Assembly (NCBI GenBank): GCA_963839205.1
Contig: CAWITU010000001.1
Location: forward strand, 4,643-68,642
From: an uncultured bacterium
GTDB lineage: Bacteria; Patescibacteriota; Minisyncoccia; Phycocordibacterales; CAWITU01
Reading direction: 5' to 3'
DNA: 64,000 nt
Shown: piece after piece, positions 1 to 64,000 of the stretch
How the letters are laid out: every line of letters starts with the position of its first letter
Position numbering within the stretch: position 1 is the first letter of the stretch
Translations under genes and position numbers: made by a program
The notes under the pieces: generated by a model
Databases searched by the model: none
Told to the model about the DNA's origin: nothing
Seen by the model: the letters and a program-made list of their open reading frames with translations, nothing else

Positions 1-10
1 AAAGTGAATC

Positions 11-469
11 TTGGATGTAGGAGCAGATACGGCAGAGTTTGCAAGATATCTGAGAGAAAGGGGTATTAGTGATAAAGTCTACAGTGTTGAACCATATGGT
101 GAATCTTTTGAGAGAACCAAAACAACCAAGGCTCTTGTCGAAGCTCTTCCCTTCAAAGACCACACTTTTGAATTGGTCATATCCCATGCCTCAATACCCA
201 ATGTTCTTCCCGGTGTTACTAAAGAAGAAAAGAAGGAGAATATACGAAAAGCATTGCTTGAAATGATTCGAGTAACTAAACCTGGTGGGGAAATTCGACT
301 AGGATCTGTAGGAAAAGGAGATGCCTATGAATTTCATATGAGAAGGACCGAAGCTTTTGATGAAATAATCGAGGAACTAAGACAACAACTAGGTTTTGAA
401 TATGAAGAAATATCCAAAGGAGAAACTTATGAGACAGAAGAAGATGGGACACAGAAAATTTTGAGATAA
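11..469 (+). CDS. class I SAM-dependent methyltransferase (fragment; upstream part lost at window edge or behind TGA at 5-7)
   Basis: The ORF opens with LDVGADTAEF, which resembles SAM-binding motif I. FELVISHASI and VTKPGGEIRL follow, typical of Rossmann methyltransferases. Confidence 0.6.
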   Translation: MDVGADTAEFARYLRERGISDKVYSVEPYGESFERTKTTKALVEALPFKDHTFELVISHASIPNVLPGVTKEEKKENIRKALLEMIRVTKPGGEIRLGSVGKGDAYEFHMRRTEAFDEIIEELRQQLGFEYEEISKGETYETEEDGTQKILR

Positions 470-502
470 GATATATCTAGTAAAAATCAAATTACCGAGC
501 AC

Positions 503-531
503 TAGACAGAATAGATAATACATGCTATAAT
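503..531 (+). promoter_or_regulatory. sigma70-type promoter TAGACA-17 nt-TGcTATAAT
   Basis: TAGACA lies at 503-508 and TATAAT at 526-531, with a TGn extended -10. It precedes a ~310-nt stretch leading to the 851 ORF. Confidence 0.55.
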
Positions 532-560
532 ACTCCCTGAACTTAACCAAAGGGGTTACG

Positions 561-758
561 ATGTACACTGTCAATAATTGGAAGGCAGATGTCTCTCGCT
601 CTTGGGCTCCTGCAAAGAAAGGTCTCAAAACCTTTGTGAAGTCTCTCCCGACACTGAGCCCTTGGAAACAATTTAACCCATGTTTTATCATGGTTACAAG
701 TTTCCTCTGGTTTCTGTGTAAGGTCAGCTTCTTTACTTTGCGGTTAGCTCTGAAGTAG
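561..758 (+). CDS. hypothetical small protein with hydrophobic C-terminal segment (uncertain; could instead be untranslated leader/ncRNA)
   Basis: 65-aa ORF with AAAGGGG 6 nt upstream of the ATG. The C-terminus FIMVTSFLWFLCKVSFFTL is hydrophobic. No recognisable family. Confidence 0.3.
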   Translation: MYTVNNWKADVSRSWAPAKKGLKTFVKSLPTLSPWKQFNPCFIMVTSFLWFLCKVSFFTLRLALK

Positions 759-850
759 TGACACTCTGAATAATTCATGCCTGGTGTGGCACATAACACT
801 AATCCAACCGATGATTGATCGGTATCAACTTCTGGAAGGGAGGTGATTGA

Positions 851-1063
851 ATGGAACAATGGATTCGGTACTTCGTGGGTACTCCTCGGCGCACGGTAAT
901 CACTTCGGTGGTTATTGGGCTCGTTGTGGTACTCATCGACCCGAACATCCTGACTCTCGCGGTCAATCGTTTGGTCTGCGCTTTAAGTCCTCTTCTGGGG
1001 CCTGCGCTTACCATCCTGATTGTCTTTGCTGGGATCAAGATGATTCTGGGCGGTAAGAAGTAA
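851..1063 (+). CDS. hypothetical small membrane protein (2 predicted TM helices)
   Basis: Strong RBS GGAAGGGAGGTG precedes the ATG. There are two hydrophobic stretches (VITSVVIGLVVVLI, LLGPALTILIVFAGIKMIL). A terminator follows at 1137-1167. Confidence 0.55.
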   Translation: MEQWIRYFVGTPRRTVITSVVIGLVVVLIDPNILTLAVNRLVCALSPLLGPALTILIVFAGIKMILGGKK

Positions 1064-1092
1064 CCGTTTAACCCTGCTGCGCCGAAAGGTGG

Positions 1093-1125
1093 CAAGCGGA
1101 GCACGTCGACTGCTTGGCAACAGAA
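1093..1125 (+). repeat. left copy of ~41-nt imperfect inverted repeat (core ACTGCTTGGCAACAGAA)
   Basis: 1109-1125 is the reverse complement of 2018-2034 with 1 mismatch in 17. A flanking GCGGAG block is also shared. My hand alignment gives 29/41 identical positions. Confidence 0.7.
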
Positions 1126-1136
1126 TTGTCGAAAAA

Positions 1137-1167
1137 CTCGTACAGCAATGTGCGGGTTTTCTTTTTT
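1137..1167 (+). terminator. rho-independent terminator (8-bp stem, GCAA loop, U-run)
   Basis: CTCGTACA-GCAA-TGTGCGGG is followed by TTTTCTTTTTT. Confidence 0.6.
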
Positions 1168-1204
1168 ATATACTTAAATAAGTTATCCTTTTAAAATACA
1201 CAAT

Positions 1205-1242
1205 CAAAAACCCGCAGTACCATTTTTGTTTGGTACCGTGGG
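1205..1242 (-). terminator. rho-independent terminator (second of two in tandem)
   Basis: On the minus strand, CCCACGGTACCA-loop-TGGTACTGCGGG is followed by TTTTTG. Confidence 0.55.
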
Positions 1243-1295
1243 ATTACAAGTTGATAGAGAGTCTCGGGCGAATAATTTAATACCTGCTGTGATAG

Positions 1296-1328
1296 ATAAA
1301 AAGAAAACCCCAAGCCTTATGCCTGGGG
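1296..1328 (-). terminator. rho-independent terminator downstream of the 1368-1859 ORF
   Basis: On the minus strand, CCCCAGGC-ATAAG-GCTTGGGG is followed by TTTTCTTTTT. Confidence 0.6.
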
Positions 1329-1367
1329 TGGAGAATGGTAACGCTATTCTTCCAAAAGCGATGGGTT

Positions 1368-1859
1368 TTAAGACCCGATAAGGATGACATCCTCGAGTGT
1401 CTCACCCTCAGTCGAATTGTCCACGAGGTCGTGGTTTTCGATCAGATTGCGAAACCGCTGTAAATCGCTCACGTGGAGGATGATAACAGCGCTACCGTCG
1501 GAGCGTTCCTTGATATCGCGCGCCCAGATGAGCATATCCTCACCATTCGCGAAGGTCGGAGAGAATACATCGCCGATCTTACGGAAGAGCGTCATTGCTG
1601 ACGGATTCTTCAGAACGGAGAGATCCTCGAAGGAGGCTTTGACGAAGTCGTTCATCGTGGCAGACCATTCGTGGTCGTCCTTAACTGAACTCATTCGGTT
1701 GACGCAACGTTCAAGGAACTCGATACTCTGCTTGGTCGCTTCCCACGAGGGAGAAACTTCCTTGGCAAGCGTGAGAATTTCCTGAACTGAGCCTTCCTTT
1801 TCGATATCTGACTTAACGTATGACAGAACTGCTGAGTAGAACTTCATTATTGGATTCAT
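1368..1859 (-). CDS. hypothetical acidic protein (163 aa), compositionally foreign
   Basis: Long ORF with GC-rich third codon positions. The first ATG is at 1859; the track start at 1871 is a TTG. It has its own leader and terminators. No family recognised. Confidence 0.6.
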   Translation of the reverse strand: MNPIMKFYSAVLSYVKSDIEKEGSVQEILTLAKEVSPSWEATKQSIEFLERCVNRMSSVKDDHEWSATMNDFVKASFEDLSVLKNPSAMTLFRKIGDVFSPTFANGEDMLIWARDIKERSDGSAVIILHVSDLQRFRNLIENHDLVDNSTEGETLEDVILIGS

Positions 1860-1908
1860 AACAATGTACAATGAGGTGACGTTATCCCCAGACGGAAACT
1901 GTTTTATG
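1860..1908 (-). promoter_or_regulatory. conserved 5' leader, copy 1 (AAACAG..CGTCTGGGGATAACGTCACC..ATTG..ATG)
   Basis: It shares an exact 13-mer GGATAACGTCACC plus flanking blocks with 2302-2349, at the same distance from the start codon. Confidence 0.6.
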
Positions 1909-2017
1909 ACAATTGTTTCAATGTCGTTGTTTTGGTTTCTGTTTCATCCTTTCGGAATCATCAGTCGGAATACTCATTCCGAGACAGACGGGTCAGTTTT
2001 CACTAACCCCCACACAG

Positions 2018-2051
2018 TTCTGTTGCCAAGTAGTGTGGATACTCCGCGTGC
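2018..2051 (-). repeat. right copy of the imperfect inverted repeat
   Basis: TTCTGTTGCCAAGTAGT..ACTCCGCGTGC is the reverse-complement partner of 1093-1125. Confidence 0.7.
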
Positions 2052-2073
2052 TAAAGCAGTAGGTCGGTAGGTC

Positions 2074-2301
2074 CTACATTGCACAGGGGTGAGAATCCTC
2101 CTCCCCACGCTTCACTGCCTCGATGAACGAGAGCAGATCCGGAGAACCAGCGACTTCATTTAAATCGCCAGAGTCTCTCTTGAGCACCCGAAATGTTCCG
2201 GCAAAGCACTCTGTTACGTAGAATTCACTGTCCTCATCGATCACATGATAGATGTTGTCGCCGTGGCCTTCGAAACTTTTAGAGATTTGAATAATGATCA
2301 T
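2074..2301 (-). CDS. hypothetical acidic protein (75 aa)
   Basis: The ATG at 2301 sits directly after the conserved leader, so I prefer it to the track's GTG at 2376. No family recognised. Confidence 0.5.
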   Translation of the reverse strand: MIIIQISKSFEGHGDNIYHVIDEDSEFYVTECFAGTFRVLKRDSGDLNEVAGSPDLLSFIEAVKRGEEDSHPCAM

Positions 2302-2349
2302 AATTGCAATAGCGGTGACGTTATCCGCAGACGTGATCTGTTTAAAACG
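2302..2349 (-). promoter_or_regulatory. conserved 5' leader, copy 2
   Basis: TAAACAGATCACGTCTGCGGATAACGTCACCGCTATTGCAATT-ATG aligns with 1860-1908. Confidence 0.6.
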
Positions 2350-2383
2350 GTTGATCAAACGTTTGCTATCTCTCACCGAAGGT

Positions 2384-2433
2384 AAGCCATAGCCAGAAAA
2401 CTCCGATAATTCAGGGTCTTTTGGCTATGGCTT
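2384..2433 (-). repeat. perfect 12-bp stem hairpin AAGCCATAGCCA / TGGCTATGGCTT with 26-nt loop
   Basis: Read directly from the sequence. The stem core GCCATAGCC/GGCTATGGC resembles the stem at 11172-11219, and both enclose 28 nt between the 9-mer cores. Confidence 0.7.
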
Positions 2434-2506
2434 TCACTACCTTTCTCAAAGAACTTATTACTTTTATATTATATCATAGCTATATTAAATGTCAAATTAT
2501 GATGAT

Positions 2507-2534
2507 TTGACACTTGGCTTCATTTTGTTATGCT
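2507..2534 (+). promoter_or_regulatory. sigma70-type promoter TTGACA-16 nt-TGtTATGCT
   Basis: TTGACA lies at 2507-2512 and an extended -10 at 2526-2534. Confidence 0.5.
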
Positions 2535-2540
2535 TACCAA

Positions 2541-2706
2541 GGGTTTATGGATTGTGGTGTTGGTACTTGTATCTTGAAATTGCATTTTAGTTCTAATAGC
2601 TTTCCAAGCCATTACAACCAAAATACAATCTCAACTACATCTACCTTCACTTCTCTCCTCGCACCTTTTCCACAACATGTCCGCCCTCGGGACATGTTTT
2701 CTTTTT
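2541..2706 (+). ncRNA. candidate small RNA (~165 nt) bounded by promoter and terminator
   Basis: A promoter sits at 2507-2534. A perfect terminator (AACATGTCC-GCCCTCG-GGACATGTT + TTTTCTTTTT) sits at 2674-2706. The only ORFs inside are a low-complexity 67-aa frame and a 14-codon peptide (MDCGVGTCILKLHF). Confidence 0.35.
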
Positions 2707-2743
2707 GTATATTTTAATCTTTAAAACTTAATCAAACTATCAC

Positions 2744-2856
2744 AAAATGAGACACAAGATAAGACAAGTAAAAGTGTCTCATTTGTCTCATTCTCATTAA
2801 ATTAAACATATTCTAAGCCAAAGTCGTTTTTTATACTTTCCCCAAAATGAGACACA
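2744..2856. repeat. three copies of AAATGAGACAC (two direct, exactly 100 bp apart, and one inverted)
   Basis: AAAATGAGACACA occurs at 2744-2756 and at 2844-2856. GTGTCTCATTT occurs at 2774-2784. The first and the inverted copy form a 9-bp IR with an 18-nt spacer. Confidence 0.7.
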
Positions 2857-2895
2857 GGTTTTACCTACTGTTCCATCCCTTTTATAGTGTTCCAA

Positions 2896-2944
2896 GTGTT
2901 CCGTCTAAACGATTATAAGCCATATTTTTGTTAGAACGGAACAC
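2896..2944. repeat. inverted repeat GTGTTCCGT / ACGGAACAC (31-nt spacer), with an extra direct GTGTTCC copy at 2888
   Basis: Read directly from the sequence. It lies in a ~1-kb ORF-poor AT-rich tract. Confidence 0.6.
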
Positions 2945-3202
2945 CTGATTTCTCTAGATTGTAGGCATTTATAGGCATTTGATTGCCTCGATTTCCCAAA
3001 TCCCAAAAGTCAATCTGACTTAGAAGATACAATGCTTATTATGTGGCTTAAATATTGGGTTTTCTCTTGCATCGCCATTTTCTCAGGGTCCAAAATTTTG
3101 GGTTTGTTTGGCTTTTGATCATGTAATTATATGAATGATACAGACTAATAAGACTCCAAAATATGCTCAAAACAGTTTCATTAGTTTCATAAGTGGAAAA
3201 TG

Positions 3203-3296
3203 ACCCCCTATGCGGTGGGGTTAGTGATACTACTTGATAAGGCCTTGAAAAACCCTTACACTGCTTGAAGCCCTCTCGTCCGAGACTCGGTGGGGG
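3203..3296. other. GC-rich ~94-nt element closed by ACCCCC/GGGGGT helix (possible structured RNA, strand unknown)
   Basis: The terminal 6-bp helix encloses internal hairpins CCGAG-A-CTCGG and AGGCCTT../..AAGCCCT. The surroundings are AT-rich. Confidence 0.25.
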
Positions 3297-3416
3297 CATT
3301 AATTTTGACCCTTGTTCTACAATATGTTTTTTAGGTAGTCCAAATAGGAATAGAACTTTCGAAGTATAGATGATAATATTAATCTCTTAATATTATTAAA
3401 CTCAATTCTTAAATTT

Positions 3417-3776
3417 ATGGATGATAATTCTGTGGTAGCCACGAAGGCTCCAAACGAAATACTTTATGTGATTGCGGCAATGTTGGTGCTACCATGTCTT
3501 AATCTCTTTAACTTTTTTAGTCAAAAATTTATTCTCTCACTAGAAAATCTGGGATATTTTGCAGTCTCAGTAATTGCAATTATTTTATCTTATTTCCTAT
3601 ATAAAGGGTCAAAGATTGCACGAAAGATAATTATTATCTATTACTTATATATAATACTACTTGTATTTCTAAGCATCCCTCTTTTTCTTTGGGACTTGCC
3701 TCAGGGTCTAGTAATTCTTCCGGGGTACCTTTTCTTGGTTTGTTCTCCCAATTTTTTCTTGGGTTGGTTGTATTAG
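3417..3776 (+). CDS. hypothetical integral membrane protein (about 4 TM segments)
   Basis: 119-aa hydrophobic ORF with host-like AT-rich composition. Confidence 0.55.
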   Translation: MDDNSVVATKAPNEILYVIAAMLVLPCLNLFNFFSQKFILSLENLGYFAVSVIAIILSYFLYKGSKIARKIIIIYYLYIILLVFLSIPLFLWDLPQGLVILPGYLFLVCSPNFFLGWLY

Positions 3777-4016
3777 TTGTGTTGTTTTCGAAACGGCTAA
3801 ACAATATTTCAAAATTACTTAGTCCTGTAGTCTACAACATCACCTCCCAACTCTTTCATATACAAAAACTTAAGATAGAGTCCATCCATATATTCCTTAT
3901 TCGATAACACATCAAATACAGTTATAGTAACTGCCTGTCCGGGGCACAAATTAAAACACTAGTATTTTTGGGGTCATTCCTGTAGGGTATTGCTTGAGAA
4001 AGTGAGGATTAGATCT

Positions 4017-5269
4017 ATGTCAATTAACGCATCGAATTATGAATTGGAAGTTATTAACCCTGGGGACCGCGCTTCTGCGCTAGCCCATCAAGTTAACATT
4101 GATAGCTATAAAAACTGCCCTGCCGTTCTGATTGTTCCGCACCAACCCGGAAATTTCCGGGGACCTGTTGGATATATTTGGCGGCCAGAAATTCTCCGGG
4201 CCATGTTGGAAAAACTCCAACTTAGTGATAGTGGTGAAGAAGTTGTAAATTGGGGGATGATTGGCGCCGTCGAGAATGATGGAGCTGGTGGAAAAGGACA
4301 ATTTTTAACCTTAAGCAACAAGCTTGAGGCGTGGCGTAATTTTGGTTGGGAAATTATCACGATGACCGCCGATGATTTAGCGCGCAGCGGTCGTTTCCCA
4401 GCAATCATGAGCAACGAGATTAATGTCCGGAATATCAATGAAAATAACTTTGCTATCATGGAAGCGATTTTTCTTGGTTACGGTGAAGCGCTCCGACAAT
4501 CACATCTGGTTAACATAACAGGTGAAACTGCGGTCATGAAAAATAGCGTTACCGCCTTTTGTGATATCAATTCCAAGGAACAACTTGTCGTGACTTGGGG
4601 AGGGACATGTTTGGGGCTGGCTGATAGTAAAGCCCTAATCACCGGAAAACTCTTCGCCCCGGTCTCGCTGTCATCGGCTTTCTGGAACACGGTTATCGGT
4701 GTAATGGTGGAACCTTTTTCACTGACTTGATTATGGGGAAATGGGGGCCAAACATTCGGCAGATTCTGCAAAATCCAGAAGCGATGAAATTTGTCGATCA
4801 GCTCACTAAACCATCTTTGAGTTACTCCGGGATTATTACCAAACTCGTTGGATGGAAGCCTAATGGTCTTCTCGGTGAGCCAATGGTAAAAATTCACGGC
4901 GCTGCGCATATTACTGGTGGAGGTGTTTGGGGGAAACTCGCGGACATACTTCCGCCTGGCGTCGGAGTTGAACTTCCTGAGATGCCAGAACCACCGGCGG
5001 TACTTCTAGAAGCACAGAAACTTTCAGCAAGACTACAAAATCCGCTAAATGATTTCCGTGCATACGGGGACCTTCATGGAGGTTGTGGAATGTTTGTGAT
5101 TTGCAATCCAGAAGATGCCGACACGGTAATTGCAGAAGTTTCTCGACAAGGTAAGGTTGCTAAAAAAGTTGGTGTCACGACCGAGTCAGAAAATTCTGAG
5201 ATTCGAATCAAATCGCGTTTCATGGAGGGGAGATGGCTTTCGTCGTTAGAAAGTTCGTCAGCAAGTTAA
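4017..5269 (+). CDS. PurM/AIR-synthase-like ATP-binding protein, interrupted by one frameshift near 4655-4665
   Basis: It has VENDGAGGKG, TADDLARSG, NITGETAVM and AAHITGGGVWGKL motifs. The two track ORFs (3990-4730, 4727-5269) join as ..KLFAP|GLAVIGFLEHGYRCNGGTFF.. in another frame. Confidence 0.7.
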
Positions 5270-5287
5270 AAATTCTGATAATTGAAA

Positions 5288-5324
5288 GGGCCCGTTTCGC
5301 ATTTGCGAAACGGGCCCTCTTTTT
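5288..5324. terminator. bidirectional terminator, perfect palindrome GGGCCCGTTTCGCA/TGCGAAACGGGCCC
   Basis: It sits between convergent genes, with an A-run upstream and a T-run downstream. Confidence 0.8.
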
Positions 5325-5334
5325 AATATATGTT

Positions 5335-7463
5335 TTACTTTCCGTTGTTTAGATCAGCGCGTGTTGCAGGGCCTAGATTTCCCAAAGCACTTAATCCGTG
5401 GGCGCTTTGATATTGTTTGATTGCTGACACAGTAAGACTTCCGTAGTAACCCGTAATTGGTCCGCTGTAAATTCCAAGGGCAGTTAATCTTTTCTGAAGT
5501 TCGGTTACTTCCGTTCCTTTTGAAGCGAAATCAAGGGGGTTACTGAATATGTATCCATCACCAATGGTTCCAACATTTGATGAATTGGAAGCTACAACTG
5601 GCTCAGCGGCGCTAGAAGTAACTGTCACATAGAATGGGTTACAGACCCCGCTAGTTGAACAAATATTTAATGAAAGAGTCCGGGAGTAACTCCTGTTAGG
5701 GATAAATTACTTCCGTTAACATTTGCTGTGAATGGGGTAGTTGGAGTTGTTGAAAGATAATATGAACCACTTCCGCCGGTTATTGAGAGTACAAGCGTTT
5801 GTCCAACTGAAATAACTGGGTTAAGTGTGAGTGAGGAGGTTGTCGTTGTTGGAGATGTTCCGGTAACCGTTACATAAAGGCTGGCACATTGGCCAGATGT
5901 CTGACAAATAGTGATTGTTGAATTTCCTTGATTGTTGGCGGTTAAATTAACAGTGCTACCATTTATAGTGACCGTTGCTACAGTCGGGCTAGTATTACCT
6001 GAAACATAATATCCGTTGTTACCTGACGAAATAGTTATAGCACCACTTTGCCCAGCATAAAGTGAAATATTATTTTGACTTAAGGTAAGTGGATTATTTG
6101 AGGTTGTGGAATTAACACTTACTGATAAAGAGGTACAACCTCCACCAGCAGAGCAGACTTCAATATTTGTAGACCCGGTATTAATTCCAGTAACAGTCAT
6201 AACATTCCCATTTAAAGTGGATGCTGCGATAGAAGCAGATGATCCTTGAACTATGCTGTACGGTTCAGTCCCACCGGAGATAGTAATGCTAACCGCCTGA
6301 CCTATTAAAAGATTTAAACTAGTTTGGCTTAAGCTTAATGTTCCACCGCTTCCACCCGAGCTAACTGTGACGGTAATTGTTCCACAACTACCAGAGGTTG
6401 AACAAACAGTCAGAGTATCTGTTCCATAATTAGTTCCATATAATGTGAGAACGCTGTTTGAAATATTGGCTTGAACAATATTGGAATTAGGATTTGAAGA
6501 AACGGTATAACTGCCAGTTCCTCCGTAAATAGTAATTGTAGTTATTTGGTTTGAAGGGATTGTAGGGTTTGTCTGGCTAAATGTGATTCCTGTCGAAGAG
6601 TTTGTTCCAATAGTCGCATTAATAATTCCACATGAACTAATGTCAGTTGAACAAATTGTGATAGTGTCAGATCCGCTTGAACTTTCTCCATATAGACTCA
6701 CAATCGAACCACTTATGGTTGATTGAATTACATTTGAATTGGAATTATTAAGAATGGAATATATTCCTGTGCCACCAGAAACTGACACTGTCGTTGTTTG
6801 ACCAACTGCAACCGAAACATTATTTTGATTAAAAACAATCGGTTGTGCATTGTTAGAATTTACCGCTACATAGACACTGCCACATTGTGAAGAATTACCT
6901 TGAGTGCAAACTGTAATAACTGAAGATCCATTATTAGTTGCTGTTATTAGAATTTGATTGCCACTAATGGAGGTATTAATGATAGATGGATTTGAATTGT
7001 TGGAGATATAAAATGACCCGCTAGAATTGGTTAGAGTGACACTAGTAGATTGCCCTACCGGCAAAACAACGCTTGTTTGGCTTAAAGAAAGAGTCCCTGA
7101 TGTTGAAGAAGTAGTGTTGGTATATGGCCACGACATGCTGGTTGACGGTGCCCCATCAACGGTTACGTAAACAGAATTATTCGAATTAATATTGTAAGTC
7201 GCAGTATTGATGGCGGTCCAGAATTGACCACTAGAATTGGTTGTTCCAATATTAACTTCCTGAATGACCCCGTTTGTTGTTGAGTAATAGTAAAAATTGA
7301 TGGCGGCATTTGGGTCGGCATTCGTAACTGAAACAATGACTGAACCAGTTGTCCCCGTGTTATTACTTAATGTAAGTGTTGGGGTACTGGCGGCTTCGAC
7401 GTTAATAAATGGAACAACTAATAAAATAGCCGAAGCTATCAGAGAAAGTTTGATTGTTTTCAT
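5335..7463 (-). CDS. secreted repeat protein: signal peptide, ~7 tandem ~80-aa Ig-like repeats each ending in a C..C pair, C-terminal peptidoglycan-binding domain; one frameshift near 5675-5695
   Basis: The N-terminus MKTIKLSLIASAILLVVPFINVEAA looks like a signal peptide. The repeats have the pattern LSLSQT..VGQ..V...GG.G.Y....N......I.G..L.L.G...G....TVC...G.CG...VTV. The tail LQKRLTALGIYSGPITGYYGSLTVSAIKQYQ is PG_binding_1-like. The last repeat continues across the 5628/5667 ORF gap in another frame. Confidence 0.75.
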
Positions 7464-7577
7464 GTTTTTATTTTAACACGTTACTTTGTACTTAGTTTAG
7501 ACCGATACCTATAGTACTGATTCAGGACAGATTTTGGCTCACTTTTCAAACGGTCTATTTTAAGCAATACTGATGAT

Positions 7578-8294
7578 ATGCGACTACACCGATTCTATTA
7601 TAAAGCGCAAATAGGGGATAAAAAGGAGATTTTTATTGAAAATAATCCATTAATTCACCAATGGAAGAATGTATTTCGTCTAAAACCAGCTGATAAAGTA
7701 ATCCTTTTTGATAATTCTGGTTTTGAATATTTGGCGGAGATTGTTTTGATAAGCAAAGATGAAACTAGAATTAAGATTTTGGAAGTTAAAGATAAGAAAG
7801 TTGAAAGCAGCGAAAAGCCGGATGTTAGGCTTTTCGCTGCTTTAATAAAGAAAGACAACTTTGAATTAATTATTCAAAAGGCAACCGAGCTCGGGGTTTC
7901 AGAAATTACTCCAATCATTTCAGATAGGAGTGAGAAAAAGGATCTAAATATGGAACGAGCTGAAAAGATTATTATTGAGGCGTCTGAGCAGTCGGGGAGA
8001 GTGCTTTTACCAATATTAAATAAGCCCCAAAAACTAGAAGAGGCGCTAGATGAAATAAATATGAATTTTGTTTCATTTAATCCTGAAGGAGAATCGCTAA
8101 AATCTGGGGATAATCTCAAAGCTCTAAAAGAAAAAGGCCCGATCGGGCTATTGATCGGGCCTGAAGGAGGCTGGAGTGATAAGGAGATTGAATTATTTAA
8201 ATCAAAAAATATTCCTATCTATAATCTCGGCTCTCAAATTCTTCGAGCCGAAACCGCCGCCATCGCTATCTCAGGATTATTTCTGCTCTCCTAG
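7578..8294 (+). CDS. rsmE: 16S rRNA (uracil1498-N3)-methyltransferase
   Basis: It has the MRLHRFY start, KATELGV and a LLIGPEGGWS C-terminal motif. Confidence 0.85.
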   Translation: MRLHRFYYKAQIGDKKEIFIENNPLIHQWKNVFRLKPADKVILFDNSGFEYLAEIVLISKDETRIKILEVKDKKVESSEKPDVRLFAALIKKDNFELIIQKATELGVSEITPIISDRSEKKDLNMERAEKIIIEASEQSGRVLLPILNKPQKLEEALDEINMNFVSFNPEGESLKSGDNLKALKEKGPIGLLIGPEGGWSDKEIELFKSKNIPIYNLGSQILRAETAAIAISGLFLLS

Positions 8295-9305
8295 GAATTT
8301 CAAAACTTTCTCGTTAGTTAACATCATCTCAACATAGATTTTAGCTCTTTCTGGGCTTACGTCTTTGTAGTGTTCAAGAAGATGTTCAGCTTCATGCTCT
8401 ATTTCTTTCTGATCAGCTTCCAATTTTTCCTCGATAGCAATTTGGTTGATGATTAGCTGTAATTTTGCTCTCTTTTCGCCTTCTGGTGCCCATTCCTTTC
8501 GGATTTCCTCTTCTGTCTTTTTGAGCTGTTTTAGATAATCAGCCAAAGTAAATTTCATCTGTTTTAAAGTTTCTTCAAATTGAGACTGAAGTTTACTGAT
8601 TTCACTTTGAATTAAAACTTCTGGAACTTCAATCTTAGTTTCTTTAACAATTTCTTCTAGTATTTCCGCGCGCTTCTTTTCTTTAGCGCGGTATTCTTTT
8701 TCTAATGCCAAGTTTTCTTTAAGTTTTTTCTTAAAGTCTTCTACGTTTTCGAATTCACCAAGAGTTTTAACGAATTCATCGGTAATTTCTGGCAATACTT
8801 CTTCTTTACCTTCCTCAATCTTTGGGGCTCGGCTCTTTTGAACTTCTTTGAGTGACTTTTCTATTTCTTCATCGGTTACTAAAAGATCATCATCTTTTGC
8901 GTTTGATTTGGAAGCAATTTTCTTATAGTTAGGTAGCTTAAATTCAGGAACAATAGCAACATTAATTTTAAATCCAAGCGGATTTCCCCTAGCAAGTTTT
9001 GTTAAGGTAATTTTTGGTTGTCCGGCAACTCTTATATTTTCTCCAATAATGATTTCAGGATAAATCTGTTGAAGAGCAAGTTCTGAAGCCTCTTCCAGAA
9101 TAGCCATATCTCCAATTTTGGAAATAAGAACTGATTCTGGAATCTTACCTCTGCGAAAGCCGTCGAGTTTTAGGTGCTCGCCTAAATGCGCTACGGCTTT
9201 CGGCCAGTAACGCTCTATAACTTCATTGCCAATTTCCGCCTCAATCTCAACTTCGCTTTTAGGAAGTTTAGTTGTTTTTAGAATCGTATAGTTTTTAGTT
9301 TCCAA
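8277..9305 (-). CDS. tig: trigger factor, short form apparently lacking the FKBP/PPIase domain
   Basis: The N-terminal ribosome-binding signature GFRRGKIP is present. The protein is 342 aa, and the segment where the PPIase domain normally lies is only ~25 aa. Confidence 0.8.
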   Translation of the reverse strand: METKNYTILKTTKLPKSEVEIEAEIGNEVIERYWPKAVAHLGEHLKLDGFRRGKIPESVLISKIGDMAILEEASELALQQIYPEIIIGENIRVAGQPKITLTKLARGNPLGFKINVAIVPEFKLPNYKKIASKSNAKDDDLLVTDEEIEKSLKEVQKSRAPKIEEGKEEVLPEITDEFVKTLGEFENVEDFKKKLKENLALEKEYRAKEKKRAEILEEIVKETKIEVPEVLIQSEISKLQSQFEETLKQMKFTLADYLKQLKKTEEEIRKEWAPEGEKRAKLQLIINQIAIEEKLEADQKEIEHEAEHLLEHYKDVSPERAKIYVEMMLTNEKVLKFLGEQK

Positions 9306-9831
9306 ATTTTTCTTTATAAAGTTTTAATGATTTCTCGAAAGCCTCTACTGCTTTATTCTTATCTCCAAATCCAAGAACCTTAACTTCTTTATTTTGAAGT
9401 TTTTTATAAGTTGAATAGAAATGTTCTATCTCTTTAAGTGTGTGTTTGTTGATGTCTTTCAAATCTTGAACCTCATTCCATCTTGGATCATCAACTGGAA
9501 CAGTAAGGAGTTTAGCGTCGCTGTCACCGCTATCAATCATGTCCATAATCCCAACAGGGCGAACTTTGACGAGAAGGCCTGGGAAAAAAGGATTGGTTGT
9601 TAGAACAATAACATCCAGTGGGTCACCATCATCCCAAAGAGTTTGTGGTACAAAACCATAATCAACTGGAAAATCCTGGGTAGTATAAGACACTCTATCA
9701 AGAGCAATTAACCCAGTTTCTTTATCAACTTCGTATTTATTTTTTGAGCCTTTGTTAATCTCAATGATGGTATTAATGCTGTCAGCTTTTCCTGGAGCAA
9801 CATCCTTCCATAGATTCAATCCATTAGACAT
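9295..9831 (-). CDS. ppa: inorganic pyrophosphatase (family I)
   Basis: It has YEVDKETG, DRVSYT, DGDPLDV and GDSDAKLL motifs. Confidence 0.9.
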   Translation of the reverse strand: MSNGLNLWKDVAPGKADSINTIIEINKGSKNKYEVDKETGLIALDRVSYTTQDFPVDYGFVPQTLWDDGDPLDVIVLTTNPFFPGLLVKVRPVGIMDMIDSGDSDAKLLTVPVDDPRWNEVQDLKDINKHTLKEIEHFYSTYKKLQNKEVKVLGFGDKNKAVEAFEKSLKLYKEKFGN

Positions 9832-9850
9832 AGTTTGAAATAATTAATTA

Positions 9851-10996
9851 TTAAAGACTTTCGTCAACAACTTCTTCAACAATATTTTCGCCCTTGACCG
9901 AACGAATGTCAATTTTCCAGCCGGTTAGTTTGGCTGCTAGACGAACATTTTGTCCGCCTTTACCGATAGCGAGTGATTGCTGGTCCTCAGCAACTTCAAC
10001 AACAGCTTTGTGTTCTGCTTCATCAAGTGTAACTTTTACAACTTTAGCAGGGGAGAGTGAGTCTTCGATAAATTGTTCTGGTTTTTCTGACCATTCAATA
10101 ATATCAATTTTTTCTCCACCTAATTCACTCATGACTGTTGAAACTCGAACACCTCTTTGTCCTACCATTGAACCAACTGGGTCAATGTGACTATCTGATG
10201 AGGCTACGGCAACTTTTGATCTTGAGCCAGCTTCTCTAGCGATTGATTTGATTTCAACAGTTCCGGCAGAAATTTCAGGAACTTCAACTTCAAATAGTTT
10301 TCCTAGAAACTTTGGATGGGCACGGGATACTCTTAGAAAGATTCCTTTAGCTGATTCTTCAACTCTGGATAGGAAAGCGCGAATACGTTCACCTTGTCTG
10401 TAGTGTTCTCCTGGAATTTGTTCTTCAAAAGGCAAAATAGCGGAAGCGCGTCCCATATCTAGGAATACATTACCTCTTTCGATTCTTTGAACTGTACCGT
10501 TTACAATTTCGCCTTCACGTCGTCCGTATTCTTGTAAGACAGAAACTTTTTCAGCCTCACGAATTTTTTGGATAATAACTTGTTTCGCTGTTTGAGCGGC
10601 AATACGTCCGTAGTCGTTCTTGTTTTCAAGAGGGAAGATCATTTCGTCTCCAAGGGCTACATCCTTTTTAATTTTCTTGGCATTTTCAATCAGGATATGA
10701 TGTTCAGGATTAAATCTTTCTCTTTCGTCATTAACATCAATCTGATCATCAGAAAGATTCTCTTCAGATTCCATAATGACAGTTGAATCATCAACTACTT
10801 TTTTTACTTGGAAAAACTCGGCTTTGCCGGAAGTTAGGTCAAAGGTAGCGCGAATGATTTGTCCGCGTTTACCGTATTCTTTTTTATAGGCTGTAGCTAG
10901 AGCCATTTCAACGGCTTCAAGCACTTTTGCTCTTGGGATTCCTCTCTCTTCTTCAAGCTGTCCTAATACTGAATTTATAACTTTTAGATCAAACAT
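9851..10996 (-). CDS. nusA: transcription termination/antitermination factor NusA
   Basis: The S1 and KH domain sequences are recognisable (IVNGTVQRIERGNVFLDMG, GSRSKVAV, DPVGSMVGQRGVRV, AIGKGGQNVRLAAKLTGW). I place the start at the MFDLKVI ATG (10996). Confidence 0.9.
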   Translation of the reverse strand: MFDLKVINSVLGQLEEERGIPRAKVLEAVEMALATAYKKEYGKRGQIIRATFDLTSGKAEFFQVKKVVDDSTVIMESEENLSDDQIDVNDERERFNPEHHILIENAKKIKKDVALGDEMIFPLENKNDYGRIAAQTAKQVIIQKIREAEKVSVLQEYGRREGEIVNGTVQRIERGNVFLDMGRASAILPFEEQIPGEHYRQGERIRAFLSRVEESAKGIFLRVSRAHPKFLGKLFEVEVPEISAGTVEIKSIAREAGSRSKVAVASSDSHIDPVGSMVGQRGVRVSTVMSELGGEKIDIIEWSEKPEQFIEDSLSPAKVVKVTLDEAEHKAVVEVAEDQQSLAIGKGGQNVRLAAKLTGWKIDIRSVKGENIVEEVVDESL

Positions 10997-11109
10997 ATGT
11001 ATTTTATTAAAAAAATTAGTCCGCCTCTCGGCGAACTTGTTAATGTCTATATGGTACACTTTTTTGTTTTTTTGTCAAATCATATTGTATTATGGCCACA
11101 GATTTGTAG

Positions 11110-11137
11110 TTGACTTTCTGATACATTGTGATATAAT
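11110..11137 (+). promoter_or_regulatory. sigma70-type promoter TTGACT-16 nt-TGaTATAAT
   Basis: TTGACT lies at 11110-11115 and TATAAT at 11132-11137, preceded by TG. Confidence 0.65.
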
Positions 11138-11295
11138 ATCACCAAATATGCTCATTACATTTTGCGAATCTCGCCGTAGCCTAAAGTAGCCAACATCTTG
11201 GCTCCTCCAGGCTATGGCGATAAGGTAGCCCTCTAGCACCAAACTAAAATCGGACATTGTTCAAATGAACACGTCCACTACAGAAAGATAAAACC
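11138..11295 (+). promoter_or_regulatory. ~158-nt structured 5' leader (possible cis-regulatory RNA)
   Basis: A 10-bp stem CGCCGTAGCC/GGCTATGGCG (11172-11219) encloses hairpin AGCCAA-CATC-TTGGCT. A second hairpin is GGAC.TGTTC-AAAT-GAACA.GTCC. GTAGCC occurs three times. Confidence 0.5.
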
Positions 11296-11955
11296 ATGAA
11301 CTCTGAGCTTATGCTCGATGTTGGACAAGCAAACGAATTGAAGTTGGCATTCCGTCGCGAAGGCGACTGGGACAATGAGAGGATTAAGGCACTCAGCGAA
11401 CGCCGTGGCCTCCTCACCCAAGTCCTCGACGTTCTGGAAGGCCGCGCCCAAATCGTTTCCGTGAAAGGCGAAACCCTTTCGTCTACGATTTCCCCCGCGG
11501 GCATCGTGACGATCTCTGTCGATTACTCGCAAACGCTCAAGCAAATGATTGCTGCAGGTCGCTACGACTGGAATAACAGCGATCTCACTGCTAAGCATTT
11601 TCCGATCAAAGGCAAGGGCGTCGTCGAATTCGAAGCCATGCTCGTCGATCCGACTCGGAACATTTCTTCGGAAGACGCGCTCGACCTGATCAACAGGACC
11701 GATACCGGGAATCCGTGGATGCCGGGGCAGACCGAACACCTCTTGGTATATGGGGCCAAATACCCTAATGCTCAGAGGAATAATCCGATCGTCGCTCTCG
11801 GCTCCGTTGGTAAGGTTGTTGGCCGCCGCGTCGTGCCGTGTCTCGTCGAGGTCGGTTCGCGGCGCGGCCTCGGCCTCGGTTGGTGTGTCAGCGTTTGGGA
11901 TTCCAACTCCCGCTTCCTGGCGGTTCGCAAAGTCTCTCGGCCCTCGGCTTCTTGA
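11296..11955 (+). CDS. hypothetical protein (219 aa), compositionally foreign (about 52% GC in first 120 nt)
   Basis: It has GC-rich third codon positions and its own promoter, leader and terminator. The antisense 231-aa ORF is low-complexity and looks artefactual. No family recognised. The C-terminus carries ..RFLAVRK. Confidence 0.65.
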   Translation: MNSELMLDVGQANELKLAFRREGDWDNERIKALSERRGLLTQVLDVLEGRAQIVSVKGETLSSTISPAGIVTISVDYSQTLKQMIAAGRYDWNNSDLTAKHFPIKGKGVVEFEAMLVDPTRNISSEDALDLINRTDTGNPWMPGQTEHLLVYGAKYPNAQRNNPIVALGSVGKVVGRRVVPCLVEVGSRRGLGLGWCVSVWDSNSRFLAVRKVSRPSAS

Positions 11956-11977
11956 TCCATCGGGCTTGTACATGTGC

Positions 11978-12014
11978 CCCCCAATCTGTTTAATTCAGAT
12001 TGGGGGTTATTTTT
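11978..12014 (+). terminator. rho-independent terminator
   Basis: CCCCCAATCTG-TTTAATT-CAGATTGGGGG is followed by TTATTTTT. Confidence 0.8.
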
Positions 12015-12050
12015 ATATTTTTCATGGTAAAATATAAAGACAATTTCTCT

Positions 12051-13805
12051 ATGCCCATTGAAAACGAACAATTAAAAAAATTTATTTTAGACTCAGGCTT
12101 AATTAGCCGTAAAGAATTTGAGGAAGCCGAAGAAGAGGCTCTTAAAAAACAAGAGGTTCTTGCTGATTATCTGGTAAGCCGTGGAAAAATTAGTGAAGAT
12201 GACATGCGTAGAATTCGAGCCTATGTTCTCGGTATTCCTTTTGTTGATTTGAAAGATCAGAAAGTTCCTTTTGAAATTCTATCTCTCATTCCTGAGCCAA
12301 TTGCTCGAAAGAACAATATTATTTCGTATAAAAAGAATGCTGATTCGTTGGAGGTGGCTATGCTTGATATTAATGATCTTTCTGCTATCGATTTCGTTAA
12401 AAAGAAAGTAGGGCTCAAAATCCTACCAAGATTGACCTCGTCAGAATCGATTAAGTCATCACTTCTTCAATATCAAAAAAGCCTTAAGGCTGATTTTGGT
12501 GACATCATCCAGAAGGAGGCAGCTTCAATTCGTTCTATTAATGGAGACCAGCCTGGGGAAATCTCAAGTGAAAAGGATTTAAAGAAAATGGCCGAAGATT
12601 TGCCTGTAGTGCGCATTGTCGACACCCTATTAAAACATGCTATTCTTCAAAATGCTTCTGACATTCATATTGAGCCTCAGGAAAATGAGGTTGTCGTTCG
12701 CTATCGCATCGATGGAATTCTTCACGATGCGATGATTCTGCCAAAAGCGGTGGCCAGTGGAATCACCGCGCGTATTAAAGTTCTTTCAAGTTTGAAGCTG
12801 GATGAAAAAAGATTGCCACAAGACGGCAGATTTAAAATTGAACTTGATAACGAGGGAATTGCTTTTCGTGTATCAATGATGCCGACATATTTTGGAGAGA
12901 AGACAGTTATGCGTTTACTTAAAGAAAATTCCACTGGTTTTACACTTGAGTCACTTGGTTATCATGGCGAAGCGCTTGAAAGAATTCATGAGGCAAGCCG
13001 ACTTACGACCGGAATGCTTTTGGCTAGCGGGCCAACTGGTTCTGGAAAGACGACTACTTTATACAGTCTATTAGATGTTTTGAATACTCCAAATGTAAAT
13101 ATTTCGACAATTGAAGACCCAATTGAATATCAAATGAAGAGAATTAATCAGACTCAGGTTAAGCCAGAGATTGGTTTTAGTTTTTCATCCGGCCTTCGTT
13201 CTTTGGTTCGTCAGGATCCAGACATTATTATGGTTGGTGAAATTAGAGATAATGAAACAGCTTCGCTTGCGGTGAATGCGGCATTAACAGGACATTTGGT
13301 TCTTTCAACTCTTCACACTAATTCTGCAGCCGGTGCGATTCCTCGTCTTATGGATATGAAAGTTGAGCCATTTCTTCTTGTTTCAACATTAAATGTCATT
13401 ATTGGCCAGCGTTTGATTAGACAATTAGCTAAGAATAAGGAAAAGTATTTCTTGAATAAGAGTGAACTTGAACTAATCTCCAAAAAAGTTGATATAGGGA
13501 GAGTTTTAACATTTCTCAAATCAGAAAAAATTGTTGATGAGAAAACAACTTGGAAAGATATTCCATTTTATAAACCAAAAGCTTCAGAAGATTCAGAGGA
13601 TGGTTATAAGGGACGAGTCGGTATTCACGAAGTATTGAAAGTTACTCCAACAATTCGAAATTTGATTATCAAGGGTGCCACATCGGATGAAATTGAACAG
13701 CAGGCCAAAAGTGAGGGGATGCTTACAATGATTGAAGATGGAATTTTCAAAGCCGCACAAGGTATTACAACAATTGAGGAAGTTCTAAGAGTTATTTCAG
13801 AATAA
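12051..13805 (+). CDS. pilB: type IV pilus / type II secretion assembly ATPase (GspE/PilB family)
   Basis: It has Walker A GPTGSGKTTT, the Asp box, Walker B DPDIIMVGEIRD and the His box LTGHLVLSTLHTN. Confidence 0.9.
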   Translation: MPIENEQLKKFILDSGLISRKEFEEAEEEALKKQEVLADYLVSRGKISEDDMRRIRAYVLGIPFVDLKDQKVPFEILSLIPEPIARKNNIISYKKNADSLEVAMLDINDLSAIDFVKKKVGLKILPRLTSSESIKSSLLQYQKSLKADFGDIIQKEAASIRSINGDQPGEISSEKDLKKMAEDLPVVRIVDTLLKHAILQNASDIHIEPQENEVVVRYRIDGILHDAMILPKAVASGITARIKVLSSLKLDEKRLPQDGRFKIELDNEGIAFRVSMMPTYFGEKTVMRLLKENSTGFTLESLGYHGEALERIHEASRLTTGMLLASGPTGSGKTTTLYSLLDVLNTPNVNISTIEDPIEYQMKRINQTQVKPEIGFSFSSGLRSLVRQDPDIIMVGEIRDNETASLAVNAALTGHLVLSTLHTNSAAGAIPRLMDMKVEPFLLVSTLNVIIGQRLIRQLAKNKEKYFLNKSELELISKKVDIGRVLTFLKSEKIVDEKTTWKDIPFYKPKASEDSEDGYKGRVGIHEVLKVTPTIRNLIIKGATSDEIEQQAKSEGMLTMIEDGIFKAAQGITTIEEVLRVISE

Positions 13806-13810
13806 TAAAT

Positions 13811-15016
13811 ATGAAATTTAAAGTTGAAGTTAAAAATGCAGAGGGGCAAGCTATGAATAAAATCATTGATGTATCTGATAGATTTGCTCTTTTCCGCCAA
13901 CTAAAAAAAGACGGTGATACTTTGATTAATTTTCAGGAAGAGAAAAAATCAATCATTGCTAGATTAAACTTTTCATTTGGAGGAATTTCGACTGATGAAA
14001 AAATAAACTTTGCGGCTAATCTGGGAGCGATGTTGGAGTCGGGTCTCACTCTTTCAAGAGCCCTTTCTGTTATTGAGCGACAATCGTCTAATAAAAAATT
14101 TAAGTCGATTGTCGCTTCAATTAACGACGCAATCAGTAAGGGCTCAAATCTTCATGATGCCCTAAAAATTTATCCAGACATCTTTGCTTCTCTGTTTATT
14201 TCGATGGTTCGCGTCGGCGAAGAGTCTGGAAGTTTGGCTAATTCTTTAAAAGCCGTGGCCCTCCAGATGGAAAAAGCTCATACTTTAACTAAGAAAGTTC
14301 GAGGGGCAATGATTTATCCAGGAGTGGTTTTCTCAGTGATGGTCGTTGTCGGTATTCTTCTTTTTACTTTTGTAGTACCAAGTCTTCTTGATACATTTAA
14401 ACAATTAAATGCCCCACTTCCTTTCAGTACCGAAATCATTATCGCTTTAAGTAATTTTTTCCAAAATGATTACGCTATTGGAATTCCGGCAATTCTCATC
14501 GTTATTGGTTTAATTTATTATTTTTCGAGAACGAGGATTGGGAGAAGATTTTTTGATTGGGTGTTTCTCCATTTGCCAACAATTGGGAATTTAGTTAAAG
14601 AAACCAACTCTGCTCGAACTGCGAGGACATTATCATCCCTTCTTACTTCCGGAGTTGATATGGTCTTAGCTGTTTCTATAACTGAAGAAGTTCTACAAAA
14701 TTCTTACTACAAAAATATTTTGAAAGAAGTTGGCAAAAGAGTCGAAAAAGGCGAGCCGATGGCTTCAATTTTTTTAAGTAATGAAAAACTTTATCCAGCT
14801 TTTGTATCAGAAATGATTAGTGTTGGAGAGGAGACGGGTAAACTTTCTGAAATGCTTCTTCGGGTGGCGACATATTATGAAGCTGAAGTGGATGAATCTA
14901 CCAAAGATATCTCTACGATTATTGAACCAGTACTCATGGTTGTAATAGGTTGCTGTGTCGGTTTTTTTGCGGTATCTATGATTACTCCACTTTATACGGT
15001 GATGAATAATATTTAG
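13811..15016 (+). CDS. pilC: type IV pilus / T2SS platform protein (GspF/PilC family)
   Basis: Two GspF-type repeats are present (LSRALSVIERQ.., MISVGEETGKLSEMLLRVATYYE), with polytopic TM segments. Confidence 0.9.
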   Translation: MKFKVEVKNAEGQAMNKIIDVSDRFALFRQLKKDGDTLINFQEEKKSIIARLNFSFGGISTDEKINFAANLGAMLESGLTLSRALSVIERQSSNKKFKSIVASINDAISKGSNLHDALKIYPDIFASLFISMVRVGEESGSLANSLKAVALQMEKAHTLTKKVRGAMIYPGVVFSVMVVVGILLFTFVVPSLLDTFKQLNAPLPFSTEIIIALSNFFQNDYAIGIPAILIVIGLIYYFSRTRIGRRFFDWVFLHLPTIGNLVKETNSARTARTLSSLLTSGVDMVLAVSITEEVLQNSYYKNILKEVGKRVEKGEPMASIFLSNEKLYPAFVSEMISVGEETGKLSEMLLRVATYYEAEVDESTKDISTIIEPVLMVVIGCCVGFFAVSMITPLYTVMNNI

Positions 15017-15019
15017 TGT

Positions 15020-15487
15020 ATGAAGGATCTCTTTGAAAGAAAAGGATTCACCTTGATTGAGACCTTGGCGGTACTTTTTATTCTAGCAATCTTATCTACC
15101 ATAGTTTTTTATTCCTTTTCAAATTTTGAATCCGGTCAGATTTTGGGGAAGGAAACTAATTCGGTTCTCTCTTATCTTGAAAGAGCCAGATCAGAAAGTT
15201 TATCTTCTTTAAATTCTTCACCATACGGGATCTATTTTAATGCGACTTCGACAACCATATTTATGGGAGCTTCATATTCTGCAGGCTCTTCACCCAATGA
15301 AGTTTATACGCTTAATCCATCGGTAACAATATCTTCAATTTCGCTAACTGGTGGTGTTCAACAATTATATTTTAATCAGGTTACTGGAATTCCAAGTGCT
15401 ACTGGCACCATAACACTTTCTCTTTCTGAGGCGACTAGTACTAAAACTGTTACAATATATGAAACCGGGCTTTTCCAATCTAATTAA
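15020..15487 (+). CDS. prepilin-type N-terminal cleavage/methylation domain protein (pseudopilin)
   Basis: N-terminus KGFTLIETLAVLFILAIL. Confidence 0.8.
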   Translation: MKDLFERKGFTLIETLAVLFILAILSTIVFYSFSNFESGQILGKETNSVLSYLERARSESLSSLNSSPYGIYFNATSTTIFMGASYSAGSSPNEVYTLNPSVTISSISLTGGVQQLYFNQVTGIPSATGTITLSLSEATSTKTVTIYETGLFQSN

Positions 15488-15488
15488 T

Positions 15489-15977
15489 ATGAAAAATAAA
15501 GGATTTAGTCTTGTGGAAGTTTTAATTGGGGCGGGGATTATTCTAATGGCTACCACTAGTGTCTTATCTGCCTACAGTCTTTATCTTCGCGCGGCCGTTT
15601 CAAATACTTCTAACATTCAAGCCTCGCTTCTTTCGGAAGAAGGAATTGAAGCTGTCAAATCAATTCGTGATGGTTCATGGACCTCAAATATTGTTCCACT
15701 TTCTTTAAATACAAATTATTATCTTGCTTGGAATTCGTCTTCTTCACTCTGGACTCTCTCAACCACAGCATCATCAATTGATAATACCTTTTTTAGAACG
15801 GTAGTTTTTTCAAACGCTTATAGAGATTCAAGTTCAAATCTGACCGCCTCAACTACATTTGGGGCGACTATTGATAGTGGAACTCGAGAAATTACAGCCA
15901 ATGTTTCTTGGTTGGATAGAGGGGCGACAAGCACTAGGTCAATCTCAACCTATATCAGTAATATCTTCAATAACTAA
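15489..15977 (+). CDS. prepilin-type N-terminal domain protein (pseudopilin)
   Basis: MKNKGFSLVEVLIGAGIILMA. I place the start at 15489 rather than the track's 15459. Confidence 0.75.
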   Translation: MKNKGFSLVEVLIGAGIILMATTSVLSAYSLYLRAAVSNTSNIQASLLSEEGIEAVKSIRDGSWTSNIVPLSLNTNYYLAWNSSSSLWTLSTTASSIDNTFFRTVVFSNAYRDSSSNLTASTTFGATIDSGTREITANVSWLDRGATSTRSISTYISNIFNN

Positions 15978-15979
15978 AG

Positions 15980-16501
15980 ATGAAATTTATTTCTAAAAAA
16001 AATAGAGGAATATCACTAGTTGAAATGATTATGTACATTGCCCTTTTGGCAGTTATTACTGTTGTCGTCATTGATATGATGGTTTCTATTTCTGTCTCTT
16101 ATAGAACTGTAAAAACCACACGGGATATGGAAAATTCGGCCATGACCTCCATGGGTAGAATGGAAACCGAAATACGCGATGCTTCCAGTATTGATATTCC
16201 AAATAGCATTTTCAATACGACATCAAGTGTATTAAGTTTGAATGTTGAAAATGGGACAAGTACAGCAACCAGTACTATTCGATTTTATTTAACTGGAGGA
16301 CAGATTGAAATTGATCAAAATAGTGCTTCTTCTGGCCCTCTAACACTTCCATCGGTCACCGTCTCTTCTTTGATATTTAGAAATATTTCGACCGGTTATT
16401 CATCTGGGGTAAAAATTGAATTAACAATGACAGCTACAACTAGTGCGAATTTGATGACAAAGAAATTCTATGACACCGCTATCATAAGGAATTCATATTA
16501 G
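15980..16501 (+). CDS. prepilin-type N-terminal domain protein (pseudopilin)
   Basis: RGISLVEMIMYIALLAVITVVV N-terminal segment. Confidence 0.7.
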   Translation: MKFISKKNRGISLVEMIMYIALLAVITVVVIDMMVSISVSYRTVKTTRDMENSAMTSMGRMETEIRDASSIDIPNSIFNTTSSVLSLNVENGTSTATSTIRFYLTGGQIEIDQNSASSGPLTLPSVTVSSLIFRNISTGYSSGVKIELTMTATTSANLMTKKFYDTAIIRNSY

Positions 16502-16505
16502 AAGA

Positions 16506-17643
16506 ATGAAAAATAATTTTAAAAACAAAAAAAGAGGACAAGTCATCATGATAGTTGTTGTCTTCTTTTTACTCAGTTCAATCTTGATTGTCATGAGTAT
16601 AATTTCGCCACTTTTAAGACATATTGAGGCAACGCATGAATTTATCAGAGACAAACAAAGTTATTTTACAGCGGAAGCTTTGAATGAAGATGTTTTATAC
16701 CGCTTAAATAATAGTTTACCTGTCCCGAACAGTGTGATTTTGTCTTTAGTTCAAAGCGTGGCAACGGCTACTATATCAAATCTCTCAACCGGGTTAGATC
16801 AAATTAAGACTCTAGGAAGTTTTGATTTATTGTCCAGGAATATTACTAGCGTCAATTCTAAATGGAGCTATTGGAAATTTTAGTTATGGAATTCAAGCAG
16901 GAAGTGGAGGATTTAATATTAGTGGAGGCTCAACTGTAAATGGAGATATTTATTCAGTTGGTGATACTAAGGCAAGTGGAGGAGGCACAATTACGGGCAC
17001 AGCATATTGTAATATGAGTAGTGATAGTAGTGTTTCTTGTAATACCTCAAGAAGTTCTTCTGTGCTCAGCCTTCCTTTTTCAACAAGCAGTATTACTTCT
17101 ATCCAAAATCAAGCAACAGCAGGGACAACTTATACGGGAAACTATAATGTTGGTTACGCTGGAGCAACAATTGGCCCTGAAAAAATTACTGGTAATCTGG
17201 TTGTAAATGGCGGAGGGACGTTAACGTTGTCAGGTGTGGTTTGGGTTCAAGGTTCGCTTTCGGTTAGTAATGGTGGGCAAATTAAGTTGGCTTCTTCTTA
17301 CGGAAGTTCAAGTGGCGTGATTCTAGCTAACGGTCTTGTAAGCTTAAGTGGTGGGAGTTTAAGTGGTTCTAGTCAAAGTGGAAGTTATTTAACGATTATA
17401 ACAACAGCGACCGGAACGAATGCTTTAGGTGTTACTGGTGGAGCTGGAGCGGTAATTCTCGTTGCTCAAAATGGTACAGCAACCCTTTCTGGTGGGGTAA
17501 ATGCTAATCAAGTTACAGCTCAGACAATTTCAATTTCTGGTGGAAGTACGATTACATACTCTAACGGGCTCGCAAATTTAATCGTTTCAGATGGCCCGAC
17601 TAGCTTTTGGAATGTGAACAGTTGGTCGGAGACTTCAAATTAG
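16506..17643 (+). CDS. pilus-associated protein: N-terminal TM anchor plus Gly/Ser-rich beta-helix-like region; probably one gene with a frameshift near 16822-16880
   Basis: The 16506 ORF has the TM segment RGQVIMIVVVFFLLSSILIVMSII. The 16822 ORF lacks any signal and continues with GGSTVNGDIYS.., VVNGGGTLTLSG.. repeats. The frames overlap by 60 nt. Confidence 0.5.
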
Positions 17644-17660
17644 CGTGTTATACTTTTTAT

Positions 17661-18413
17661 ATGAGTAAGATCATCATTGCTAATTGGAAGATGAATCCGG
17701 AGACTCTGCTTCAAGCTAAAAATATTTTCCAATCAATAAAGGGTTATTCAAAAAATACTAAGTCAAAAATAGTTGTTTGTCCTCCATATATTTATATTAA
17801 AGATTTAATTGAACTTTCAAAAAAAACAAAAAAAATAGTTGTTGGAGCTCAAGATGTTTTTTTTGAAGGAGACGGACCCTTTACTGGGGAGGTAAGTGCA
17901 CCAATGCTTAAAAGTGTTGGTGCTAAGTATGTAATTGTGGGGCATTCGGAAAGGCGCGCACTCGGGGAGACGTCGTCCGACGTCTCCCGAAAAGTGCGCG
18001 CCGCCCTCTCCTTCGACATCTCTCCTATTCTTTGTATTGGTGAATCAGCTAGGGATGAAGATGGTGAGTACCTGAAGGATTTAAGAGAAATGCTTAAGTT
18101 GTCTCTTTTAAATATTGGAGAAAAAAATATTTCAAAGCTTATTATTGCTTACGAACCAATTTGGACCATAGGTGACGGACATTTTGCTATGACACCACAT
18201 GACATCCATCAGACAGCCGTCTTTATTAAAAAAGAACTAACAACCATTTTTGGAGAAAAGATTGGAAGAAAAATTCCAATACTGTATGGAGGATCTGTTG
18301 ATCCAAAAAATGCCGAAACAATCGTTAAAGAAAGTCATGTCAATGGTCTTCTTGTTGGTCGAGAAAGTCTCAAGGCCGAAAATTTTGGTCTTATAATAAA
18401 ATCAGTTAAGTAA
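17661..18413 (+). CDS. tpiA: triose-phosphate isomerase
   Basis: It has IIANWKMN, VGHSERR, CIGE, AYEPIWTIG and YGGSV motifs. Confidence 0.95.
   Translation: MSKIIIANWKMNPETLLQAKNIFQSIKGYSKNTKSKIVVCPPYIYIKDLIELSKKTKKIVVGAQDVFFEGDGPFTGEVSAPMLKSVGAKYVIVGHSERRALGETSSDVSRKVRAALSFDISPILCIGESARDEDGEYLKDLREMLKLSLLNIGEKNISKLIIAYEPIWTIGDGHFAMTPHDIHQTAVFIKKELTTIFGEKIGRKIPILYGGSVDPKNAETIVKESHVNGLLVGRESLKAENFGLIIKSVK
17953..18002. repeat. 50-nt GC-rich nested palindrome inside tpiA coding sequence
   Basis: GGCGCGCACT-CGGGGAGACGTCG-TC-CGACGTCTCCCG-AAA-AGTGCGCGCC. The outer 10-bp arms are perfect and the inner 12-bp arms have one bulge. It encodes RRALGETSSDVSRKVRAA. Confidence 0.9.
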
Positions 18414-18417
18414 TTCT

Positions 18418-19572
18418 GTGAAATATAATTTTCAGACAATTGATAAGGCAGAAAATCTCCAAGGGAAAAATGTATTAGTTAGAGTCGATTTTAATGTGCC
18501 GATTGAAAAGGGTAGAGTGTTTGACGATTTCAGAATTAAAAAGGCCTTAAAGACAATTATCTTTCTAAAAAATGCTGGAGCTAAATTATTACTTATAAGT
18601 CACCTTGATGAGCAGAATGGAAAGACACTAGAACCTGTCGCTGAGTATTTAAATAAATTATTTCCAGTTATTTTTGGGAAAAATATTGCGGATCCAAAAG
18701 CAAAAGAATTAATATCAACTCTTAAAGATGGTGATATTATCCTTTTCGAAAATCTCCGTGATAATCCAGGGGAATCTGCTAATGATGATCGCTTTGCTCG
18801 TCTACTTAAATCTTTAGCTGACGTTTACGTAAACGAGGCATTTGCTGTTTCTCACCGAAAACATGCTTCCATTGTTGGGGTGCCAAAATATTTACCTCAT
18901 TTTGCAGGTTTTCTTTTTATAGATGAAATACAAAACTTAGGTAAGGTTTTTAATCCACCGAAACCATTTCTTTTTGTGTTAGGGGGCGCCAAATTCGACA
19001 CCAAACTTCCATTGATTACTAAATTCTTGAAGCATGCAGATCATGTGTTTGTTGGAGGGGCACTTTCAAATAATATTTTCAAGGAAAAGGGATTTAATAT
19101 TGGGAATTCAGCCTTTTCCAAGGGTGATTTTGATATCAAGCACATCATGAGAAATAAAAAGATAATTGTTCCAGAGGATGTAATTACCAGAAGGACAATA
19201 CTAGAGACTGGGAAAACTGTTGTGGAACACAAAAAATCAAATGCAGTATCAAATGGAGACGTAATTGTGGATTCGGGACCAAGAACAGTTTCTGCACTCT
19301 CTCATTTAATTAATTCCGCAGGCTGTGTCCTTTGGAATGGACCACTTGGGCAGTATGAAGATGGTTTTACTGATCAAACGAAAGCATTAGCCCAACTTAT
19401 TGCTTACTCGCCAAATGCAAAATCAGCAGTTGTTGGTGGGGGGGATACCCTTGCCTCAATAGAGGATCTTAATTTATTTGGAAAGATTGGTTTTGTTTCA
19501 ACGGCTGGTGGAGCAATGCTCCAATTCTTACTCGACGAAACCTTGCCTGGCATCCAGGCATTAGAGATTTAG
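18418..19572 (+). CDS. pgk: phosphoglycerate kinase (GTG start)
   Basis: It has VRVDFNVP, LISHL, NLRDNPGE, YVNEAFAVSHR, FVLGGAKF and STAGGA motifs. Confidence 0.95.
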   Translation: MKYNFQTIDKAENLQGKNVLVRVDFNVPIEKGRVFDDFRIKKALKTIIFLKNAGAKLLLISHLDEQNGKTLEPVAEYLNKLFPVIFGKNIADPKAKELISTLKDGDIILFENLRDNPGESANDDRFARLLKSLADVYVNEAFAVSHRKHASIVGVPKYLPHFAGFLFIDEIQNLGKVFNPPKPFLFVLGGAKFDTKLPLITKFLKHADHVFVGGALSNNIFKEKGFNIGNSAFSKGDFDIKHIMRNKKIIVPEDVITRRTILETGKTVVEHKKSNAVSNGDVIVDSGPRTVSALSHLINSAGCVLWNGPLGQYEDGFTDQTKALAQLIAYSPNAKSAVVGGGDTLASIEDLNLFGKIGFVSTAGGAMLQFLLDETLPGIQALEI

Positions 19573-19989
19573 TGATTTCTTTATATTTTTAGCAACTTCT
19601 TCAGCTTCGCCATGTTTGTATTCTTTGTGTTCCCATCCTTTAAAACCATCCGTCTCAAATCTAGGAATTACATGAATATGGATATGGGAAACAAGTTGTC
19701 CGGCCGTCGGTTCGTTGTTCATAATTATGTTGATTCCATCTGCATCCATAGCATCTTTTATGGCTAGGGACACTTTTCTTACTGCAATAATCAAACGGCA
19801 GAGTGTTTCGTCTGGTGTAGTGTAGATATTTTCGAAGTGATCCTTTGGAATGACTAAAGTATGTCCTGGATTATTGGGTTGAATATCCAAAAAAGCCAAA
19901 ATATGATCGTCTTCATAAACTTTGTTAGAAGGAACGATGTCTTCAATTATTTTGCAGAAAATGCAGTCTGAATCTTTATTTGCAATCAT
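19561..19989 (-). CDS. HIT-family (histidine triad) nucleotide hydrolase
   Basis: It has CIFCKI and the histidine triad HIHIHVIP. Confidence 0.9.
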   Translation of the reverse strand: MIANKDSDCIFCKIIEDIVPSNKVYEDDHILAFLDIQPNNPGHTLVIPKDHFENIYTTPDETLCRLIIAVRKVSLAIKDAMDADGINIIMNNEPTAGQLVSHIHIHVIPRFETDGFKGWEHKEYKHGEAEEVAKNIKKSLNL

Positions 19990-20016
19990 AAGTTTATTTT
20001 ATCACAGCATGGTAAA

Positions 20017-21753
20017 ATGTCGGCAATGGCAAAATATTCTGTAAGAAAAGAGGCCTCACCGGACCTTGTAAAACACCTTCTTTTTCATCGTGGGGTTAGT
20101 GAAGAGGGTGAGATACTGAAGTTCCTTTCGCCTGACTATGTTAAGCATACCCATAATCCATTTTTGATGAAAGGAATAGCGGAGGCCGTCCAAAGGACGG
20201 CCTCCGCTATCGTCTCCGGCGAAAAAATTGCCATCTGGAGTGACTATGATGCCGACGGCATTCCAGGAGCGGTAGTTCTACATGATTTTTTTAAAAAAAT
20301 TGGCTATGAACATTTTCAAAATTACATTCCTAATAGGGCCGTGGAAGGGTTTGGCTTAAATATTGATGGCGTGAAAGAACTTTCTCAATCTGGCGTCAAA
20401 TTAATTATTACTATTGATTGTGGGATCTCTGATGTTAAAGAAGTTGAACAGGCAAATACTTTGGGAATTAATGTAATTATTACTGATCACCACTTGCCAG
20501 GTGAAAAATTGCCAAAAGCTTTTGCGATTATAAATCCAAAACAATCTGGTTGTGAGTATCCAGAAAAAATGCTCTGTGGTTCGGGGGTTATTTTTAAATT
20601 CGTTCAAGCACTTTTAAAAGATCCCGAAATTCAAAAGTATATTTCAGGGAAGGGGATTGAAATAAAAGAAGGGTGGGAAAAATGGTTATTAGATATGGTT
20701 GGTATTGCCACACTTTCAGATATGGTGCCCCTTGTCGGTGAGAATCGAATGTTTGCGTACTTCGGTTTAATGGTGCTACGCAAATCTCCGAGGGTTGGTC
20801 TCTCAAAGCTCCTGCGTAAGTTAAAAATTTCTCAAAAGGATGTCACTGAAGATGATATTGGTTTTATGATATCTCCCAGAATCAATGCTGCTTCTCGCAT
20901 GGGCGTTCCGTCCGATGCTTTTAAATTACTTTCAACAAGTGACGAAGGTGAGGCTGGAGCCTTGGCTGACCATTTAGATAAAATAAATAATGAGAGAAAG
21001 GGAACGGTGGCTGCAATGGTCAAAGAGATTAGGAAGAAAATGGAATCACGTCTAATTAGATCAACTATTGTCATGGGTAATCCTTCCTGGAGACCAACAT
21101 TACTAGGTTTGGCGGCTAACACTTTGATGAGGGAACATGCTCGACCAGTATTTCTTTGGGGAAGGGAGGGCGGAGAAATTATTAAAGGTTCTTGTCGGTC
21201 AGATGGTAGTGTAAGTGTTATGGACATTATGCAATCAACTCCGGAGGGAACCTTTTTGGATTTCGGTGGGCACGCTGCTTCTGGAGGGTTTTCTGTTTCA
21301 AATGAAAAAATTCATTTTCTGGAAGAAGCACTTGAATCAGCTTATCAAAAGGTGATTGAAGGGAAACCAAATATCGCAGATACAGAAATTATGATTGATA
21401 AAGAAATTTCTTTGAATGATGTGTCCTGGAATATGTATGGTCAGCTTGAAAAGTTAGCACCATTTGGAGAAGGGAATCCAAAACCGCTTTTTCTTATTTC
21501 AAAGTCCAAAGTTCAATCCGCAAAAATGTTTGGTAAAGAAAATAATCATTTTGAACTAACTCTTGTAAATTCATCAGGGAAAATTATTAAAGGAATTTGT
21601 TTCTTTGTTCAAGATTCTCCCTTTATTTCAAAAATTAACCCAGATAATCTTGCGACTCTTTCTGACACCTCGATTAATATCATTGCTTCTCTTGAGAAAA
21701 GTATGTTTCGAAATTATCCTGAGCTAAGATTGCGAATTGTTGATATTATTTAA
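20017..21753 (+). CDS. recJ: single-stranded-DNA-specific exonuclease RecJ
   Basis: It has DHH motifs SDYDADG, ITIDCG and ITDHH, plus the DHHA1 GGHAASGG. Confidence 0.9.
   Translation: MSAMAKYSVRKEASPDLVKHLLFHRGVSEEGEILKFLSPDYVKHTHNPFLMKGIAEAVQRTASAIVSGEKIAIWSDYDADGIPGAVVLHDFFKKIGYEHFQNYIPNRAVEGFGLNIDGVKELSQSGVKLIITIDCGISDVKEVEQANTLGINVIITDHHLPGEKLPKAFAIINPKQSGCEYPEKMLCGSGVIFKFVQALLKDPEIQKYISGKGIEIKEGWEKWLLDMVGIATLSDMVPLVGENRMFAYFGLMVLRKSPRVGLSKLLRKLKISQKDVTEDDIGFMISPRINAASRMGVPSDAFKLLSTSDEGEAGALADHLDKINNERKGTVAAMVKEIRKKMESRLIRSTIVMGNPSWRPTLLGLAANTLMREHARPVFLWGREGGEIIKGSCRSDGSVSVMDIMQSTPEGTFLDFGGHAASGGFSVSNEKIHFLEEALESAYQKVIEGKPNIADTEIMIDKEISLNDVSWNMYGQLEKLAPFGEGNPKPLFLISKSKVQSAKMFGKENNHFELTLVNSSGKIIKGICFFVQDSPFISKINPDNLATLSDTSINIIASLEKSMFRNYPELRLRIVDII
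20178..20208. repeat. perfect 14-bp-stem GC-rich palindrome inside recJ
   Basis: AGCGGAGGCCGTCC-AAA-GGACGGCCTCCGCT. It encodes AEAVQRTASA. Confidence 0.95.
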
Positions 21754-21757
21754 ATAT

Positions 21758-22279
21758 ATGAAAGATAAAATTATTATTTTTACAGATGGTTCTTCAAAAG
21801 GAAATCCTGGTCCAGGTGGATGGGGGTCAATCATTGTCCATGATGGTGAAGTTGTTGAGCTTGGAGGAGGTGATCCACACACAACTAATAATAAAATGGA
21901 ACTTACTGCGGCTATTGAAGCACTGAAATATTTGAGTGGTTCGACTTCGCTCACCACAAACTTACGTTTGGAAATCCATACTGATTCGGAATATGTTGGT
22001 AAGGGAATGAAAGAATGGATTTTTTCCTGGCAAAGAAATGGATGGAGGACAGCCACTAAGAAACCAGTTTTGAATAAGGAATTATGGCAAGAACTATCAG
22101 AACTTTCTTCCGGAAAAGAGATTACTTGGACCTATGTCGCAGGCCATATTGGCATTCCGGCCAATGAGAGATGTGACGAAATCGCTAATGCTTTTGCTGG
22201 AGGAGAGCCGTCAACTCTTTTTAAAGGACGGCTCTCAAACTATAAAGTAGATATAAAAAATCTTTCAGGGTTTCTTTAG
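21758..22279 (+). CDS. rnhA: ribonuclease HI
   Basis: It has FTDGSSKGNPGPGGWG, TNNKMEL, HTDSEYV and CDEIANA. Confidence 0.9.
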   Translation: MKDKIIIFTDGSSKGNPGPGGWGSIIVHDGEVVELGGGDPHTTNNKMELTAAIEALKYLSGSTSLTTNLRLEIHTDSEYVGKGMKEWIFSWQRNGWRTATKKPVLNKELWQELSELSSGKEITWTYVAGHIGIPANERCDEIANAFAGGEPSTLFKGRLSNYKVDIKNLSGFL

Positions 22280-22308
22280 AATTTTTTGAGTGAAATTTCA
22301 GGTCTCTC

Positions 22309-23940
22309 GTGTTTAATCACGAGATGATCTTTTGTATCGGATTTCTATTTGGTGTTTTTGTTTCATCTCTCTACCCGATATCTATTTTTGTTTCTATTGT
22401 TTTTGTAATCTCTTTAGTTAGCTTATTTGTAGTATTTTCATCTTTAAATTTTAATAAGACTAAATTAATTAGCTTATTTTTTCTGGCATTATTTTTAGGA
22501 TTTTTAAGAATTGGAATTTTTAATTACTATTCGGTGCCTGATAAACCTCTTCAGCAACTTGTTAATCAAAATATTTCTGGAAAAGCATTGATTACAGATG
22601 AGCCGGATAGGAGAGATACCACCATACGACTAACGGCTAAGGTTAAATCGATTAAAGGAGAAGGTGGCCAAATTAATATTAAAAACGGTGGAGTTATCTT
22701 TGTGACCGACTTAAATTCAATAATATCTTATGGTGACGAAGTCTCATTTTCTGGAAAGCTTCTACCGATTGAAGATTTTCAAACTGATTCTGATAGGATT
22801 TTTCATTATCAAAAATTTATGGAAAGGAGTGGTATTTATTATGATTTATACAATCCCAAATTAACTGTTATTTCTAGAGATAATGGTTTTTATCTACGTG
22901 CTTGGCTATTTAATCTAAAAGAGAATTTTCTAAAACAACTTTCTTCTGTGATTCCAAGGCCGGAGGTATTGCTGTTAGGGGGGCTATTGCTTGGCACCAA
23001 ACATTCTTTAGGAAATGATTTGCTGGCTGATTTTCAAAAGACGGGTGTCATTCATATGGTGGTAATTTCTGGGTATAACATTACTGTCGTGGTTGAGGCC
23101 ATGAGTGCAGTCTTTTCTTTCCTGCCCTTCCTTGCCAGAATTTTCTCTTCTTCGGTTGGTGTTATTCTTTTTGTTCTGATGACTGGCTTTTCTTCAGCGT
23201 CACTTCGAGCCGGTATTATGGTTTTAATTGCTCTATTAGGTAAAGCGGTTAGCAGAAAATATGATGTGGTTCGAGCGATCGTAATTTCAGCTTTTATTTT
23301 AACCATTCTTAGCCCGTTGGTTATAGTTTATGATCCGTCATTTCAATTAAGTTTCTTAGCCTCACTAGCTTTAATTTTTGTTTCGCCGATTATCGAGAAT
23401 TATTTTAAATTTGTACCAGAGTTTTTGAAACTCCAAGAGACAGTTATCGCAACGATATCAGTTATGATTTTTGTATTACCACTTTTGATTTATATGAATG
23501 GAGTTGTGTCATTTCTCTCAATTTTTGTGAATATTTTAGTTTTGTTTCCGGTGCCGTATGTGATGTTTCTCGGTTTTATAACTGGAGTAATTTCTTTTGT
23601 ATTTCCATTTCTAGCAATTCCTACTGGATTTATTTCTTATCTCATATTGCACTATATTATTTTTGTAGTTGAAACCGCCGCCCATTTGAAGTGGGCGGCG
23701 GCAACTGTTCCGGCTTTTCCGGCTTGGAATTTACTTGTTGTTTATATTTTCTATGCTTTCATTTTGTGGAAGTTTCACCGTGGCAAAGTCACAATACTTC
23801 CGGAAAAGCCTACTCTTCAAACCTCTTACCAATTAACTCCCAATCTAAATTATCAAAAACAGCCTCAACATATTTCTTCTTGTCAGCTGGAACATAATCA
23901 AAAAGATAAGAATGCTCCCACATATCCAATGCAAAAATAA
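22309..23940 (+). CDS. comEC: ComEC/Rec2 DNA internalisation channel (competence domain only)
   Basis: The protein is polytopic and carries the competence-domain signature GVIHMVVISGYNITVV. The 3' end overlaps the convergent SOD-like gene by 131 nt. Confidence 0.8.
   Translation: MFNHEMIFCIGFLFGVFVSSLYPISIFVSIVFVISLVSLFVVFSSLNFNKTKLISLFFLALFLGFLRIGIFNYYSVPDKPLQQLVNQNISGKALITDEPDRRDTTIRLTAKVKSIKGEGGQINIKNGGVIFVTDLNSIISYGDEVSFSGKLLPIEDFQTDSDRIFHYQKFMERSGIYYDLYNPKLTVISRDNGFYLRAWLFNLKENFLKQLSSVIPRPEVLLLGGLLLGTKHSLGNDLLADFQKTGVIHMVVISGYNITVVVEAMSAVFSFLPFLARIFSSSVGVILFVLMTGFSSASLRAGIMVLIALLGKAVSRKYDVVRAIVISAFILTILSPLVIVYDPSFQLSFLASLALIFVSPIIENYFKFVPEFLKLQETVIATISVMIFVLPLLIYMNGVVSFLSIFVNILVLFPVPYVMFLGFITGVISFVFPFLAIPTGFISYLILHYIIFVVETAAHLKWAAATVPAFPAWNLLVVYIFYAFILWKFHRGKVTILPEKPTLQTSYQLTPNLNYQKQPQHISSCQLEHNQKDKNAPTYPMQK
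23675..23701. repeat. perfect 10-bp-stem GC palindrome inside comEC
   Basis: CCGCCGCCCA-TTTGAAG-TGGGCGGCGG. Confidence 0.85.
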
Positions 23941-24403
23941 CTTTTAGTCCGGTTAAGTGTCCTAAGTGTTGTTCGTCAGACCAATTGTTTAATAGTCTTT
24001 TCTCAACTGGATCATAATAGAGAATGGCCCAGCCAATGCCCCGAGTGAGAGCTAATGCCTTGAATCGTGTTAACCAAGCATCAATTGAACCCCATTCGGC
24101 GACGATGGCTTTGCCTAGAGCTGTTTCCTCCGCTTCCGCCATAGCTTCAGGTGTAGTTGTCCCGAATTGTTCAAAATAGTATTCATGATTTCTCATACCA
24201 TCAAATTCAAAAGAAAAACGTCTTTGCATCTCTGAAATTTCAAGCGCATTTTTTTCAGAATCCTTGGAAAAGTCCTTAATATGGTCAAGAATTAAATTAG
24301 TATTCTTAACATACCCAGCGTAAAGCTTAAGATGTTCATCAATTGTCTTTTGCGAAATTCCTTTTAGGGCCCCGATATTAAATTTTTTTTCAATATAACT
24401 CAT
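23810..24403 (-). CDS. Fe/Mn superoxide dismutase family protein (divergent N-terminal metal motif)
   Basis: The C-terminal DMWEHSYLFDY and central NHEYYF match SOD. Where the HH.KHH motif is expected, the sequence reads EHLKLY. Confidence 0.7.
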   Translation of the reverse strand: MSYIEKKFNIGALKGISQKTIDEHLKLYAGYVKNTNLILDHIKDFSKDSEKNALEISEMQRRFSFEFDGMRNHEYYFEQFGTTTPEAMAEAEETALGKAIVAEWGSIDAWLTRFKALALTRGIGWAILYYDPVEKRLLNNWSDEQHLGHLTGLKVIFALDMWEHSYLFDYVPADKKKYVEAVFDNLDWELIGKRFEE

Positions 24404-24442
24404 GTGTTTTAAATTATTATTTGGTAAGAAAACTTTAAACTA

Positions 24443-25165
24443 TTAACGAAACTCTTCATACTCCTTGTTAATTGAGCGATTAAAAAATACTTGAGAAAAA
24501 AAGTTTACAAAATATTTCGTGCTGGTCGATATCATGCCTTGCTGGTTTAAGCGTCTGGCTGAAGAGTAAACGGTGAAATTGGGATCGAATAATACTTTAC
24601 CATATTTACTTGCTCGCCTAGAAGTGTCTGTGTCATCTCCATAAAAGACGATTGAGGTATCAAAACCTTTCATTTTTTCTAATATTTCTCTTCTTAAAAT
24701 CATATTTCCACACATTGCCATATAGCCGACTATAAAATATGTGGGTACTGCGAGAGTTCTCCAAAAAACTCCAATCATTTTTTGTTTTGTGAGAGATATG
24801 TCATTGAAAATATATGGGCCACTAAGGCAGACCAATTTAGGATCCAGAAAATAATTATCAATTTTTTTAAACCAATCTTCAGGAATTTCATTGTCGGAGT
24901 CCAAAAATGCTAAGAGTGTTCCTTTGGCTTCTCGAAAACCGCGCTGTCTTGCATGCATAACCCCTTTCTTTTCTTCCAAAATAACTTTAACTTGTTTAAA
25001 TTTCCCTGCAATTTCTTTTGTCTGGTCTGTACTGTTATTGTCGATGACTAGTATTTCTAATAAATTAGCAGGCGTGTGTTTTATAACAGAGCTAATACAA
25101 CGTTCTATATACTTCTCTTCATTGAAGGCTGGTATGATGACACTTACGGTATTCATTGTGGACAT
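24443..25165 (-). CDS. family 2 glycosyltransferase
   Basis: It has VSVIIPAFNEE, VIDNNSTD and FLDSDN (DxD). Confidence 0.85.
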   Translation of the reverse strand: MSTMNTVSVIIPAFNEEKYIERCISSVIKHTPANLLEILVIDNNSTDQTKEIAGKFKQVKVILEEKKGVMHARQRGFREAKGTLLAFLDSDNEIPEDWFKKIDNYFLDPKLVCLSGPYIFNDISLTKQKMIGVFWRTLAVPTYFIVGYMAMCGNMILRREILEKMKGFDTSIVFYGDDTDTSRRASKYGKVLFDPNFTVYSSARRLNQQGMISTSTKYFVNFFSQVFFNRSINKEYEEFR

Positions 25166-25275
25166 ATTTTATACCGAATTTTGGAAATTGGCTTGTAATG
25201 CAAAAAATAGTAGTGCGTCAGAACTAAAAGGGTTTGTTTCTATATTATTAATATTTTTAATAATCAATAAATAAT

Positions 25276-27096
25276 ATGTGTGGAATATTTGGATACACTG
25301 GTACCAAAGAGGCAAAAGACGTCCTTCTGGACGGACTAACATCTTTAGAATATCGAGGATATGATTCTGCTGGTATTTTTATTCCTGTTTCTGGGGCAAT
25401 AAAATCTGTCGGGGCCGTTGGGAATCTAAGAAAAAAGATTCCAGAAAGTTTTGGTGGGCAAAGTGGAATCGCTCACCTTCGTTGGGCCACTCATGGCGAG
25501 CCAACCGAAACCAATGCACATCCCCACACCGATTGTTCAAAAGACATTTGGTTAGTTCACAACGGTATTGTTGAAAACTTTAAAGAACTCAAGAATAAAT
25601 TAATAAAAGATGGTCACACTTTTACATCATCAACAGATACTGAAGTCCTATCTCATTTAATTGAGCACTATTTAAAAGAAAAAAATAATTTTGAAGAAGC
25701 AGTTTTTGCCGCCCTTCATGACGTGAGGGGAACATATGGTTTAGCTGTTTCTTATAAGAAAGAACCAAATAAAATTATTGCAGCGCGTATGGGGGCACCA
25801 GTAGTATTAGGTCTCGGAGATAACGAAAATTTTATTGCTTCCGATCCATCTCCAATTTTGCGATATACCAAGAATGTTATTTATCTTCACGATGGAGAAG
25901 TTGCGGTTCTAACTCCTAAAAAACATCAAATTTATAGTTTAGATAAAAATAAAATAAAACGAGGTTACGAAACAATCGATTGGAGTATTGACCAGGCTCA
26001 AAAAAGCGGATATGAGCACTTCATGCTCAAGGAAATTATGGAAGCTCAGGAAGTCATCAACAATACTATTCGTGGAAGATTGTTAGTTGATAAAGGTTTA
26101 GCAAAACTTGGAGGGCTTGAAATGGTCGCAGAAAAACTTAGAAAGATGAAGAGAATTATTATTGTCGGCTGTGGTACAGCTTATTATGCTGGACTTACTG
26201 GTAAGTACATGCTTGAAGAATATGCCGGAATTCCTGTTGAGGTTGAAGCTGGATCAGAATTTAGATACAGAAAACCAATCATAGATGATACAACACTTCT
26301 TTTAGTTATCTCTCAATCAGGGGAAACAGCTGACACCCTTGAGGCGGTTCGAGAGGGAAAGAGAAAAGGGGCCCTAACTATTGGAATTGTTAATACGGTT
26401 GGTTCGACTATCGCGCGCGAAACTGATGCTGGAATTTATAACCATGCAGGACCGGAGATGGGAGTCGCCTCAACCAAAGCTTTTATTTCACAACTTACTA
26501 CTCTCGCCCTCCTAACTATTTTCTTAGGTCGTCAGAGACAAATGTCTGGAACAACCGGCAAAAAGATTGCTGAAGAAATTATCGCACTGCCTGAGAAACT
26601 GAATTCAATTCTCAAACAAAAAGATATTATTGAAAATTTTGCTTTGAAATACAAAGATTATCGAGATTTTCTTTACATTGGCAGAAAATATAATTACTCA
26701 ATTGCATTTGAAGGTGCCCTTAAGCTAAAAGAAGTCTCGTATATTCACGCTGAAGGATATGGAGCTGGCGAGATGAAACATGGACCGCTCGCGATGATTG
26801 ATGAGGATTTTCCAACAATGGCTGTTGTGCCAGATGATAGCGTTTACGAGAAAATGATTTCAAATATTCAGGAAATTAAAGCCCGAAAAGGAAAGGTTAT
26901 TGCCATAACCACCGAAGGCAATGATGACATTAAAACTTTAGTTGAAGATGTAATTTATATTCCCAAAACAATCGAAATGCTTTCGCCAATTCTTTCAATT
27001 GTGCCACTTCAACTATTCGCTTACTACGTTTCGTTGAAAAAAGGATTTAATGTAGACAGGCCTCGCAACTTAGCAAAATCTGTTACGGTTGAGTAG
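25276..27096 (+). CDS. glmS: glutamine--fructose-6-phosphate aminotransferase
   Basis: It has the MCGIFGY N-terminal nucleophile, two SIS domains and the C-terminal NLAKSVTVE. Confidence 0.95.
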   Translation: MCGIFGYTGTKEAKDVLLDGLTSLEYRGYDSAGIFIPVSGAIKSVGAVGNLRKKIPESFGGQSGIAHLRWATHGEPTETNAHPHTDCSKDIWLVHNGIVENFKELKNKLIKDGHTFTSSTDTEVLSHLIEHYLKEKNNFEEAVFAALHDVRGTYGLAVSYKKEPNKIIAARMGAPVVLGLGDNENFIASDPSPILRYTKNVIYLHDGEVAVLTPKKHQIYSLDKNKIKRGYETIDWSIDQAQKSGYEHFMLKEIMEAQEVINNTIRGRLLVDKGLAKLGGLEMVAEKLRKMKRIIIVGCGTAYYAGLTGKYMLEEYAGIPVEVEAGSEFRYRKPIIDDTTLLLVISQSGETADTLEAVREGKRKGALTIGIVNTVGSTIARETDAGIYNHAGPEMGVASTKAFISQLTTLALLTIFLGRQRQMSGTTGKKIAEEIIALPEKLNSILKQKDIIENFALKYKDYRDFLYIGRKYNYSIAFEGALKLKEVSYIHAEGYGAGEMKHGPLAMIDEDFPTMAVVPDDSVYEKMISNIQEIKARKGKVIAITTEGNDDIKTLVEDVIYIPKTIEMLSPILSIVPLQLFAYYVSLKKGFNVDRPRNLAKSVTVE

Positions 27097-27119
27097 AAAA
27101 AATCTGCTATAATTTGGGC

Positions 27120-27443
27120 ATGTCCAAACTATCACTCAAGAAAAACCCAACCCTCAAGGATTATCAGGATTATGTGGCCTTAATGATAAAGGAACGCGGT
27201 TTTGAGAAGGAGACCCTTTCGGAGCTCTTTATGCTCTTTCTTGAAGAAGCTGGAGAGTTAGCCAAATCAGCCAGAAAACACACAGATATTCACATTGATA
27301 AAAATTTAAACAAATTTGAGCTAACACACGAAGCATCTGATACTCTGATGCTCCTCCTCATAATCTGCAACTATCTGAATATTGATCTTGAAAAGGCCTT
27401 TAGAGAAAAGGAGGAAATAAATAAAAAAAGAACCTGGCAATAG
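27120..27443 (+). CDS. MazG-like nucleotide pyrophosphohydrolase domain protein
   Basis: It has the LFLEEAGELAKSARK and HEASDTLMLL helix pattern of the all-alpha NTP-PPase fold. Confidence 0.6.
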   Translation: MSKLSLKKNPTLKDYQDYVALMIKERGFEKETLSELFMLFLEEAGELAKSARKHTDIHIDKNLNKFELTHEASDTLMLLLIICNYLNIDLEKAFREKEEINKKRTWQ

Positions 27444-27471
27444 GTTCTAGGGAATAATATTTTATAAAGTC

Positions 27472-27714
27472 TTAAATTAACTTAGCTTTTTTGAGGGTAG
27501 CGTAAGCACCATTTTTGTTGATGGTCTTGATAGCACGAGTGGAAATAGTGAGAGTGATATATTTTTTGAGTTCAGGAACGTAGATTCTCTTCTTCTGAAG
27601 ATTAGGATATTTTCTGACCATTCCAGTTGGGTTGAATTGGGTAGCACGAGTTCGGTTAGAGTAACCTCCACCCATTCGTGAGCCCTTTTTGGTTATCGGA
27701 CAGATTTTCGCCAT
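27472..27714 (-). CDS. rpmB: 50S ribosomal protein L28
   Basis: MAKICPITKKGSRMGGGYSNRTRATQFNP... Confidence 0.9.
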   Translation of the reverse strand: MAKICPITKKGSRMGGGYSNRTRATQFNPTGMVRKYPNLQKKRIYVPELKKYITLTISTRAIKTINKNGAYATLKKAKLI

Positions 27715-27723
27715 AGTGGAGCT

Positions 27724-28356
27724 ATGCTATCATACGCAGTAATGAGCGTCAATTTCATATTTGAAATAGCCATATTAATCATCTCAGTCATTATTCATGA
27801 GGTTTCTCATGGTGTGGCCGCGGATCTTCAAGGTGACCCAACTGCCAGACTGGAAGGGAGGCTCACTTTAAATCCAATAAAACATATTGATCCACTAGGT
27901 TCAATTGTTATTCCAACGCTCTCATATTTCTTCGGAGGATTTATTGTCGGTTGGGCTAAGCCAGTTCCTTTTAATCCATACAATTTAAGGAACCAAAGAT
28001 GGGGAGAGGCGATTGTGGCTGTTGCGGGCCCTCTTTCTAATGTTTGTATCGCACTAGTATTTGGGTTAGCGATAAGATTTCTTCCCGTCGGTGTTCTGTC
28101 ACCATCACTCATTTCAATCCTGACTTTAATTGTCTTTATCAATTTGATATTAGCTATTTTCAATCTCGTACCAATTGCCCCACTTGATGGCTCAAAAATT
28201 CTTTTTAGTATCTTGCCCTATAGCGCGCGGGGAATTAGAACCTTTATGGAGCAATACTCACTATTTCTGGTCTTAATCTTCATCTTCTTCCTTTGGAAAT
28301 TCATATTGCCAATTGTTTATATCCTCTTCGGTTTGATTACAGGAATGGCATTTTAG
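27724..28356 (+). CDS. site-2 protease family (M50) membrane metalloprotease
   Basis: HEVSHG zinc motif within a polytopic protein, and a later LVPIAPLDGSK motif. Confidence 0.8.
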   Translation: MLSYAVMSVNFIFEIAILIISVIIHEVSHGVAADLQGDPTARLEGRLTLNPIKHIDPLGSIVIPTLSYFFGGFIVGWAKPVPFNPYNLRNQRWGEAIVAVAGPLSNVCIALVFGLAIRFLPVGVLSPSLISILTLIVFINLILAIFNLVPIAPLDGSKILFSILPYSARGIRTFMEQYSLFLVLIFIFFLWKFILPIVYILFGLITGMAF

Positions 28357-28401
28357 GTACCCTTCTTGCAATATAGATTGGCTTATAGTACATTACCTCT
28401 T

Positions 28402-28421
28402 ACGCGAATCTCGCGTTTTTT
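28402..28421 (+). promoter_or_regulatory. 5' leader hairpin plus U-tract upstream of rpsL
   Basis: ACGCGA-ATC-TCGCGT is followed by TTTTT, about 10 nt downstream of a TATAGT -10-like box (28384-28389). Confidence 0.45.
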
Positions 28422-28451
28422 CATTATCTTTCGAATCACTCAAGATAAAAG

Positions 28452-28868
28452 ATGCCCACAATAAACCAATTAGTTAAACACAAAAGAACTAAAACCGCCC
28501 GAAAATCAAAAGCGGTTGCTTTGACTCGTGGTTTTAATGCTTTGAAAAATCGTCCATCTTACTTCATCTCTCCTTTTAAAAGAGGCGTTTGTACTAAAGT
28601 TACTACCAAGACTCCAAAGAAACCAAACTCAGCTATCCGAAAAATCGCTAGAGTCCGTCTTACAAACGGTCTAGAAGTCACAGCTTATATCCCTGGTATT
28701 GGGCACAATCTTCAAGAACATGCTGTGGTGTTGCTAAGAGGTGGTCGTGTTAAAGACGTTGGTCTTAGATACACAATCGTTCGAGGTATGCTCGACGCTG
28801 GTGGTGTTGAAGGTAGAAGACAGTCGCGTTCACAATACGGTGCTAAAAGACCTAAAGATAAGAAATAA
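28452..28868 (+). CDS. rpsL: 30S ribosomal protein S12
   Basis: MPTINQLVK.., [17 protein letters not shown]. Confidence 0.97.
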
Positions 28869-28873
28869 TTAAT

Positions 28874-29344
28874 ATGCGTAGAAAAGTCCGAAATCGAAAT
28901 ATGGTAGAAGCTGATCTCGTTTTTAATTCCGAGAAGGTTTCTAAATTCATCAACTATGTTATGGGAAGTGGTAAGAAAAATACTGCTCGAAAAATCGTCT
29001 ATGGAGCTTTTGATGCTTTGAAGGAAAAAGCTAAGACTGAAAATCCAATTGAACTCTTTGAAACTGCTTTGAAAAACACATCCCCAGCTATGGAAGTTCG
29101 TTCAAGACGAGTTGGAGGTGCTAACTATCAGGTTCCTCGTGAAGTTCGCCCAGAAAGACGAAACTATTTGTCCATGAAATGGATTATTGAAGCCGCTAGA
29201 GCTAAAAAGGGCCAGCCAATGCATCTTAAATTAGCTGATGAAATCATTGCCGCTTCAAAAAATGAAGGCGAGGCAGTTAAGAAGCGTGAAAATGTTCACA
29301 AAATGGCTGAAGCCAACAAGGCTTTTGCTCACTTCGCTTGGTAA
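28874..29344 (+). CDS. rpsG: 30S ribosomal protein S7
   Basis: GKKNTARKIVY.., VRSRRVGGANYQVP, AFAHFAW. Confidence 0.97.
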   Translation: MRRKVRNRNMVEADLVFNSEKVSKFINYVMGSGKKNTARKIVYGAFDALKEKAKTENPIELFETALKNTSPAMEVRSRRVGGANYQVPREVRPERRNYLSMKWIIEAARAKKGQPMHLKLADEIIAASKNEGEAVKKRENVHKMAEANKAFAHFAW

Positions 29345-29409
29345 GCTGAAGGCTTATCCCGAGCTTTGTCGAGGGATTATTTTAAATTAATTAGTAATTA
29401 AAGTTATAC

Positions 29410-31559
29410 ATGAATAGAGACTACCCATTAGATAGAGTAAGAAATTTTGGTATCATTGCTCACATTGACGCTGGAAAGACTACAACTTCCGAGCGTATTT
29501 TGTATTACACTGGTATGAGTCACAAAATCGGTGAAGTGCATGATGGAAATACCGTAACTGACTGGATGGAACAAGAAAGAGAGAGAGGTATCACAATTAC
29601 TTCTGCCGCTATTACTTGTTTTTGGAATCCAACATACATGGGTGCGGATGTTTCAAAAAAACATCGTTTTAATATTATTGATACCCCAGGTCACATGGAC
29701 TTTACTGCTGAAGTAAAAAGATCTCTTCGAGTTCTCGACGGTGCAGTCGTTGTTTTTGACGGTGTTGCCGGTGTAGAACCTCAATCAGAAACAAACTGGA
29801 GATAAGCTGATGATGGAAATGTTCCAAGAATTTGTTTTATAAATAAATTGGACAGAATGGGTGCTAGTTTTGAAAGATCATTCCAATCAATTCTTGATCG
29901 TTTGAATAAAAATGCAGTCAGAATGCAGATTCCAATGGGAGCAGAAGAAAATTTTGAAGGAGTAATTGATCTTCTTAAAATGAAAGCTTATCTATTTTGA
30001 AGGCGAAATGGGTATTAAGATTCGTGAAGAAGAAATTCCTGAAGAATATAAAGCGGAAGCTAAGAAATATCGAGACATGCTTAGTTGAGAAAATTGTTGA
30101 ACATGATGATGTTCTCATGCAGGCTATCTTGAAGGTAGGAGCCAACAATTGATCAGCTTAAAGCAACTCTTCGAAAGGCAACACTCGCAAGTAAAACTTA
30201 TTCCAGTATTTACTGGTTCAGCTCTCAAAAATAAAGGAGTTCAGCTCGTACTTGATGCTGTTGTTGAATATCTTCCAAGTCCACTTAGATATTCCACCAG
30301 TAAACGGAATTGATCCAAATACAGGTGAGGAGATTATTCAGACATGCATCAGATACAGAGCCATTTTCTGCACTTGCTTTCAAACTTCAAACAGATCCAT
30401 TCGTAGGTCAGCTAACATTCTTCAGAGTTTATTCTGGAACAATTGAGTCAGGAACTTATATTTACAATTCAACAACAGGAGACAAAGAAAGATTGGGAAG
30501 AATTGTTCGCCTTCAAGCTGATAAAAGAGAAGAAGTACAAAAAGTATTTGCTGGAGAAATTGCTGCTGCCGTTGGACTTAAAGACCGCAAAAACTTCTCA
30601 TACTTTTTGTGATGAAACAAATCCAATCATTCTTGACCCAATCAAATTCGTAGACCCAGTTATGTCTCTTCGTATTGAACCAAAGACAAAAGCTGATCAG
30701 GAAAAAATGGGTATGGCACTTAAGAAACTTTCTGATGAAGATCCAACATTTAAAATCAGTTCAAACTCTGAAACAGGGGAGACAATTATTTCTGGTATGG
30801 GTGAGCTTCACCTTGAAATTATGGTTGATCGTATGAAGAGAGAATTTTCTGTTGATGCAAATGTCGGAAAGCCACAAGTAGCTTACCGAGAAACAATTAC
30901 TGGTACAGCCGAAGCGGAACACAAATACATCAAGCAATCTGGAGGTAAGGGTCAGTACGGTCACGTTAAAATTACTATCAGTCCAATGAAACCTCTTGTT
31001 GAAGGAGAGAAAATTCCTAAGAATGTTAAGCGTTCTGAATACTTTGAATTTATCGATTCGATTAAAGGAGGTGCTATTCCTCAAGAATTTATTCCAGCCG
31101 TTGAAAAGGGTGTGCGTGAAGCAACAGAAAGAGGAATTGTTGCAGGATTTAAAATGGTTAATGTTTCTTGTGAACTTACTTACGGTTCATATCACGATGT
31201 GGACTCATCAGAAATTGCATACAAGATTGCCGCTTCTCAAGCTTTCCAGGATGCTGCTAAAAGAGCTCGACCAGTTATTCTTGAACCAATCATGAAAGTT
31301 GAAGTTACTGTTCCAGAAAAATTCTTCGGTGATATTACTGGAAATCTTTCATCCAAGAGAGCCACGATTGAAGGATTTGAAGATAAACCAGGCGGAGTTA
31401 AGCTCATTAGAGCTAAAGTGCCTCTTTCTGAAATGTTCGGATATACCACAACTCTTAGATCAATGACTGAAGGTAGAGGAAATGCACCGATGGAATTTTC
31501 ATCATTACGAAATCGTTCCACCAAACGTAGAAAAAACTATTGTTGAAGCCAGAAAATAG
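29410..31559 (+). pseudogene. fusA: elongation factor G, disrupted by one in-frame TAA (29806-29808, at the conserved Gln of ..WRQA..) and at least 9 single-base indels
   Basis: The G domain is intact ([14 protein letters not shown]). Hand translation can then be followed across all three frames: ..KAY|[30 protein letters not shown]|[14 protein letters not shown]|YLEG|[20 protein letters not shown]|[30 protein letters not shown]|[18 protein letters not shown]|[17 protein letters not shown]|[11 protein letters not shown].. A last shift near 31497 restores ..[18 protein letters not shown]. Confidence 0.9.
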
Positions 31560-31621
31560 CAATCTCTATTGTTATTTAGCCTATAAAGCGTAGTCTTATA
31601 TACGAAAGGAGGTGATTCAAA

Positions 31622-32203
31622 ATGGATTCACCTGTTGATATTTCTAATAAGAAAATTCTTTTCATTGGAGAAAAGAAGGAAGAATGTGAGTTGATTGAGA
31701 AGCAATTTGGTCAGGCAGTCTTTGCCGTCAGACATTTTGCTGGTAATGAATTTGTGAAGAGGCCGAGTGATTATCTGATAATTGATGCAAGCCGTAGACT
31801 CCAAATTGTCTACCCAGCCAAAAATGGGAAAAAGAAGGACGAAAGGGTAACTGCATTCAAAAAAACTTTCAGACACCAGGTTCACAACGCTTTGCTTAAT
31901 CGCATGGCGAAAAAAGTTGCTATCATAGTCGAGCACGGGGAATATTGGGCAACTGTCTTGGTTGCAGATCGACGTTTTCCAAAGTTGCGGTCAAAATTAG
32001 TTAGTTGCTGTTCGTATTATTACAAGGGACCGCAAGATGAAAAGGAGGAACACCTTAAGTTCGTAAATTCGTTTGAAAATGGTTGGACGGTTAAGGTCGG
32101 AAACCTTTTCTCTGAAAAGTTACCTCGCAGACTGACAATTAGGGCTGAAATCGATTACGGTCTAATTATCAGTGAAATAGAAAAGGAAAAAACAATGAAA
32201 TAG
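31622..32203 (+). CDS. hypothetical protein (193 aa) inserted between fusA and tuf
   Basis: It has the strong RBS AAGGAGGTGA 7 nt upstream of the ATG and its own terminator. No family recognised. Confidence 0.6.
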   Translation: MDSPVDISNKKILFIGEKKEECELIEKQFGQAVFAVRHFAGNEFVKRPSDYLIIDASRRLQIVYPAKNGKKKDERVTAFKKTFRHQVHNALLNRMAKKVAIIVEHGEYWATVLVADRRFPKLRSKLVSCCSYYYKGPQDEKEEHLKFVNSFENGWTVKVGNLFSEKLPRRLTIRAEIDYGLIISEIEKEKTMK

Positions 32204-32237
32204 CCCCGCGACATAATGAAAATGTCGCGGGGCTTTT
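32202..32237. terminator. bidirectional terminator, 13-bp perfect stem AGCCCCGCGACAT/ATGTCGCGGGGCT
   Basis: It sits between the convergent 31622 ORF and the pheA-like gene. A T-run follows on the plus strand. Confidence 0.8.
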
Positions 32238-32250
32238 AGTTGTGAAATAC

Positions 32251-33099
32251 TTACCCAACTGTTTTTGGGAACGAGCCCAAAACGTGAACTTGGCCTTGGG
32301 TAACAGACATAATGTTGGCGATAATTTTTCTGCCAACGTCGTCGTCTTGATGGCAGTCGAACTCAAGGTAGTTAGCGTAGGTTCCGGACCGACCCAACGA
32401 TACTGACTCGATCGAATAGAGGTTCGATCCGAGATCGGCAATCAGGTTTTAGAATATCCTAAGTGCACCGACTCTATCTGGGCAACCGACACGCAAGGGC
32501 GGTTTAATCTCGCCCAGTAACCTTTGATGGTGATTATTTGAAACAATATGAAAACGAGTTCGGTTATCCATATCGTCGTGAATGTCAGGCAAAACCTCAA
32601 GCGTCTCACCAAAAATGTTCGAGGCCGTTATTGAGGCAATTGCTCCCCAACTCGGATCGTTCTTTTCAATGATTTCTCGTACTGCTTTGGTATTGCTTTG
32701 TGATGCCACTCTGACGCTGATACCTAACTTTGTGAGCGTTTCGGCACATTGCCCAAGTGATTTGGTATGAGATACAACCTTTAACCCTTCGGTTTTAGTA
32801 ACACCTGGCAAGGTAAGGAGGCATTGTCTGATCGGTATTTCAATTTCACCGACCACTGTTAGAAAATCCGTCTTGGTTTTGAGCCAGTATCCCTTAATGA
32901 CCTCAGGGACGTAACCATCAATCGAATTCTCGATAGGCACAACCCCCAAAAAATCACCGTTACCCCTTTCGGCCTTATGTAGAACATCCAAGTTGTCTTC
33001 GCAGGCATCAAAACGTGCATGACCGTCACCATTTTGACAAACCAGCGTTTCAGCTGCTTCGAAGCCAAATGAGCCACGTTCAAGTGATAAATATTTCAT
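32251..33099 (-). pseudogene. prephenate dehydratase-like protein (PDT + ACT domains) with in-frame TAA at 32449-32451
   Basis: PDT-domain motifs are present (VVPIENSIDGYV, TRFHIV). After the stop, the same frame continues for 65 codons as a typical ACT domain (..DRVGALRIF*NLIADLGSNLYSIES..YLEFDCHQDD..VHVLGSFP). Confidence 0.7.
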
Positions 33100-33156
33100 T
33101 TTTAACGTTCTCCCTTCTTTTGAACTGATATTATGCCAAAAGGCAGAATAATCAAG

Positions 33157-33184
33157 TTGACAATATTATTGGTGATGATAGGAT
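33157..33184 (+). promoter_or_regulatory. tuf promoter TTGACA-16 nt-TAGGAT
   Basis: TTGACA lies at 33157-33162 and TAGGAT at 33179-33184. It is followed by hairpin ACGC-GTAAAA-GCGT + CTTTTT at about 33192-33210. Confidence 0.55.
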
Positions 33185-33336
33185 TATGCCCACGCGTAAA
33201 AGCGTCTTTTTCATTTATGGTCACGTCGGCTCTAAGAGGAACCATTATCAAATCGGCAATAAGTTACTTCTTCTAAGGCAATCTCGCGCCTTTAGAAGAG
33301 GAGAATTATAAGCCACAATTAATAAACTATAAGCAT

Positions 33337-34524
33337 ATGGCAGACTTTGATAGATCAAAGCCACACGTAAACGTTGGTACCATTGGCCACGTCGACCATG
33401 GGAAGACTACGCTTACGGCGGCTATTTTGAACGTTCTCCACAGAGCTGGTATGGACGTCAAACTTAGAGGAGTAGATCAAATTGACTCCGCTCCAGAAGA
33501 AAAGGCAAGAGGTATTACTATCGCCCTTTCACACAACGAGTATTCAACAGCTAAGCGTCACTACGCTCACATTGATGCTCCAGGACACGCCGACTACATT
33601 AAGAACATGATTACTGGTGCCGCTCAAATGGACGGTGCTATTCTTGTCGTTGCCGCAACTGATGGTGTTATGCCTCAGACTCGTGAGCACGTTCTTCTTG
33701 CAAAACAAGTTGGAGTACCAAAGATTATCGTTTTCCTTAACAAGTGCGATATGGTTCCTGATAAAGAACTTATTGACCTTGTTGAAGAGGAAGTTAGAGA
33801 GCTTCTAGAAAAGCAAGGTTTTGATAAGGACTGTCCTGTTATTAGAGGATCAGCTCTCAAGGCCCTTGAAGCTAAAACCAATGATGATGAATGGTCAAAG
33901 AAAGTTCTTGAACTTACTGACGCTCTCGATAATTACATCCCAGTTCCAATTCGTGAGACAGACAAACCATTCCTTATGCCAGTTGAAGACATCTTCTCAA
34001 TTGAAGGACGAGGTACTGTTGTAACAGGCCGTATTGAAAGAGGAACTGTTAAGGTTGGTGAAGAAATTGAAGTTATCGGTCTTAAAGACACAGCTAAGAC
34101 AGTTGTAACCGGTATTGAAATGTTCAATAAGTCTCTTCAGGAGGGTATTGCTGGAGACAACGCTGGTATTCTTCTTAGAGGTCTTAAGAAAGAAGATATT
34201 CACCGAGGACAGGTTTTGGCTAAACCAGGATCTGTAACACCTCATACTGAATTTGAGGCTGAAGTATATATCTTGAAGAAAGAGGAAGGTGGACGTCACA
34301 CTCCATTCTTCACTGGATACAAACCACAGTTCTACATCAGAACTACAGACGTTACTGGAGAAGTAACTTTGAAGCCAGGAGTAGAAATGGTTATGCCAGG
34401 TGATACTGTAACTTTCATGGTAAAGCTCGTTGCCCCAGTCGCCCTTGAAGAAAAGCAAAGAATGGCTATTCGAGAAGGTGGTAAGACTGTCGGTGCCGGT
34501 GTTGTTACTAAAATCGTCAAATAA
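33337..34524 (+). CDS. tuf: elongation factor Tu
   Basis: [29 protein letters not shown]. Confidence 0.98.
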
Positions 34525-34555
34525 ATTAAATCGTCCGCCTAGGTGGACATAACTC

Positions 34556-34939
34556 ATGAAGACTGAAACAGCAAAGATAAAAAAGACGACGCCGAAGGCC
34601 AAAGCGAAAGCACCGGCTTTGAAACCAGAAGGTATTTCCAAACTGCGTATTCGCGTTAGGGCATATGAATCCAAAATCCTTGACGCGTCTGTAAAGCAGA
34701 TCATGGACACGGCTTTACGGTTTGATGCTACTGTTTTGGGACCAGTTCCACTTCCAACTGAAATCAAGAAGTACACTGTTAACCGATCTTCTTTCATCTA
34801 CAAAAATGCGCGAGAACAATTTGAGATGAGAACACACAAAAGATTGATTGATATTGTTAACCCTTCAGCTAAAGTAATCGAATCACTTACGAACCTAAGT
34901 CTTCCATCAGGTGTTGATATTGATGTGAAGATGATGTAA
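34556..34939 (+). CDS. rpsJ: 30S ribosomal protein S10 with ~25-aa Lys/Ala-rich N-terminal extension
   Basis: The core reads KLRIRVRAYESKILD..THKRLIDI. No internal Met would allow a shorter form. Confidence 0.93.
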   Translation: MKTETAKIKKTTPKAKAKAPALKPEGISKLRIRVRAYESKILDASVKQIMDTALRFDATVLGPVPLPTEIKKYTVNRSSFIYKNAREQFEMRTHKRLIDIVNPSAKVIESLTNLSLPSGVDIDVKMM

Positions 34940-34949
34940 AACATCTACC

Positions 34950-35567
34950 ATGAAATTTATCCTTGGAACAAAACAGAATATGACACAAGTCTTTAATGAT
35001 AAAGGCGAAGTTTTGCCTGCAACAATTGTGTCAATCAGCCCTACGATTGTGACCCAGATAAAGTCCAAGGAAGTTGATGGTTATAGCGCTGTTCAAGTGG
35101 GATATGGAAAGAAGAGTCCTAAGAAAATTTCTAAATCAGTCAAAGGTCACACTAAAGAGCTTGGCAATTTCATGAACATTAAAGAATTTAGACTCGAAGG
35201 AGAAAATTCTTTTAAAGTTGGTGATACTGTCGGCATTGAGACATTCAAAGAGGGAGATGTGGTGACCGTATCAGCAATCTCAAAAGGAAAAGGCTTTCAG
35301 GGTGTGGTTAAACGCCATATGTTTGAAGGTGGTCCAAGAAGTCACGGTCAGAAACACTCAGAAAGAGAACCAGGTTCTATCGGAGGAGGTGGACGTGACG
35401 GTGGTCGTGTAGCGAAAGGTAAGCGCATGGCCGGCAGAATGGGAAGCGATCGAATTACTGTAAAGAATTTGAAAGTTATTCAAATTGATGCAGAAAACAA
35501 AGCTCTACTTGTTAGCGGAGCAATTCCAGGTCGCCGAGGTACTCTTGTTGAAATCAAATCTAATTAA
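34950..35567 (+). CDS. rplC: 50S ribosomal protein L3
   Basis: GTKQNMTQVF.., KGKGFQGVVKRH, GSIGGGG. Confidence 0.97.
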   Translation: MKFILGTKQNMTQVFNDKGEVLPATIVSISPTIVTQIKSKEVDGYSAVQVGYGKKSPKKISKSVKGHTKELGNFMNIKEFRLEGENSFKVGDTVGIETFKEGDVVTVSAISKGKGFQGVVKRHMFEGGPRSHGQKHSEREPGSIGGGGRDGGRVAKGKRMAGRMGSDRITVKNLKVIQIDAENKALLVSGAIPGRRGTLVEIKSN

Positions 35568-35571
35568 TTCC

Positions 35572-36246
35572 ATGGAAACAAAAATCTACAACCAAGAAGG
35601 AAAGAATGCTGGAGAAATAACCTTACCAACTGAAATTTTTGGTTTGCCTTGGAATGCTGACCTTGTTCACCAAGTTGTTCACTCAATGCTTTCTTCACGC
35701 AGAACTCCTGTCGCTCACACGAAAACTCGTGGTGAGGTAAGAGGAGGAGGAAAGAAGCCATGGCAACAGAAGGGAACTGGACGTGCTCGTCACGGTTCAA
35801 CTAGATCTCCGATTTGGGTAGGTGGAGGTGTTACACATGGTCCAAGAAATGATAAGAATTACGATCGTAAGGTTAACAGAAAGATGAAAGCAAAAGCTTT
35901 GTTTGTTCTTCTTTCTAAAAAACTTCGTGATGGTGAAATCCTTTTCATGGATAAAATCGCTTTTAAGGAACCAAAGGCAAAACAAGGGCTTGAAGTCATG
36001 AAGAACATGAGCTCAATCGCTGGTTTTGAGAAGATGGTCTCAAAAAGAAAGAACAGTGCTTACATCGCATTAGCTGAAAAGGAAGCAAAGGTTGTTAAAA
36101 GCTTCCAGAACTTCGGTAATGTTGAAGTAGCTTCAGTTAAAGATATTAATCCTGCTGACATTTTGAATTACAAATATTTAGTTATCACTAATCCAAAAGA
36201 TTCCGTAGCTTTCCTATTGAATAAGATGGTAAATAAGAGCGCATAA
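35572..36246 (+). CDS. rplD: 50S ribosomal protein L4
   Basis: TRGEVRGGGKKPWQQKGTGRARHGS. I place the start at METKIY (35572). Confidence 0.95.
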   Translation: METKIYNQEGKNAGEITLPTEIFGLPWNADLVHQVVHSMLSSRRTPVAHTKTRGEVRGGGKKPWQQKGTGRARHGSTRSPIWVGGGVTHGPRNDKNYDRKVNRKMKAKALFVLLSKKLRDGEILFMDKIAFKEPKAKQGLEVMKNMSSIAGFEKMVSKRKNSAYIALAEKEAKVVKSFQNFGNVEVASVKDINPADILNYKYLVITNPKDSVAFLLNKMVNKSA

Positions 36247-36255
36247 TAAATTTCC

Positions 36256-36564
36256 ATGGCTACCAAAACCAAAACAACCGAAACAGTTAAAAAAGAAGTA
36301 ATGCTTATAAAGCCTTACATTACTGAAAAGAGTAATGCATTAGTGGAAACTACAAATGTTTATACTTTTGAAGTTCTTACTGGTGCCAATAAGAAAAATA
36401 TTGGTTTTGCAGTTCAGAAAATGTATAAAGTTACACCAACTAAAATTTCAATCGCTAAAAACCCAGCTAAGAAAGTTTTTGCGAGAGGAAAAGTTGGATC
36501 AAAGCCAGGAGTTACCAAGGCGTATGTGTATCTTAAGAAAGGGGATAAGATTGAATTCGTTTAA
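36256..36564 (+). CDS. rplW: 50S ribosomal protein L23
   Basis: Position in the operon, plus ..YTFEV...ANKKNI..AV.KMYKV. Confidence 0.93.
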   Translation: MATKTKTTETVKKEVMLIKPYITEKSNALVETTNVYTFEVLTGANKKNIGFAVQKMYKVTPTKISIAKNPAKKVFARGKVGSKPGVTKAYVYLKKGDKIEFV

Positions 36565-36578
36565 TTTTTAATACTGAT

Positions 36579-37422
36579 ATGAAAAGCTATAAACCAACAT
36601 CAAAATCACGCCGATCAATGACCACGATTTCATTCCGTGGAATTGTTACAGCCGATAAGCCACATAAATCTCTAACAGGAGGATTCAAAAGATCTGTTGG
36701 TAGAAACCATCACGGCAGAATTACTGTTCGACACAAAGGAGGTGGTCACAAGAGACTTTACCGAGATGTCGATTTTGTTTATGACAAAAAAGATATTCCA
36801 GCCAAGATTTTGACAGTTGAATATGACCCAAACAGATCTGGTTTTATTTCACTAGTTGCATATAAAGATGGAGAGAAGAGATACGTTCTTCTTCCAAAGA
36901 CAGTTAAGGTTGGAGATAGCTTCCTTAGTTTCTGAAAAAGCAGAAGTTAAAGTTGGAAACAGACTTCCACTTAGAAATATTCCAGTTGGTGCTTTTGTAT
37001 ACAATGTTGAAATCAAACCAGGTGCTGGTGCTAGAATGGCGCGCGCCGCAGGTAACTTCGCTGAAATTGTTGCTCAAGACGGAGGCTATACTCAAATCAA
37101 GATGCCTTCAACAGAAATCAGAAAAATTATTGATACCTCTTGGGCATCCATCGGTGAAGTTTCAAAAGATGAAAACCGACTTCAGAATTACGGTAAGGCT
37201 GGAAAGAGTCGTTGGAAAGGTATTAGACCTACAGTTAGAGGTACTGCGATGAACCCAGTAGACCACCCACACGGAGGAGGAGAAGGACGACAGGGACGAG
37301 GACGAAGACGAGCCGTATCTATGTGGGGTAAGCCTACAGGAAAGGGTCAGAAGTCACGCCGATCAAAGAAATACTCAAATAAATTCATTATCTCAAGGCG
37401 AAAAGTGGGGAAGAATAAATAA
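36579..37422 (+). CDS. rplB: 50S ribosomal protein L2, one frameshift near 36915-36935
   Basis: The 36579 ORF ends ..VKVGDSFLSF*. The L2 sequence continues in another frame as VSEKAEVKVGNRLPLRNIPVG..GTAMNPVDHPHGGGEG. Confidence 0.93.
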
Positions 37423-37435
37423 TCTAAACGAAAAA

Positions 37436-37463
37436 CAGCTGGCGTTGCGCCAGCTGTTTTTTT
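37436..37463 (+). terminator. rho-independent terminator directly after rplB
   Basis: CAGCTGGCG-TTG-CGCCAGCTG is followed by TTTTTTT. Confidence 0.8.
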
Positions 37464-37473
37464 GTGATATAAT
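37445..37473 (+). promoter_or_regulatory. promoter TTGCGC-17 nt-TGaTATAAT overlapping the rplB terminator
   Basis: TTGCGC lies at 37445-37450 and TATAAT at 37468-37473, preceded by TG. Confidence 0.55.
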
Positions 37474-37498
37474 ACTGAAAAACAGAAAGGACTACATT

Positions 37499-37996
37499 AT
37501 GGCAAATAATTTGCCCAAACATCCGAGTCGGGAACAAGCCGCCGCAGATTATGCCGCAGATCTTTGGAATAAAAGAAAGAAAACTCTTATCAACGTGCCA
37601 CAAGAAGTGCACGACAATGCCTTCAAGGCCTGTGTTCGTACAGCCACTGAACATTGGGGCGAAAATCGATTTGACGATGGTCGTGGTTTGAAATTCTATC
37701 GCACCGTCTACCGGTTGCTATCAAAGCGGTCGAACGATAAGCAGGCGAGGCTTAGGGAATCAACCTATCTTCCTCCTTCGCCGACGGCTGTCGTCAAAGA
37801 AGTTACTGCTTCAGTTTCGAAGGTTTCTCAACCGAAGACAGGCCAGCAGGTCATCCCTGCGGTCTTGTCCCAGGTTCGGAAATCTAAGGTCGAAAAGCCT
37901 CAAAAACGTTATCGGGAAGCGATTAATAAACCCGATATGGTTCAGGAGTTTCTTTCTCTATTTCCCGAAGTCCCTCGTTTGCATTGGGATTTTTAA
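37499..37996 (+). CDS. hypothetical protein (165 aa) inserted between rplB and rpsS, higher GC than flanks
   Basis: MANNLPKHPSREQAAADYAADLW.. It has the RBS AGAAAGGA, its own promoter and its own terminator. No family recognised. Confidence 0.6.
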   Translation: MANNLPKHPSREQAAADYAADLWNKRKKTLINVPQEVHDNAFKACVRTATEHWGENRFDDGRGLKFYRTVYRLLSKRSNDKQARLRESTYLPPSPTAVVKEVTASVSKVSQPKTGQQVIPAVLSQVRKSKVEKPQKRYREAINKPDMVQEFLSLFPEVPRLHWDF

Positions 37997-38006
37997 AGGG
38001 AGAAAT

Positions 38007-38046
38007 CAATTATTGCCCCGCGGTCCGTCCTTTGGACGCCGCGGGG
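38007..38046 (+). terminator. rho-independent terminator GCCCCGCGG..CCGCGGGGC
   Basis: A long GC stem with a TTT loop is followed by TTTGTTT. Confidence 0.8.
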
Positions 38047-38072
38047 CCTTTGTTTATATAGTTTCTCTATTA

Positions 38073-38128
38073 AGGCCGATTTGACACGTCTCTATACATT
38101 CTGTTAGTATCTACCAAAGCTCGAAAGA
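38073..38128 (+). promoter_or_regulatory. rpsS promoter (TTGACA-18 nt-TAGTAT) plus 5'-terminal hairpin AAGCTC-GAAA-GAGCTT + U-tract
   Basis: TTGACA lies at 38073-38078, TAGTAT at 38097-38102 and the hairpin at 38109-38124, followed by TTTT. The ATG is at 38144. Confidence 0.55.
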
Positions 38129-38143
38129 GCTTTTTATTTACTT

Positions 38144-38500
38144 ATGTCACGATCACTAAAGAAAGGTCCATATGTCGAAGAAAGACTCCTCAAAAAAATT
38201 GAGGGGAAAAAGCCCTTGGAAACTGGGGTCATTAAGACATGGGCAAGACGAAGTCAGATTTCACCAGAAATGGTTGGTTTCACTTTTGGTGTTCACAACG
38301 GTAAAAATCATATTGAGGTTTTAGTTTCAGAAGATATGGTTGGACACAGACTAGGTGAATTTTCACCTTCAAAGAAATTCTTAAGACACGGAGGAAAAAT
38401 GCAGAAGGAATTGGAAGCTGCTAAGAAGGAATCTGAAATTAATGCTGCTAAGGCCGCTAAAGCTACAACTGAAGCTTCCTCTACAGCCCCTAAGAAATAA
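38144..38500 (+). CDS. rpsS: 30S ribosomal protein S19 with ~25-aa Lys/Ala/Glu-rich C-terminal extension
   Basis: [11 protein letters not shown].., VHNGK..., GHRLGEF. Confidence 0.95.
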
Positions 38501-38508
38501 TAAATATC

Positions 38509-38859
38509 ATGAAAGCCTCTCTTAACACACACCGACAGTCACCAAGAAAAGTTCGCATCGTTGCTGATCTTATTAGAGGCAAAAGCGTTGATAATGCAAT
38601 TGCAGCTCTTAAATTTGCAGATAAGCGCGCTGCCCCTATTATTGAGAAACTTTTGAAATCAGCAGCTGACAATGCTAGAAATAATGATAATGTTGAATCT
38701 TCAGATTTGATTGTTAAGGCAGTTACTGTAAACAAAGGACCAACATTCAAAAGAATGATGCCAAGAGCACGAGGCTCAGGTTTTAGAATTAATAAAAGAA
38801 CCAGCCATATTGATATTACTTTAGAAGCTAAGGCTCCAAAGGCGAAGGCTAAAAAATAA
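38509..38859 (+). CDS. rplV: 50S ribosomal protein L22
   Basis: SPRKVRIVADLIRGK.., MPRARGSGFRINKRTSHI. Confidence 0.95.
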   Translation: MKASLNTHRQSPRKVRIVADLIRGKSVDNAIAALKFADKRAAPIIEKLLKSAADNARNNDNVESSDLIVKAVTVNKGPTFKRMMPRARGSGFRINKRTSHIDITLEAKAPKAKAKK

Positions 38860-38862
38860 ACC

Positions 38863-39520
38863 ATGTCACACACCGTACATCCATATTCACATAGATTGGG
38901 AATCATCCGCGACTGGAAAAGCCGTTGGTTTGGTGTTAACCAGAAATATCGAGATAATTTAAAGGGTGATATTCTCATTAGACAATTTTTGGAGAAAAAA
39001 CTTCGTGGTCAATACATTAGTTCTATTGAATTTGAAAGAAGTCAGAAGACTTTTAGAATAATTATCAAAACTTCGACGACCTGGCGTTATTATCGGCAGA
39101 AGTGGAGAAGGTGCCGTAAAACTTCGAAATGAAATTTTGAAAGAAATTCATCGCTTAGGACTAAACCAAAGAGAAGAACTCAAAGTAGATGTTGAGGAAG
39201 TTAGATCACCAGAAGCCAATGCCGCTATTGTTGCTCAAATGGTTGCTGAAGGACTTGAAAAGCGTTTGCCATTCCGAAGAGTTATGAAGCAGACGGTTGA
39301 TAAGGTTATGGCTAATAGGGAAGTTAAGGGAGTTAGAATTTTCCTTGGAGGACGACTCGGTGGTGCTGAAATGGCCCGCAGTGAAGACCTTAAGAAAGGA
39401 CGAGTTCCACTTCAGACTTTCCGTGCCGACATTGATTTTGCCAAATACGAAGCTAATATGACCTACGGTAATATTGGTATTAAGATTTGGATTTATAAGG
39501 GAGAGATTTTTGATAAATAA
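38863..39520 (+). CDS. rpsC: 30S ribosomal protein S3, one frameshift near 39072-39080
   Basis: HPYSHRLGIIRDWKSRWF.. then ..IIIKTS|RPGVIIGRSGEGAVKLRNEILKEI.. continues in the frame of the 39137 ORF (GGRLGGAEMAR). Confidence 0.93.
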
Positions 39521-39525
39521 TTACC

Positions 39526-39948
39526 ATGCTTCTTCCTAAAAAAGTTAAATTTCGAAAATGGCAGACTGGCAGACGAAACCCAAAGAGGGTAGGTCAATCT
39601 GATCGTGGATCTACGCTTGCCTTCGGTTCTTATGGTCTTAAAGCTACTTCGTCTCATCGCATCAAATCAAATCAGTTAGAGGCTGCTAGAAAGGCAATGG
39701 CGAGACTTGTAAGTAAGACTGGTAAGATGTGGATTAGAATTTTCCCGGATAGACCTTTCACTGCAAAGCCACCAGAAGTTAAGCTTGGTAAAGGAAAAGG
39801 AGATCCACAGGGTTATTGCATTGAAGTCTGGCCAGGACGCATCATTTTTGAAGTTGATGGTATTGAAAGAGCTGTTGCGCTCGAAGCTTTGAGAAAGGCT
39901 GGAACCAAACTTCCAATTAAGACAAAGATTATCACTCGTACTCATTAA
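39526..39948 (+). CDS. rplP: 50S ribosomal protein L16
   Basis: MLLPKKVKFRK.., RIFPDRPFTAKP, KGKGDP. Confidence 0.97.
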   Translation: MLLPKKVKFRKWQTGRRNPKRVGQSDRGSTLAFGSYGLKATSSHRIKSNQLEAARKAMARLVSKTGKMWIRIFPDRPFTAKPPEVKLGKGKGDPQGYCIEVWPGRIIFEVDGIERAVALEALRKAGTKLPIKTKIITRTH

Positions 39949-39953
39949 TTATC

Positions 39954-40220
39954 ATGGCTAAAACTACAGAAAAAAAACAAATAGCAGAAATAAAGAAAGC
40001 TAGAACTCTCAAGGGAGTTGTGGTGTCTGACAAGATGAAAGACACAGCTGTTGTTTTGGTACAAAACTACGTTAAGCATCCAAAGTACGAAAAATTCATG
40101 AAGAAGAGCAAGAAATACAAAGCTCATAATCCAGGAAATACAGTAAAAATTGGAGACCTAGTTGTTATTGCTGAATGCCGACCAATTTCAAAAGATAAAC
40201 ATTTCGTAATCGTTAAATAA
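39954..40220 (+). CDS. rpsQ: 30S ribosomal protein S17
   Basis: LKGVVVSDKMKDTAVVLV..HPKYEKF..YKAHN. It lies only 5 nt after rplP, so there is no room for rpmC. Confidence 0.95.
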   Translation: MAKTTEKKQIAEIKKARTLKGVVVSDKMKDTAVVLVQNYVKHPKYEKFMKKSKKYKAHNPGNTVKIGDLVVIAECRPISKDKHFVIVK

Positions 40221-40221
40221 T

Positions 40222-40593
40222 ATGATACAGCCAAGATCAATCGTGAATATAACTGATAATTCCGGCGCAAAGATTGGAAGAATTTTCAAAGTGCTCGGTG
40301 CTTCCAAGAAACGTTATGCTTCAATCGGTGAAGTCGTAGTACTTTCAGTACAAAAAGCTGAACCTCGAAAGGCAGTTAAGAAGAAAGACGTTCTCCATGC
40401 CGTTGTCGTTCGCCAGAAACAACCATTCCGAAGAAAAGATGGATCTTACATTCGTTTTGATGAGAACGCAGTTGTTATTATTGAAAAAGGAAAGTTGGAA
40501 CCAATTGCAGGACGTATTTTCGGTCCAATTCCAAGAGAATTAGCTGAGCTCGGTTATCAGACAATCGCTTCAAAAGCACCTGAGGTTGTTTAA
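40222..40593 (+). CDS. rplN: 50S ribosomal protein L14
   Basis: MIQPRSIVNITDNSGAK.., IRFDENAVV. Confidence 0.97.
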   Translation: MIQPRSIVNITDNSGAKIGRIFKVLGASKKRYASIGEVVVLSVQKAEPRKAVKKKDVLHAVVVRQKQPFRRKDGSYIRFDENAVVIIEKGKLEPIAGRIFGPIPRELAELGYQTIASKAPEVV

Positions 40594-40608
40594 ATTCGAA
40601 ATACCAAC

Positions 40609-40917
40609 ATGAAAATCAAAAAAGGCGACAACATAATAGTGATTTCTGGAAAAGATAAAGGCAAGCAAGGAAAAGTTTCCGAAGCTTATCCTGCTGAGAA
40701 TCGGATTCTTGTTCCAAATATAAATGTTCACAAGAAACACCAGAGGGCAACCAAAGGTGGTGAGAAAGGCAAGATTATTGATAAAGCTTTTCCAATTCAT
40801 GTATCAAATGCGATGGTTCTTGATAGCGGTGGAAACAGAACACGAGTTGGATTTAAGAAAGTAGGGGATAAGAAAATAAGAGTTGCTAAAACTACTGGTG
40901 GAGAAATTAAACAATAA
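40609..40917 (+). CDS. rplX: 50S ribosomal protein L24
   Basis: MKIKKGDNIIVISGKDKGKQGKV (KOW motif). Confidence 0.95.
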   Translation: MKIKKGDNIIVISGKDKGKQGKVSEAYPAENRILVPNINVHKKHQRATKGGEKGKIIDKAFPIHVSNAMVLDSGGNRTRVGFKKVGDKKIRVAKTTGGEIKQ

Positions 40918-40936
40918 ATAGTTTGTAATTAATACG

Positions 40937-41486
40937 ATGAAAAAGACAATTTCAATCAAAGAAAAAATAAAAGATTCATACGGAGCCCTTAAGGCAGAAT
41001 TTGGTTGGAAAAATATCATGCAAGCTCCAAAGGTTCTTAAGGTTGTCGTAAATTCCGGTACTGGATCAGTTAAAGATAAAAACAAAAAAATCTTAATTGG
41101 AGACAGACTTACAAAAATCACTGGCCAGAAGGCCGCAGAAAGAGGTGCTAAGCAATCAATTGCTAACTTCAAGGTTAGACAAGGTGATGTTGTTGGTTAT
41201 CAGGTGACTCTAAGAGGGGACAGAATGCTTTCTTTCCTAGATAAGGTGGTTAACATCGCTCTTCCTAGAACTAAAGACTTTAGAGGTCTAAAGGCCAGTG
41301 CTATTGATGAAATGGGTAACTACACTCTTGGTATTAAGGAGCACACAGTATTTCCTGAAACTTCAGACGAAGATTTGAAAGATGTTTTTGGATTGAGCAT
41401 GACTGTTGTAACTTCTTCAAAAAACGCTAAAGAAACTAAAGGCATTTTTGACCCATCTCGGTTTTCCTTTTAAGGTTGAGAAATAA
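40937..41486 (+). CDS. rplE: 50S ribosomal protein L5, one frameshift near 41438-41443
   Basis: The track ORF ends ..AKETKGIFDPSRFSF*. Shifting one base gives the expected ..AKETK-AFLTHLGFPFKVEK* ending at 41486. Confidence 0.92.
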
Positions 41487-41499
41487 TCAATAATGAAAA

Positions 41500-41528
41500 G
41501 GGCCTCCGCCTTAGGCGGAGGCCCTTTT
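41500..41528 (+). terminator. rho-independent terminator GGGCCTCCGCC-TTA-GGCGGAGGCCC
   Basis: A perfect 11-bp stem is followed by TTTT. Confidence 0.85.
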
Positions 41529-41549
41529 CATATTTGCTATAATAGTGCC

Positions 41550-42074
41550 ATGAGAAAATTTGAAGCAATTGTAACCATCGTTTTAATAGTTATTGTCTTA
41601 GTTGCGGCCCTATTTTGGGAACACCGCAGTGTAAATGCCCCAGTTATGCCAATTGTTAAAGGTTTAACTTTGTCTGATATTCAAAATACCTCTTATGAGG
41701 GAACCGAACTTATAAATGGTAGTTCAACCCAAGATTTCTTTCATTATGATTTAAGTAGTTATGCTTTAGGAGACTTGAATAGAGATGGTCTTCAGGATGC
41801 AGCTGTAGTTGTTACTGTAACCGGCGCCGATTCATCCGATTTCCTATACGTAGTAATGGATTTGAATGGTATTGCTTCATCCACTCCTGTTTCTATCCCC
41901 ATGAGACAAGGAGAGTCCTATGCTAGAAATATAAAAGTAGATTCAATCAGTAACGGTATTATTACTCTAGACCTTGATATTGCTTCACCTACCGATCCTC
42001 ATTGTTGCCCTTCAATCCAAGCAACAAGGGAATACGCATTTGTCGGAAATACCCTCAGGGAAGTAATCCAATAG
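41550..42074 (+). CDS. membrane-anchored hypothetical protein inserted between rplE and rpsN (leaderless start)
   Basis: TGcTATAAT (41535-41543) lies 6 nt before the ATG. It has the N-terminal TM segment AIVTIVLIVIVLVAALF, a DLNRDGLQD Ca-binding/FG-GAP-like motif and host-like GC. Confidence 0.6.
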   Translation: MRKFEAIVTIVLIVIVLVAALFWEHRSVNAPVMPIVKGLTLSDIQNTSYEGTELINGSSTQDFFHYDLSSYALGDLNRDGLQDAAVVVTVTGADSSDFLYVVMDLNGIASSTPVSIPMRQGESYARNIKVDSISNGIITLDLDIASPTDPHCCPSIQATREYAFVGNTLREVIQ

Positions 42075-42114
42075 GACAATAATTTCCCCTAATAATCTGT
42101 ATGATTATGGCGAT

Positions 42115-42175
42115 TTGACTTTGAAAAGCCTGCCTGATAGGATGAAGGCCACGCTTTTTGAGAAAGCGTTTTCAT
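42115..42175 (+). promoter_or_regulatory. rpsN promoter (TTGACT-17 nt-TAGGAT) plus 5'-terminal hairpin ACGCTTT-TTGAG-AAAGCGT + U-tract
   Basis: TTGACT lies at 42115-42120, TAGGAT at 42138-42143 and the hairpin at 42151-42169. The ATG is at 42179. Confidence 0.55.
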
Positions 42176-42178
42176 TTT

Positions 42179-42364
42179 ATGGCCAAGACATCAGTAAGAG
42201 CTAGAGCTCTAAAAAAGCCAAAATTTGCCTCCCGCGTCGTCCGACGTTGTTTTAGATGCGCTAGAAAGCGTGGATATATGAGGGATTTTGATATGTGTCG
42301 TATTTGTTTTAGAGAAGCTGCTAACGAAGGCCGAATTCCAGGCATCAAAAAATCATCATGGTAA
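42179..42364 (+). CDS. rpsN: 30S ribosomal protein S14, zinc-ribbon (type Z) form
   Basis: 61 aa with CFRC..CRIC. Confidence 0.93.
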   Translation: MAKTSVRARALKKPKFASRVVRRCFRCARKRGYMRDFDMCRICFREAANEGRIPGIKKSSW

Positions 42365-42750
42365 AAGATTCAATCGCCAACCTAATAAGTAATCTTAAGA
42401 ATGCTAACAAAGCTGGACATGAAACAGCTACTTTTCCATATTCCGCTATGAACCTTTCAATTCTAGAAATTCTTGCTAAAAACGGAATGGTTGGAGCAGT
42501 AGCAAGAAAAGGAAAGATGGGACCCCACTTGATCGAAGCGGGGCTTGTTTATGAAGGAAAACTTCCAAAGATTCAGGATGTTAAGAGAATCTCAACTTTT
42601 TCAAAGAGAATTTATAAAGGAGCCAAAGAATTAAAGCCAGTTAAAAGCGGTTTTGGTTTGTCAGTTGTATCAACCTCAAAAGGAATTATGACTGATAGCG
42701 AAGCTAGAAAGGCTAAGCTTGGAGGCGAAGTTTTATTTTCAATTTGGTAA
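42358..42750 (+). CDS. rpsH: 30S ribosomal protein S8
   Basis: DSIANLISNLKNA.., position in the operon, ..GGEVLFSIW. Confidence 0.95.
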   Translation: MVKDSIANLISNLKNANKAGHETATFPYSAMNLSILEILAKNGMVGAVARKGKMGPHLIEAGLVYEGKLPKIQDVKRISTFSKRIYKGAKELKPVKSGFGLSVVSTSKGIMTDSEARKAKLGGEVLFSIW

Positions 42751-42759
42751 TTAAAAAAT

Positions 42760-43296
42760 ATGTCACGAATCGGCCGAAAACAAATTAAAATTCCTGAAAA
42801 GACTGAAATTACAATTTCAGCTGATGGCGTCGTTTCTGTGAAGGGACCAAAAGGAGAAATTTCAAAAAACTTTAAACCAGAAATTGAAATTAAGGTTGAA
42901 GGAGATATCGTTTCTCTTTTACCAAAGGCAGCAAGTCTTGAGAGTAGTGCTCTTTGGGGAACATATTCATCTCACATTCAAAATATGATTGCTGGGGTCA
43001 ATAATCCTTTTGTGAAGAAGCTTATTCTTGAAGGTATTGGTTACAAAGGGGAAGTTGCCGGAGAAAATCTTAATTTGAGCCTTGGTTTGTCACATCCAGT
43101 AAAGATAAAAATTCCAAAGGGTATTACAGTCTTGATTGAAAAAGGAGTTTTCACTTTTACTGGATTTGATAAAGAAGTATTAACCAGCTTTGCTGCTGAA
43201 ATCCGTTCACTCAAAAAGCCTGAACCATATAAAGGAAAGGGTTTTAGATATGATGGTGAAATCATCAAGAGAAAGCAGGGTAAGAAATCTGTTTAA
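42760..43296 (+). CDS. rplF: 50S ribosomal protein L6
   Basis: MSRIGRKQIKIP.., EPYKGKGFRY. Confidence 0.96.
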   Translation: MSRIGRKQIKIPEKTEITISADGVVSVKGPKGEISKNFKPEIEIKVEGDIVSLLPKAASLESSALWGTYSSHIQNMIAGVNNPFVKKLILEGIGYKGEVAGENLNLSLGLSHPVKIKIPKGITVLIEKGVFTFTGFDKEVLTSFAAEIRSLKKPEPYKGKGFRYDGEIIKRKQGKKSV

Positions 43297-43310
43297 TCTA
43301 TATTATTTTC

Positions 43311-43664
43311 ATGAAAACAAACCTCAAAACAATCAAAAGAGAAATAAGACAGAAAAGAATCAGATCAAAAGTTTCTGGTACTGCAGAACGACCACGTCTT
43401 TCTGTTTTCAAATCGAATCGATATATTTCAGCTCAGCTCATTGATGATGATAAAGGTGTAACTATCGCTTCCTTTTCTTCAATCACACTTAAAGGAAAGA
43501 AAGATGGAAAGATAAGTCCTGCTTCAGCTGTTGGAACTGAGATCGCAAAAGCTGGTAAGGCTAAGGGCGTGAAGAAAGTTACATTTGATAGAGGTGGTTA
43601 TATTTACACCGGTCAGATTAAGGAAGTAGCCGATTCTGCAAGATCTGGAGGATTAGATTTTTAA
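43311..43664 (+). CDS. rplR: 50S ribosomal protein L18
   Basis: RPRLSVFKSNRYISAQLIDD.., FDRGGYIYTGQIKEVADSAR. Confidence 0.95.
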   Translation: MKTNLKTIKREIRQKRIRSKVSGTAERPRLSVFKSNRYISAQLIDDDKGVTIASFSSITLKGKKDGKISPASAVGTEIAKAGKAKGVKKVTFDRGGYIYTGQIKEVADSARSGGLDF

Positions 43665-43671
43665 TATTATT

Positions 43672-44325
43672 ATGCAAGACGGTACAACAATACAACCAAA
43701 TACAGAGCCTGAAAAAGTAGTTGAAGCTCCAGCTACTCCTTCAATTAATCCAGCCTCACCCTTCGTCCCTATTCCTCCAGAAAGAAGACAACTTTCAAAG
43801 GAAAAAGGTTTTGCTGGACGCGACCGAAGGAATGATAGAAAGCCAAGACGAGAGCCTCGTGCAAAACCAGAGTTCGACCAAAAGATTATCGACATTCGCC
43901 GTGTGGCGAGAGTGGTTTCTGGAGGACGAAGATTTAGTTTTGCTGTTTCTCTAGTTGCTGGGAATAGAAAGGGAATGGTTGGAGTTGGAATCGGTAAGGC
44001 GGGAGACACATCACTCGCAATTGAAAAAGCCTTCCGAAATGCTAAGAAGAAAATGATTAAAATCAATCTCAAAGAAAACATGGGTATTCCTCATGAGGTT
44101 GAAGCTAAGTATTCAAGTGCTGTGGTTATGATGATGCCAGCAAGAGGAAAGGGGATTGTTGCCGGTTCTTCTGTTAAGGATGTATTAGAACTTGCTGGAG
44201 TCCACGACGTTGTTGCCAAACTTAGATCTGGTAGTAAGAATCGTTTGAATAATGCCAAGGTTGCTGTTAAGGCTCTGTCGCTTCTTAGAAGCAAAGCAAA
44301 ACCTGTAGTTCAGGCTCAAGTTTAA
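43672..44325 (+). CDS. rpsE: 30S ribosomal protein S5 with ~65-aa N-terminal extension
   Basis: The core reads IDIRRVARVVSGGRRFSF..VGVGIGKA... rplO follows after 4 nt, so there is no L30 gene. Confidence 0.94.
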   Translation: MQDGTTIQPNTEPEKVVEAPATPSINPASPFVPIPPERRQLSKEKGFAGRDRRNDRKPRREPRAKPEFDQKIIDIRRVARVVSGGRRFSFAVSLVAGNRKGMVGVGIGKAGDTSLAIEKAFRNAKKKMIKINLKENMGIPHEVEAKYSSAVVMMMPARGKGIVAGSSVKDVLELAGVHDVVAKLRSGSKNRLNNAKVAVKALSLLRSKAKPVVQAQV

Positions 44326-44329
44326 TACC

Positions 44330-44770
44330 ATGCAAACACACACACTAAAAAGAGTTCATAAGAACAAAACTAGCCAGCAAGTCGGACGAGGTGGTACTCG
44401 TGGTAAAACTTCTGGACGTGGTACCAAAGGACAGAATGCTCGATCTGGTCGCAAGAAAAGACCAGAACTTAGAGACATCATCAAGAAACTTCCAAAACTT
44501 AGAGGACGTGGAAAAAACAGTAATGTTGGTATTCAAACAAAACCAATTGCTTTGAACATTGGAGCTATTTCAAAAGCCTTCTCTGCTAATGACACTGTTA
44601 CTACAAAGACTCTTCTCGAACGAGGTCTCATTACTTCTTATAAAGGCCGAGTACCTCAAGTGAAGATTTTGTCGAATGGAGAAGTAGACAAGGTTCTCAT
44701 AATTTCTGGTTGCACAATCTCAAAGGTAGCTTTGGCTAAACTTGAGAAAGCTGGCGGCCAAGTTAAGTAA
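44330..44770 (+). CDS. rplO: 50S ribosomal protein L15
   Basis: VGRGGTRGKTSGRGTKGQNARSG. Confidence 0.95.
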   Translation: MQTHTLKRVHKNKTSQQVGRGGTRGKTSGRGTKGQNARSGRKKRPELRDIIKKLPKLRGRGKNSNVGIQTKPIALNIGAISKAFSANDTVTTKTLLERGLITSYKGRVPQVKILSNGEVDKVLIISGCTISKVALAKLEKAGGQVK

Positions 44771-44771
44771 C

Positions 44772-46043
44772 ATGCAACGTTTTTTCGATAAATGTAAAGC
44801 AATTTTTGAAGACAAATCTCTTCGCAGGAGAATTCTTTTCATGCTCGCAATTCTCGTTGTTTTTAGACTCTTAGCGGCTATTCCAATTCCTAACATTGAT
44901 GCCGAAAAACTTCGTGCTTTTATTTCAAATAACCAATTCATCGGGCTTCTAAACGTTTTCTCTGGCGGCGGTCTCTCAACCCTTTCTCTTGTAATGCTCG
45001 GCGTTGGACCTTTCATTACTGCAACTATCATCATGCAGCTTTTGACTTTGATGTCACCACAGCTTAAGAATTTGTATCAGCATGAAGGTGAAGCAGGGAG
45101 AAAGAAAGTTACACAATATTCAAGACTTCTAACAGTTCCATTGGCTATGGTTCAAGCTTTCGGTTTTATTATTCTTCTGGAGCGACAAAGCATTCTTCCA
45201 GCACTTACATTTTTCCCACTCATAACAGACATTATCGTTATCTGTGGTGGCTCAGTTCTCATGATGTGGCTCGGAGAACTTATTACTGAATTCGGTATTG
45301 GGAACGGTATCTCAGTTATCATCTTTGCTGGTATCGTGGCCAGACTCCCACAAAGCATTTCACAAACCCTCTTCACTTTTGATACTTCCCAAATTCCAAT
45401 TTATCTAGGCTTCTTAGTTGCCGCCGCTTTAATCGTTTACGCTGTTGTTCTTGTCACTGAAGCTGAACGTCCTGTTTCCATAACCTATGCTAAGCAGGTG
45501 AGAGGAAATAGAATTTACGGAGGCGTTTCAACCTATCTTCCACTTAGATTAAACCAAGCTGGGGTTATTCCAATCATTTTTGCTCTCTCTATTCTTCTTT
45601 TCCCTCAACTTATCTTTAGTTTCTTGGAAAATGTTAGAAATGGTGTGGTAAGTAATGTTTCTAGATACATTGTTAATTTGATGGCCAATCAGCTATTTTA
45701 TGGAGCTTGTTATTTCATTTTGGTTTTCTTGTTTACCTACTTCTATACAGCCGTTACTTTCGATCCTGAATCCATTTCAGAAAATCTTCAGAAAAATGGT
45801 GCGTTTATTCCAGGGGTTCGTCCAGGACAATCTACAGCGCTTCATTTGAGTAAAATTCTTCTTAGAATTACTTTTGTTGGAGCATTGTTTCTCGGTGTCA
45901 TCGCTGTCATTCCGCTTATCTTACGCGCAGTAACCGGTATCACTTCACTGGCTATTGGCGGTACAGCACTTCTAATCGTCGTCTCTGTTGCACTTGATCT
46001 CATCAAACGTATTGATGCCCAGCTATCTGCTCGAGAATATTAG
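44772..46043 (+). CDS. secY: preprotein translocase subunit SecY
   Basis: Ten-TM protein with ..LGVGPFITATIIMQLL.., GISVIIFAGI. I place the start at MQRFF (44772). Confidence 0.95.
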   Translation: MQRFFDKCKAIFEDKSLRRRILFMLAILVVFRLLAAIPIPNIDAEKLRAFISNNQFIGLLNVFSGGGLSTLSLVMLGVGPFITATIIMQLLTLMSPQLKNLYQHEGEAGRKKVTQYSRLLTVPLAMVQAFGFIILLERQSILPALTFFPLITDIIVICGGSVLMMWLGELITEFGIGNGISVIIFAGIVARLPQSISQTLFTFDTSQIPIYLGFLVAAALIVYAVVLVTEAERPVSITYAKQVRGNRIYGGVSTYLPLRLNQAGVIPIIFALSILLFPQLIFSFLENVRNGVVSNVSRYIVNLMANQLFYGACYFILVFLFTYFYTAVTFDPESISENLQKNGAFIPGVRPGQSTALHLSKILLRITFVGALFLGVIAVIPLILRAVTGITSLAIGGTALLIVVSVALDLIKRIDAQLSAREY

Positions 46044-46047
46044 AAAT

Positions 46048-46653
46048 ATGAAAGAACAACCTTTAAGTTTTATTTTTATTGGTCCTTCTGGATCGGGTAA
46101 GGGGACTCAGGTAGGACTACTCAGAACATATCTAGAGAAAAAGGATACTTACCCAACTTTATATGTTGAGACGGGGGCACAATTTCGAGAGTTTATAAAA
46201 GGAGACTCCTTTTCAAGTAAGCTTTCAAACGAAGTATATAAAACCGGAGCTCGCCAGCCGGACTTTCTTGCTGTCTGGATCTGGGCAAGTTTTATTGTTG
46301 ATAAAATCAAAAATGATGACCACATTATTTTTGATGGGACTCCAAGATCTATGCCGGAGGCCATAATACTTGATACGGCGGTCCGTTTTTACAATATCAA
46401 ACCTTTTGTCGTCTATCTTAAATTATCCCGTCAGAGTTCGGAAAAGCGCCTATTAGCTAGGGGCAGGATGGACGATAGAACTGAAGCGGAAATCATTAAA
46501 AGACTAGATTGGTTTCAGACAGATGTCATGCCGGCTGTGGAACATTTCAGGACAAGTGACCTGTATCACTTTGTCGAATTAGATGGAGAAAAGACCATTG
46601 AAGAGATTCATAAAGACCTGGTTTCTCGAATTGAATCGGAGTATTCTAAATAG
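46048..46653 (+). CDS. adk: adenylate kinase
   Basis: FIGPSGSGKGTQ P-loop, DGTPRS, and position after secY. Confidence 0.9.
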   Translation: MKEQPLSFIFIGPSGSGKGTQVGLLRTYLEKKDTYPTLYVETGAQFREFIKGDSFSSKLSNEVYKTGARQPDFLAVWIWASFIVDKIKNDDHIIFDGTPRSMPEAIILDTAVRFYNIKPFVVYLKLSRQSSEKRLLARGRMDDRTEAEIIKRLDWFQTDVMPAVEHFRTSDLYHFVELDGEKTIEEIHKDLVSRIESEYSK

Positions 46654-47421
46654 ATGATTAGTATTAAAACTAAAGAAGAAATAGCGACTCTAAAAGAAGG
46701 CGGGGCAATTCTCGCTGATATTCTGGATGTTTTAAAAAATGAAGTTAGAGTTGGTGTTCCGTCCCTTCAGATAGAGGACTCAGTCAGAAAGATTTGTGGT
46801 GAAAAAAAAGTAATACCTTCCTTTTTGAATTATGCCTCAGTTGGTGAAAAACCATATCCTGCCGCTATTTGTATTTCGATCAACGATGAAATTGTTCATG
46901 GCTTTGCCAAGAAAGATAAAATTTTTAAAGAAGGAGATGTCGTTAAGCTAGACATGGGAATTATTTATAAAAAAATGTTTCTTGATAGTGCTATAACTTT
47001 CGGGGTAGGGAAAATCGACGATAAGGCTGAAAATCTTATAAGGGTTACTGAAGAAGTAATGTACAAAGCAATTGATGCTGTTAAGCCCGGAGTAAGAACG
47101 GGAGATATTGGTCAGGTTATCGAAGATTATGTTAAGCCAAAAGGGTTTTCCTTGTTAGTGGAACTAGGTGGACATGGCGTTGGATATGCCGTACACGAAG
47201 AACCATTTATTCCAAACTTCGGCAAAGCCGGTGAAGGTCCAATTCTAAAAGAAGGTATGGTTATCTGTATTGAGCCTATGGTAAATGAAGGTAGGGCAGA
47301 TATTTTTGTTGATAAGAAGGACGGTCTAACTTTCAAAACAAAAGACGGCAAAAGAGCCGCTCACTTTGAACATACTATTGCTGTGACTGATTCTGGGTCT
47401 GAGATATTGACGAGGCGCTAG
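46654..47421 (+). CDS. map: type I methionine aminopeptidase
   Basis: ..VVKLDMG.., GHGVGYAVHEEP, ICIEPM, HFEHT. Confidence 0.95.
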   Translation: MISIKTKEEIATLKEGGAILADILDVLKNEVRVGVPSLQIEDSVRKICGEKKVIPSFLNYASVGEKPYPAAICISINDEIVHGFAKKDKIFKEGDVVKLDMGIIYKKMFLDSAITFGVGKIDDKAENLIRVTEEVMYKAIDAVKPGVRTGDIGQVIEDYVKPKGFSLLVELGGHGVGYAVHEEPFIPNFGKAGEGPILKEGMVICIEPMVNEGRADIFVDKKDGLTFKTKDGKRAAHFEHTIAVTDSGSEILTRR

Positions 47422-48016
47422 TTTTAGATGTCTCAGAGACGCTGACTACTCTTTCAATACTCATTCGGTGAATTAGTTCATTTCTGATTTCACTTGCTAG
47501 AGTGCTATCGATGATTGGTAGGGCACCTTCTGATGAGTCATTACTGTCGTCTGATCCAGAATCCTCATGTCCAGCAGTTAGAATAGCAATTCTTGAAACA
47601 CCATACATTCTGTCAGTTAAGGTTTGTTCAATGTTAACATCTTGAATATGGTGATACGGGATTGAAACCTCCTTTGTGCTCAAGAATCCTTGTTTGATTG
47701 AGATAGCGTCATCACCGAGCATGAATTGATACGGGTAGTATTTTGCTCCGGCGGCAAGGAGAGCAATTATAAAAGCGATTATCCAAAGGAAAAAAAGTAC
47801 AACTGTTACTATAATTAATCCATCCTGAGTCGTTTTCAATACCTGTGCATTTTGGGCGAGAAAAGTAATTGAATTTAAAGTATTGTTTAAAACTAATCCA
47901 ACAGCAACAGCCCAGATTAAAAATATAATAATTCCAAAGGTACTATTTCGAATTGCCAAAACCCAAAATGTTTTTGTACCGAGCCTCTGATATTGGTTGA
48001 GTATTAACATATGCAT
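47375..48016 (-). CDS. membrane protein with bacterial PH (YdbS/YdbT-like) domain
   Basis: N-terminal TM hairpin followed by ..FMLGDDAISIKQGFLSTKEVSIPYHHIQDVNIEQTLTDRMYGVSRIAI.. Confidence 0.6.
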   Translation of the reverse strand: MHMLILNQYQRLGTKTFWVLAIRNSTFGIIIFLIWAVAVGLVLNNTLNSITFLAQNAQVLKTTQDGLIIVTVVLFFLWIIAFIIALLAAGAKYYPYQFMLGDDAISIKQGFLSTKEVSIPYHHIQDVNIEQTLTDRMYGVSRIAILTAGHEDSGSDDSNDSSEGALPIIDSTLASEIRNELIHRMSIERVVSVSETSKTSASSISQTQNQSQQ

Positions 48017-48059
48017 ATTATACCACGTGTAATCTTAAATTTAAGGTATAATTGATCTA

Positions 48060-50837
48060 ATGGAAGCGGTCCCATCACAATTTAATTCTCCTGAACAAGA
48101 GCTGGCGTACCTACGCGAGCAGGTGGCAAGTAAGGAACTTGAACTTAAGAAGAATAAAGAAGAGGCTTATCGACCGAATGTTGTTAATGAAACGATTCAG
48201 GAATACAAGAAACAGATTCCGGAAGAAGTTTTGAGCAAAGATCTCCGTTTGAGTCACATGCATAAGGAAGCAATAGTCTTAGATCTAAAACCTGAACCAC
48301 ATGATAGACAGATTGAAGAGCTAATCGGTCTGCTTCAAGAAAAAGGGGTTTTAAATACAATTGCTATTATCGAAAGAATGAACAATCCTCATCTAGAGGA
48401 CGATTTTCATCGTTTCTTGGTTCAATACATTAAACAAGGCTTACCAGCCCCAGGTCTTAAAGAGGGAGGTACTGAAGCAAAAGCTCTTGCTTATACACTT
48501 TACGAAGTTTCTTTGCCTGATATTAAAAAAGAGGAAGAAGAAAAGGAATTAAAACTTTTGGTTTCTTCAATGGAACAATTTTATTCTGGAATGCTTTCTG
48601 TAGAAATTGATTCAAAGAGAAGAAGTTACATGTCGATTGAACTTGCTGTTTCTGCTCATGATGAGGAGACGGTTTTTTATGCAGCGGTGCCAGATGATAA
48701 GAAGAATCTTTTTGAGAAACAAGTCTTGTCCATTTTTCCTCACGCCAAACTGATTGAGAAGAAAGATGATTACAATATTTTCAACGAAGATGGCGTTTCG
48801 GTCGGGTCATACCTGACCCAATCCCGAAACGCCATCTATCCAATCAAGACCTACGACCAATTTGATTATGATCCTTTGAATGTTGTTCTAAATACTTTTT
48901 CTAAACTCGATAGAGAGCACGAGGGGGCCTCAATTCAGCTTATATTCAGCCCTGCCGGCGATTATTATGTTAGCCGATACAAACACGCACTTAAGGAAAT
49001 TACGAGTGGCGTGAAGCTAAAAAAAGCTATAGATATTCGCCATACTGTCTTCGGGGAGTTTATGAAGACGGGTAAAGAAATCATGTCAGAAACTGTTAAA
49101 GATATGTTTAAACCTTCCGGTAAGAAAGGTGAAGTTGAAAAAGAAAAACAACAGCCGATTGACGAATCAGCGGTTGAAAACATCAAGAAAAAAGTTGAGA
49201 GTCCAATTGTTGATGCCAATATTAGAATTGTGGTATCAGCCCAAAATCAAATTAGGGCCAATCAAGTTCTTTCCGATCTTGAATCAGCTTTCAATCAATT
49301 TGATAACCCACTTGGTAACGCTATTAAATTTGAAAGACAAACAAAAGGAAATCTTTCCAAATTATTTAAAGATTATTCGTATAGACTATTTTCAGATGAA
49401 CATAAATTGCCACTAAGTATTAAGGAGGTGACAACGATGATTCATTTTCCTGGAGAAGCGATTAAATCATCACCCAATCTTAAGAGATCTAAAGCTGGTA
49501 CCTCGGCGGCGCCACTCAATCTTTCTCATGATGGAATTTTGCTTGGTTACAATAAAGACCGAAATATTGAGACTAAGATTTTCATGGGCAAGGAAGACCG
49601 TTTGCGCCATTTTTATACAATCGGTCAAACTGGAACTGGTAAGACAAACTTCCTGAAAAATATGATTATTCAGGACATTCAAAATGGGGACGGTGTTTGT
49701 ATGATTGACCCACACGGCTCTGATATTCAAGATGTTTTGGCTAACATTCCAAAAGAACGTTACGAAGATGTTATTTATTTTGACCCAAGCTACACCGGAC
49801 GTCCGATGGCGCTTAACATGCTTGAGTATGATCCAGCTTTTCCAGAGCAAAAGACCTTCGTTGTTAACGAATTATTTAATATTTTCCAAAAATTGTACGG
49901 TGGAAACCCTGAATCAATGGGTCCAATGTTTGAACAGTATTTTAGAAATTCCACCATGCTTGTTATTGAGGACCCAGAAACAGGGAATACTCTGCTTGAT
50001 GTCTCACGTGTAATGTCTAACAAATCTTTTAGAGATTTGAAACTTTCAAGATGTAAAAATCCAATTGTTGTTCAGTTCTGGAAAGAGATTGCTGAGAAGG
50101 CTGGGGGAGAAAGTTCACTTGCCAACATTGTTCCATATATCACTAGCAAATTTGATATATTCTTGGCTAACGACATCATGCGTCCGATTGTCGCTCAAGA
50201 ACATTCGTCCTTTAATTTCCGAGACATTATGGATAATAAGAAAATTCTTTTGGTCAATTTGGCCAAAGGTAGGCTTGGCGATATTAACGCCAATCTTCTC
50301 GGTCTAATTTTGGTTGGTAAAATTCTAATGGCAGCTCTTTCAAGAGTTGACTCATTCGGTAAAGATTTACCGCCTTTCTATTTGTACATCGATGAATTCC
50401 AAAATATTACGACTAATTCGATTTCCACGATTCTGTCTGAGGCTCGAAAGTATAAATTAAGTTTGACCATTGCCCACCAATTCATTGCCCAGCTTGAAGA
50501 CGATATTAGAGATTCAGTTTTTGGAAACGTCGGTTCAATTGCTTCATTCCGCGTCGGCGCCGAAGACGCGGAATATTTAGAGAAACAATTTGATCCAGTT
50601 TTTACTCGTTCAGATATTATGAATTTGGATAATTACAACGCTTACATAAAAATGCTCTCTGGCGGTGCTCCGGTTCGTCCATTCAACATTGTCACTCTCG
50701 TAGCTCCAAGAGGTAATCCAGACATCATTGCTAATCTAAAAGAACTTTCTTATCTAAAGTTTGGTAAAGACAAGGACGAAGTCCAAGAAACTATTATGGA
50801 GAAGTACAAAAAAGCCCCAGTTTCTGATAGAATCTAG
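48060..50837 (+). CDS. large P-loop ATPase of the VirD4/TraD/HerA-FtsK-like type (coupling-protein-like) with ~480-aa unknown N-terminal half
   Basis: Walker A GQTGTGKTNF, Walker B-like FYLYIDEFQN, later TIAHQF. Confidence 0.65.
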   Translation: MEAVPSQFNSPEQELAYLREQVASKELELKKNKEEAYRPNVVNETIQEYKKQIPEEVLSKDLRLSHMHKEAIVLDLKPEPHDRQIEELIGLLQEKGVLNTIAIIERMNNPHLEDDFHRFLVQYIKQGLPAPGLKEGGTEAKALAYTLYEVSLPDIKKEEEEKELKLLVSSMEQFYSGMLSVEIDSKRRSYMSIELAVSAHDEETVFYAAVPDDKKNLFEKQVLSIFPHAKLIEKKDDYNIFNEDGVSVGSYLTQSRNAIYPIKTYDQFDYDPLNVVLNTFSKLDREHEGASIQLIFSPAGDYYVSRYKHALKEITSGVKLKKAIDIRHTVFGEFMKTGKEIMSETVKDMFKPSGKKGEVEKEKQQPIDESAVENIKKKVESPIVDANIRIVVSAQNQIRANQVLSDLESAFNQFDNPLGNAIKFERQTKGNLSKLFKDYSYRLFSDEHKLPLSIKEVTTMIHFPGEAIKSSPNLKRSKAGTSAAPLNLSHDGILLGYNKDRNIETKIFMGKEDRLRHFYTIGQTGTGKTNFLKNMIIQDIQNGDGVCMIDPHGSDIQDVLANIPKERYEDVIYFDPSYTGRPMALNMLEYDPAFPEQKTFVVNELFNIFQKLYGGNPESMGPMFEQYFRNSTMLVIEDPETGNTLLDVSRVMSNKSFRDLKLSRCKNPIVVQFWKEIAEKAGGESSLANIVPYITSKFDIFLANDIMRPIVAQEHSSFNFRDIMDNKKILLVNLAKGRLGDINANLLGLILVGKILMAALSRVDSFGKDLPPFYLYIDEFQNITTNSISTILSEARKYKLSLTIAHQFIAQLEDDIRDSVFGNVGSIASFRVGAEDAEYLEKQFDPVFTRSDIMNLDNYNAYIKMLSGGAPVRPFNIVTLVAPRGNPDIIANLKELSYLKFGKDKDEVQETIMEKYKKAPVSDRI
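48789..48836. repeat. 48-nt nested GC-rich palindrome inside the ATPase gene
   Basis: GATGGCGTTTCGG (13 bp, perfect) .. GGGTCA-TACC-TGACCC .. CCGAAACGCCATC. Confidence 0.95.
50546..50574. repeat. perfect 10-bp-stem palindrome inside the ATPase gene
   Basis: ATTCCGCGTC-GGCGCCGAA-GACGCGGAAT. Confidence 0.85.
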
Positions 50838-50870
50838 AGACTTTTTATTATTAATATCTAAATATAGAAA

Positions 50871-51482
50871 ATGGCAGAACAAAAACATCAGGATGAAAGA
50901 ACGTTGATTATTATCAAGCCAGACGGCGTTCAGAGAAGTTTGATTGGAGAGATAATTCAGCGATATGAAAGAGTTGGTCTAAAACTTCTCGGAGTTAAGA
51001 TGGTGGTGCCGACAGTTGATCATATTGAGAAACATTACACCCTTGATCCAAATTGGCGGAGAGTAACAGGTGAAAAAACAATCAAAGGGTATCAGGATAA
51101 GGGGATGACGCCTCCATCAATGGACCCATTAGAGATCACGGGCCGAATTTTGGAAGGTCTTAAGAAATATATTTCGAGTGGTCCTGTCATTGCTATGGTT
51201 TGGCAGGGAGCTCATGCTGTAAAGATTGTTAGAAAGATTACTGGAGGTACTGAACCCCTCACGTCTGACGTTGGATCTATTCGAGGAGACTTCGTTTTGG
51301 ACTCATACCAACTTTCTGACACCGATGGAAGAGCAGTTAGAAACTTAGTGCACGCATCTGGTTCACCGGACGAAGCAAATATGGAAATCAATCACTGGTT
51401 TAAAGCAGATGAGCTAATTGATTACAGATTAATTCAAGACCAGATTCTCTATGACGTCAATTTGGATGGAATTCTTGAATAA
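50871..51482 (+). CDS. ndk: nucleoside-diphosphate kinase (long form with internal insertion)
   Basis: ERTLIIIKPDGVQR.., ..NLVHASGS.. active-site region. It is 203 aa versus the usual ~140. Confidence 0.8.
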   Translation: MAEQKHQDERTLIIIKPDGVQRSLIGEIIQRYERVGLKLLGVKMVVPTVDHIEKHYTLDPNWRRVTGEKTIKGYQDKGMTPPSMDPLEITGRILEGLKKYISSGPVIAMVWQGAHAVKIVRKITGGTEPLTSDVGSIRGDFVLDSYQLSDTDGRAVRNLVHASGSPDEANMEINHWFKADELIDYRLIQDQILYDVNLDGILE

Positions 51483-51559
51483 ATTTTTCCTGAAGAAGTA
51501 ATGAAGTTTCGTTAAAAGGTCAAGACTTGCTTTTCTAATGGGAGGTATATAATTGGCAA

Positions 51560-51732
51560 AGGTTACTCGGGATATAATCTAGATTAATTTTATAGTCAGG
51601 GATCTCAAGTCATTCTAGACCTTGGTCCAGATTGCAGAGAACCCACCTAGCCTAAAGCTGGGTCTATATCTTCGAGTAATCGAATCAGTGCGCCCCCGCG
51701 AAGCTCCGAAGGAGCGAAGTGGGGGCGCTTTG
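51560..51732 (+). ncRNA. candidate structured small RNA (~170 nt)
   Basis: A TATAAT at 51548-51553 precedes it. A 16/17-bp closing helix GGTTACTCGGGATATA (51561-51576) / TATATCTTCGAGTAATC (51665-51681) includes G-U pairs. A terminal stem-loop GCGCCCCC..GCTCC-GAA-GGAGC..GGGGGCGC lies at 51690-51728. No ORF is present. Confidence 0.35.
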
Positions 51733-51745
51733 ATATAATAACCAT

Positions 51746-52162
51746 ATGAAAAGCGCACCTTTATTTAAATTACTCTTCAGTCTCTTGGTGGTTATTGCCT
51801 CTTTACATATTTTGTCTAGTTTCTTGTATTTATATTGGTCAATTCAATGGATTCATTTAATTATTCATTTCTTAAGCGGAATATTAGTTAGTCTTTCGGC
51901 TTTGTGTTTAATTTATGTTTCTGAATATGATTTTTTAAGAAAGAGGATTTCTGAAGCGCCGATAGCGACGTTCTTTGTCGCTATCGGCGCTTCACTTGTT
52001 GCAGGTATTCTCTGGGAGGTCTTTGAGCTAACTTTTGGTATAACTTTTCTTTCTGATCAGAACTACTTATCCCAAAATGGCTCCGAAGTAATTGCTGCTC
52101 TGTCTGGGGGACTCATTGGTTGGGCTTATTTTTCTTACAAACACCTCAATCATCGTGTATAA
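51746..52162 (+). CDS. hypothetical integral membrane protein (leaderless start)
   Basis: TGaTATAAT (51731-51739) lies 6 nt before the ATG. The protein has four hydrophobic segments. Confidence 0.6.
   Translation: MKSAPLFKLLFSLLVVIASLHILSSFLYLYWSIQWIHLIIHFLSGILVSLSALCLIYVSEYDFLRKRISEAPIATFFVAIGASLVAGILWEVFELTFGITFLSDQNYLSQNGSEVIAALSGGLIGWAYFSYKHLNHRV
51953..51993. repeat. perfect 17-bp-stem GC-rich palindrome inside the membrane-protein gene
   Basis: GAAGCGCCGATAGCGAC-GTTCTTT-GTCGCTATCGGCGCTTC. It encodes EAPIATFFVAIGAS. Confidence 0.95.
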
Positions 52163-52169
52163 TTAATCG

Positions 52170-53540
52170 ATGAGTGAACAATCTAAAGTTAAACTGACAT
52201 TTTGTGGAGGGGCTGGATCTGTAACTGGTGCAAATTTTCTATTGGAGGATGAATCAAAAAAAATATTGGTTGATTGTGGAATGGAACAGGGTACTAAGTA
52301 TTGTATGGAAAAGAATGCAGATCCGTTTATTTACGACCCAGCCTCAATTGATATTCTTTTTATTACTCATGCTCATATTGATCACACCGGTCGTATTCCA
52401 AAATTAGTTAGAGATGGTTTTAAGGGAGTGATATATTCAACACCTGAAACAAAGAGCCTAGCACTTCCAATGCTCGAGGATAGTATGAAACTATTGGAAA
52501 AGGAAGCCGAGTATCATAAAGAAAAACCACTTTATACAAGTGATGATGTTCAAAAATCTTTTACCTTGTGGCAAACAATTCCATATCATGTATCGAAAGA
52601 TATTGGAGATGGGTGGTCAGTTTACCTAAAAGATGCAGGCCACGTTCTAGGTTCATCAATGATTGAACTTTCAAAAAATGGAAAGAAGATTGTCTTTACA
52701 GGGGATTTGGGAAATACTCCAACTCCACTTTTGCGTGATACAGAACCTGTTACAGACGCTGATTACCTAGTTATGGAGAGCGTTTACGGAGATAGGAATC
52801 ACGAGTCTCATGATGAAAGAATCGACAAGTTGGAGGATTATATTGAAGATACTGTCAAAAGAGGGGGGGTACTTATGATACCTGCTTTTTCACTTGAGAA
52901 GACACAAGTAATTCTTTACGAAATGAATAAATTGGTTGAAGAAAATAGAATACCATCAGTACCAGTCTATTTAGATTCACCACTAGCAATTAAAATTACG
53001 GAAATCTATCGAGAGATGTCTAAAGACTTTAATCCGGAAGCAAAGAAACTAGCCACAACTGATGATTTATTTGATTTCCCAAATTTACACGTAACAGTCA
53101 CATCAGGTGAATCAAAAGCTATTCTTGAAGCCCCAAATCCAAAAGTCATTATGGCTGGGTCGGGAATGTCGAATGGCGGAAGAATTCTTCATCACGAGAT
53201 TAATTATCTTGGTGACAGGAAAAACACCCTCCTTTTAATTGGTTACCAATCTGTGGGAACATTGGGCAGACAAATTGATGACGGAGCAAAACACGTTAAG
53301 ATAATGGGCCAAGATATTGTAGTTGCGGCAACGGTTGTAAAGATTGATGGTTATTCTTCTCATAAAGATTCAGATCATCTATTTCAGTTTGTTGAGCAAA
53401 TGGAAGCTAAAGTCAAAAAAATATTTGTGGTAATGGGTGAACCAAAATCGTCACTATTTTTGGTACAGCGTTTGCGTGATTATTTGGGTTTGAATGCGTA
53501 TCATCCAAATGAAGGTGAAAGTGTTACTTTAGATTTTTAA
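52170..53540 (+). CDS. MBL-fold beta-CASP family hydrolase (RNA-metabolising type)
   Basis: HAHIDHTG motif, then DAGH, TGDLG and ESVYG, with a C-terminal ..GYSSHKD.. (beta-CASP motifs). Confidence 0.8.
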   Translation: MSEQSKVKLTFCGGAGSVTGANFLLEDESKKILVDCGMEQGTKYCMEKNADPFIYDPASIDILFITHAHIDHTGRIPKLVRDGFKGVIYSTPETKSLALPMLEDSMKLLEKEAEYHKEKPLYTSDDVQKSFTLWQTIPYHVSKDIGDGWSVYLKDAGHVLGSSMIELSKNGKKIVFTGDLGNTPTPLLRDTEPVTDADYLVMESVYGDRNHESHDERIDKLEDYIEDTVKRGGVLMIPAFSLEKTQVILYEMNKLVEENRIPSVPVYLDSPLAIKITEIYREMSKDFNPEAKKLATTDDLFDFPNLHVTVTSGESKAILEAPNPKVIMAGSGMSNGGRILHHEINYLGDRKNTLLLIGYQSVGTLGRQIDDGAKHVKIMGQDIVVAATVVKIDGYSSHKDSDHLFQFVEQMEAKVKKIFVVMGEPKSSLFLVQRLRDYLGLNAYHPNEGESVTLDF

Positions 53541-53558
53541 TATATAATATAAATACCA

Positions 53559-54182
53559 ATGAGCGACGATAATGATAAAAAAATAAAGATCTGTGTTTCT
53601 GGTTCAGCTGAAATGGGTTTTCTAGCTCCAAATGATTATGAAATTGCCAAGGAGTTAGGAAGAGAAGTAATAAAACAGGGAGGCATTATTCTTACAGGGG
53701 CAACAACTGGATTTCCTCTTTGGTCCGCGATGGGGGCGAAGGAAGCTGGGGGAATTTCGCTAGGACTTTCACCAGCTTCAACCGAAGCTGAACACGTTAA
53801 TGTATATCGCCTGCCAACAAAGTATTTAGATTTAATTATTTATACTGGATTCGGATATTCGGGTAGAAACCTGCTACTAACGCGTTCATCTGACGCTGTT
53901 ATAGTTGGGCCTGGACGTATTGGTACGATTAATGAATTTACTATTGCCTATGAAGATTCTAAACCAATAGGAATTTTAAGAGGAGACTGGGATACTGATG
54001 AGGTCATAAAGGAAATTATGGACAAAAGTCACCGAACGAATGACCTAGTTGTTTTTGGAGACACACCCAAAGAAGTCGTCTCAAAAGTTATTGAATTATT
54101 TAAGAAACAAAAAAAGGAACATGAGTATGTCTACAAAAATGACGATCATATTGGGGGAACTAAGGGAGAGAGACTGCTTTAA
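53559..54182 (+). CDS. LOG/TIGR00725-like (SLOG) Rossmann-fold protein
   Basis: KICVSGSAE.., ILTGATTG, GRNLLLTRSSDAVIVGPGRIGTINEF. Confidence 0.6.
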   Translation: MSDDNDKKIKICVSGSAEMGFLAPNDYEIAKELGREVIKQGGIILTGATTGFPLWSAMGAKEAGGISLGLSPASTEAEHVNVYRLPTKYLDLIIYTGFGYSGRNLLLTRSSDAVIVGPGRIGTINEFTIAYEDSKPIGILRGDWDTDEVIKEIMDKSHRTNDLVVFGDTPKEVVSKVIELFKKQKKEHEYVYKNDDHIGGTKGERLL

Positions 54183-54205
54183 TACAAAAAGTTAACATAG
54201 AAAAA

Positions 54206-54234
54206 GGGCCCCAGCCTAAGGCTGGGGCCCTTTT
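54206..54234. terminator. bidirectional terminator GGGCCCCAGCC-TAA-GGCTGGGGCCC
   Basis: Perfect 11-bp stem flanked by an A-run and a T-run, between convergent genes. Confidence 0.85.
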
Positions 54235-54245
54235 AAGTTGTCTAC

Positions 54246-54590
54246 CTATGCAACCACTTTCAGTAATCTGGAGAAAGTTTCCGGATTATTCTCAGCAAGA
54301 TGAGCCAAAATTTTTCGGTCAATTACAACATTTTTCTTTTTCAATACCCCGATGAATTTACTGTATGAAAGGCCCGCTTCTTTTAGTGGAGCGCTCAATT
54401 TAACATTCCAGAGCTTTCTCATATCGTTCTTTTTGTCTTTTCGGTGGGCAAAAGCATAAACACCAGCGTGCATGAGAGCTTCATAAGCTGATTTCTCTTT
54501 TTTACTTCGTCCAAAACGATATCCTTTTGCTGCCTTTAGGATATTTCTTCTTGTTTTTAATGCATTAACTCCTTTTTTTACTCGTGACAT
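54246..54590 (-). CDS. rplT: 50S ribosomal protein L20
   Basis: MSRVKKGVNALKTRRNILKAAKGYRFGRS.. Confidence 0.95.
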   Translation of the reverse strand: MSRVKKGVNALKTRRNILKAAKGYRFGRSKKEKSAYEALMHAGVYAFAHRKDKKNDMRKLWNVKLSAPLKEAGLSYSKFIGVLKKKNVVIDRKILAHLAENNPETFSRLLKVVA

Positions 54591-54600
54591 ATTATTTAAA

Positions 54601-54786
54601 TTAGATATTTATCAAGAAACGGCTCTTGGATTTGTTGCTAATAGTGAAAGTGGTCGCTCTTTTCTTGTTTGTTTGGTTTCTTCGGCTTTCCTTGGCATTA
54701 AAATGATTCTGTCCTGGCTTTCGGGCAGTAATTTTACCGTTCTTACTTATCTTCAATCTTTTTGAATATGATTTGTTTGTTTTCAT
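54601..54786 (-). CDS. rpmI: 50S ribosomal protein L35
   Basis: MKTNKSYSKRLKISKNGKITARKPGQNH. Confidence 0.9.
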   Translation of the reverse strand: MKTNKSYSKRLKISKNGKITARKPGQNHFNAKESRRNQTNKKRATTFTISNKSKSRFLINI

Positions 54787-54796
54787 CTTAGAAGTT

Positions 54797-55309
54797 TTAT
54801 TTTTTCTCAATTACTACAGTAAGACCTTTTAGACTTTTGGTTGGTGATTGTGCAATCGCGTATTCTTCAGTTATGAGCTTTAGAATTCTATCCATTCTCT
54901 CTTTCAAGAAATCCAAATTCATATACTTTGATCGGCCTGGGAGGAATAGGTCAATTTTGATTCGATGTCCTTCCTTAAGCCATGCTGAAGCTTTTTTGGC
55001 TTTGAGCTCCAAATCATGCTCACCAGTTGCAATCTTTACCTGAAGGGTTTTGACTTCAATAATATGAGTCTTAGCCTTGGCAGTCTTTTGTTTTTTGTTT
55101 TCTTCGTACTTGAATTTTCCGTAATCGGCGATCTTTGCTATCGGTGGAGTCGCTTTTGGCGATATCTCGATAAGATCAAGTTCAAATTCAGCCGCCTTTT
55201 TCAGGGCGTCCGTAAGGGCTAAAATTCCAAAATTTTCTCCCTTTGGACCGATCACCCTGAGTTCGGGTGATCTTATAGCATGGTTGATTCTGATTGATTC
55301 GCTTGCCAA
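54797..55309 (-). CDS. infC: translation initiation factor IF-3 (non-ATG start)
   Basis: IRINHAIRSPELRVIGPKGENFG.., ..PPIAKIADYGKFKYE... The frame opens with TTG immediately after a TAA. Confidence 0.92.
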   Translation of the reverse strand: MASESIRINHAIRSPELRVIGPKGENFGILALTDALKKAAEFELDLIEISPKATPPIAKIADYGKFKYEENKKQKTAKAKTHIIEVKTLQVKIATGEHDLELKAKKASAWLKEGHRIKIDLFLPGRSKYMNLDFLKERMDRILKLITEEYAIAQSPTKSLKGLTVVIEKK

Positions 55310-55369
55310 TTAGGTTTGTATTAAGAAATACCCGAGAACTATAGCATATATTCCGATTCCCGCAAGCTT

Positions 55370-56431
55370 CTATAGAAGCTTGCGGAATGGCCAGATTAAG
55401 GCTTCTAATAGCTTCTTTTTTAACGGTCTTTTGAGCCATTCATCTAATGTGAGTTCGATAGAGTGATTCATGTCTTCAAGAAAGCCTTTTTTAAGTAAGC
55501 TAACTAATTCCTGATTATCTCCGCAGATATTACCTTCAAAGTTGTACCAGAGACTTATCATATCTAAGTTCATACTGCCAACTGTTGCCCAGCCATCAAT
55601 CACCGCTGTTTTACTATGAATAAACTTACCGTGACGATAAATTTTAATTCCAACTTTTAAACATTCTTCAAAATAAGTATGGCTTCCTCGATCGACTAAG
55701 TAGTGATTGGTTTCAAGCGGAATGATTAGCCGAACATCCACCCCGCGTCTGACCGCTGCCCGAAGACTTTTTATCAGACGGTTATCAGGGATAAAGTAGG
55801 GAGTAGTTAAGTAAGCAAAGTGATCGGCTCTTTGGATTGCCTTTATTAATTCTTTGTAAAGAAAATGTCGGCTAGGAATTGGAGAATTAGTAATAAAATT
55901 CAGACCATCCGAACCAATAGGAATTTTCTTTGATCTTCTTCGAATATCTTTTCTGGCTAATTGCCAATCGGCGTTAAAAACTCTGACCATTCTTGAAATG
56001 GTGATTGGATTATCAATTTCTATTTCAGTCTCAATCCAGTCTTTCATTTCTTCACCAACGCAAATACTTCCTGTAAAAGCAATTTTATAATCAATGATTA
56101 TATTGCGACGGTGATTTCGGAAATACCAAAAACTTCTATGATTGCTACTTGGGGCGAAGGGGGATAACCAGTTGAAAAATTCAAGTTTTACTCCAGATTC
56201 GGTAAGTCTAGTTGCAAGTGGTGAATTAGCTAGGAAAAAACTTCCGACAGCATCAAATAGGCATCTAACTTCAACGCCGGACTTAGCCTTTTGAGTTAAG
56301 ACATTTACAAAACGCTCTGATATTGAGTCGTTCTCCATCAAATATTGTTCAAATAGGATGGTCTTCTCAGCTTTTTCAAAAGCACTTAAGAGGACACCCC
56401 ATATTTCCTCAGTTTCTCGATATAGTTTCAT
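55370..56431 (-). CDS. cls: phospholipase D / cardiolipin synthase family protein (two HKD motifs)
   Basis: HRRNIIIDYKIAFTGSICVG and HSKTAVIDGWATVGSMNLD. I place the start at MKLYRETEE. Confidence 0.7.
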   Translation of the reverse strand: MKLYRETEEIWGVLLSAFEKAEKTILFEQYLMENDSISERFVNVLTQKAKSGVEVRCLFDAVGSFFLANSPLATRLTESGVKLEFFNWLSPFAPSSNHRSFWYFRNHRRNIIIDYKIAFTGSICVGEEMKDWIETEIEIDNPITISRMVRVFNADWQLARKDIRRRSKKIPIGSDGLNFITNSPIPSRHFLYKELIKAIQRADHFAYLTTPYFIPDNRLIKSLRAAVRRGVDVRLIIPLETNHYLVDRGSHTYFEECLKVGIKIYRHGKFIHSKTAVIDGWATVGSMNLDMISLWYNFEGNICGDNQELVSLLKKGFLEDMNHSIELTLDEWLKRPLKKKLLEALIWPFRKLL

Positions 56432-56498
56432 TAGGCTTATTTTATCAGAAATTGGCAACTTGCCAGCATTTGAAGGAGTATAATTTATAACTATAAAC

Positions 56499-57503
56499 AT
56501 GAGGTATTTTCTGAAGGGCTGTATTTGCATAATCATACTTGTCGTTGTTTTTTGCGCTGGAATTTACATCGGTAATTTAATATCTGCAAAAAAATATTCA
56601 GCTTTTTTGGACTCCATCCATCTGACTAGGGATAATAACCCTTCCTATCCGCTTGTTCACCCGATCACTAATCTTCAAATCCCTGACGCCTTATCTATTG
56701 GAGAATTTAAGCCACTCGCAAATAAAGTCCAAAGCATTTTTTCTAATAACAGCACCGTTCTTAAAAAGTATTCTGTCTATTTTAGAGATCTGAATACTGG
56801 TTTTTGGTTTGGCATAAATGAAACAGATCAGTATGACCCAGCAAGCATGCTCAAGGTTGCACTGGCAATGGGGGCTTATAAGGAAGCCGAAGACAATCCA
56901 AGTTTTCTAAATCAATCTGAGATATACACACAAACTTTGGCAGCACTGGATGCAACAAGTTCGTATGATCAACCATCTGAGCTCGTGGTGGGTGAGAGTT
57001 ACACTGTATACGATTTAATCAAAAAGATGATTGTTGATTCTGATAATGGAGCAAAAGATATACTGGGTAATGTTGTTGACCCTGGAATTATGAATGATTT
57101 ATATTCTGAACTCGGCATTACACCTCCAAATGATAGTACAGAGTTTACAGTTTCTGCTAGAAAATATTCGCAGTTCTTTAGGACTTTATATAATGGTACT
57201 TATTTGGATCAAGCTGATTCGAACCAGCTTTTGACTTTGCTTACTCAGACTACTTATTCCAAAGCATTGTCAGCGGGGGTACCAAATGGAGTCATGGTGG
57301 CTCATAAATATGGAGAACATGTTGTTTCGGATGACAATACCGTTGGATCTTTGGAGCTCCATGATTGCGGAATAGTATACGACACGAAAGATCCATACAC
57401 TTTGTGTATTATGACGCAGGGTAAAGACGAAGTTGATTTAGATCAAGTTATCTCTTCCGTATCTCAAGCCGTATATCAAGAAGTCACCAGCGGTTATAAA
57501 TAA
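56499..57503 (+). CDS. class A beta-lactamase-related serine hydrolase (membrane-anchored)
   Basis: N-terminal TM segment, then S-x-x-K (ASMLK), DSDN (SDN) and HKYGE (KTG-like). Confidence 0.65.
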   Translation: MRYFLKGCICIIILVVVFCAGIYIGNLISAKKYSAFLDSIHLTRDNNPSYPLVHPITNLQIPDALSIGEFKPLANKVQSIFSNNSTVLKKYSVYFRDLNTGFWFGINETDQYDPASMLKVALAMGAYKEAEDNPSFLNQSEIYTQTLAALDATSSYDQPSELVVGESYTVYDLIKKMIVDSDNGAKDILGNVVDPGIMNDLYSELGITPPNDSTEFTVSARKYSQFFRTLYNGTYLDQADSNQLLTLLTQTTYSKALSAGVPNGVMVAHKYGEHVVSDDNTVGSLELHDCGIVYDTKDPYTLCIMTQGKDEVDLDQVISSVSQAVYQEVTSGYK

Positions 57504-57507
57504 TTTC

Positions 57508-58413
57508 TTAATTTTCAGAAATTATCTGATCTGGATCGCTTAAAATCATTTCAGTCTGACCTTTGTAGTTTTCTAGCGTGCCCGTCAGTTTAATTCGATT
57601 ATTTTTTAATCCAGATAAGTCCCCAAACTTTTGAATGTCTGAATTAAAAATTATTGCACTGAATGGGCAATTTTTAGTATTAGAGCAGAATTCTATGAAG
57701 GTAGCTCCTTTTTTTGATGCGTATGTTTTAAGTACATTTCCAGTGATTGTTACTTTTTCGCCAACGTGCTCGGGGGCTTGAGTGTAGTCATATATTTTAG
57801 TCTTGTCGGCGGTTTGGTTTGAAGTGACAACGTCGCTAATATTTTTAGTACTTGTAGATTGATTTATTTCCAAGACTTTTTTAATAATATTAAAATATTG
57901 ATCGTGGAGATATTTATTGCTTCCGATTTCTAGTATTTCATCATTATTGACTGTTGCAGATTCAGTCCAGTTATAGCTACCAATGGCATATTCGGTATCG
58001 GTTACAATACCTTTTATATGCATGATGCCGTCAGTATGCTTTTGAGTTTCAACATTAATGCCAGCAGTTCTGAGTTTGTCTAAAATTATTGCTTCAGACG
58101 AGCTAGTACTTTGTACTAAATCGGTAATGCCCCAAACATCAACTCCACGTTTCTTGGCTTGAACTAGGGCATCAGCAATGTTACTTTTGGTAAAAGTGTA
58201 GATTGCAAAATAGATGTAGTGATTTGAATTATCAATAACATCTATAATCGCTTGATCATTTTGTCTTTTGTCTAAGCTGTAAAGAATAGTAAATTGGTGG
58301 TCAAAATAATATATAGTTAAGAAATAAGTACAAAAGATAATAGCAATAGCAATTGCCGAGTAAATAATTTTTCTTTTTGCAATTTCGCCACAAACTTCAT
58401 GAATAAATTTCAT
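57508..58413 (-). CDS. membrane-anchored PLD-family (Nuc-like) nuclease/phosphodiesterase with C-terminal OB-fold-like domain
   Basis: N-terminal TM segment, a single HKD motif (HIKGIVTDTEYAIGSYNWTESA), and the C-terminal segment VTITGNVLKTYASKKGATFIEF.. Confidence 0.6.
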   Translation of the reverse strand: MKFIHEVCGEIAKRKIIYSAIAIAIIFCTYFLTIYYFDHQFTILYSLDKRQNDQAIIDVIDNSNHYIYFAIYTFTKSNIADALVQAKKRGVDVWGITDLVQSTSSSEAIILDKLRTAGINVETQKHTDGIMHIKGIVTDTEYAIGSYNWTESATVNNDEILEIGSNKYLHDQYFNIIKKVLEINQSTSTKNISDVVTSNQTADKTKIYDYTQAPEHVGEKVTITGNVLKTYASKKGATFIEFCSNTKNCPFSAIIFNSDIQKFGDLSGLKNNRIKLTGTLENYKGQTEMILSDPDQIISEN

Positions 58414-58461
58414 GAAGATAATTATAGAGAGAGGAGATGAAGAAAAGATGAAGATATTTAA

Positions 58462-59578
58462 CTACCGAATGGTTGTGTATCCTCCTTTAACTCCTTTTTT
58501 CGAAAGAACAATCTGCCAAAGCTGATTTATTCTTGATCTGAAACCGCCAGCACATGAAAGTAAGATAGAATTTCCACATCCTGTAGAATTCCTCGCTGTA
58601 CTGACTTTTAATTTCAGGCCAATGCTTATCGAAATTTTCAAACCAAACCATCAGGGTCTTATCATAATCAGCGCTGAAGTTGTGCCAGTCTTCCATCACA
58701 AACAATCTTTCCATTGATTTACCAATTTGGGCTATTGAAGGTAGCATACTGTTCGGGAAAATATATTTCTCTATCCATGGGTCAGTAAATTTTAGTGATA
58801 TGTTACAACCAATAGTGTGAAGGAGGAAAAATCCATCATCTTTGAGGCACCGTCTGGCGACTTCCATATATGTTCTATAATTTTTTTCGCCTACGTGTTC
58901 AAACATGCCGAGCGATACAATGTGATCGAATTGTCCTTTGGTGTCACGATAATCTTGGAGAAGTATTTCAACTGGTAATCCAAGACACAATTCTTTTGCC
59001 AGTTTAACTTGTTCTGCCGATACTGTAATTCCGATTACATGGGCACCATATTTTTCGGCAGCAAATTTAGCAAAACTGCCCCAACCACAGCCGATATCTA
59101 AAATGTGGTCTCCTTTTTTAAGTCCGATTTTTTTACAAACAAGATCAAGTTTAGCTTCTTGGGCCTCATCTAGATTTGAAGCCTCTTTCCAATAACCGCA
59201 TGTATATACTAGGCGTTTGTCTAACATTCTTTCGAATAAGTCATTGCCGATATTGTAATGTTTTTCGGCTATTTCAAATGCTTTTGATTTTGAGCCCAAA
59301 TTTCCGAAGTAGGCTCTGACAAAAAGTAGTAGATGAGATGGTGTAATTTTTAAAGAATCTAAAATATTGGAACTAAAAATCCTGGATATCATCTCATCAA
59401 TGGCTTGGCAATCCCAAAGACCGGCCATGTAAGTTTCACCGAACGCTAGGCTTCCTCCTGAGAGAACTGCATCATAAACATCCTCATTGTGAATTTGGAT
59501 GTCCCATGGCCGGTCTCCATTAATCTTAATATCTGCTGGCTCTAGTAGATCTTGAATCGTTTGTTTACTGGTTTTCAT
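58462..59578 (-). CDS. cfa: cyclopropane-fatty-acyl-phospholipid synthase, one frameshift near 58546-58562
   Basis: ILDIGCGWG SAM motif. The track ORF ends ..FMCWRFQIKNKSALADCSFEKRS*. Shifting frame gives ..CAGGFRSRINQLWQIVLSKKGVKGGYTTIR*, with the stop at 58462. Confidence 0.85.
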
Positions 59579-59710
59579 AACTAAAATTTAGCACAGATTA
59601 AATGAATATATCAATGGAGTTATAACCTGTAATGTAAATTATTAATCCGCGTCGTAAAGATTAAAGTCGAGATAAAGTGACTTTTTTTATTAATTTAATA
59701 ATAAAATATT

Positions 59711-59893
59711 ATGCAATTATCGTGCAAAGATATTAATCCTAATACCGAATGTAGTTTTGAAGCCCATGGAAATACCGAGACTGACGTTGCTAGAAAAATG
59801 GTGACCCATGTAAAATCTAATCATGCGGGTGATGTTAAGGGAATGAGTGATGATGAAATGTTAAAAATGTTTGAAGCAAAGGTTCACGAATAA
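59711..59893 (+). CDS. DUF1059-like small metal-binding protein
   Basis: MQLSCKDINPNTECSFEAHGNTETDV...H.KSNH pattern. Confidence 0.6.
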   Translation: MQLSCKDINPNTECSFEAHGNTETDVARKMVTHVKSNHAGDVKGMSDDEMLKMFEAKVHE

Positions 59894-59947
59894 AAATTTA
59901 TGCGGAAAAGAGCCCTCCGAAGTTTTTGTTTCAGAGGGCCTTTTGCT

Positions 59948-60169
59948 TTAATTAACATTAAAACTTAGAAAACGACAATGTCTGTTCCAGCCAAGACCGC
60001 AAGTTTGTAGATTGATTCTCCTCTGAAGAAAGTCATCATCAAGATAAGGGACAAGCCTGCGGTTGCCCATTTTGAGACATGAGCCGAGGGCAACGGTGAT
60101 GTGCGAAGTGTGCAGATCTTCTACAAGATATGCTTCGTCTTCCCTTAAACCTAAGAGTGCTTCTAGCAT
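59948..60169 (-). CDS. hypothetical protein (73 aa), higher-GC island
   Basis: The ATG at 60169 is preceded by AGGAGG with a 4-nt spacing. No family recognised. Confidence 0.5.
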   Translation of the reverse strand: MLEALLGLREDEAYLVEDLHTSHITVALGSCLKMGNRRLVPYLDDDFLQRRINLQTCGLGWNRHCRFLSFNVN

Positions 60170-60284
60170 GGCCCCTCCTATTTTGTTATTTTGAAATTGC
60201 AGTGTTTGGTTGATGTACAAATAAGCCTGATTTTGAGACGAATAGTTTCTTCTTGTATTACAAATAAATATTTAGTTTCTGTAT

Positions 60285-60322
60285 AAAAAATCAGCCCCGC
60301 GCATATAGAAATGCGCGGGGCT
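60285..60322 (-). terminator. rho-independent terminator AGCCCCGCGCAT/ATGCGCGGGGCT
   Basis: Perfect 12-bp stem, followed on the minus strand by GATTTTTT. Confidence 0.85.
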
Positions 60323-60334
60323 TGAGTGAGGAGA

Positions 60335-61027
60335 CTACAGATGACCAATTTCGTAAGGCCGAATGTCCTTCCAGTTGCTTTGTCCAAACTGCTTGGTTTG
60401 GAGTTGAAGCACTGTGGAGAAGGTTGAATTTCTCACAGTGAGAGCGGTCCTTTCATCGGAATACCTCCAGAGGTTTCGAACTTCCTCAGGATTATTCCCC
60501 TCCCAGACCGGTTTGACGGGCCCCTTGTCCTTCGCAAGCTGGCCGTTAACATAGACCAGATTGACCAGGCGGTAGCGAGGGGCCTCGGCAATCATTTTCT
60601 TCACATCGGCGAGTTGGCCTTCCAGTGCAAACTTGAAGATCGCCGGTCCCTTTTCGCCGTTACCCTTGTCGATGACAATGAGTCTGGTCCCGACTTTCGG
60701 CGGTGGCATGTGGGGATTAGCTTCTTCAATTTTGCCGCCGCAATTCGCAACGAGTTCCAGTTTGTTCTTCGGATTAGTTTTGGGGCTGAAACTGGTAGCA
60801 AGAGCCGGCTGTGAAAAAAGTGGCTAAGTATCAACTCCGTCGATGCGCGCGAATCCATAACCTTCGCCAGGCAAATACTTTCTGCCGTGAGTTGTTTCCG
60901 GTCCAGTTGGACCCTTGAAACTGGTCACAATCGCGTAGATGAGGCCGGGCTTTTCGGTAATCGGCTTGGGGTGGTATGCAGTCCTCTCTGGCGTAGTTTT
61001 AACTTCGGGAATTGCAATGGTATTCAT
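60335..61027 (-). CDS. hypothetical protein, one 230-codon frame interrupted by in-frame TAG at 60824-60826 (track ORFs 60824-61060 and 60335-60709)
   Basis: The start MNTIAIPEV is preceded by AGGAG. The 38 codons between the TAG and the downstream ATG are open and in frame, and the downstream ATG has no RBS. GC is high. Confidence 0.5.
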
Positions 61028-61137
61028 CTGATTATCTCCTGTTGATTTTAAAGAACTCATTTAACAACAAACCGCGTTGCGGAGTGTCTAAATAAGTGAA
61101 GCAATAAGGGGGACATACCCTCTATCACTTTTGTCGT

Positions 61138-61167
61138 ATTATAACATAGTAGTATGCATATTGTCAA
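61138..61167 (-). promoter_or_regulatory. promoter TTGACA-17/18 nt-TATAAT for the 61027 ORF
   Basis: On the minus strand: TTGACA (61162-61167) and TATAAT (61138-61143). Confidence 0.6.
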
Positions 61168-61224
61168 TTAAGTTAATTTTATCAATATTATGGGCGTATT
61201 GTATGTTGTGTTATATTTTGTCAC

Positions 61225-62565
61225 ATGAATTCATATCATTTTTGGCATAACTGCGTTTTATGTGGAAAGGACTTTCCGCCAGATAGATTTCTCTATACTT
61301 GTCCTTCGTGCGGTGGGCTCTTATTAGTCGTCAGGGATGAAAAATATATAAAAGAAACTATAGGTACTGGGGAAAAAATAAAGAATCATTTTGATGATCT
61401 TCGTTTTGGTAAGCAAAGGAGAGAGTATCCAAATAATTCAGGAGTCTGGCTTTGGAGAGAATTTATTTTGCCAGGATTTTCCGAGTCGGCAATAATCTCG
61501 CTACAAGAAGGACAGACAGATTTGTTTGAAATTCCAGATTGGTTGAAAGAGGAAATTGGTTTGAACAATCTTTATATAAAACTTGAAGGTCAATCTCCCT
61601 CAGAAAGTTTTAAGGACAGAGGAATGCCGGTCGCTATCTCCGATGCTCTTCGTTTGCAACAAGAATATCCAAAACTCGGGATTGTTGGTGTCTCGTGTGC
61701 CTCAACAGGGGATACTTCTGCTGCGGCGGCAATCTATTCGGCATACAGACGCGATAAACTAACTTGTTTGGTACTTTTACCGTTTGAAAAAATTTCTGAT
61801 CCACAACTTTTCCAGGCAATGGCTCACGGAGCTGAAGTGAGAGCCATCAAACACCCAGATGGTTTTGATGGTTGTATGAAATTAATTCAAGAGTTTACTC
61901 TGAAACATCCAGAATTAGTTTTGGTGAATAGTAAAAATGATATGCGTATAGTCGGGCAGGAAACGATTGGTCTTGAAATACTTCAAGACCTTTCTTGGAA
62001 GGCTCCAGATTGGATTTCAATTCCAGCAGGGAATGGGGGAAACCTTACAGCGCTTCTTAATAGTCTTGTTAGAGCTAAGGAATTTGGAATGATTGACCGT
62101 TTACCTAAAATTATTGTCGGACAAACTGCTGCTGCTGATACTTTAGTCAGGTGGCAGGAAAGTGAATACGAAAAGTATGAGCCAAAAGAATATAAAGAGA
62201 CAATTGCGAGTGCGATGAATATAAATGATCCTGTAAGTTTCCCTAGAATTAAAAAATTGTTTACCCAATTTGATATTCATTTTTATAGAGTTTCGGAAAA
62301 TGACATTCAAAGAACTTGGGCTGAATTTACTCGAGCTGGTGCAAACATTTGTCCTCAATCCGCTGTTGTCTTAAATGCCGTATTGCAAGCGAAAGAAGCT
62401 GGTCTTGTTAAAAAAGAAGATGTTGTTGTCTCAATTTCGACCGCATCATCAATAAAATTCGCTGAAGCGGGTATTGTTCATCATAAGAATGGCAAGAAGG
62501 AAGATTTTGTAAACCCATATCTAGTTATCGAAGGAAACGTGGAAGCCTTAGAAAAAAGTTTATGA
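61225..62565 (+). CDS. thrC: threonine synthase (with N-terminal Cys4 zinc-ribbon)
   Basis: CVLCGK..CPSCGG, the PLP lysine motif SESFKDRGM and GNGGN. It ends in TGA, overlapping the next ATG (ATGA). Confidence 0.85.
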   Translation: MNSYHFWHNCVLCGKDFPPDRFLYTCPSCGGLLLVVRDEKYIKETIGTGEKIKNHFDDLRFGKQRREYPNNSGVWLWREFILPGFSESAIISLQEGQTDLFEIPDWLKEEIGLNNLYIKLEGQSPSESFKDRGMPVAISDALRLQQEYPKLGIVGVSCASTGDTSAAAAIYSAYRRDKLTCLVLLPFEKISDPQLFQAMAHGAEVRAIKHPDGFDGCMKLIQEFTLKHPELVLVNSKNDMRIVGQETIGLEILQDLSWKAPDWISIPAGNGGNLTALLNSLVRAKEFGMIDRLPKIIVGQTAAADTLVRWQESEYEKYEPKEYKETIASAMNINDPVSFPRIKKLFTQFDIHFYRVSENDIQRTWAEFTRAGANICPQSAVVLNAVLQAKEAGLVKKEDVVVSISTASSIKFAEAGIVHHKNGKKEDFVNPYLVIEGNVEALEKSL

Positions 62566-62990
62566 AAAAAGGAGAGGATTATACCGGCGTAACCATTGTT
62601 TATCTTTGTCATGACGGCAAAGGTAATGTGCTTCTAAATAAGAGAAGTATTAATTGTCGTGATGAGCACGGTGCTTGGGATTGCGGTGGTGGGGGACTGG
62701 AATTTGGAGATACAGTTGAAGACACACTTAAGAAAGAAATTGCTGAGGAATTTTGTACTGATGTATTGAGTTATGAATTTTTAGGATACAGAGATGTTCA
62801 CCGAGAACTTAATGGAAAGAAAACACATTGGATAGCCCTCGATTTTAAAGTGTTGGTTGATAGAGAAAAAGCTAAAAATGGGGAACCTCACAAATTTGAT
62901 GCAGTTCAGTGGTTTTCACTAAAAAATATTCCAACACCTCTTCATTCACAAGTTCCAAAATTTTTCGATTTATATAAGGCTAGACTCTAA
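62562..62990 (+). CDS. NUDIX hydrolase
   Basis: Nudix box GGGGLEFGDTVEDTLKKEIAEEF. Confidence 0.85.
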   Translation: MKKGEDYTGVTIVYLCHDGKGNVLLNKRSINCRDEHGAWDCGGGGLEFGDTVEDTLKKEIAEEFCTDVLSYEFLGYRDVHRELNGKKTHWIALDFKVLVDREKAKNGEPHKFDAVQWFSLKNIPTPLHSQVPKFFDLYKARL

Positions 62991-63112
62991 TTAAAGGGTC
63001 CTAGAAAGGTTCTTTTATTGTGGGGTCTTTAGGTTTAGAACTAAATGGTAACAACATCCCGTAAGTTACGTCTATTTTAGTGTAGCTTCTTAATAATTAA
63101 ATAATAACTAAC

Positions 63113-63469
63113 ATGATTTTTCTGATTCTAGTACTGGGTTTACTTTTAGGAGTAGCGTCAATTGTTTTTGCTTTACAAAATGTTGCTGTAATTACTGTTA
63201 CTTTTTTCACTTGGCAAATACAAGGATCGTTATCCTTTATACTCCTATCAGCGATTGCTGCGGGAGTGATTATTTGTCTTCTCATTAGTATTCCCGAAGT
63301 AATTAATAGCTATGTAGAATTTTCTGTACTAAAGAAAATTAATAAAAAGCTTGAAGATGAGAATGCAAGTTATAAAAGAATTGTTGGGGATTTTTCAAAA
63401 ATATCAACAACAAAAATTGTTGAGTCCTCAAACCCGACAATTACAAGTTCTACGACTACTCTATCTTAA
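63113..63469 (+). CDS. LapA/DUF1049-like small membrane protein
   Basis: Two TM helices (LLLGVASIVFALQN.., LSFILLSAIAAGVIICLLI) followed by a coiled tail. Confidence 0.6.
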   Translation: MIFLILVLGLLLGVASIVFALQNVAVITVTFFTWQIQGSLSFILLSAIAAGVIICLLISIPEVINSYVEFSVLKKINKKLEDENASYKRIVGDFSKISTTKIVESSNPTITSSTTTLS

Positions 63470-63539
63470 TTTTTAAAAGTAGGCGGAATCGGTCACGAGT
63501 TACTAAATTAAGTGCTTGTTTCTGAAAGCGAAGCCAGAA

Positions 63540-63743
63540 CTAGATTTTAATATATTTTTCAAAATCCAATGCTTTTGCTTTATCTATAAACGCACAATAC
63601 CAAATCATAATATATGGTTGCTTAGTTTTTGAATAACGTGAAGTCCCACAGTTATGTTCAGCCAACCTCTTTTTAACATTTTCCGTAACTCCAACATACA
63701 TACTACTGTCTTTTTGACTTCTCAGTATGTAGACGAAAAACAT
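63540..63743 (-). CDS. GIY-YIG nuclease domain protein (67 aa, leaderless start)
   Basis: MFFVYILRSQKDSSMYVGVTENVKKRLAEHN (GIY..YVG..R..EHN). A TATAAT lies 6 nt upstream of the ATG. Confidence 0.8.
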   Translation of the reverse strand: MFFVYILRSQKDSSMYVGVTENVKKRLAEHNCGTSRYSKTKQPYIMIWYCAFIDKAKALDFEKYIKI

Positions 63744-63784
63744 CTTTAAATTATACTGCGGCCCTGCTCCGCCAAGGCTACGCA

Positions 63785-63894
63785 GGACCACTGCTTCGCT
63801 TTTCATAAAGATTTCATATAAACAAAAAACACCCCTTAAGGTGTCCTTTGTGCTTGCACTGCGTAGCTTGAACGTAGTGAAAGCGAAGCAGTGG
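63785..63894. repeat. two interleaved exact inverted-repeat pairs upstream of the GIY-YIG gene
   Basis: 63796-63810 (CCACTGCTTCGCTTT) is the exact reverse complement of 63880-63894. 63785-63793 (GCTACGCAG) is the exact reverse complement of 63859-63867. A third partial copy, GAAAGCGAAGC, lies at 63524-63534. Confidence 0.8.
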
Positions 63895-64000
63895 AGAGCC
63901 TTTTGAGGAGTTAGAACTAAGAATATAAAAAGAAAACCGCCCCAACAAGACTGCCATTGAGGCGATAATCTTGTGAGGCGGTAGGTCAGACGGTGACCGT

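Follow-up and report, generated by a model that had tools for sequence, protein, structure and literature searches.

The window, the whole stretch of 64,000 nucleotides analyzed here, derives from an uncultured bacterium of the Paceibacteria (CPR) and contains an ATPase gene with two palindromes inside it. The gene and the parts of both palindromes are located as follows.

48060..50837, + strand: host gene, T4CP/HerA-like ATPase, ORF without interruption, 925 aa
48788..48801, + strand: left outer arm of palindrome 1, AGATGGCGTTTCGG, encoding (E)DGVS
48804..48819, + strand: inner hairpin of palindrome 1, GGGTCA-TACC-TGACCC, 6-bp stem
48824..48837, + strand: right outer arm of palindrome 1, CCGAAACGCCATCT, encoding (S)RNAI(Y)
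50546..50555, + strand: left arm of palindrome 2, ATTCCGCGTC, encoding (S)FRV
50565..50574, + strand: right arm of palindrome 2, GACGCGGAAT, encoding DAE(Y)

The host protein carries a DUF8128 domain at its N-terminus, followed by the T4CP/HerA-like ATPase. Homology searches returned 2784 homologues with a top identity of 76%, and the Pfam matches (T4SS-DNA_transf, TrwB_AAD_bind, TraG-D_C, and DUF87) were all weak (E ~1e-7). Synteny analysis of relatives showed the gene order r-protein operon-secY-adk-map-[bPH_2]-host gene-ndk-DUF2238, and the host gene is a core chromosomal gene of Paceibacteria, syntenic and adjacent to the ribosomal-protein operon. Inspection of its neighborhood detected no relaxase or T4SS genes. 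The label "VirD4/TraD-like" in the first-pass annotation captured a weak similarity to coupling proteins, but the Pfam support for it is weak, and the gene is chromosomal and syntenic, outside any conjugative element. An RNase J-like gene is located 1.3 kb downstream of the host gene.

Both palindromes are in frame within the uninterrupted ORF, and both are GC-rich relative to the gene (0.58 for palindrome 1 and 0.66 for palindrome 2 vs 0.38), as had been described previously. Direct reading of the sequence reproduced the outer arms first noted for palindrome 1 (GATGGCGTTTCGG/CCGAAACGCCATC) and added one further A-T pair, giving a perfect 14-bp stem (48788-48801/48824-48837). The interior between these arms reads TC-GGGTCA-TACC-TGACCC-AATC, with the inner hairpin flanked by a bulge of 2 nt on its 5' side and 4 nt on its 3' side. 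At the codon level, CGA AAC GCC ATC is the exact reverse complement of GAT GGC GTT TCG, and in the orthologue alignment two right-arm residues, N257 and I259, are conserved at 90% or more. The predicted RNA minimum free energy (MFE) was -34.3 kcal/mol (z -8.1), a value that none of 200 shuffles equaled, and the interior folded better than all of 1000 shuffles. Given the encoded peptide, the probability of the codons was 6.4e-7 for the outer stem and 5.7e-4 for the inner stem; palindrome 1, taken alone, is far beyond chance.

Palindrome 2 was likewise reproduced by direct reading as a perfect 10-bp stem with a 9-nt loop. Its arms encode strongly conserved residues: R831 and V832 in the left arm and D836, A837, and E838 in the right arm are invariant in the orthologue alignment, and F830 is conserved at 90% or more. 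The RNA MFE was -16.7 (z -2.8), with 3 of 200 shuffles as good, and folding with DNA parameters agreed with RNA folding for both palindromes. The codon probability given the peptide was 4.7e-5. Alone, palindrome 2 is thus only moderately unusual, yet it falls into the GC-rich class, for which chance provides ~0.5 per window. Its surroundings show high local identity to the orthologues L004 and L011, in a region that is also strongly conserved as protein; a local recombination tract from either source was not accepted, because the strong protein conservation makes this identity uninformative.

The comparison with orthologues was confined to moderate divergence, since the closest relatives of the host protein share ~76% amino acid and 78% nucleotide identity and no orthologue pair exceeds ~78% at the nucleotide level. 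Eighty orthologues were collinear across both palindrome sites, with zero length difference, and neither palindrome was kept in the nearest ones. The nearest relatives (74-77% amino acid identity) encode nearly identical arm peptides, yet are without the palindromes. The nearest of all, L001, encodes DGVTVGSYLAQSRNAI at site 1, where only 6 of 12 positions pair, the longest stem is 5 bp, and the MFE is -8.6 vs -34.3 in the window. Both palindromes were also missing on inspection of L081 and L082. Because these three relatives are without them, the stems must be recent and made of synonymous sites. Both consist of rare GC-rich synonymous codons, are lineage-specific, and leave the protein unchanged. 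At site 2, complementarity in orthologues is typically 5/10 and reaches 9/10; the conserved FRV...DAE forces 3/10 pairs in every orthologue, and two unrelated orthologues come close to a perfect stem in the FRVGAEDAE segment (L011, 9/10; L004, 8/10). An imperfect inverted repeat therefore probably pre-existed at these sites, as the peptides force partial complementarity. The exact sequence of palindrome 1 had no match in the metagenome contigs searched.

Further members of the same class, each differing in sequence, were found inside other, unrelated housekeeping genes of the window.

7804..7843, + strand: 16-bp perfect palindrome, rsmE-like methyltransferase gene
8135-8162: second palindrome of the rsmE-like gene, 10 bp
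9154..9202, - strand: 10-bp GC-rich palindrome (49 nt overall), trigger-factor gene (tig)
14076..14116, + strand: 11-bp palindrome, T2SS-F/PilC-like gene
17953..18002, + strand: nested 50-nt palindrome, tpiA, 10-bp outer stem and 10/11-bp inner stem
20176..20210, + strand: 16-bp perfect palindrome, recJ
22203..22236, + strand: 10-bp GC-rich palindrome, RNase H gene
23675..23701, + strand: 10-bp palindrome, GC 0.9, comEC
51952..51994, + strand: 18-bp perfect palindrome, DUF2238 membrane-protein gene

The tpiA palindrome is collinear with the TPI orthologue of L005, without an indel. It has an identical two-tier build to palindrome 1: both span 50 nt, with an internal loop of 2 nt/4 nt, and both carry an inner GGG...CCC stem and an NNCC tetraloop. 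A descriptor search of 1.45 Mb of Paceibacteria loci identified no clear further member of this 2/4-loop architecture. The inner hairpin of the trigger-factor palindrome was not significant. Other copies of the arm sequences were not found elsewhere in the window. Short k-mers were shared among hairpin arms above a mononucleotide-shuffle null, but pairs of terminators dominated this sharing, and it was not accepted as evidence that the arms have a common origin; the arms do not form a repeat family. The motif CGTTTCG is common to palindrome 1 and the terminator palindrome at 5287-5318, and GCGGAGGCC is common to the recJ palindrome and the terminator palindrome at 41493-41531.

A hairpin census of the window demonstrated an excess of coding stems. 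Under a null model that left every protein unchanged and redrew synonymous codons according to codon usage in the window, 16 perfect in-CDS stems of at least 10 bp were observed vs 2.7 expected (two of the 16 are probably terminators within mis-called ORFs), and five of at least 14 bp vs 0.02 expected. The excess was almost confined to GC-rich stems: those of at least 10 bp with GC of at least 0.5 numbered 14 vs 0.46 expected, which is 14 of the 16 in a genome of 38.7% GC, whereas AT-rich coding stems were at chance level. Windows of 14 pairs in CDS occurred four times with no mismatch (0.03 expected), twice with one mismatch (0.66 expected), and 14 times with two (7.3 expected), a distribution that looks born-perfect. 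Approximately 747 sites in the window's CDS could carry a stem of at least 14 bp by synonymous choice alone, and the realization of only four fits rare stochastic events.

The excess extended to relatives. The 81 ATPase orthologues contained eight stems of at least 12 bp (0.75 expected) and five of at least 14 bp (0.15 expected), all located at differing positions, whereas 150 kb of E. coli used as a control contained three coding stems of at least 10 bp and none of at least 12 bp. Both palindromes are therefore part of an excess of coding palindromes that spans the genome and the clade but is missing from the E. coli control. Within the window, the palindromes were distributed over phase 2 (six), phase 3 (six), and phase 1 (two), with both focal palindromes in phase 2 (second codon positions pairing with each other), and they lay anywhere between 0.09 and 0.90 along their genes. 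The r-protein operon in the window had none. Their pairs were all Watson-Crick, and stem flanks showed no sense-strand preference for G·T (10 vs 9 A·C, a small sample). Loops of 0-2 nt were present in 63 of 213 perfect inverted repeats, some within CDS; such loops would be unusable for an RNA hairpin, which points to symmetry at the DNA level. Those within CDS include a 32-nt palindrome in L079 and one in L081.

The window's density also bears on the previous argument that two palindromes in one gene speak against chance. Approximately 12 coding palindromes per ~57 kb of CDS correspond to 0.21 per kb, so that 0.6 are expected in a 2.8-kb gene and the probability of two or more is ~0.12; rsmE and tpiA likewise each carry at least two. 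Non-chance origin thus stands, but, given this density, the pair indicates nothing specific to the ATPase gene.

These features resemble the coding palindromes of Nematomorpha described in 2019 (PMC6649704). In both cases, perfect repeats lie in genes, with arms encoding conserved residues and no indel; they are built via the degeneracy of the code, gained or lost at differing sites among relatives, and far more numerous than a gradual process would predict. By sequence comparison, the window palindromes qualify as coding palindromes sensu Mikhailov 2019: they lie wholly inside a gene with both arms conserved and no insertion, exceed codon-aware expectation, and are gained and lost at differing sites in relatives. 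The nematomorph repeats are mitochondrial, reach 284 bp, and prefer phase 1, whereas those of the window are found on a bacterial chromosome, have stems of 10-19 bp, are GC-rich in an AT-rich genome, and are sometimes nested; long arms and a phase-1 preference were not found, with phases 2 and 3 equally common. The Nematomorpha study found no function for the repeats and proposed conversion or template switching (PMC6649704).

We consider it somewhat probable that the palindromes are by-products of quasi-palindrome template switching, filtered by selection on the protein, rather than signals of the ATPase gene. In this process, an imperfect repeat becomes perfect in a single step that changes several bases at once, with the opposite arm as template (PMC5941160, PMC7202029). 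For perfect inverted-repeat excess and perfect stems formed de novo, template switching is the established explanation (PMC5941160, PMC8794818), and it has also been put forward for the nematomorph coding palindromes (PMC6649704). We infer both this mechanism and the origin of the two window palindromes by such switching. Reverse-complement-compatible peptide pairs (DGVS/RNAI and FRV/DAE), in which codon position 2 pairs with 2 and position 1 with 3, would keep a quasi-palindrome present in the DNA. While DNA is replicated or repaired, the newly made strand might fold back, or the opposite arm might become the template, and a single copying event would then make the two arms perfectly complementary. 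Most such events would be purged by purifying selection on the protein; the survivors would be synonymous events (palindromes 1 and 2 and tpiA) or overwrites of weakly constrained residues, later decaying via point mutation. The process would be unusually visible in the Paceibacteria lineage of the window.

Palindromes in the orthologues provide candidate examples of overwriting. In L058, the left arm (GGGAA) fits conserved columns, and the right arm TPRRR replaces AGDYY, with 0/5 residues matching the consensus; in L074, the right arm (SAAAP) is conserved and the left arm overwritten; in L082, GGEFF stands opposite KEFAT; and in L081, a 24-nt palindrome with zero loop has a net gain of one codon. 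These alignments show a donor/recipient asymmetry, with one arm conserved and the other overwritten. The DUF2238 palindrome of the window shows a similar contrast, its right arm (VAIGAS) lying in a conserved transmembrane helix and its left arm (SEAPIAT) in a linker with many indels.

Similar behavior has been described in other systems. As in bacterial quasi-palindrome mutagenesis (the Ripley and Lovett models; Lavi et al., 2018, PMC5941160; PMC7202029), the excess steepens with arm length, although the excess documented in E. coli lies in non-coding DNA and that of the window inside conserved CDS. Template-switch hairpins (Monttinen and Loytynoja, 2022, PMC8794818; yeast, PMC8604942) also acquire perfect stems in one step, and the change of DYY to RRR in L058 is comparable to the coding multinucleotide changes by arm homogenization in those studies; their events were polarized on phylogenies of close relatives, whereas the window palindromes were compared at ~78% nucleotide identity or less. 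Terminators of the same genome (5287-5318, 41493-41531, and 54202-54234) have GC-rich perfect stems of similar length, but these are intergenic with A/T runs alongside, whereas the coding palindromes are without a T-tail.

Some observations weigh against template switching. The near-exclusive GC-richness of the excess is not predicted by plain polymerase template switching unless one also supposes, for instance, that the intermediate depends on stability, that repair is biased, or that AT-rich palindromes are lost. The two-tier build of palindrome 1 and the tpiA element is more suggestive of a recognized structure than of an accident. For the outcome to be fully synonymous, as in palindromes 1 and 2 and tpiA, the third codon positions of the donor arm must already have been right.

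Selection on the structures themselves is a possible, though clearly less probable, explanation. GC-rich intragenic stem-loops would then act at the RNA or single-stranded DNA level, with codons tuned by selection, and might serve, with equally limited likelihood, as mRNA decay barriers, RNase III-type processing sites, pauses in translation or transcription, or single-stranded DNA signals. The excess consists exclusively of thermodynamically stable stems built from rare codons, folding z-scores are very strong, and palindrome 1 and the tpiA element are alike in geometry, length, and tetraloop; the near-perfect FRVGAEDAE stems of L011 and L004 point the same way, and the neighboring RNase J-like gene makes decay barriers conceivable. 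However, neither hairpin was retained even where the peptides are near-identical, within-gene positions are scattered, and neither G·U pairs nor a sense-strand wobble bias was observed. Stems without a mismatch occur no less often than those with one, unlike the mutation-selection balance expected of a tolerant RNA helix; relatives have zero-loop coding palindromes; and some palindromes overwrite conserved residues. No Rfam family or terminator tail was associated with the hairpins: a scan of the whole window at gathering thresholds gave no match (and no tRNAs were found), and an E-value scan covering 47-53 kb produced nothing on the hairpins beyond sub-threshold matches to miRNA models. Conserved structured RNA with covariation was not found at homologous positions, where orthologues are without the stems. 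The RNA 3'-end or regulatory element implied by the first-pass annotation is likewise unsupported, given the missing T-tail, the lack of either palindrome in the nearest orthologues, and the lack of strand-specific wobble.

Combining both processes, template switching might supply hairpins and selection retain the stable folds, with the two-tier 50-nt hairpins of the ATPase gene and tpiA recognized by a structure-specific factor. The candidate would be a nuclease or decay-barrier system or a single-stranded DNA-binding function, for which the fold would matter and the sequence be free to vary. We regard this combination as unlikely.

Chance, that is, reverse-complement-compatible peptides with fortuitous codons, is very improbable. 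The pairs forced by FRV...DAE and the centering of orthologues on 5/10 leave it some room at palindrome 2, whose z is only -2.8, and ~2.7 perfect 10-bp in-CDS stems are expected per window. The outer stem of palindrome 1, with P ~6e-7 given the peptide, the 4-5 stems of at least 14 bp per window vs 0.02-0.03 expected, and the GC-rich stems of at least 10 bp (14 vs 0.46), with the same excess recurring across 81 orthologues, refute chance both at palindrome 1 and across the entire class.

A cis element specific to the gene, whether an intrinsic terminator or an attenuator inside it or a hairpin of the oriT/nic type linked to its T4CP-like function, seems still more doubtful. The gene has weak coupling-protein similarity, and terminators and transfer origins do contain stable hairpins. 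However, neither hairpin has a T-run or was called terminator-like; no terminator or promoter was called at either palindrome, where the downstream letters are ATCCAATC and ATTTAGAG. Equivalent palindromes occur in tpiA, recJ, rsmE, tig, and other genes, those of orthologues are elsewhere in the gene or missing, and the gene is chromosomal and syntenic, next to the r-protein operon in surroundings that lack relaxase and T4SS genes.

An origin by insertion, in frame, of some small palindromic mobile element (RPE-, MITE-, REP-, or mitochondrial GC-cluster-like) has next to no likelihood: frame-preserving, GC-rich hairpins within ORFs of an AT-rich genome superficially recall Rickettsia palindromic elements, but RPEs are an inserted repeat family that adds residues, whereas the collinear alignments of 80 same-length orthologues, arms that encode family-conserved residues and are unique in the window, and the missing match to palindrome 1 in metagenome contigs indicate neither added residues nor a dispersed repeat family, and neither palindrome is an insertion.

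Full-text literature searches identified no report of coding palindromes in CPR bacteria. In such genomes, even striking intragenic hairpins with statistical support call for conservation evidence before they are read as regulatory RNAs. If template switching is the correct explanation, the lineage would be a bacterial counterpart of the nematomorph mitochondria, in which a mutational process puts perfect hairpins into essential conserved genes ~100x above the prediction from codon usage and sometimes overwrites conserved residues. This would hint at weak suppression of quasi-palindrome mutagenesis or of palindrome removal, and template switching would be a visible force in the protein and codon evolution of reduced CPR genomes.

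Direct reading of the sequence confirmed both palindromes that the first-pass annotation had placed in the ATPase-like gene, the outer stem of palindrome 1 being slightly longer than described. As also stated there, both lie in frame and are GC-rich relative to the gene. The ORF (48060-50837) is uninterrupted, and the GC contents are 0.58 (palindrome 1) and 0.66 (palindrome 2) versus 0.38 for the gene; the window has 38.7% GC and a GC3 of 0.32. The RNA folding energies were -34.3 kcal/mol (z -8.1) and -16.7 (z -2.8), respectively, and the DNA folding energies were -21.9 and -11.4.

Palindrome 1, outer stem: 48788-48801 / 48824-48837, AGATGGCGTTTCGG / CCGAAACGCCATCT, perfect, 14 bp
Palindrome 1, interior: TC-GGGTCA-TACC-TGACCC-AATC, 6-bp inner hairpin, bulges of 2 nt (5') and 4 nt (3')
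Palindrome 2: 50546-50574, ATTCCGCGTC-GGCGCCGAA-GACGCGGAAT

GGC and GCC, both rare and GC-rich codons, also occur in the loop of palindrome 2, and within this loop lies a further perfect palindrome of 10 nt with zero loop (TCGGCGCCGA; 50554-50563). Its centre is off the main axis, giving two overlapping symmetry centres at site 2.

The ORF product (925 aa) carries an N-terminal DUF8128 domain (precomputed hits), and its C-terminal half weakly matched T4SS coupling-protein and HerA-type ATPase domains in Pfam. The focal gene belongs to the chromosomal core of a CPR bacterium and is no component of a conjugative element, because its thousands of homologues were found exclusively in Parcubacteria/Paceibacteria MAGs (top identity 76%) and its neighbourhood is kept in the nearest relatives (ribosomal-protein operon, secY, adk, map, (bPH_2), focal gene, ndk, DUF2238, RNase J-like). 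The adjacent nucleoside-diphosphate kinase ORF (50871-51482) encodes 203 aa, versus a 135-position Pfam profile matched in two stretches, which suggests an N-terminal extension or internal insertion; its length is similar among relatives (201 aa in L081, one of the L-numbered Paceibacteria loci carrying focal-gene orthologues). Cumulative GC skew rises across the whole window and the + strand carries most genes, which places the window inside a single replichore.

The peptide encoded by palindrome 1 is E-DGVS-VGSYLTQS-RNAI-Y, with G245 invariant and N257, I259, and P261 at least 90% conserved; that of palindrome 2 is S-FRV-GAE-DAE-Y, with R831, V832, G833, D836, A837, and E838 all invariant. 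The arms are codon-aligned: CGA AAC GCC ATC is the reverse complement of GAT GGC GTT TCG in palindrome 1, and GAC GCG GAA that of TTC CGC GTC in palindrome 2. In both palindromes, second codon positions pair with each other and first positions with third ones. The arm peptides happen to be compatible with reverse complementarity, and wherever a synonymous choice exists, the pairing base is used. Given the peptides and window codon usage, the probability of stem-forming codons was 6.4e-7 (outer stem), 5.7e-4 (inner stem), and 4.7e-5 (palindrome 2), and many of these codons are rare in the window (TCG 0.09, CTG 0.06, CGC 0.09, TCC 0.09).

Comparison with orthologues showed that the hairpins are conserved at neither site. 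At site 1, the closest genome-collection orthologue (L001) encodes FNEDGVTVGSYLAQSRNAIYPL, with a longest stem of 5 bp and an MFE of -8.6, and all other orthologues have stems of at most 9 bp. At site 2, orthologues centre on 5/10 pairs, three of them forced by the peptide itself; only L011 (9/10) and L004 (8/10), neither of them closely related, approach the 10/10 of the window. Both palindromes are absent from L081 and L082 (74-76% aa identity), and L081 is 78% nt-identical to L001. An insertion origin was ruled out by tblastn alignments of both regions, gap-free across both sites in 80 orthologous loci. Both palindromes are lineage-specific and built at synonymous sites.

To evaluate chance, we counted perfect stems (at least 10 bp, loop at most 40) in the whole window against dinucleotide shuffles (null 1), and stems in the window CDS against synonymous codon resampling with proteins fixed (null 2).

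Table. Observed versus expected perfect stems
Null 1, at least 10 bp: 25 versus 3.7
Null 1, at least 14 bp: 8 versus 0.02
Null 1, GC at least 0.5: 21 versus 0.33
Null 2, CDS, at least 10 bp: 16 versus 2.7
Null 2, CDS, at least 12 bp: 7 versus 0.25
Null 2, CDS, at least 14 bp: 5 versus 0.02
Null 2, CDS, GC-rich: 14 versus 0.46
14-pair CDS windows, 0 mismatches: 4 versus 0.03
14-pair CDS windows, 1 mismatch: 2 versus 0.66
14-pair CDS windows, 2 mismatches: 14 versus 7.3

Among the 16 in-CDS stems, those at 32202 and 41493 are probably terminators within mis-called ORFs. AT-rich stems were no more frequent than chance predicts. Elements born perfect and decaying later would give the mismatch distribution seen, and of approximately 747 CDS places where synonymous choice alone could build a stem of 14 bp or more, four are realised. 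The censuses bore out the claim that the palindromes are non-random, but the palindromes are not specific to the focal gene. The accompanying argument, that two in one gene speaks against chance, carries no gene-specific weight, because at the window density (~0.21 coding palindromes/kb) two in 2.8 kb has P ~0.12.

Coding palindromes, that is, perfect inverted repeats wholly within protein-coding sequence, also occurred in other genes of the window.

rsmE: 7804-7843 (16 bp); 8135-8162
tig: 9154-9202
pilC-like: 14076-14116
tpiA: 17953-18002, nested, collinear with the orthologue
recJ: 20176-20210 (16 bp)
rnhA: 22203-22236
comEC: 23675-23701
DUF2238: 51952-51994 (18 bp)

They lie at 0.09 to 0.90 of gene length, and their arm sequences are unlike each other. 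The sole long AT-rich coding repeat of the window (tpiA, 17816-17867; 13 bp, perfect; TTCAAAAAAAACA ... TGTTTTTTTTGAA) rests on poly-A/poly-T runs coding for KKTKK and VFFE. The ribosomal-protein operon (33337-47421, ~14 kb) contained no coding palindrome of at least 10 bp, versus ~3 under an even spread and ~12 in the remaining ~43 kb of CDS; such a gap would be expected if palindromes were mildly deleterious in highly expressed genes.

The excess extended to 81 orthologues of the focal gene (220 kb), with eight stems of at least 12 bp (0.75 expected) and five of at least 14 bp (0.15 expected), each at another position: L076 (19 bp), L079 (16 bp, loop 0), L058 (15 bp), L082 (14 bp), L074 and L072 (13 bp), and L081 (12 bp, loop 0). 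Three 50-kb segments of E. coli K-12 yielded just three coding stems that reached 10 bp (10, 11, and 11 bp); no coding stem was as long as 12 bp, and the longer stems were all intergenic. Long ORFs of the Paceibacteria loci also held very long perfect palindromes with loops of 0-4 nt, namely L076 3882-3955 (35-bp arms), L023 8456-8510 (26), L072 4104-4149 (23), and L079 10092-10123 (16); the host gene was identified for L079 alone, as the focal-gene orthologue.

In the palindromes of relatives, usually one arm fits the family consensus and the other deviates.

Table. Conserved and putatively overwritten arms
L058 (5683-5732; 15 bp, GC 0.93): left conserved, GGGAA(L), 4/6 consensus, columns 99-100% conserved; right overwritten, TPRRR for AGDYY, 0/5, Y 75% conserved
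L074: right conserved, SAAAP (A 94%, A 88%, P 100%); left overwritten, GAAAP, 1/5
L082: left conserved, GGEFF, 4/5; right overwritten, KEFAT, 2/5
L076: left conserved, TVSDLF; right overwritten, inside a K/E-rich variable linker

L058 is a clear case of a palindrome overwriting conserved residues, here the (A)GDYY motif: its TPRRR arm is the conserved GGGAA arm in reverse complement. Compared with the window, L001, and L082, the zero-loop palindrome of L081 comes with a net +1 codon. The window DUF2238 palindrome has its right arm (VAIGAS) in a TM helix and its left arm (SEAPIAT) in an indel-rich linker. These are the footprints that would be expected if one arm were overwritten by the reverse complement of the other.

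Such overwriting corresponds to quasi-palindrome template switching, for which there are descriptions from E. coli, yeast, and primates (PMC5941160, PMC7202029, PMC8604942, PMC8794818). In a template switch, the reverse complement of one arm would replace the sequence of the other; palindromes 1 and 2 would be conservative outcomes, their peptides already permitting synonymous conversion. With moderate confidence, we favour an origin at the DNA level, through a template switch or arm homogenisation, with selection on the protein acting as a filter.

The main alternative, a selected RNA or ssDNA hairpin function, we regard as unlikely; it stays alive because of the GC-rich excess, a common architecture, and sequence sharing with terminator-like palindromes. 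Template switching leaves unexplained that the window excess is almost purely GC-rich; coding palindromes of other AT-rich loci are not always GC-rich. The two strongest nested coding palindromes, the tpiA element (17953-18002) and palindrome 1, share one 50-nt architecture: an outer stem, a 2-nt 5' bulge, a GGG...CCC inner stem, an NNCC tetraloop (GUCC / UACC), and a 4-nt 3' bulge (GAAA / AAUC). Their inner hairpins were each better than 1000 shuffles; their codon phases differ, and a descriptor search for this architecture gave no further clear members. The likeness may be coincidence or a recognised fold. CGTTTCG is common to palindrome 1 and the terminator-like palindrome 5287-5318, and the 9-mer GCGGAGGCC to the recJ and 41493-41531 palindromes. 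On the other side, neither site is terminator-like or has a T-run, Rfam searches at the hairpins returned only sub-threshold miRNA-model noise, and neither tRNA genes nor Rfam families at gathering threshold were found across the 64-kb window. All stem pairs are Watson-Crick, and the first non-paired flanking position of 33 GC-rich coding stems showed no sense-strand wobble bias (G·T 10 versus A·C 9). In 1.45 Mb of Paceibacteria loci, 213 perfect inverted repeats reached 12 bp, and 63 of these, coding cases among them, had loops of 0-2 nt, a symmetry unusable by an RNA hairpin. RPE-type insertions, REPs, terminators, and conserved cis-RNAs were each rejected, as the palindromes lack a feature that defines the class.

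Five terminator-like intergenic perfect palindromes (5287-5318, 41493-41531, 54202-54234, 55360-55385, 37431-37461; 13-19 bp) are symmetric through the centre, since their loops are only 0-3 nt. The hairpins 32202-32234 and 60293-60322, ~28 kb apart, have near-identical arms (AGCCCCGCGACAT and AGCCCCGCGCAT) and may belong to one small terminator-like family.

Among described phenomena, the nearest are the 'coding palindromes' in the mitochondrial genes of nematomorphs. These are perfect repeats within conserved CDS that are gained and lost dynamically; conversion or template switching has been put forward as their origin, and no function was identified (PMC6649704). Those of the window are likewise perfect repeats in conserved CDS, whereas the nematomorph ones are much longer and organellar. 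Template switching has also been invoked for the general bacterial excess of perfect inverted repeats, chiefly in non-coding DNA (PMC5941160), and the literature searched contained no description of coding palindromes in CPR/Patescibacteria. The window palindromes are a bacterial (CPR) case of this kind, and represent a clear-cut, measurable oddity of genome evolution, not a new molecular system.

Follow-up and report, generated by a model that had tools for sequence, protein, structure and literature searches.

A Perfect Hairpin in a Membrane-Protein Gene, with Base Pairing Rather than Sequence Kept between Two Bacterial Genomes

The Host Gene and Its Neighbourhood

The DNA analysed here, hereafter the window, is a stretch of 64,000 nucleotides from an uncultured bacterium of the Patescibacteria (CPR). 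It contains a gene for a small membrane protein with a palindrome inside its coding sequence, and the locus is made of the following features.

50871-51482: ndk
51746-52162, + strand: host gene, coding for a 138-aa four-helix membrane protein; dN/dS of 0.14 against the relative L001, indicating purifying selection
51952-51969, + strand: left arm of the hairpin, TGAAGCGCCGATAGCGAC, coding for (S)EAPIAT, which closes the TM2-TM3 loop and opens TM3, with the rare codons GCG, CCG, ATA, GCG, and ACG
51970-51976, + strand: hairpin loop, GTTCTTT (7 nt), coding for FF within TM3; its counterpart in L001 is GCTTCTC
51977-51994, + strand: right arm, GTCGCTATCGGCGCTTCA, coding for VAIGAS, a part of TM3 conserved across the protein family; probable template of the left arm
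52170-53540: gene of a 456-aa β-CASP metallo-β-lactamase, followed by a SLOG/LOG-like gene

The host protein has four hydrophobic segments, and its similarity with DUF2238 is sub-threshold only. We recovered 22 homologous loci, all from Patescibacteria/CPR by label with the exception of L003 (a MAG labelled Nitrospira), and the motifs W.D...H..GG and G(L/I)LWEVFE are common to the family. L001 is the closest of these relatives, with amino-acid identities to the window of 94% for the β-CASP protein and 97.5% for NDK. The divergence between the two corresponds to a dS of about 1.0-1.8, with 35-43% of third positions different. Given its dN/dS of 0.14, the membrane-protein gene is real and under selection. 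The values for the neighbour genes in the same comparison are 0.01-0.02, against which the membrane-protein gene evolves about 7-10 times faster. It is missing in L024, where ndk, a structured RNA (see below), and the β-CASP gene are directly consecutive (L024 2752-3000, corresponding to 51483-52169 in the window). The gene appears to be dispensable and fast-evolving.

A Perfect Palindrome Translated Partly into a TM Helix

An initial annotation of the window had described a perfect palindrome with a 17-bp stem at 51953-51993. The repeat is indeed perfect, but it is longer: it spans 51952-51994 on the + strand, with 18 Watson-Crick pairs between the arms 51952-51969 (TGAAGCGCCGATAGCGAC) and 51977-51994 (GTCGCTATCGGCGCTTCA), and a closing G-U (G51970 with T51976) raises the stem to 19 pairs in RNA folding. 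As annotated, the host gene codes for a small membrane protein, and its ORF reads through the palindrome in frame to give the peptide S-EAPIATFFVAIGAS. It had also been taken for the longest uninterrupted stem in the window, a rank that belongs to a terminator-like palindrome at 41493-41531 (19 bp, 1-nt loop); it is instead the most stable 46-nt fold, with -36.4 kcal/mol in a sliding fold of the window (mean -5.8, sd 3.6). A 67-nt segment containing the hairpin folds with -37.2 kcal/mol as sense RNA (z = -6.8), -35.5 kcal/mol as antisense RNA (z = -8.3), and -24.3 kcal/mol as DNA (z = -8.4), and none of 200 shuffles matched its fold energy. The GC content is 38.7% in the window, 34% in the host ORF minus the palindrome, 56% in the palindrome, and 61% in the 18-bp stem. 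No second copy of the arm was found in the 64-kb window with up to three mismatches.

The palindrome is genuine. Among synonymous-codon shuffles of all ORFs (n = 20), the longest perfect stem had 12 bp; over 1487 nt that include the palindrome, an independent Logan assembly (run ERR10755936) does not differ from the window at any position (100% identity); and L001, which comes from a different sample, has a diverged but still paired version of the hairpin. Taken together, these results rule out both chance and an error of assembly.

The N-terminal half of TM3 is made up of the final three left-arm codons (IAT), the loop of the hairpin (FF), and the right arm (VAIGAS), and these columns are filled and hydrophobic in all 21 other members of the family. 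The placement of the palindrome within a TM segment is therefore correct for these parts, but not for the start of the left arm, whose four opening codons (SEAP) lie in the TM2-TM3 loop, at columns where only 1-3 of the 21 homologues have residues. The annotation had further asked whether the TM segment might be an insertion relative to homologues. This is ruled out, since TM3 (residues 73 onward) is present in 21 of 21 homologues. What is specific to the lineage is no more than about 4-6 residues of the loop, and excising the 43-nt palindrome would remove the TM3 helix. The quasi-mirror peptide that had been noticed is real and is of the complement type (E/S, A/A, P/G, I/I, A/A, T/V), as the arms pair third codon positions with each other and first with second positions. 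The rare codons of the left arm have relative frequencies of 0.13 (GCG), 0.15 (CCG), 0.16 (ATA), and 0.10 (ACG).

Base Pairing Is Kept in L001 by Compensatory Changes

Among L001 and the 21 more distant homologues, the focal hairpin occurs only in L001. The distant homologues (≤47% amino-acid identity) keep the helix, but code it by non-palindromic DNA with a different peptide; this includes the fully syntenic L023, and L022 also lacks the hairpin. In L001, all 18 pairs of the stem are kept and none is broken: 12 pairs are identical, four have changed on both sides, and two on one side, so that 10 of the 36 arm positions differ between the two genomes, altered in concert. The four double changes are all at third-position pairs, and three of them are of the transition type (two from A-T to G-C and one from G-C to A-T). 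In the sense strand, the two one-sided changes lead to wobble pairs (G-U and U-G); in the antisense strand, the same positions are A-C mismatches. Among the 12 paired third positions of the stem, nine differ, against a background of about 40%. The hairpin loop is not conserved. The L001 version folds with -39.5 kcal/mol as sense and -35.0 kcal/mol as antisense RNA.

A neutral simulation with the empirical third-position spectrum gave a probability of 0.0018 for four or more double changes, and a codon-aware one, using empirical codon substitutions, a probability of 0.0038 for keeping 18 of 18 pairs. The folds of the codon-aware simulation have a mean of -16.5 kcal/mol, and 0.03% of them reach -35 kcal/mol or better, whereas -38.5 kcal/mol was observed for L001. 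Two genomes carry the hairpin, and the covariation is that of a single pairwise comparison; for this pair, the alignment shows that base pairing, and not sequence, has been kept. According to the initial annotation, homologues with the same peptide coded by non-palindromic DNA would have pointed to chance or drift. The outcome is mixed, as the distant homologues are non-palindromic but code for another peptide and L001 keeps the palindrome by compensatory substitutions, and it argues against chance.

The left arm of L001 (AAGGAGGCACCGATG, at 5203-5221) contains a perfect Shine-Dalgarno sequence (AAGGAGG-N5-ATG) and an in-frame ATG (M73), both of which the stem would sequester. At these places the window has TCTGAAG, which is not Shine-Dalgarno-like, and ATA instead of ATG. 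An internal translation start at the left arm was rejected for this reason, and the motif of L001 is probably a coincidence.

Other Hairpins within Genes of the Window

Strong GC-rich hairpins occur in at least six further places within housekeeping genes, making at least seven with the focal one. The intragenic hairpins found besides it are the following.

7804-7843, + strand: perfect 16-bp hairpin in rsmE; its right arm codes for the conserved LFAAL motif and its left arm falls within a variable linker
8135-8162, + strand: second rsmE hairpin, 10-12 bp; the right arm is the conserved GPEGG motif
17956-17999, + strand: hairpin of 7 + 10 bp in the triosephosphate isomerase gene (tpiA), -31 to -33 kcal/mol
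20176-20210, + strand: perfect 16-bp hairpin in recJ (IAEAVQRTASA)
23666-23707, + strand: 18-pair hairpin in comEC, -28 kcal/mol
48788-48837, + strand: hairpin of 14 + 6 bp in a T4SS-coupling-protein-like (ATPase) gene, -33 kcal/mol; also in L001, absent from L024
50546-50574 and 11825-11868: second hairpin of the T4SS-coupling-like gene (10 bp) and one in an unannotated ORF, respectively

The ORFs of the window contain 10 perfect stems of at least 10 bp, where 0.55 are expected, and the 64 kb hold 6-7 intragenic hairpins at -25 kcal/mol or stronger. Not one of this strength was found within genes in about 130 kb of other AT-rich Patescibacteria, where practically every strong hairpin is a terminator with A/T tracts located between genes. 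By this comparison of sequences, the GC-rich intragenic hairpins are a lineage-specific set. A search for recJ, tpiA, rsmE, and comEC of a close relative found none; the best relatives of rsmE were at most 57% identical, and the 90% clusters contained only the source genome.

The hairpin at 48788-48837 is the sole other intragenic one covered by L001, which has kept it. In this stem, third-codon positions face first and second positions that are constrained by the amino acids, and of the 14 third positions paired in this way a single one differs in L001, against 36% in the background (P = 0.018), the change yielding a G-U pair. The T4SS-like ortholog of L024 has the same conserved peptide, without indel and without hairpin. 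The two hairpins are complementary cases: where partners are free (3-3 phase, in the focal hairpin) they covary, and where they are fixed by the protein (in the T4SS hairpin) the third positions are frozen. Over the two stems, the one-sided changes all give G-U on the sense strand (3 of 3), which has a probability of roughly 0.1-0.2 given the mutation spectrum. Neither of the two lineages has gained an intragenic hairpin over a dS of about 1.

No common position in genes, motif, or loop motif was found among the nine intragenic hairpins, whose sequences are unrelated. There is also no consistent bias towards higher stability of the sense over the antisense strand among them (five favour sense and three antisense), and the idea that they are antisense terminators was discarded, as no antisense T-tract is consistently found across the nine. 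Between genes, the convergent terminator separating the LOG-like gene from rplT (54202-54234 in the window, 7434-7475 in L001, 5010-5053 in L023, and 5031-5065 in L024) takes the form of a long perfect palindrome in each of the four genomes. The sequences of its stem have essentially nothing in common, not even those of the window and L001, which indicates that perfect hairpins turn over rapidly in the clade.

Comparison with Known Elements

With its GC-rich perfect stem-loop, the focal hairpin resembles Rho-independent terminators, and those of the source genome are also long perfect palindromes. The genuine terminators of that genome are, however, flanked by A and T runs, whereas the focal hairpin lacks a U/T tract on both strands (four T in sense and three in antisense among the 10 nt that follow, not as a run) and lies in mid-gene, starting 206 nt into an ORF of 417 nt of which 165 nt remain. 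It is not called by the terminator scan either, and we agree with the initial annotation that it is not a classical terminator.

Stimulatory hairpins are known in the -1 frameshifting of dnaX and IS elements and in the bypass of T4 gene 60. Here too, a strong hairpin lies inside an ORF with U UUU UUA upstream: the heptamer T TTT TTA at 51931-51937 is in the zero frame, and the -1 frame stops at a TGA (51951-51953) that overlaps the first bases of the stem. However, a slippery X XXY YYZ heptamer is expected 5-9 nt upstream of the structure, and the spacer has 14 nt; the heptamer is not conserved (T TTT ATA in L001), the ORF is open, and the peptide aligns with homologues. A frameshift site was rejected on the grounds of distance and of the L001 sequence. 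The known in-frame or palindromic elements (Rickettsia palindromic elements, REP/BIME, Correia, and other MITEs) provide another likeness, that of a palindrome translated within a protein. The focal palindrome differs in being single-copy in the window, 43 nt long, and not inserted, and each hairpin of the window has an unrelated sequence. The orthologous L001 site is its only match among the 24 loci, and no copies were found in IMG/VR or in plasmids, weak phage matches being confined to the AT-rich flank. An operator or parS-type site was rejected because the half-sites are not conserved, about a quarter of the arm positions having changed in concert.

Cis-acting mRNA structures and RNase III processing hairpins are known in coding regions, e.g., in the rnc and pnp mRNAs. 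The focal hairpin shares several features with coding-region RNA stem-loops that are supported by covariation, namely a stem of 18-19 bp, compensatory and sense-strand G-U changes, and a free loop. Its pairs are kept by compensatory change beyond the neutral expectation (P = 0.002-0.004, for one sequence pair), and its length is at the lower edge of the about two turns of uninterrupted dsRNA that are a criterion for RNase III substrates. It differs from such stem-loops in lying mid-ORF rather than in a leader, in having only Watson-Crick pairs, and in belonging to no Rfam family. No known RNA family was matched at gathering score, and at E ≤ 1 Rfam returned only generic hairpins (miRNA precursors and unrelated sRNA families) far below threshold.

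A Probable Origin by Template Switching

Quasi-palindrome mutagenesis is a classical process in E. coli. A single template switch can give rise to a perfect stem, and template switching also repairs stems (Monttinen and Loytynoja 2022, PMC8794818). The focal palindrome resembles the products of this process in being a perfect reverse-complement repeat beside its presumed template, with one ancestral and one novel arm, and in its concerted complementary changes at multiple sites. The focal gene shares its polarity with the two rsmE hairpins and with the outer T4SS stem: the upstream arm is variable and the downstream arm conserved (TM3 in the focal gene, LFAALIKKD and GPEGG in rsmE, RNAI in the T4SS-like gene). 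The focal left arm, moreover, has rare NCG and ATA codons. From these sequence patterns we infer that the left arm is an inverted copy of the right arm. A replication template switch would have copied the TM3-coding right arm, inverted, into the adjoining, poorly constrained segment of the TM2-TM3 loop, and one such event would yield both the perfect 18-bp inverted repeat and the mirror peptide. Stepwise selection is implausible, as a perfect 18-bp complement in 3-3 phase needs complementarity at the level of the amino acids. Unlike the described template-switch products, the focal hairpin is found in a protein-coding CPR gene and not in an RNA gene or in non-coding DNA, it has persisted over a dS of about 1, and it belongs to a lineage-specific set within housekeeping genes.

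Template-switch footprints were sought in about 8.5 kb of alignment between the window and L001. There are four clusters, of which three correspond to the focal hairpin and a terminator, versus five in the "reverse" control; ongoing template switching was thus rejected, the substitution clusters being no better explained by nearby reverse complements than in the control. A perfect 12-bp palindrome at 52051-52062 (TTCTGATCAGAA) corresponds in L001 to TTCTGACCCAAA, with three differences in the second half and a fourth immediately 3′, which change an otherwise conserved Pro to Gln. This pattern could result from a template switch, and is statistically not distinguishable from chance.

Maintenance of the Pairing

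The reading that we favour, and to which we give an even chance, is that of a clade-specific coding stem-loop that was born by template switching and whose pairing is kept as a structure, most likely in the sense mRNA. The 18 pairs have indeed been kept over a dS of about 1, with paired third-codon positions changing together. In this scenario, the sense mRNA of the membrane-protein/β-CASP/LOG-like operon would carry a very stable stem-loop. Such a stem might block ribosomes or exonucleases, or serve as an RNase III-type processing site; this putative mode of action at the mRNA level is the least certain part of the reading. A stem kept in the sense mRNA is preferred because the one-sided changes give G-U on the sense strand, because two hairpins were kept over a dS of about 1 without any hairpin gain or loss, and because there is no general excess of template switching. 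Against it, the double changes have accumulated at a neutral-like or higher rate. Selection on RNA stems usually slows substitution, and hence templated re-copying fits this rate better. Also against it, none of the 18 perfect pairs of the window is a G-U, which resembles a DNA palindrome more than a typical functional RNA helix, and the nine intragenic hairpins show no common regulatory logic. We regard it as rather doubtful that the lineage carries a whole undescribed class of selected stem-loops in its housekeeping genes, written by template switching and kept for an mRNA-level role; in a cell poor in ribosomes and RNases, such stems might act against decay, be processed, or make ribosomes pause.

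The pairing might instead persist without any function, if mutations in the arms of a self-correcting DNA palindrome were re-copied or erased by quasi-palindrome template switching; the enrichment of hairpins in the clade would then reflect a raised rate of template switching, e.g., following the loss of ssDNA exonucleases. We consider this neutral explanation, the main and a serious rival, to be somewhat improbable, although it explains better the absence of G-U pairs, the rate of double changes, the missing positional and strand logic, and the rewritten terminators. The stems are perfectly Watson-Crick (18/18, 16/16, and 16/16), nine of 12 paired third positions are different, the hairpins follow no logic of position, sequence, or strand, the intergenic terminators of the clade are long perfect palindromes with stems wholly rewritten between relatives, and template switching is known to make and mend stems (PMC8794818). 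Even the frozen third positions of the T4SS hairpin fit, if mismatches were reverted and protein-changing conversions purged. However, the window-L001 alignment has no excess of template-switch clusters, no new intragenic hairpin arose in either lineage, and the process demands correction rates far above the point-mutation rate, sustained for long; the one-sided changes of the focal (two) and T4SS (one) stems, all G-U in the sense strand, also speak weakly against it. An element acting at the DNA level, as a cruciform or as an ssDNA hairpin in replication, transformation, or transfer that is recognised by a structure-specific protein, is improbable. The almost equal folding of both strands, the DNA fold (z = -8.4), the covariation of the arms, by which shape rather than sequence would matter, and the DNA-uptake and T4SS-like proteins coded in the neighbourhood and in the genome are in its favour. 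Yet the hairpins have no shared sequence or loop motif, the focal loop itself differing between the window and L001, they are scattered in unrelated housekeeping genes, no nearby gene is linked to them, and the two wobble positions of L001 are A-C mismatches on the antisense strand. Finally, chance, an artefact, or a known type of element (terminator, -1 frameshift site, REP/RPE/MITE, or operator) is effectively refuted. The terminator-like GC-rich stem and the heptamer in the correct frame with its -1 stop codon could suggest such an origin, but they are outweighed by the 12-bp limit of the shuffles, the two identical assemblies and the diverged second sample, the missing T-tract, the 14-nt spacer and lack of conservation of the heptamer, the single copy without insertion, and the concerted change of the arms.

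If selection keeps the pairing, the CPR, whose gene expression is poorly understood, would have a new type of cis-element, and the hairpin would be a clean case of a nucleic-acid structure dictating protein sequence, the peptide of the left arm being the complement of TM3. If there is indeed a selected class, the lineage would offer a natural example of functional hairpins that arise in protein-coding genes by template switching and are also maintained by it. If the pairing persists without selection, this would be a natural bacterial case of template switching creating and policing perfect intragenic hairpins, and it would bear on the reading of covariation as evidence of RNA function.

Promoter-Like Sites and a Structured RNA-Like Element Upstream of the Host Gene

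The membrane-protein and β-CASP genes both have a TATAAT -10-like site about 6-18 nt 5′ of the ATG (51719-51748 and 52134-52172, respectively). The promoter-like layout is TGATATAAT-N18-ATG in the former and CTTACA-18-TATAAT-N6-ATG in the latter, and no Shine-Dalgarno motif was found ahead of either gene. This arrangement of sequence motifs suggests that their mRNAs are leaderless or have very short leaders.

Between ndk and the membrane-protein gene there is a structured RNA-like element of about 125 nt (51534-51735, + strand). A promoter-like site (TTGCTT-17-TATAAT) belongs to it, as does a terminator hairpin (51690-51730). Orthologs of the element are present in L001 (4790-4990), L023 (2359-2540), and L024 (2752-2950), and also in L002 and L022; in L024 the element sits immediately 5′ of the β-CASP gene. 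A search of Rfam gave no match for 51534-51735. The element is 94% identical to that of L001, above the conservation of the flanking genes, and RNAalifold on five sequences predicts 40 pairs, 15 of which have compensatory double changes. From its sequence, the arrangement (promoter, structure, terminator, ORF) resembles that of a riboswitch or attenuator leader of an undescribed kind.
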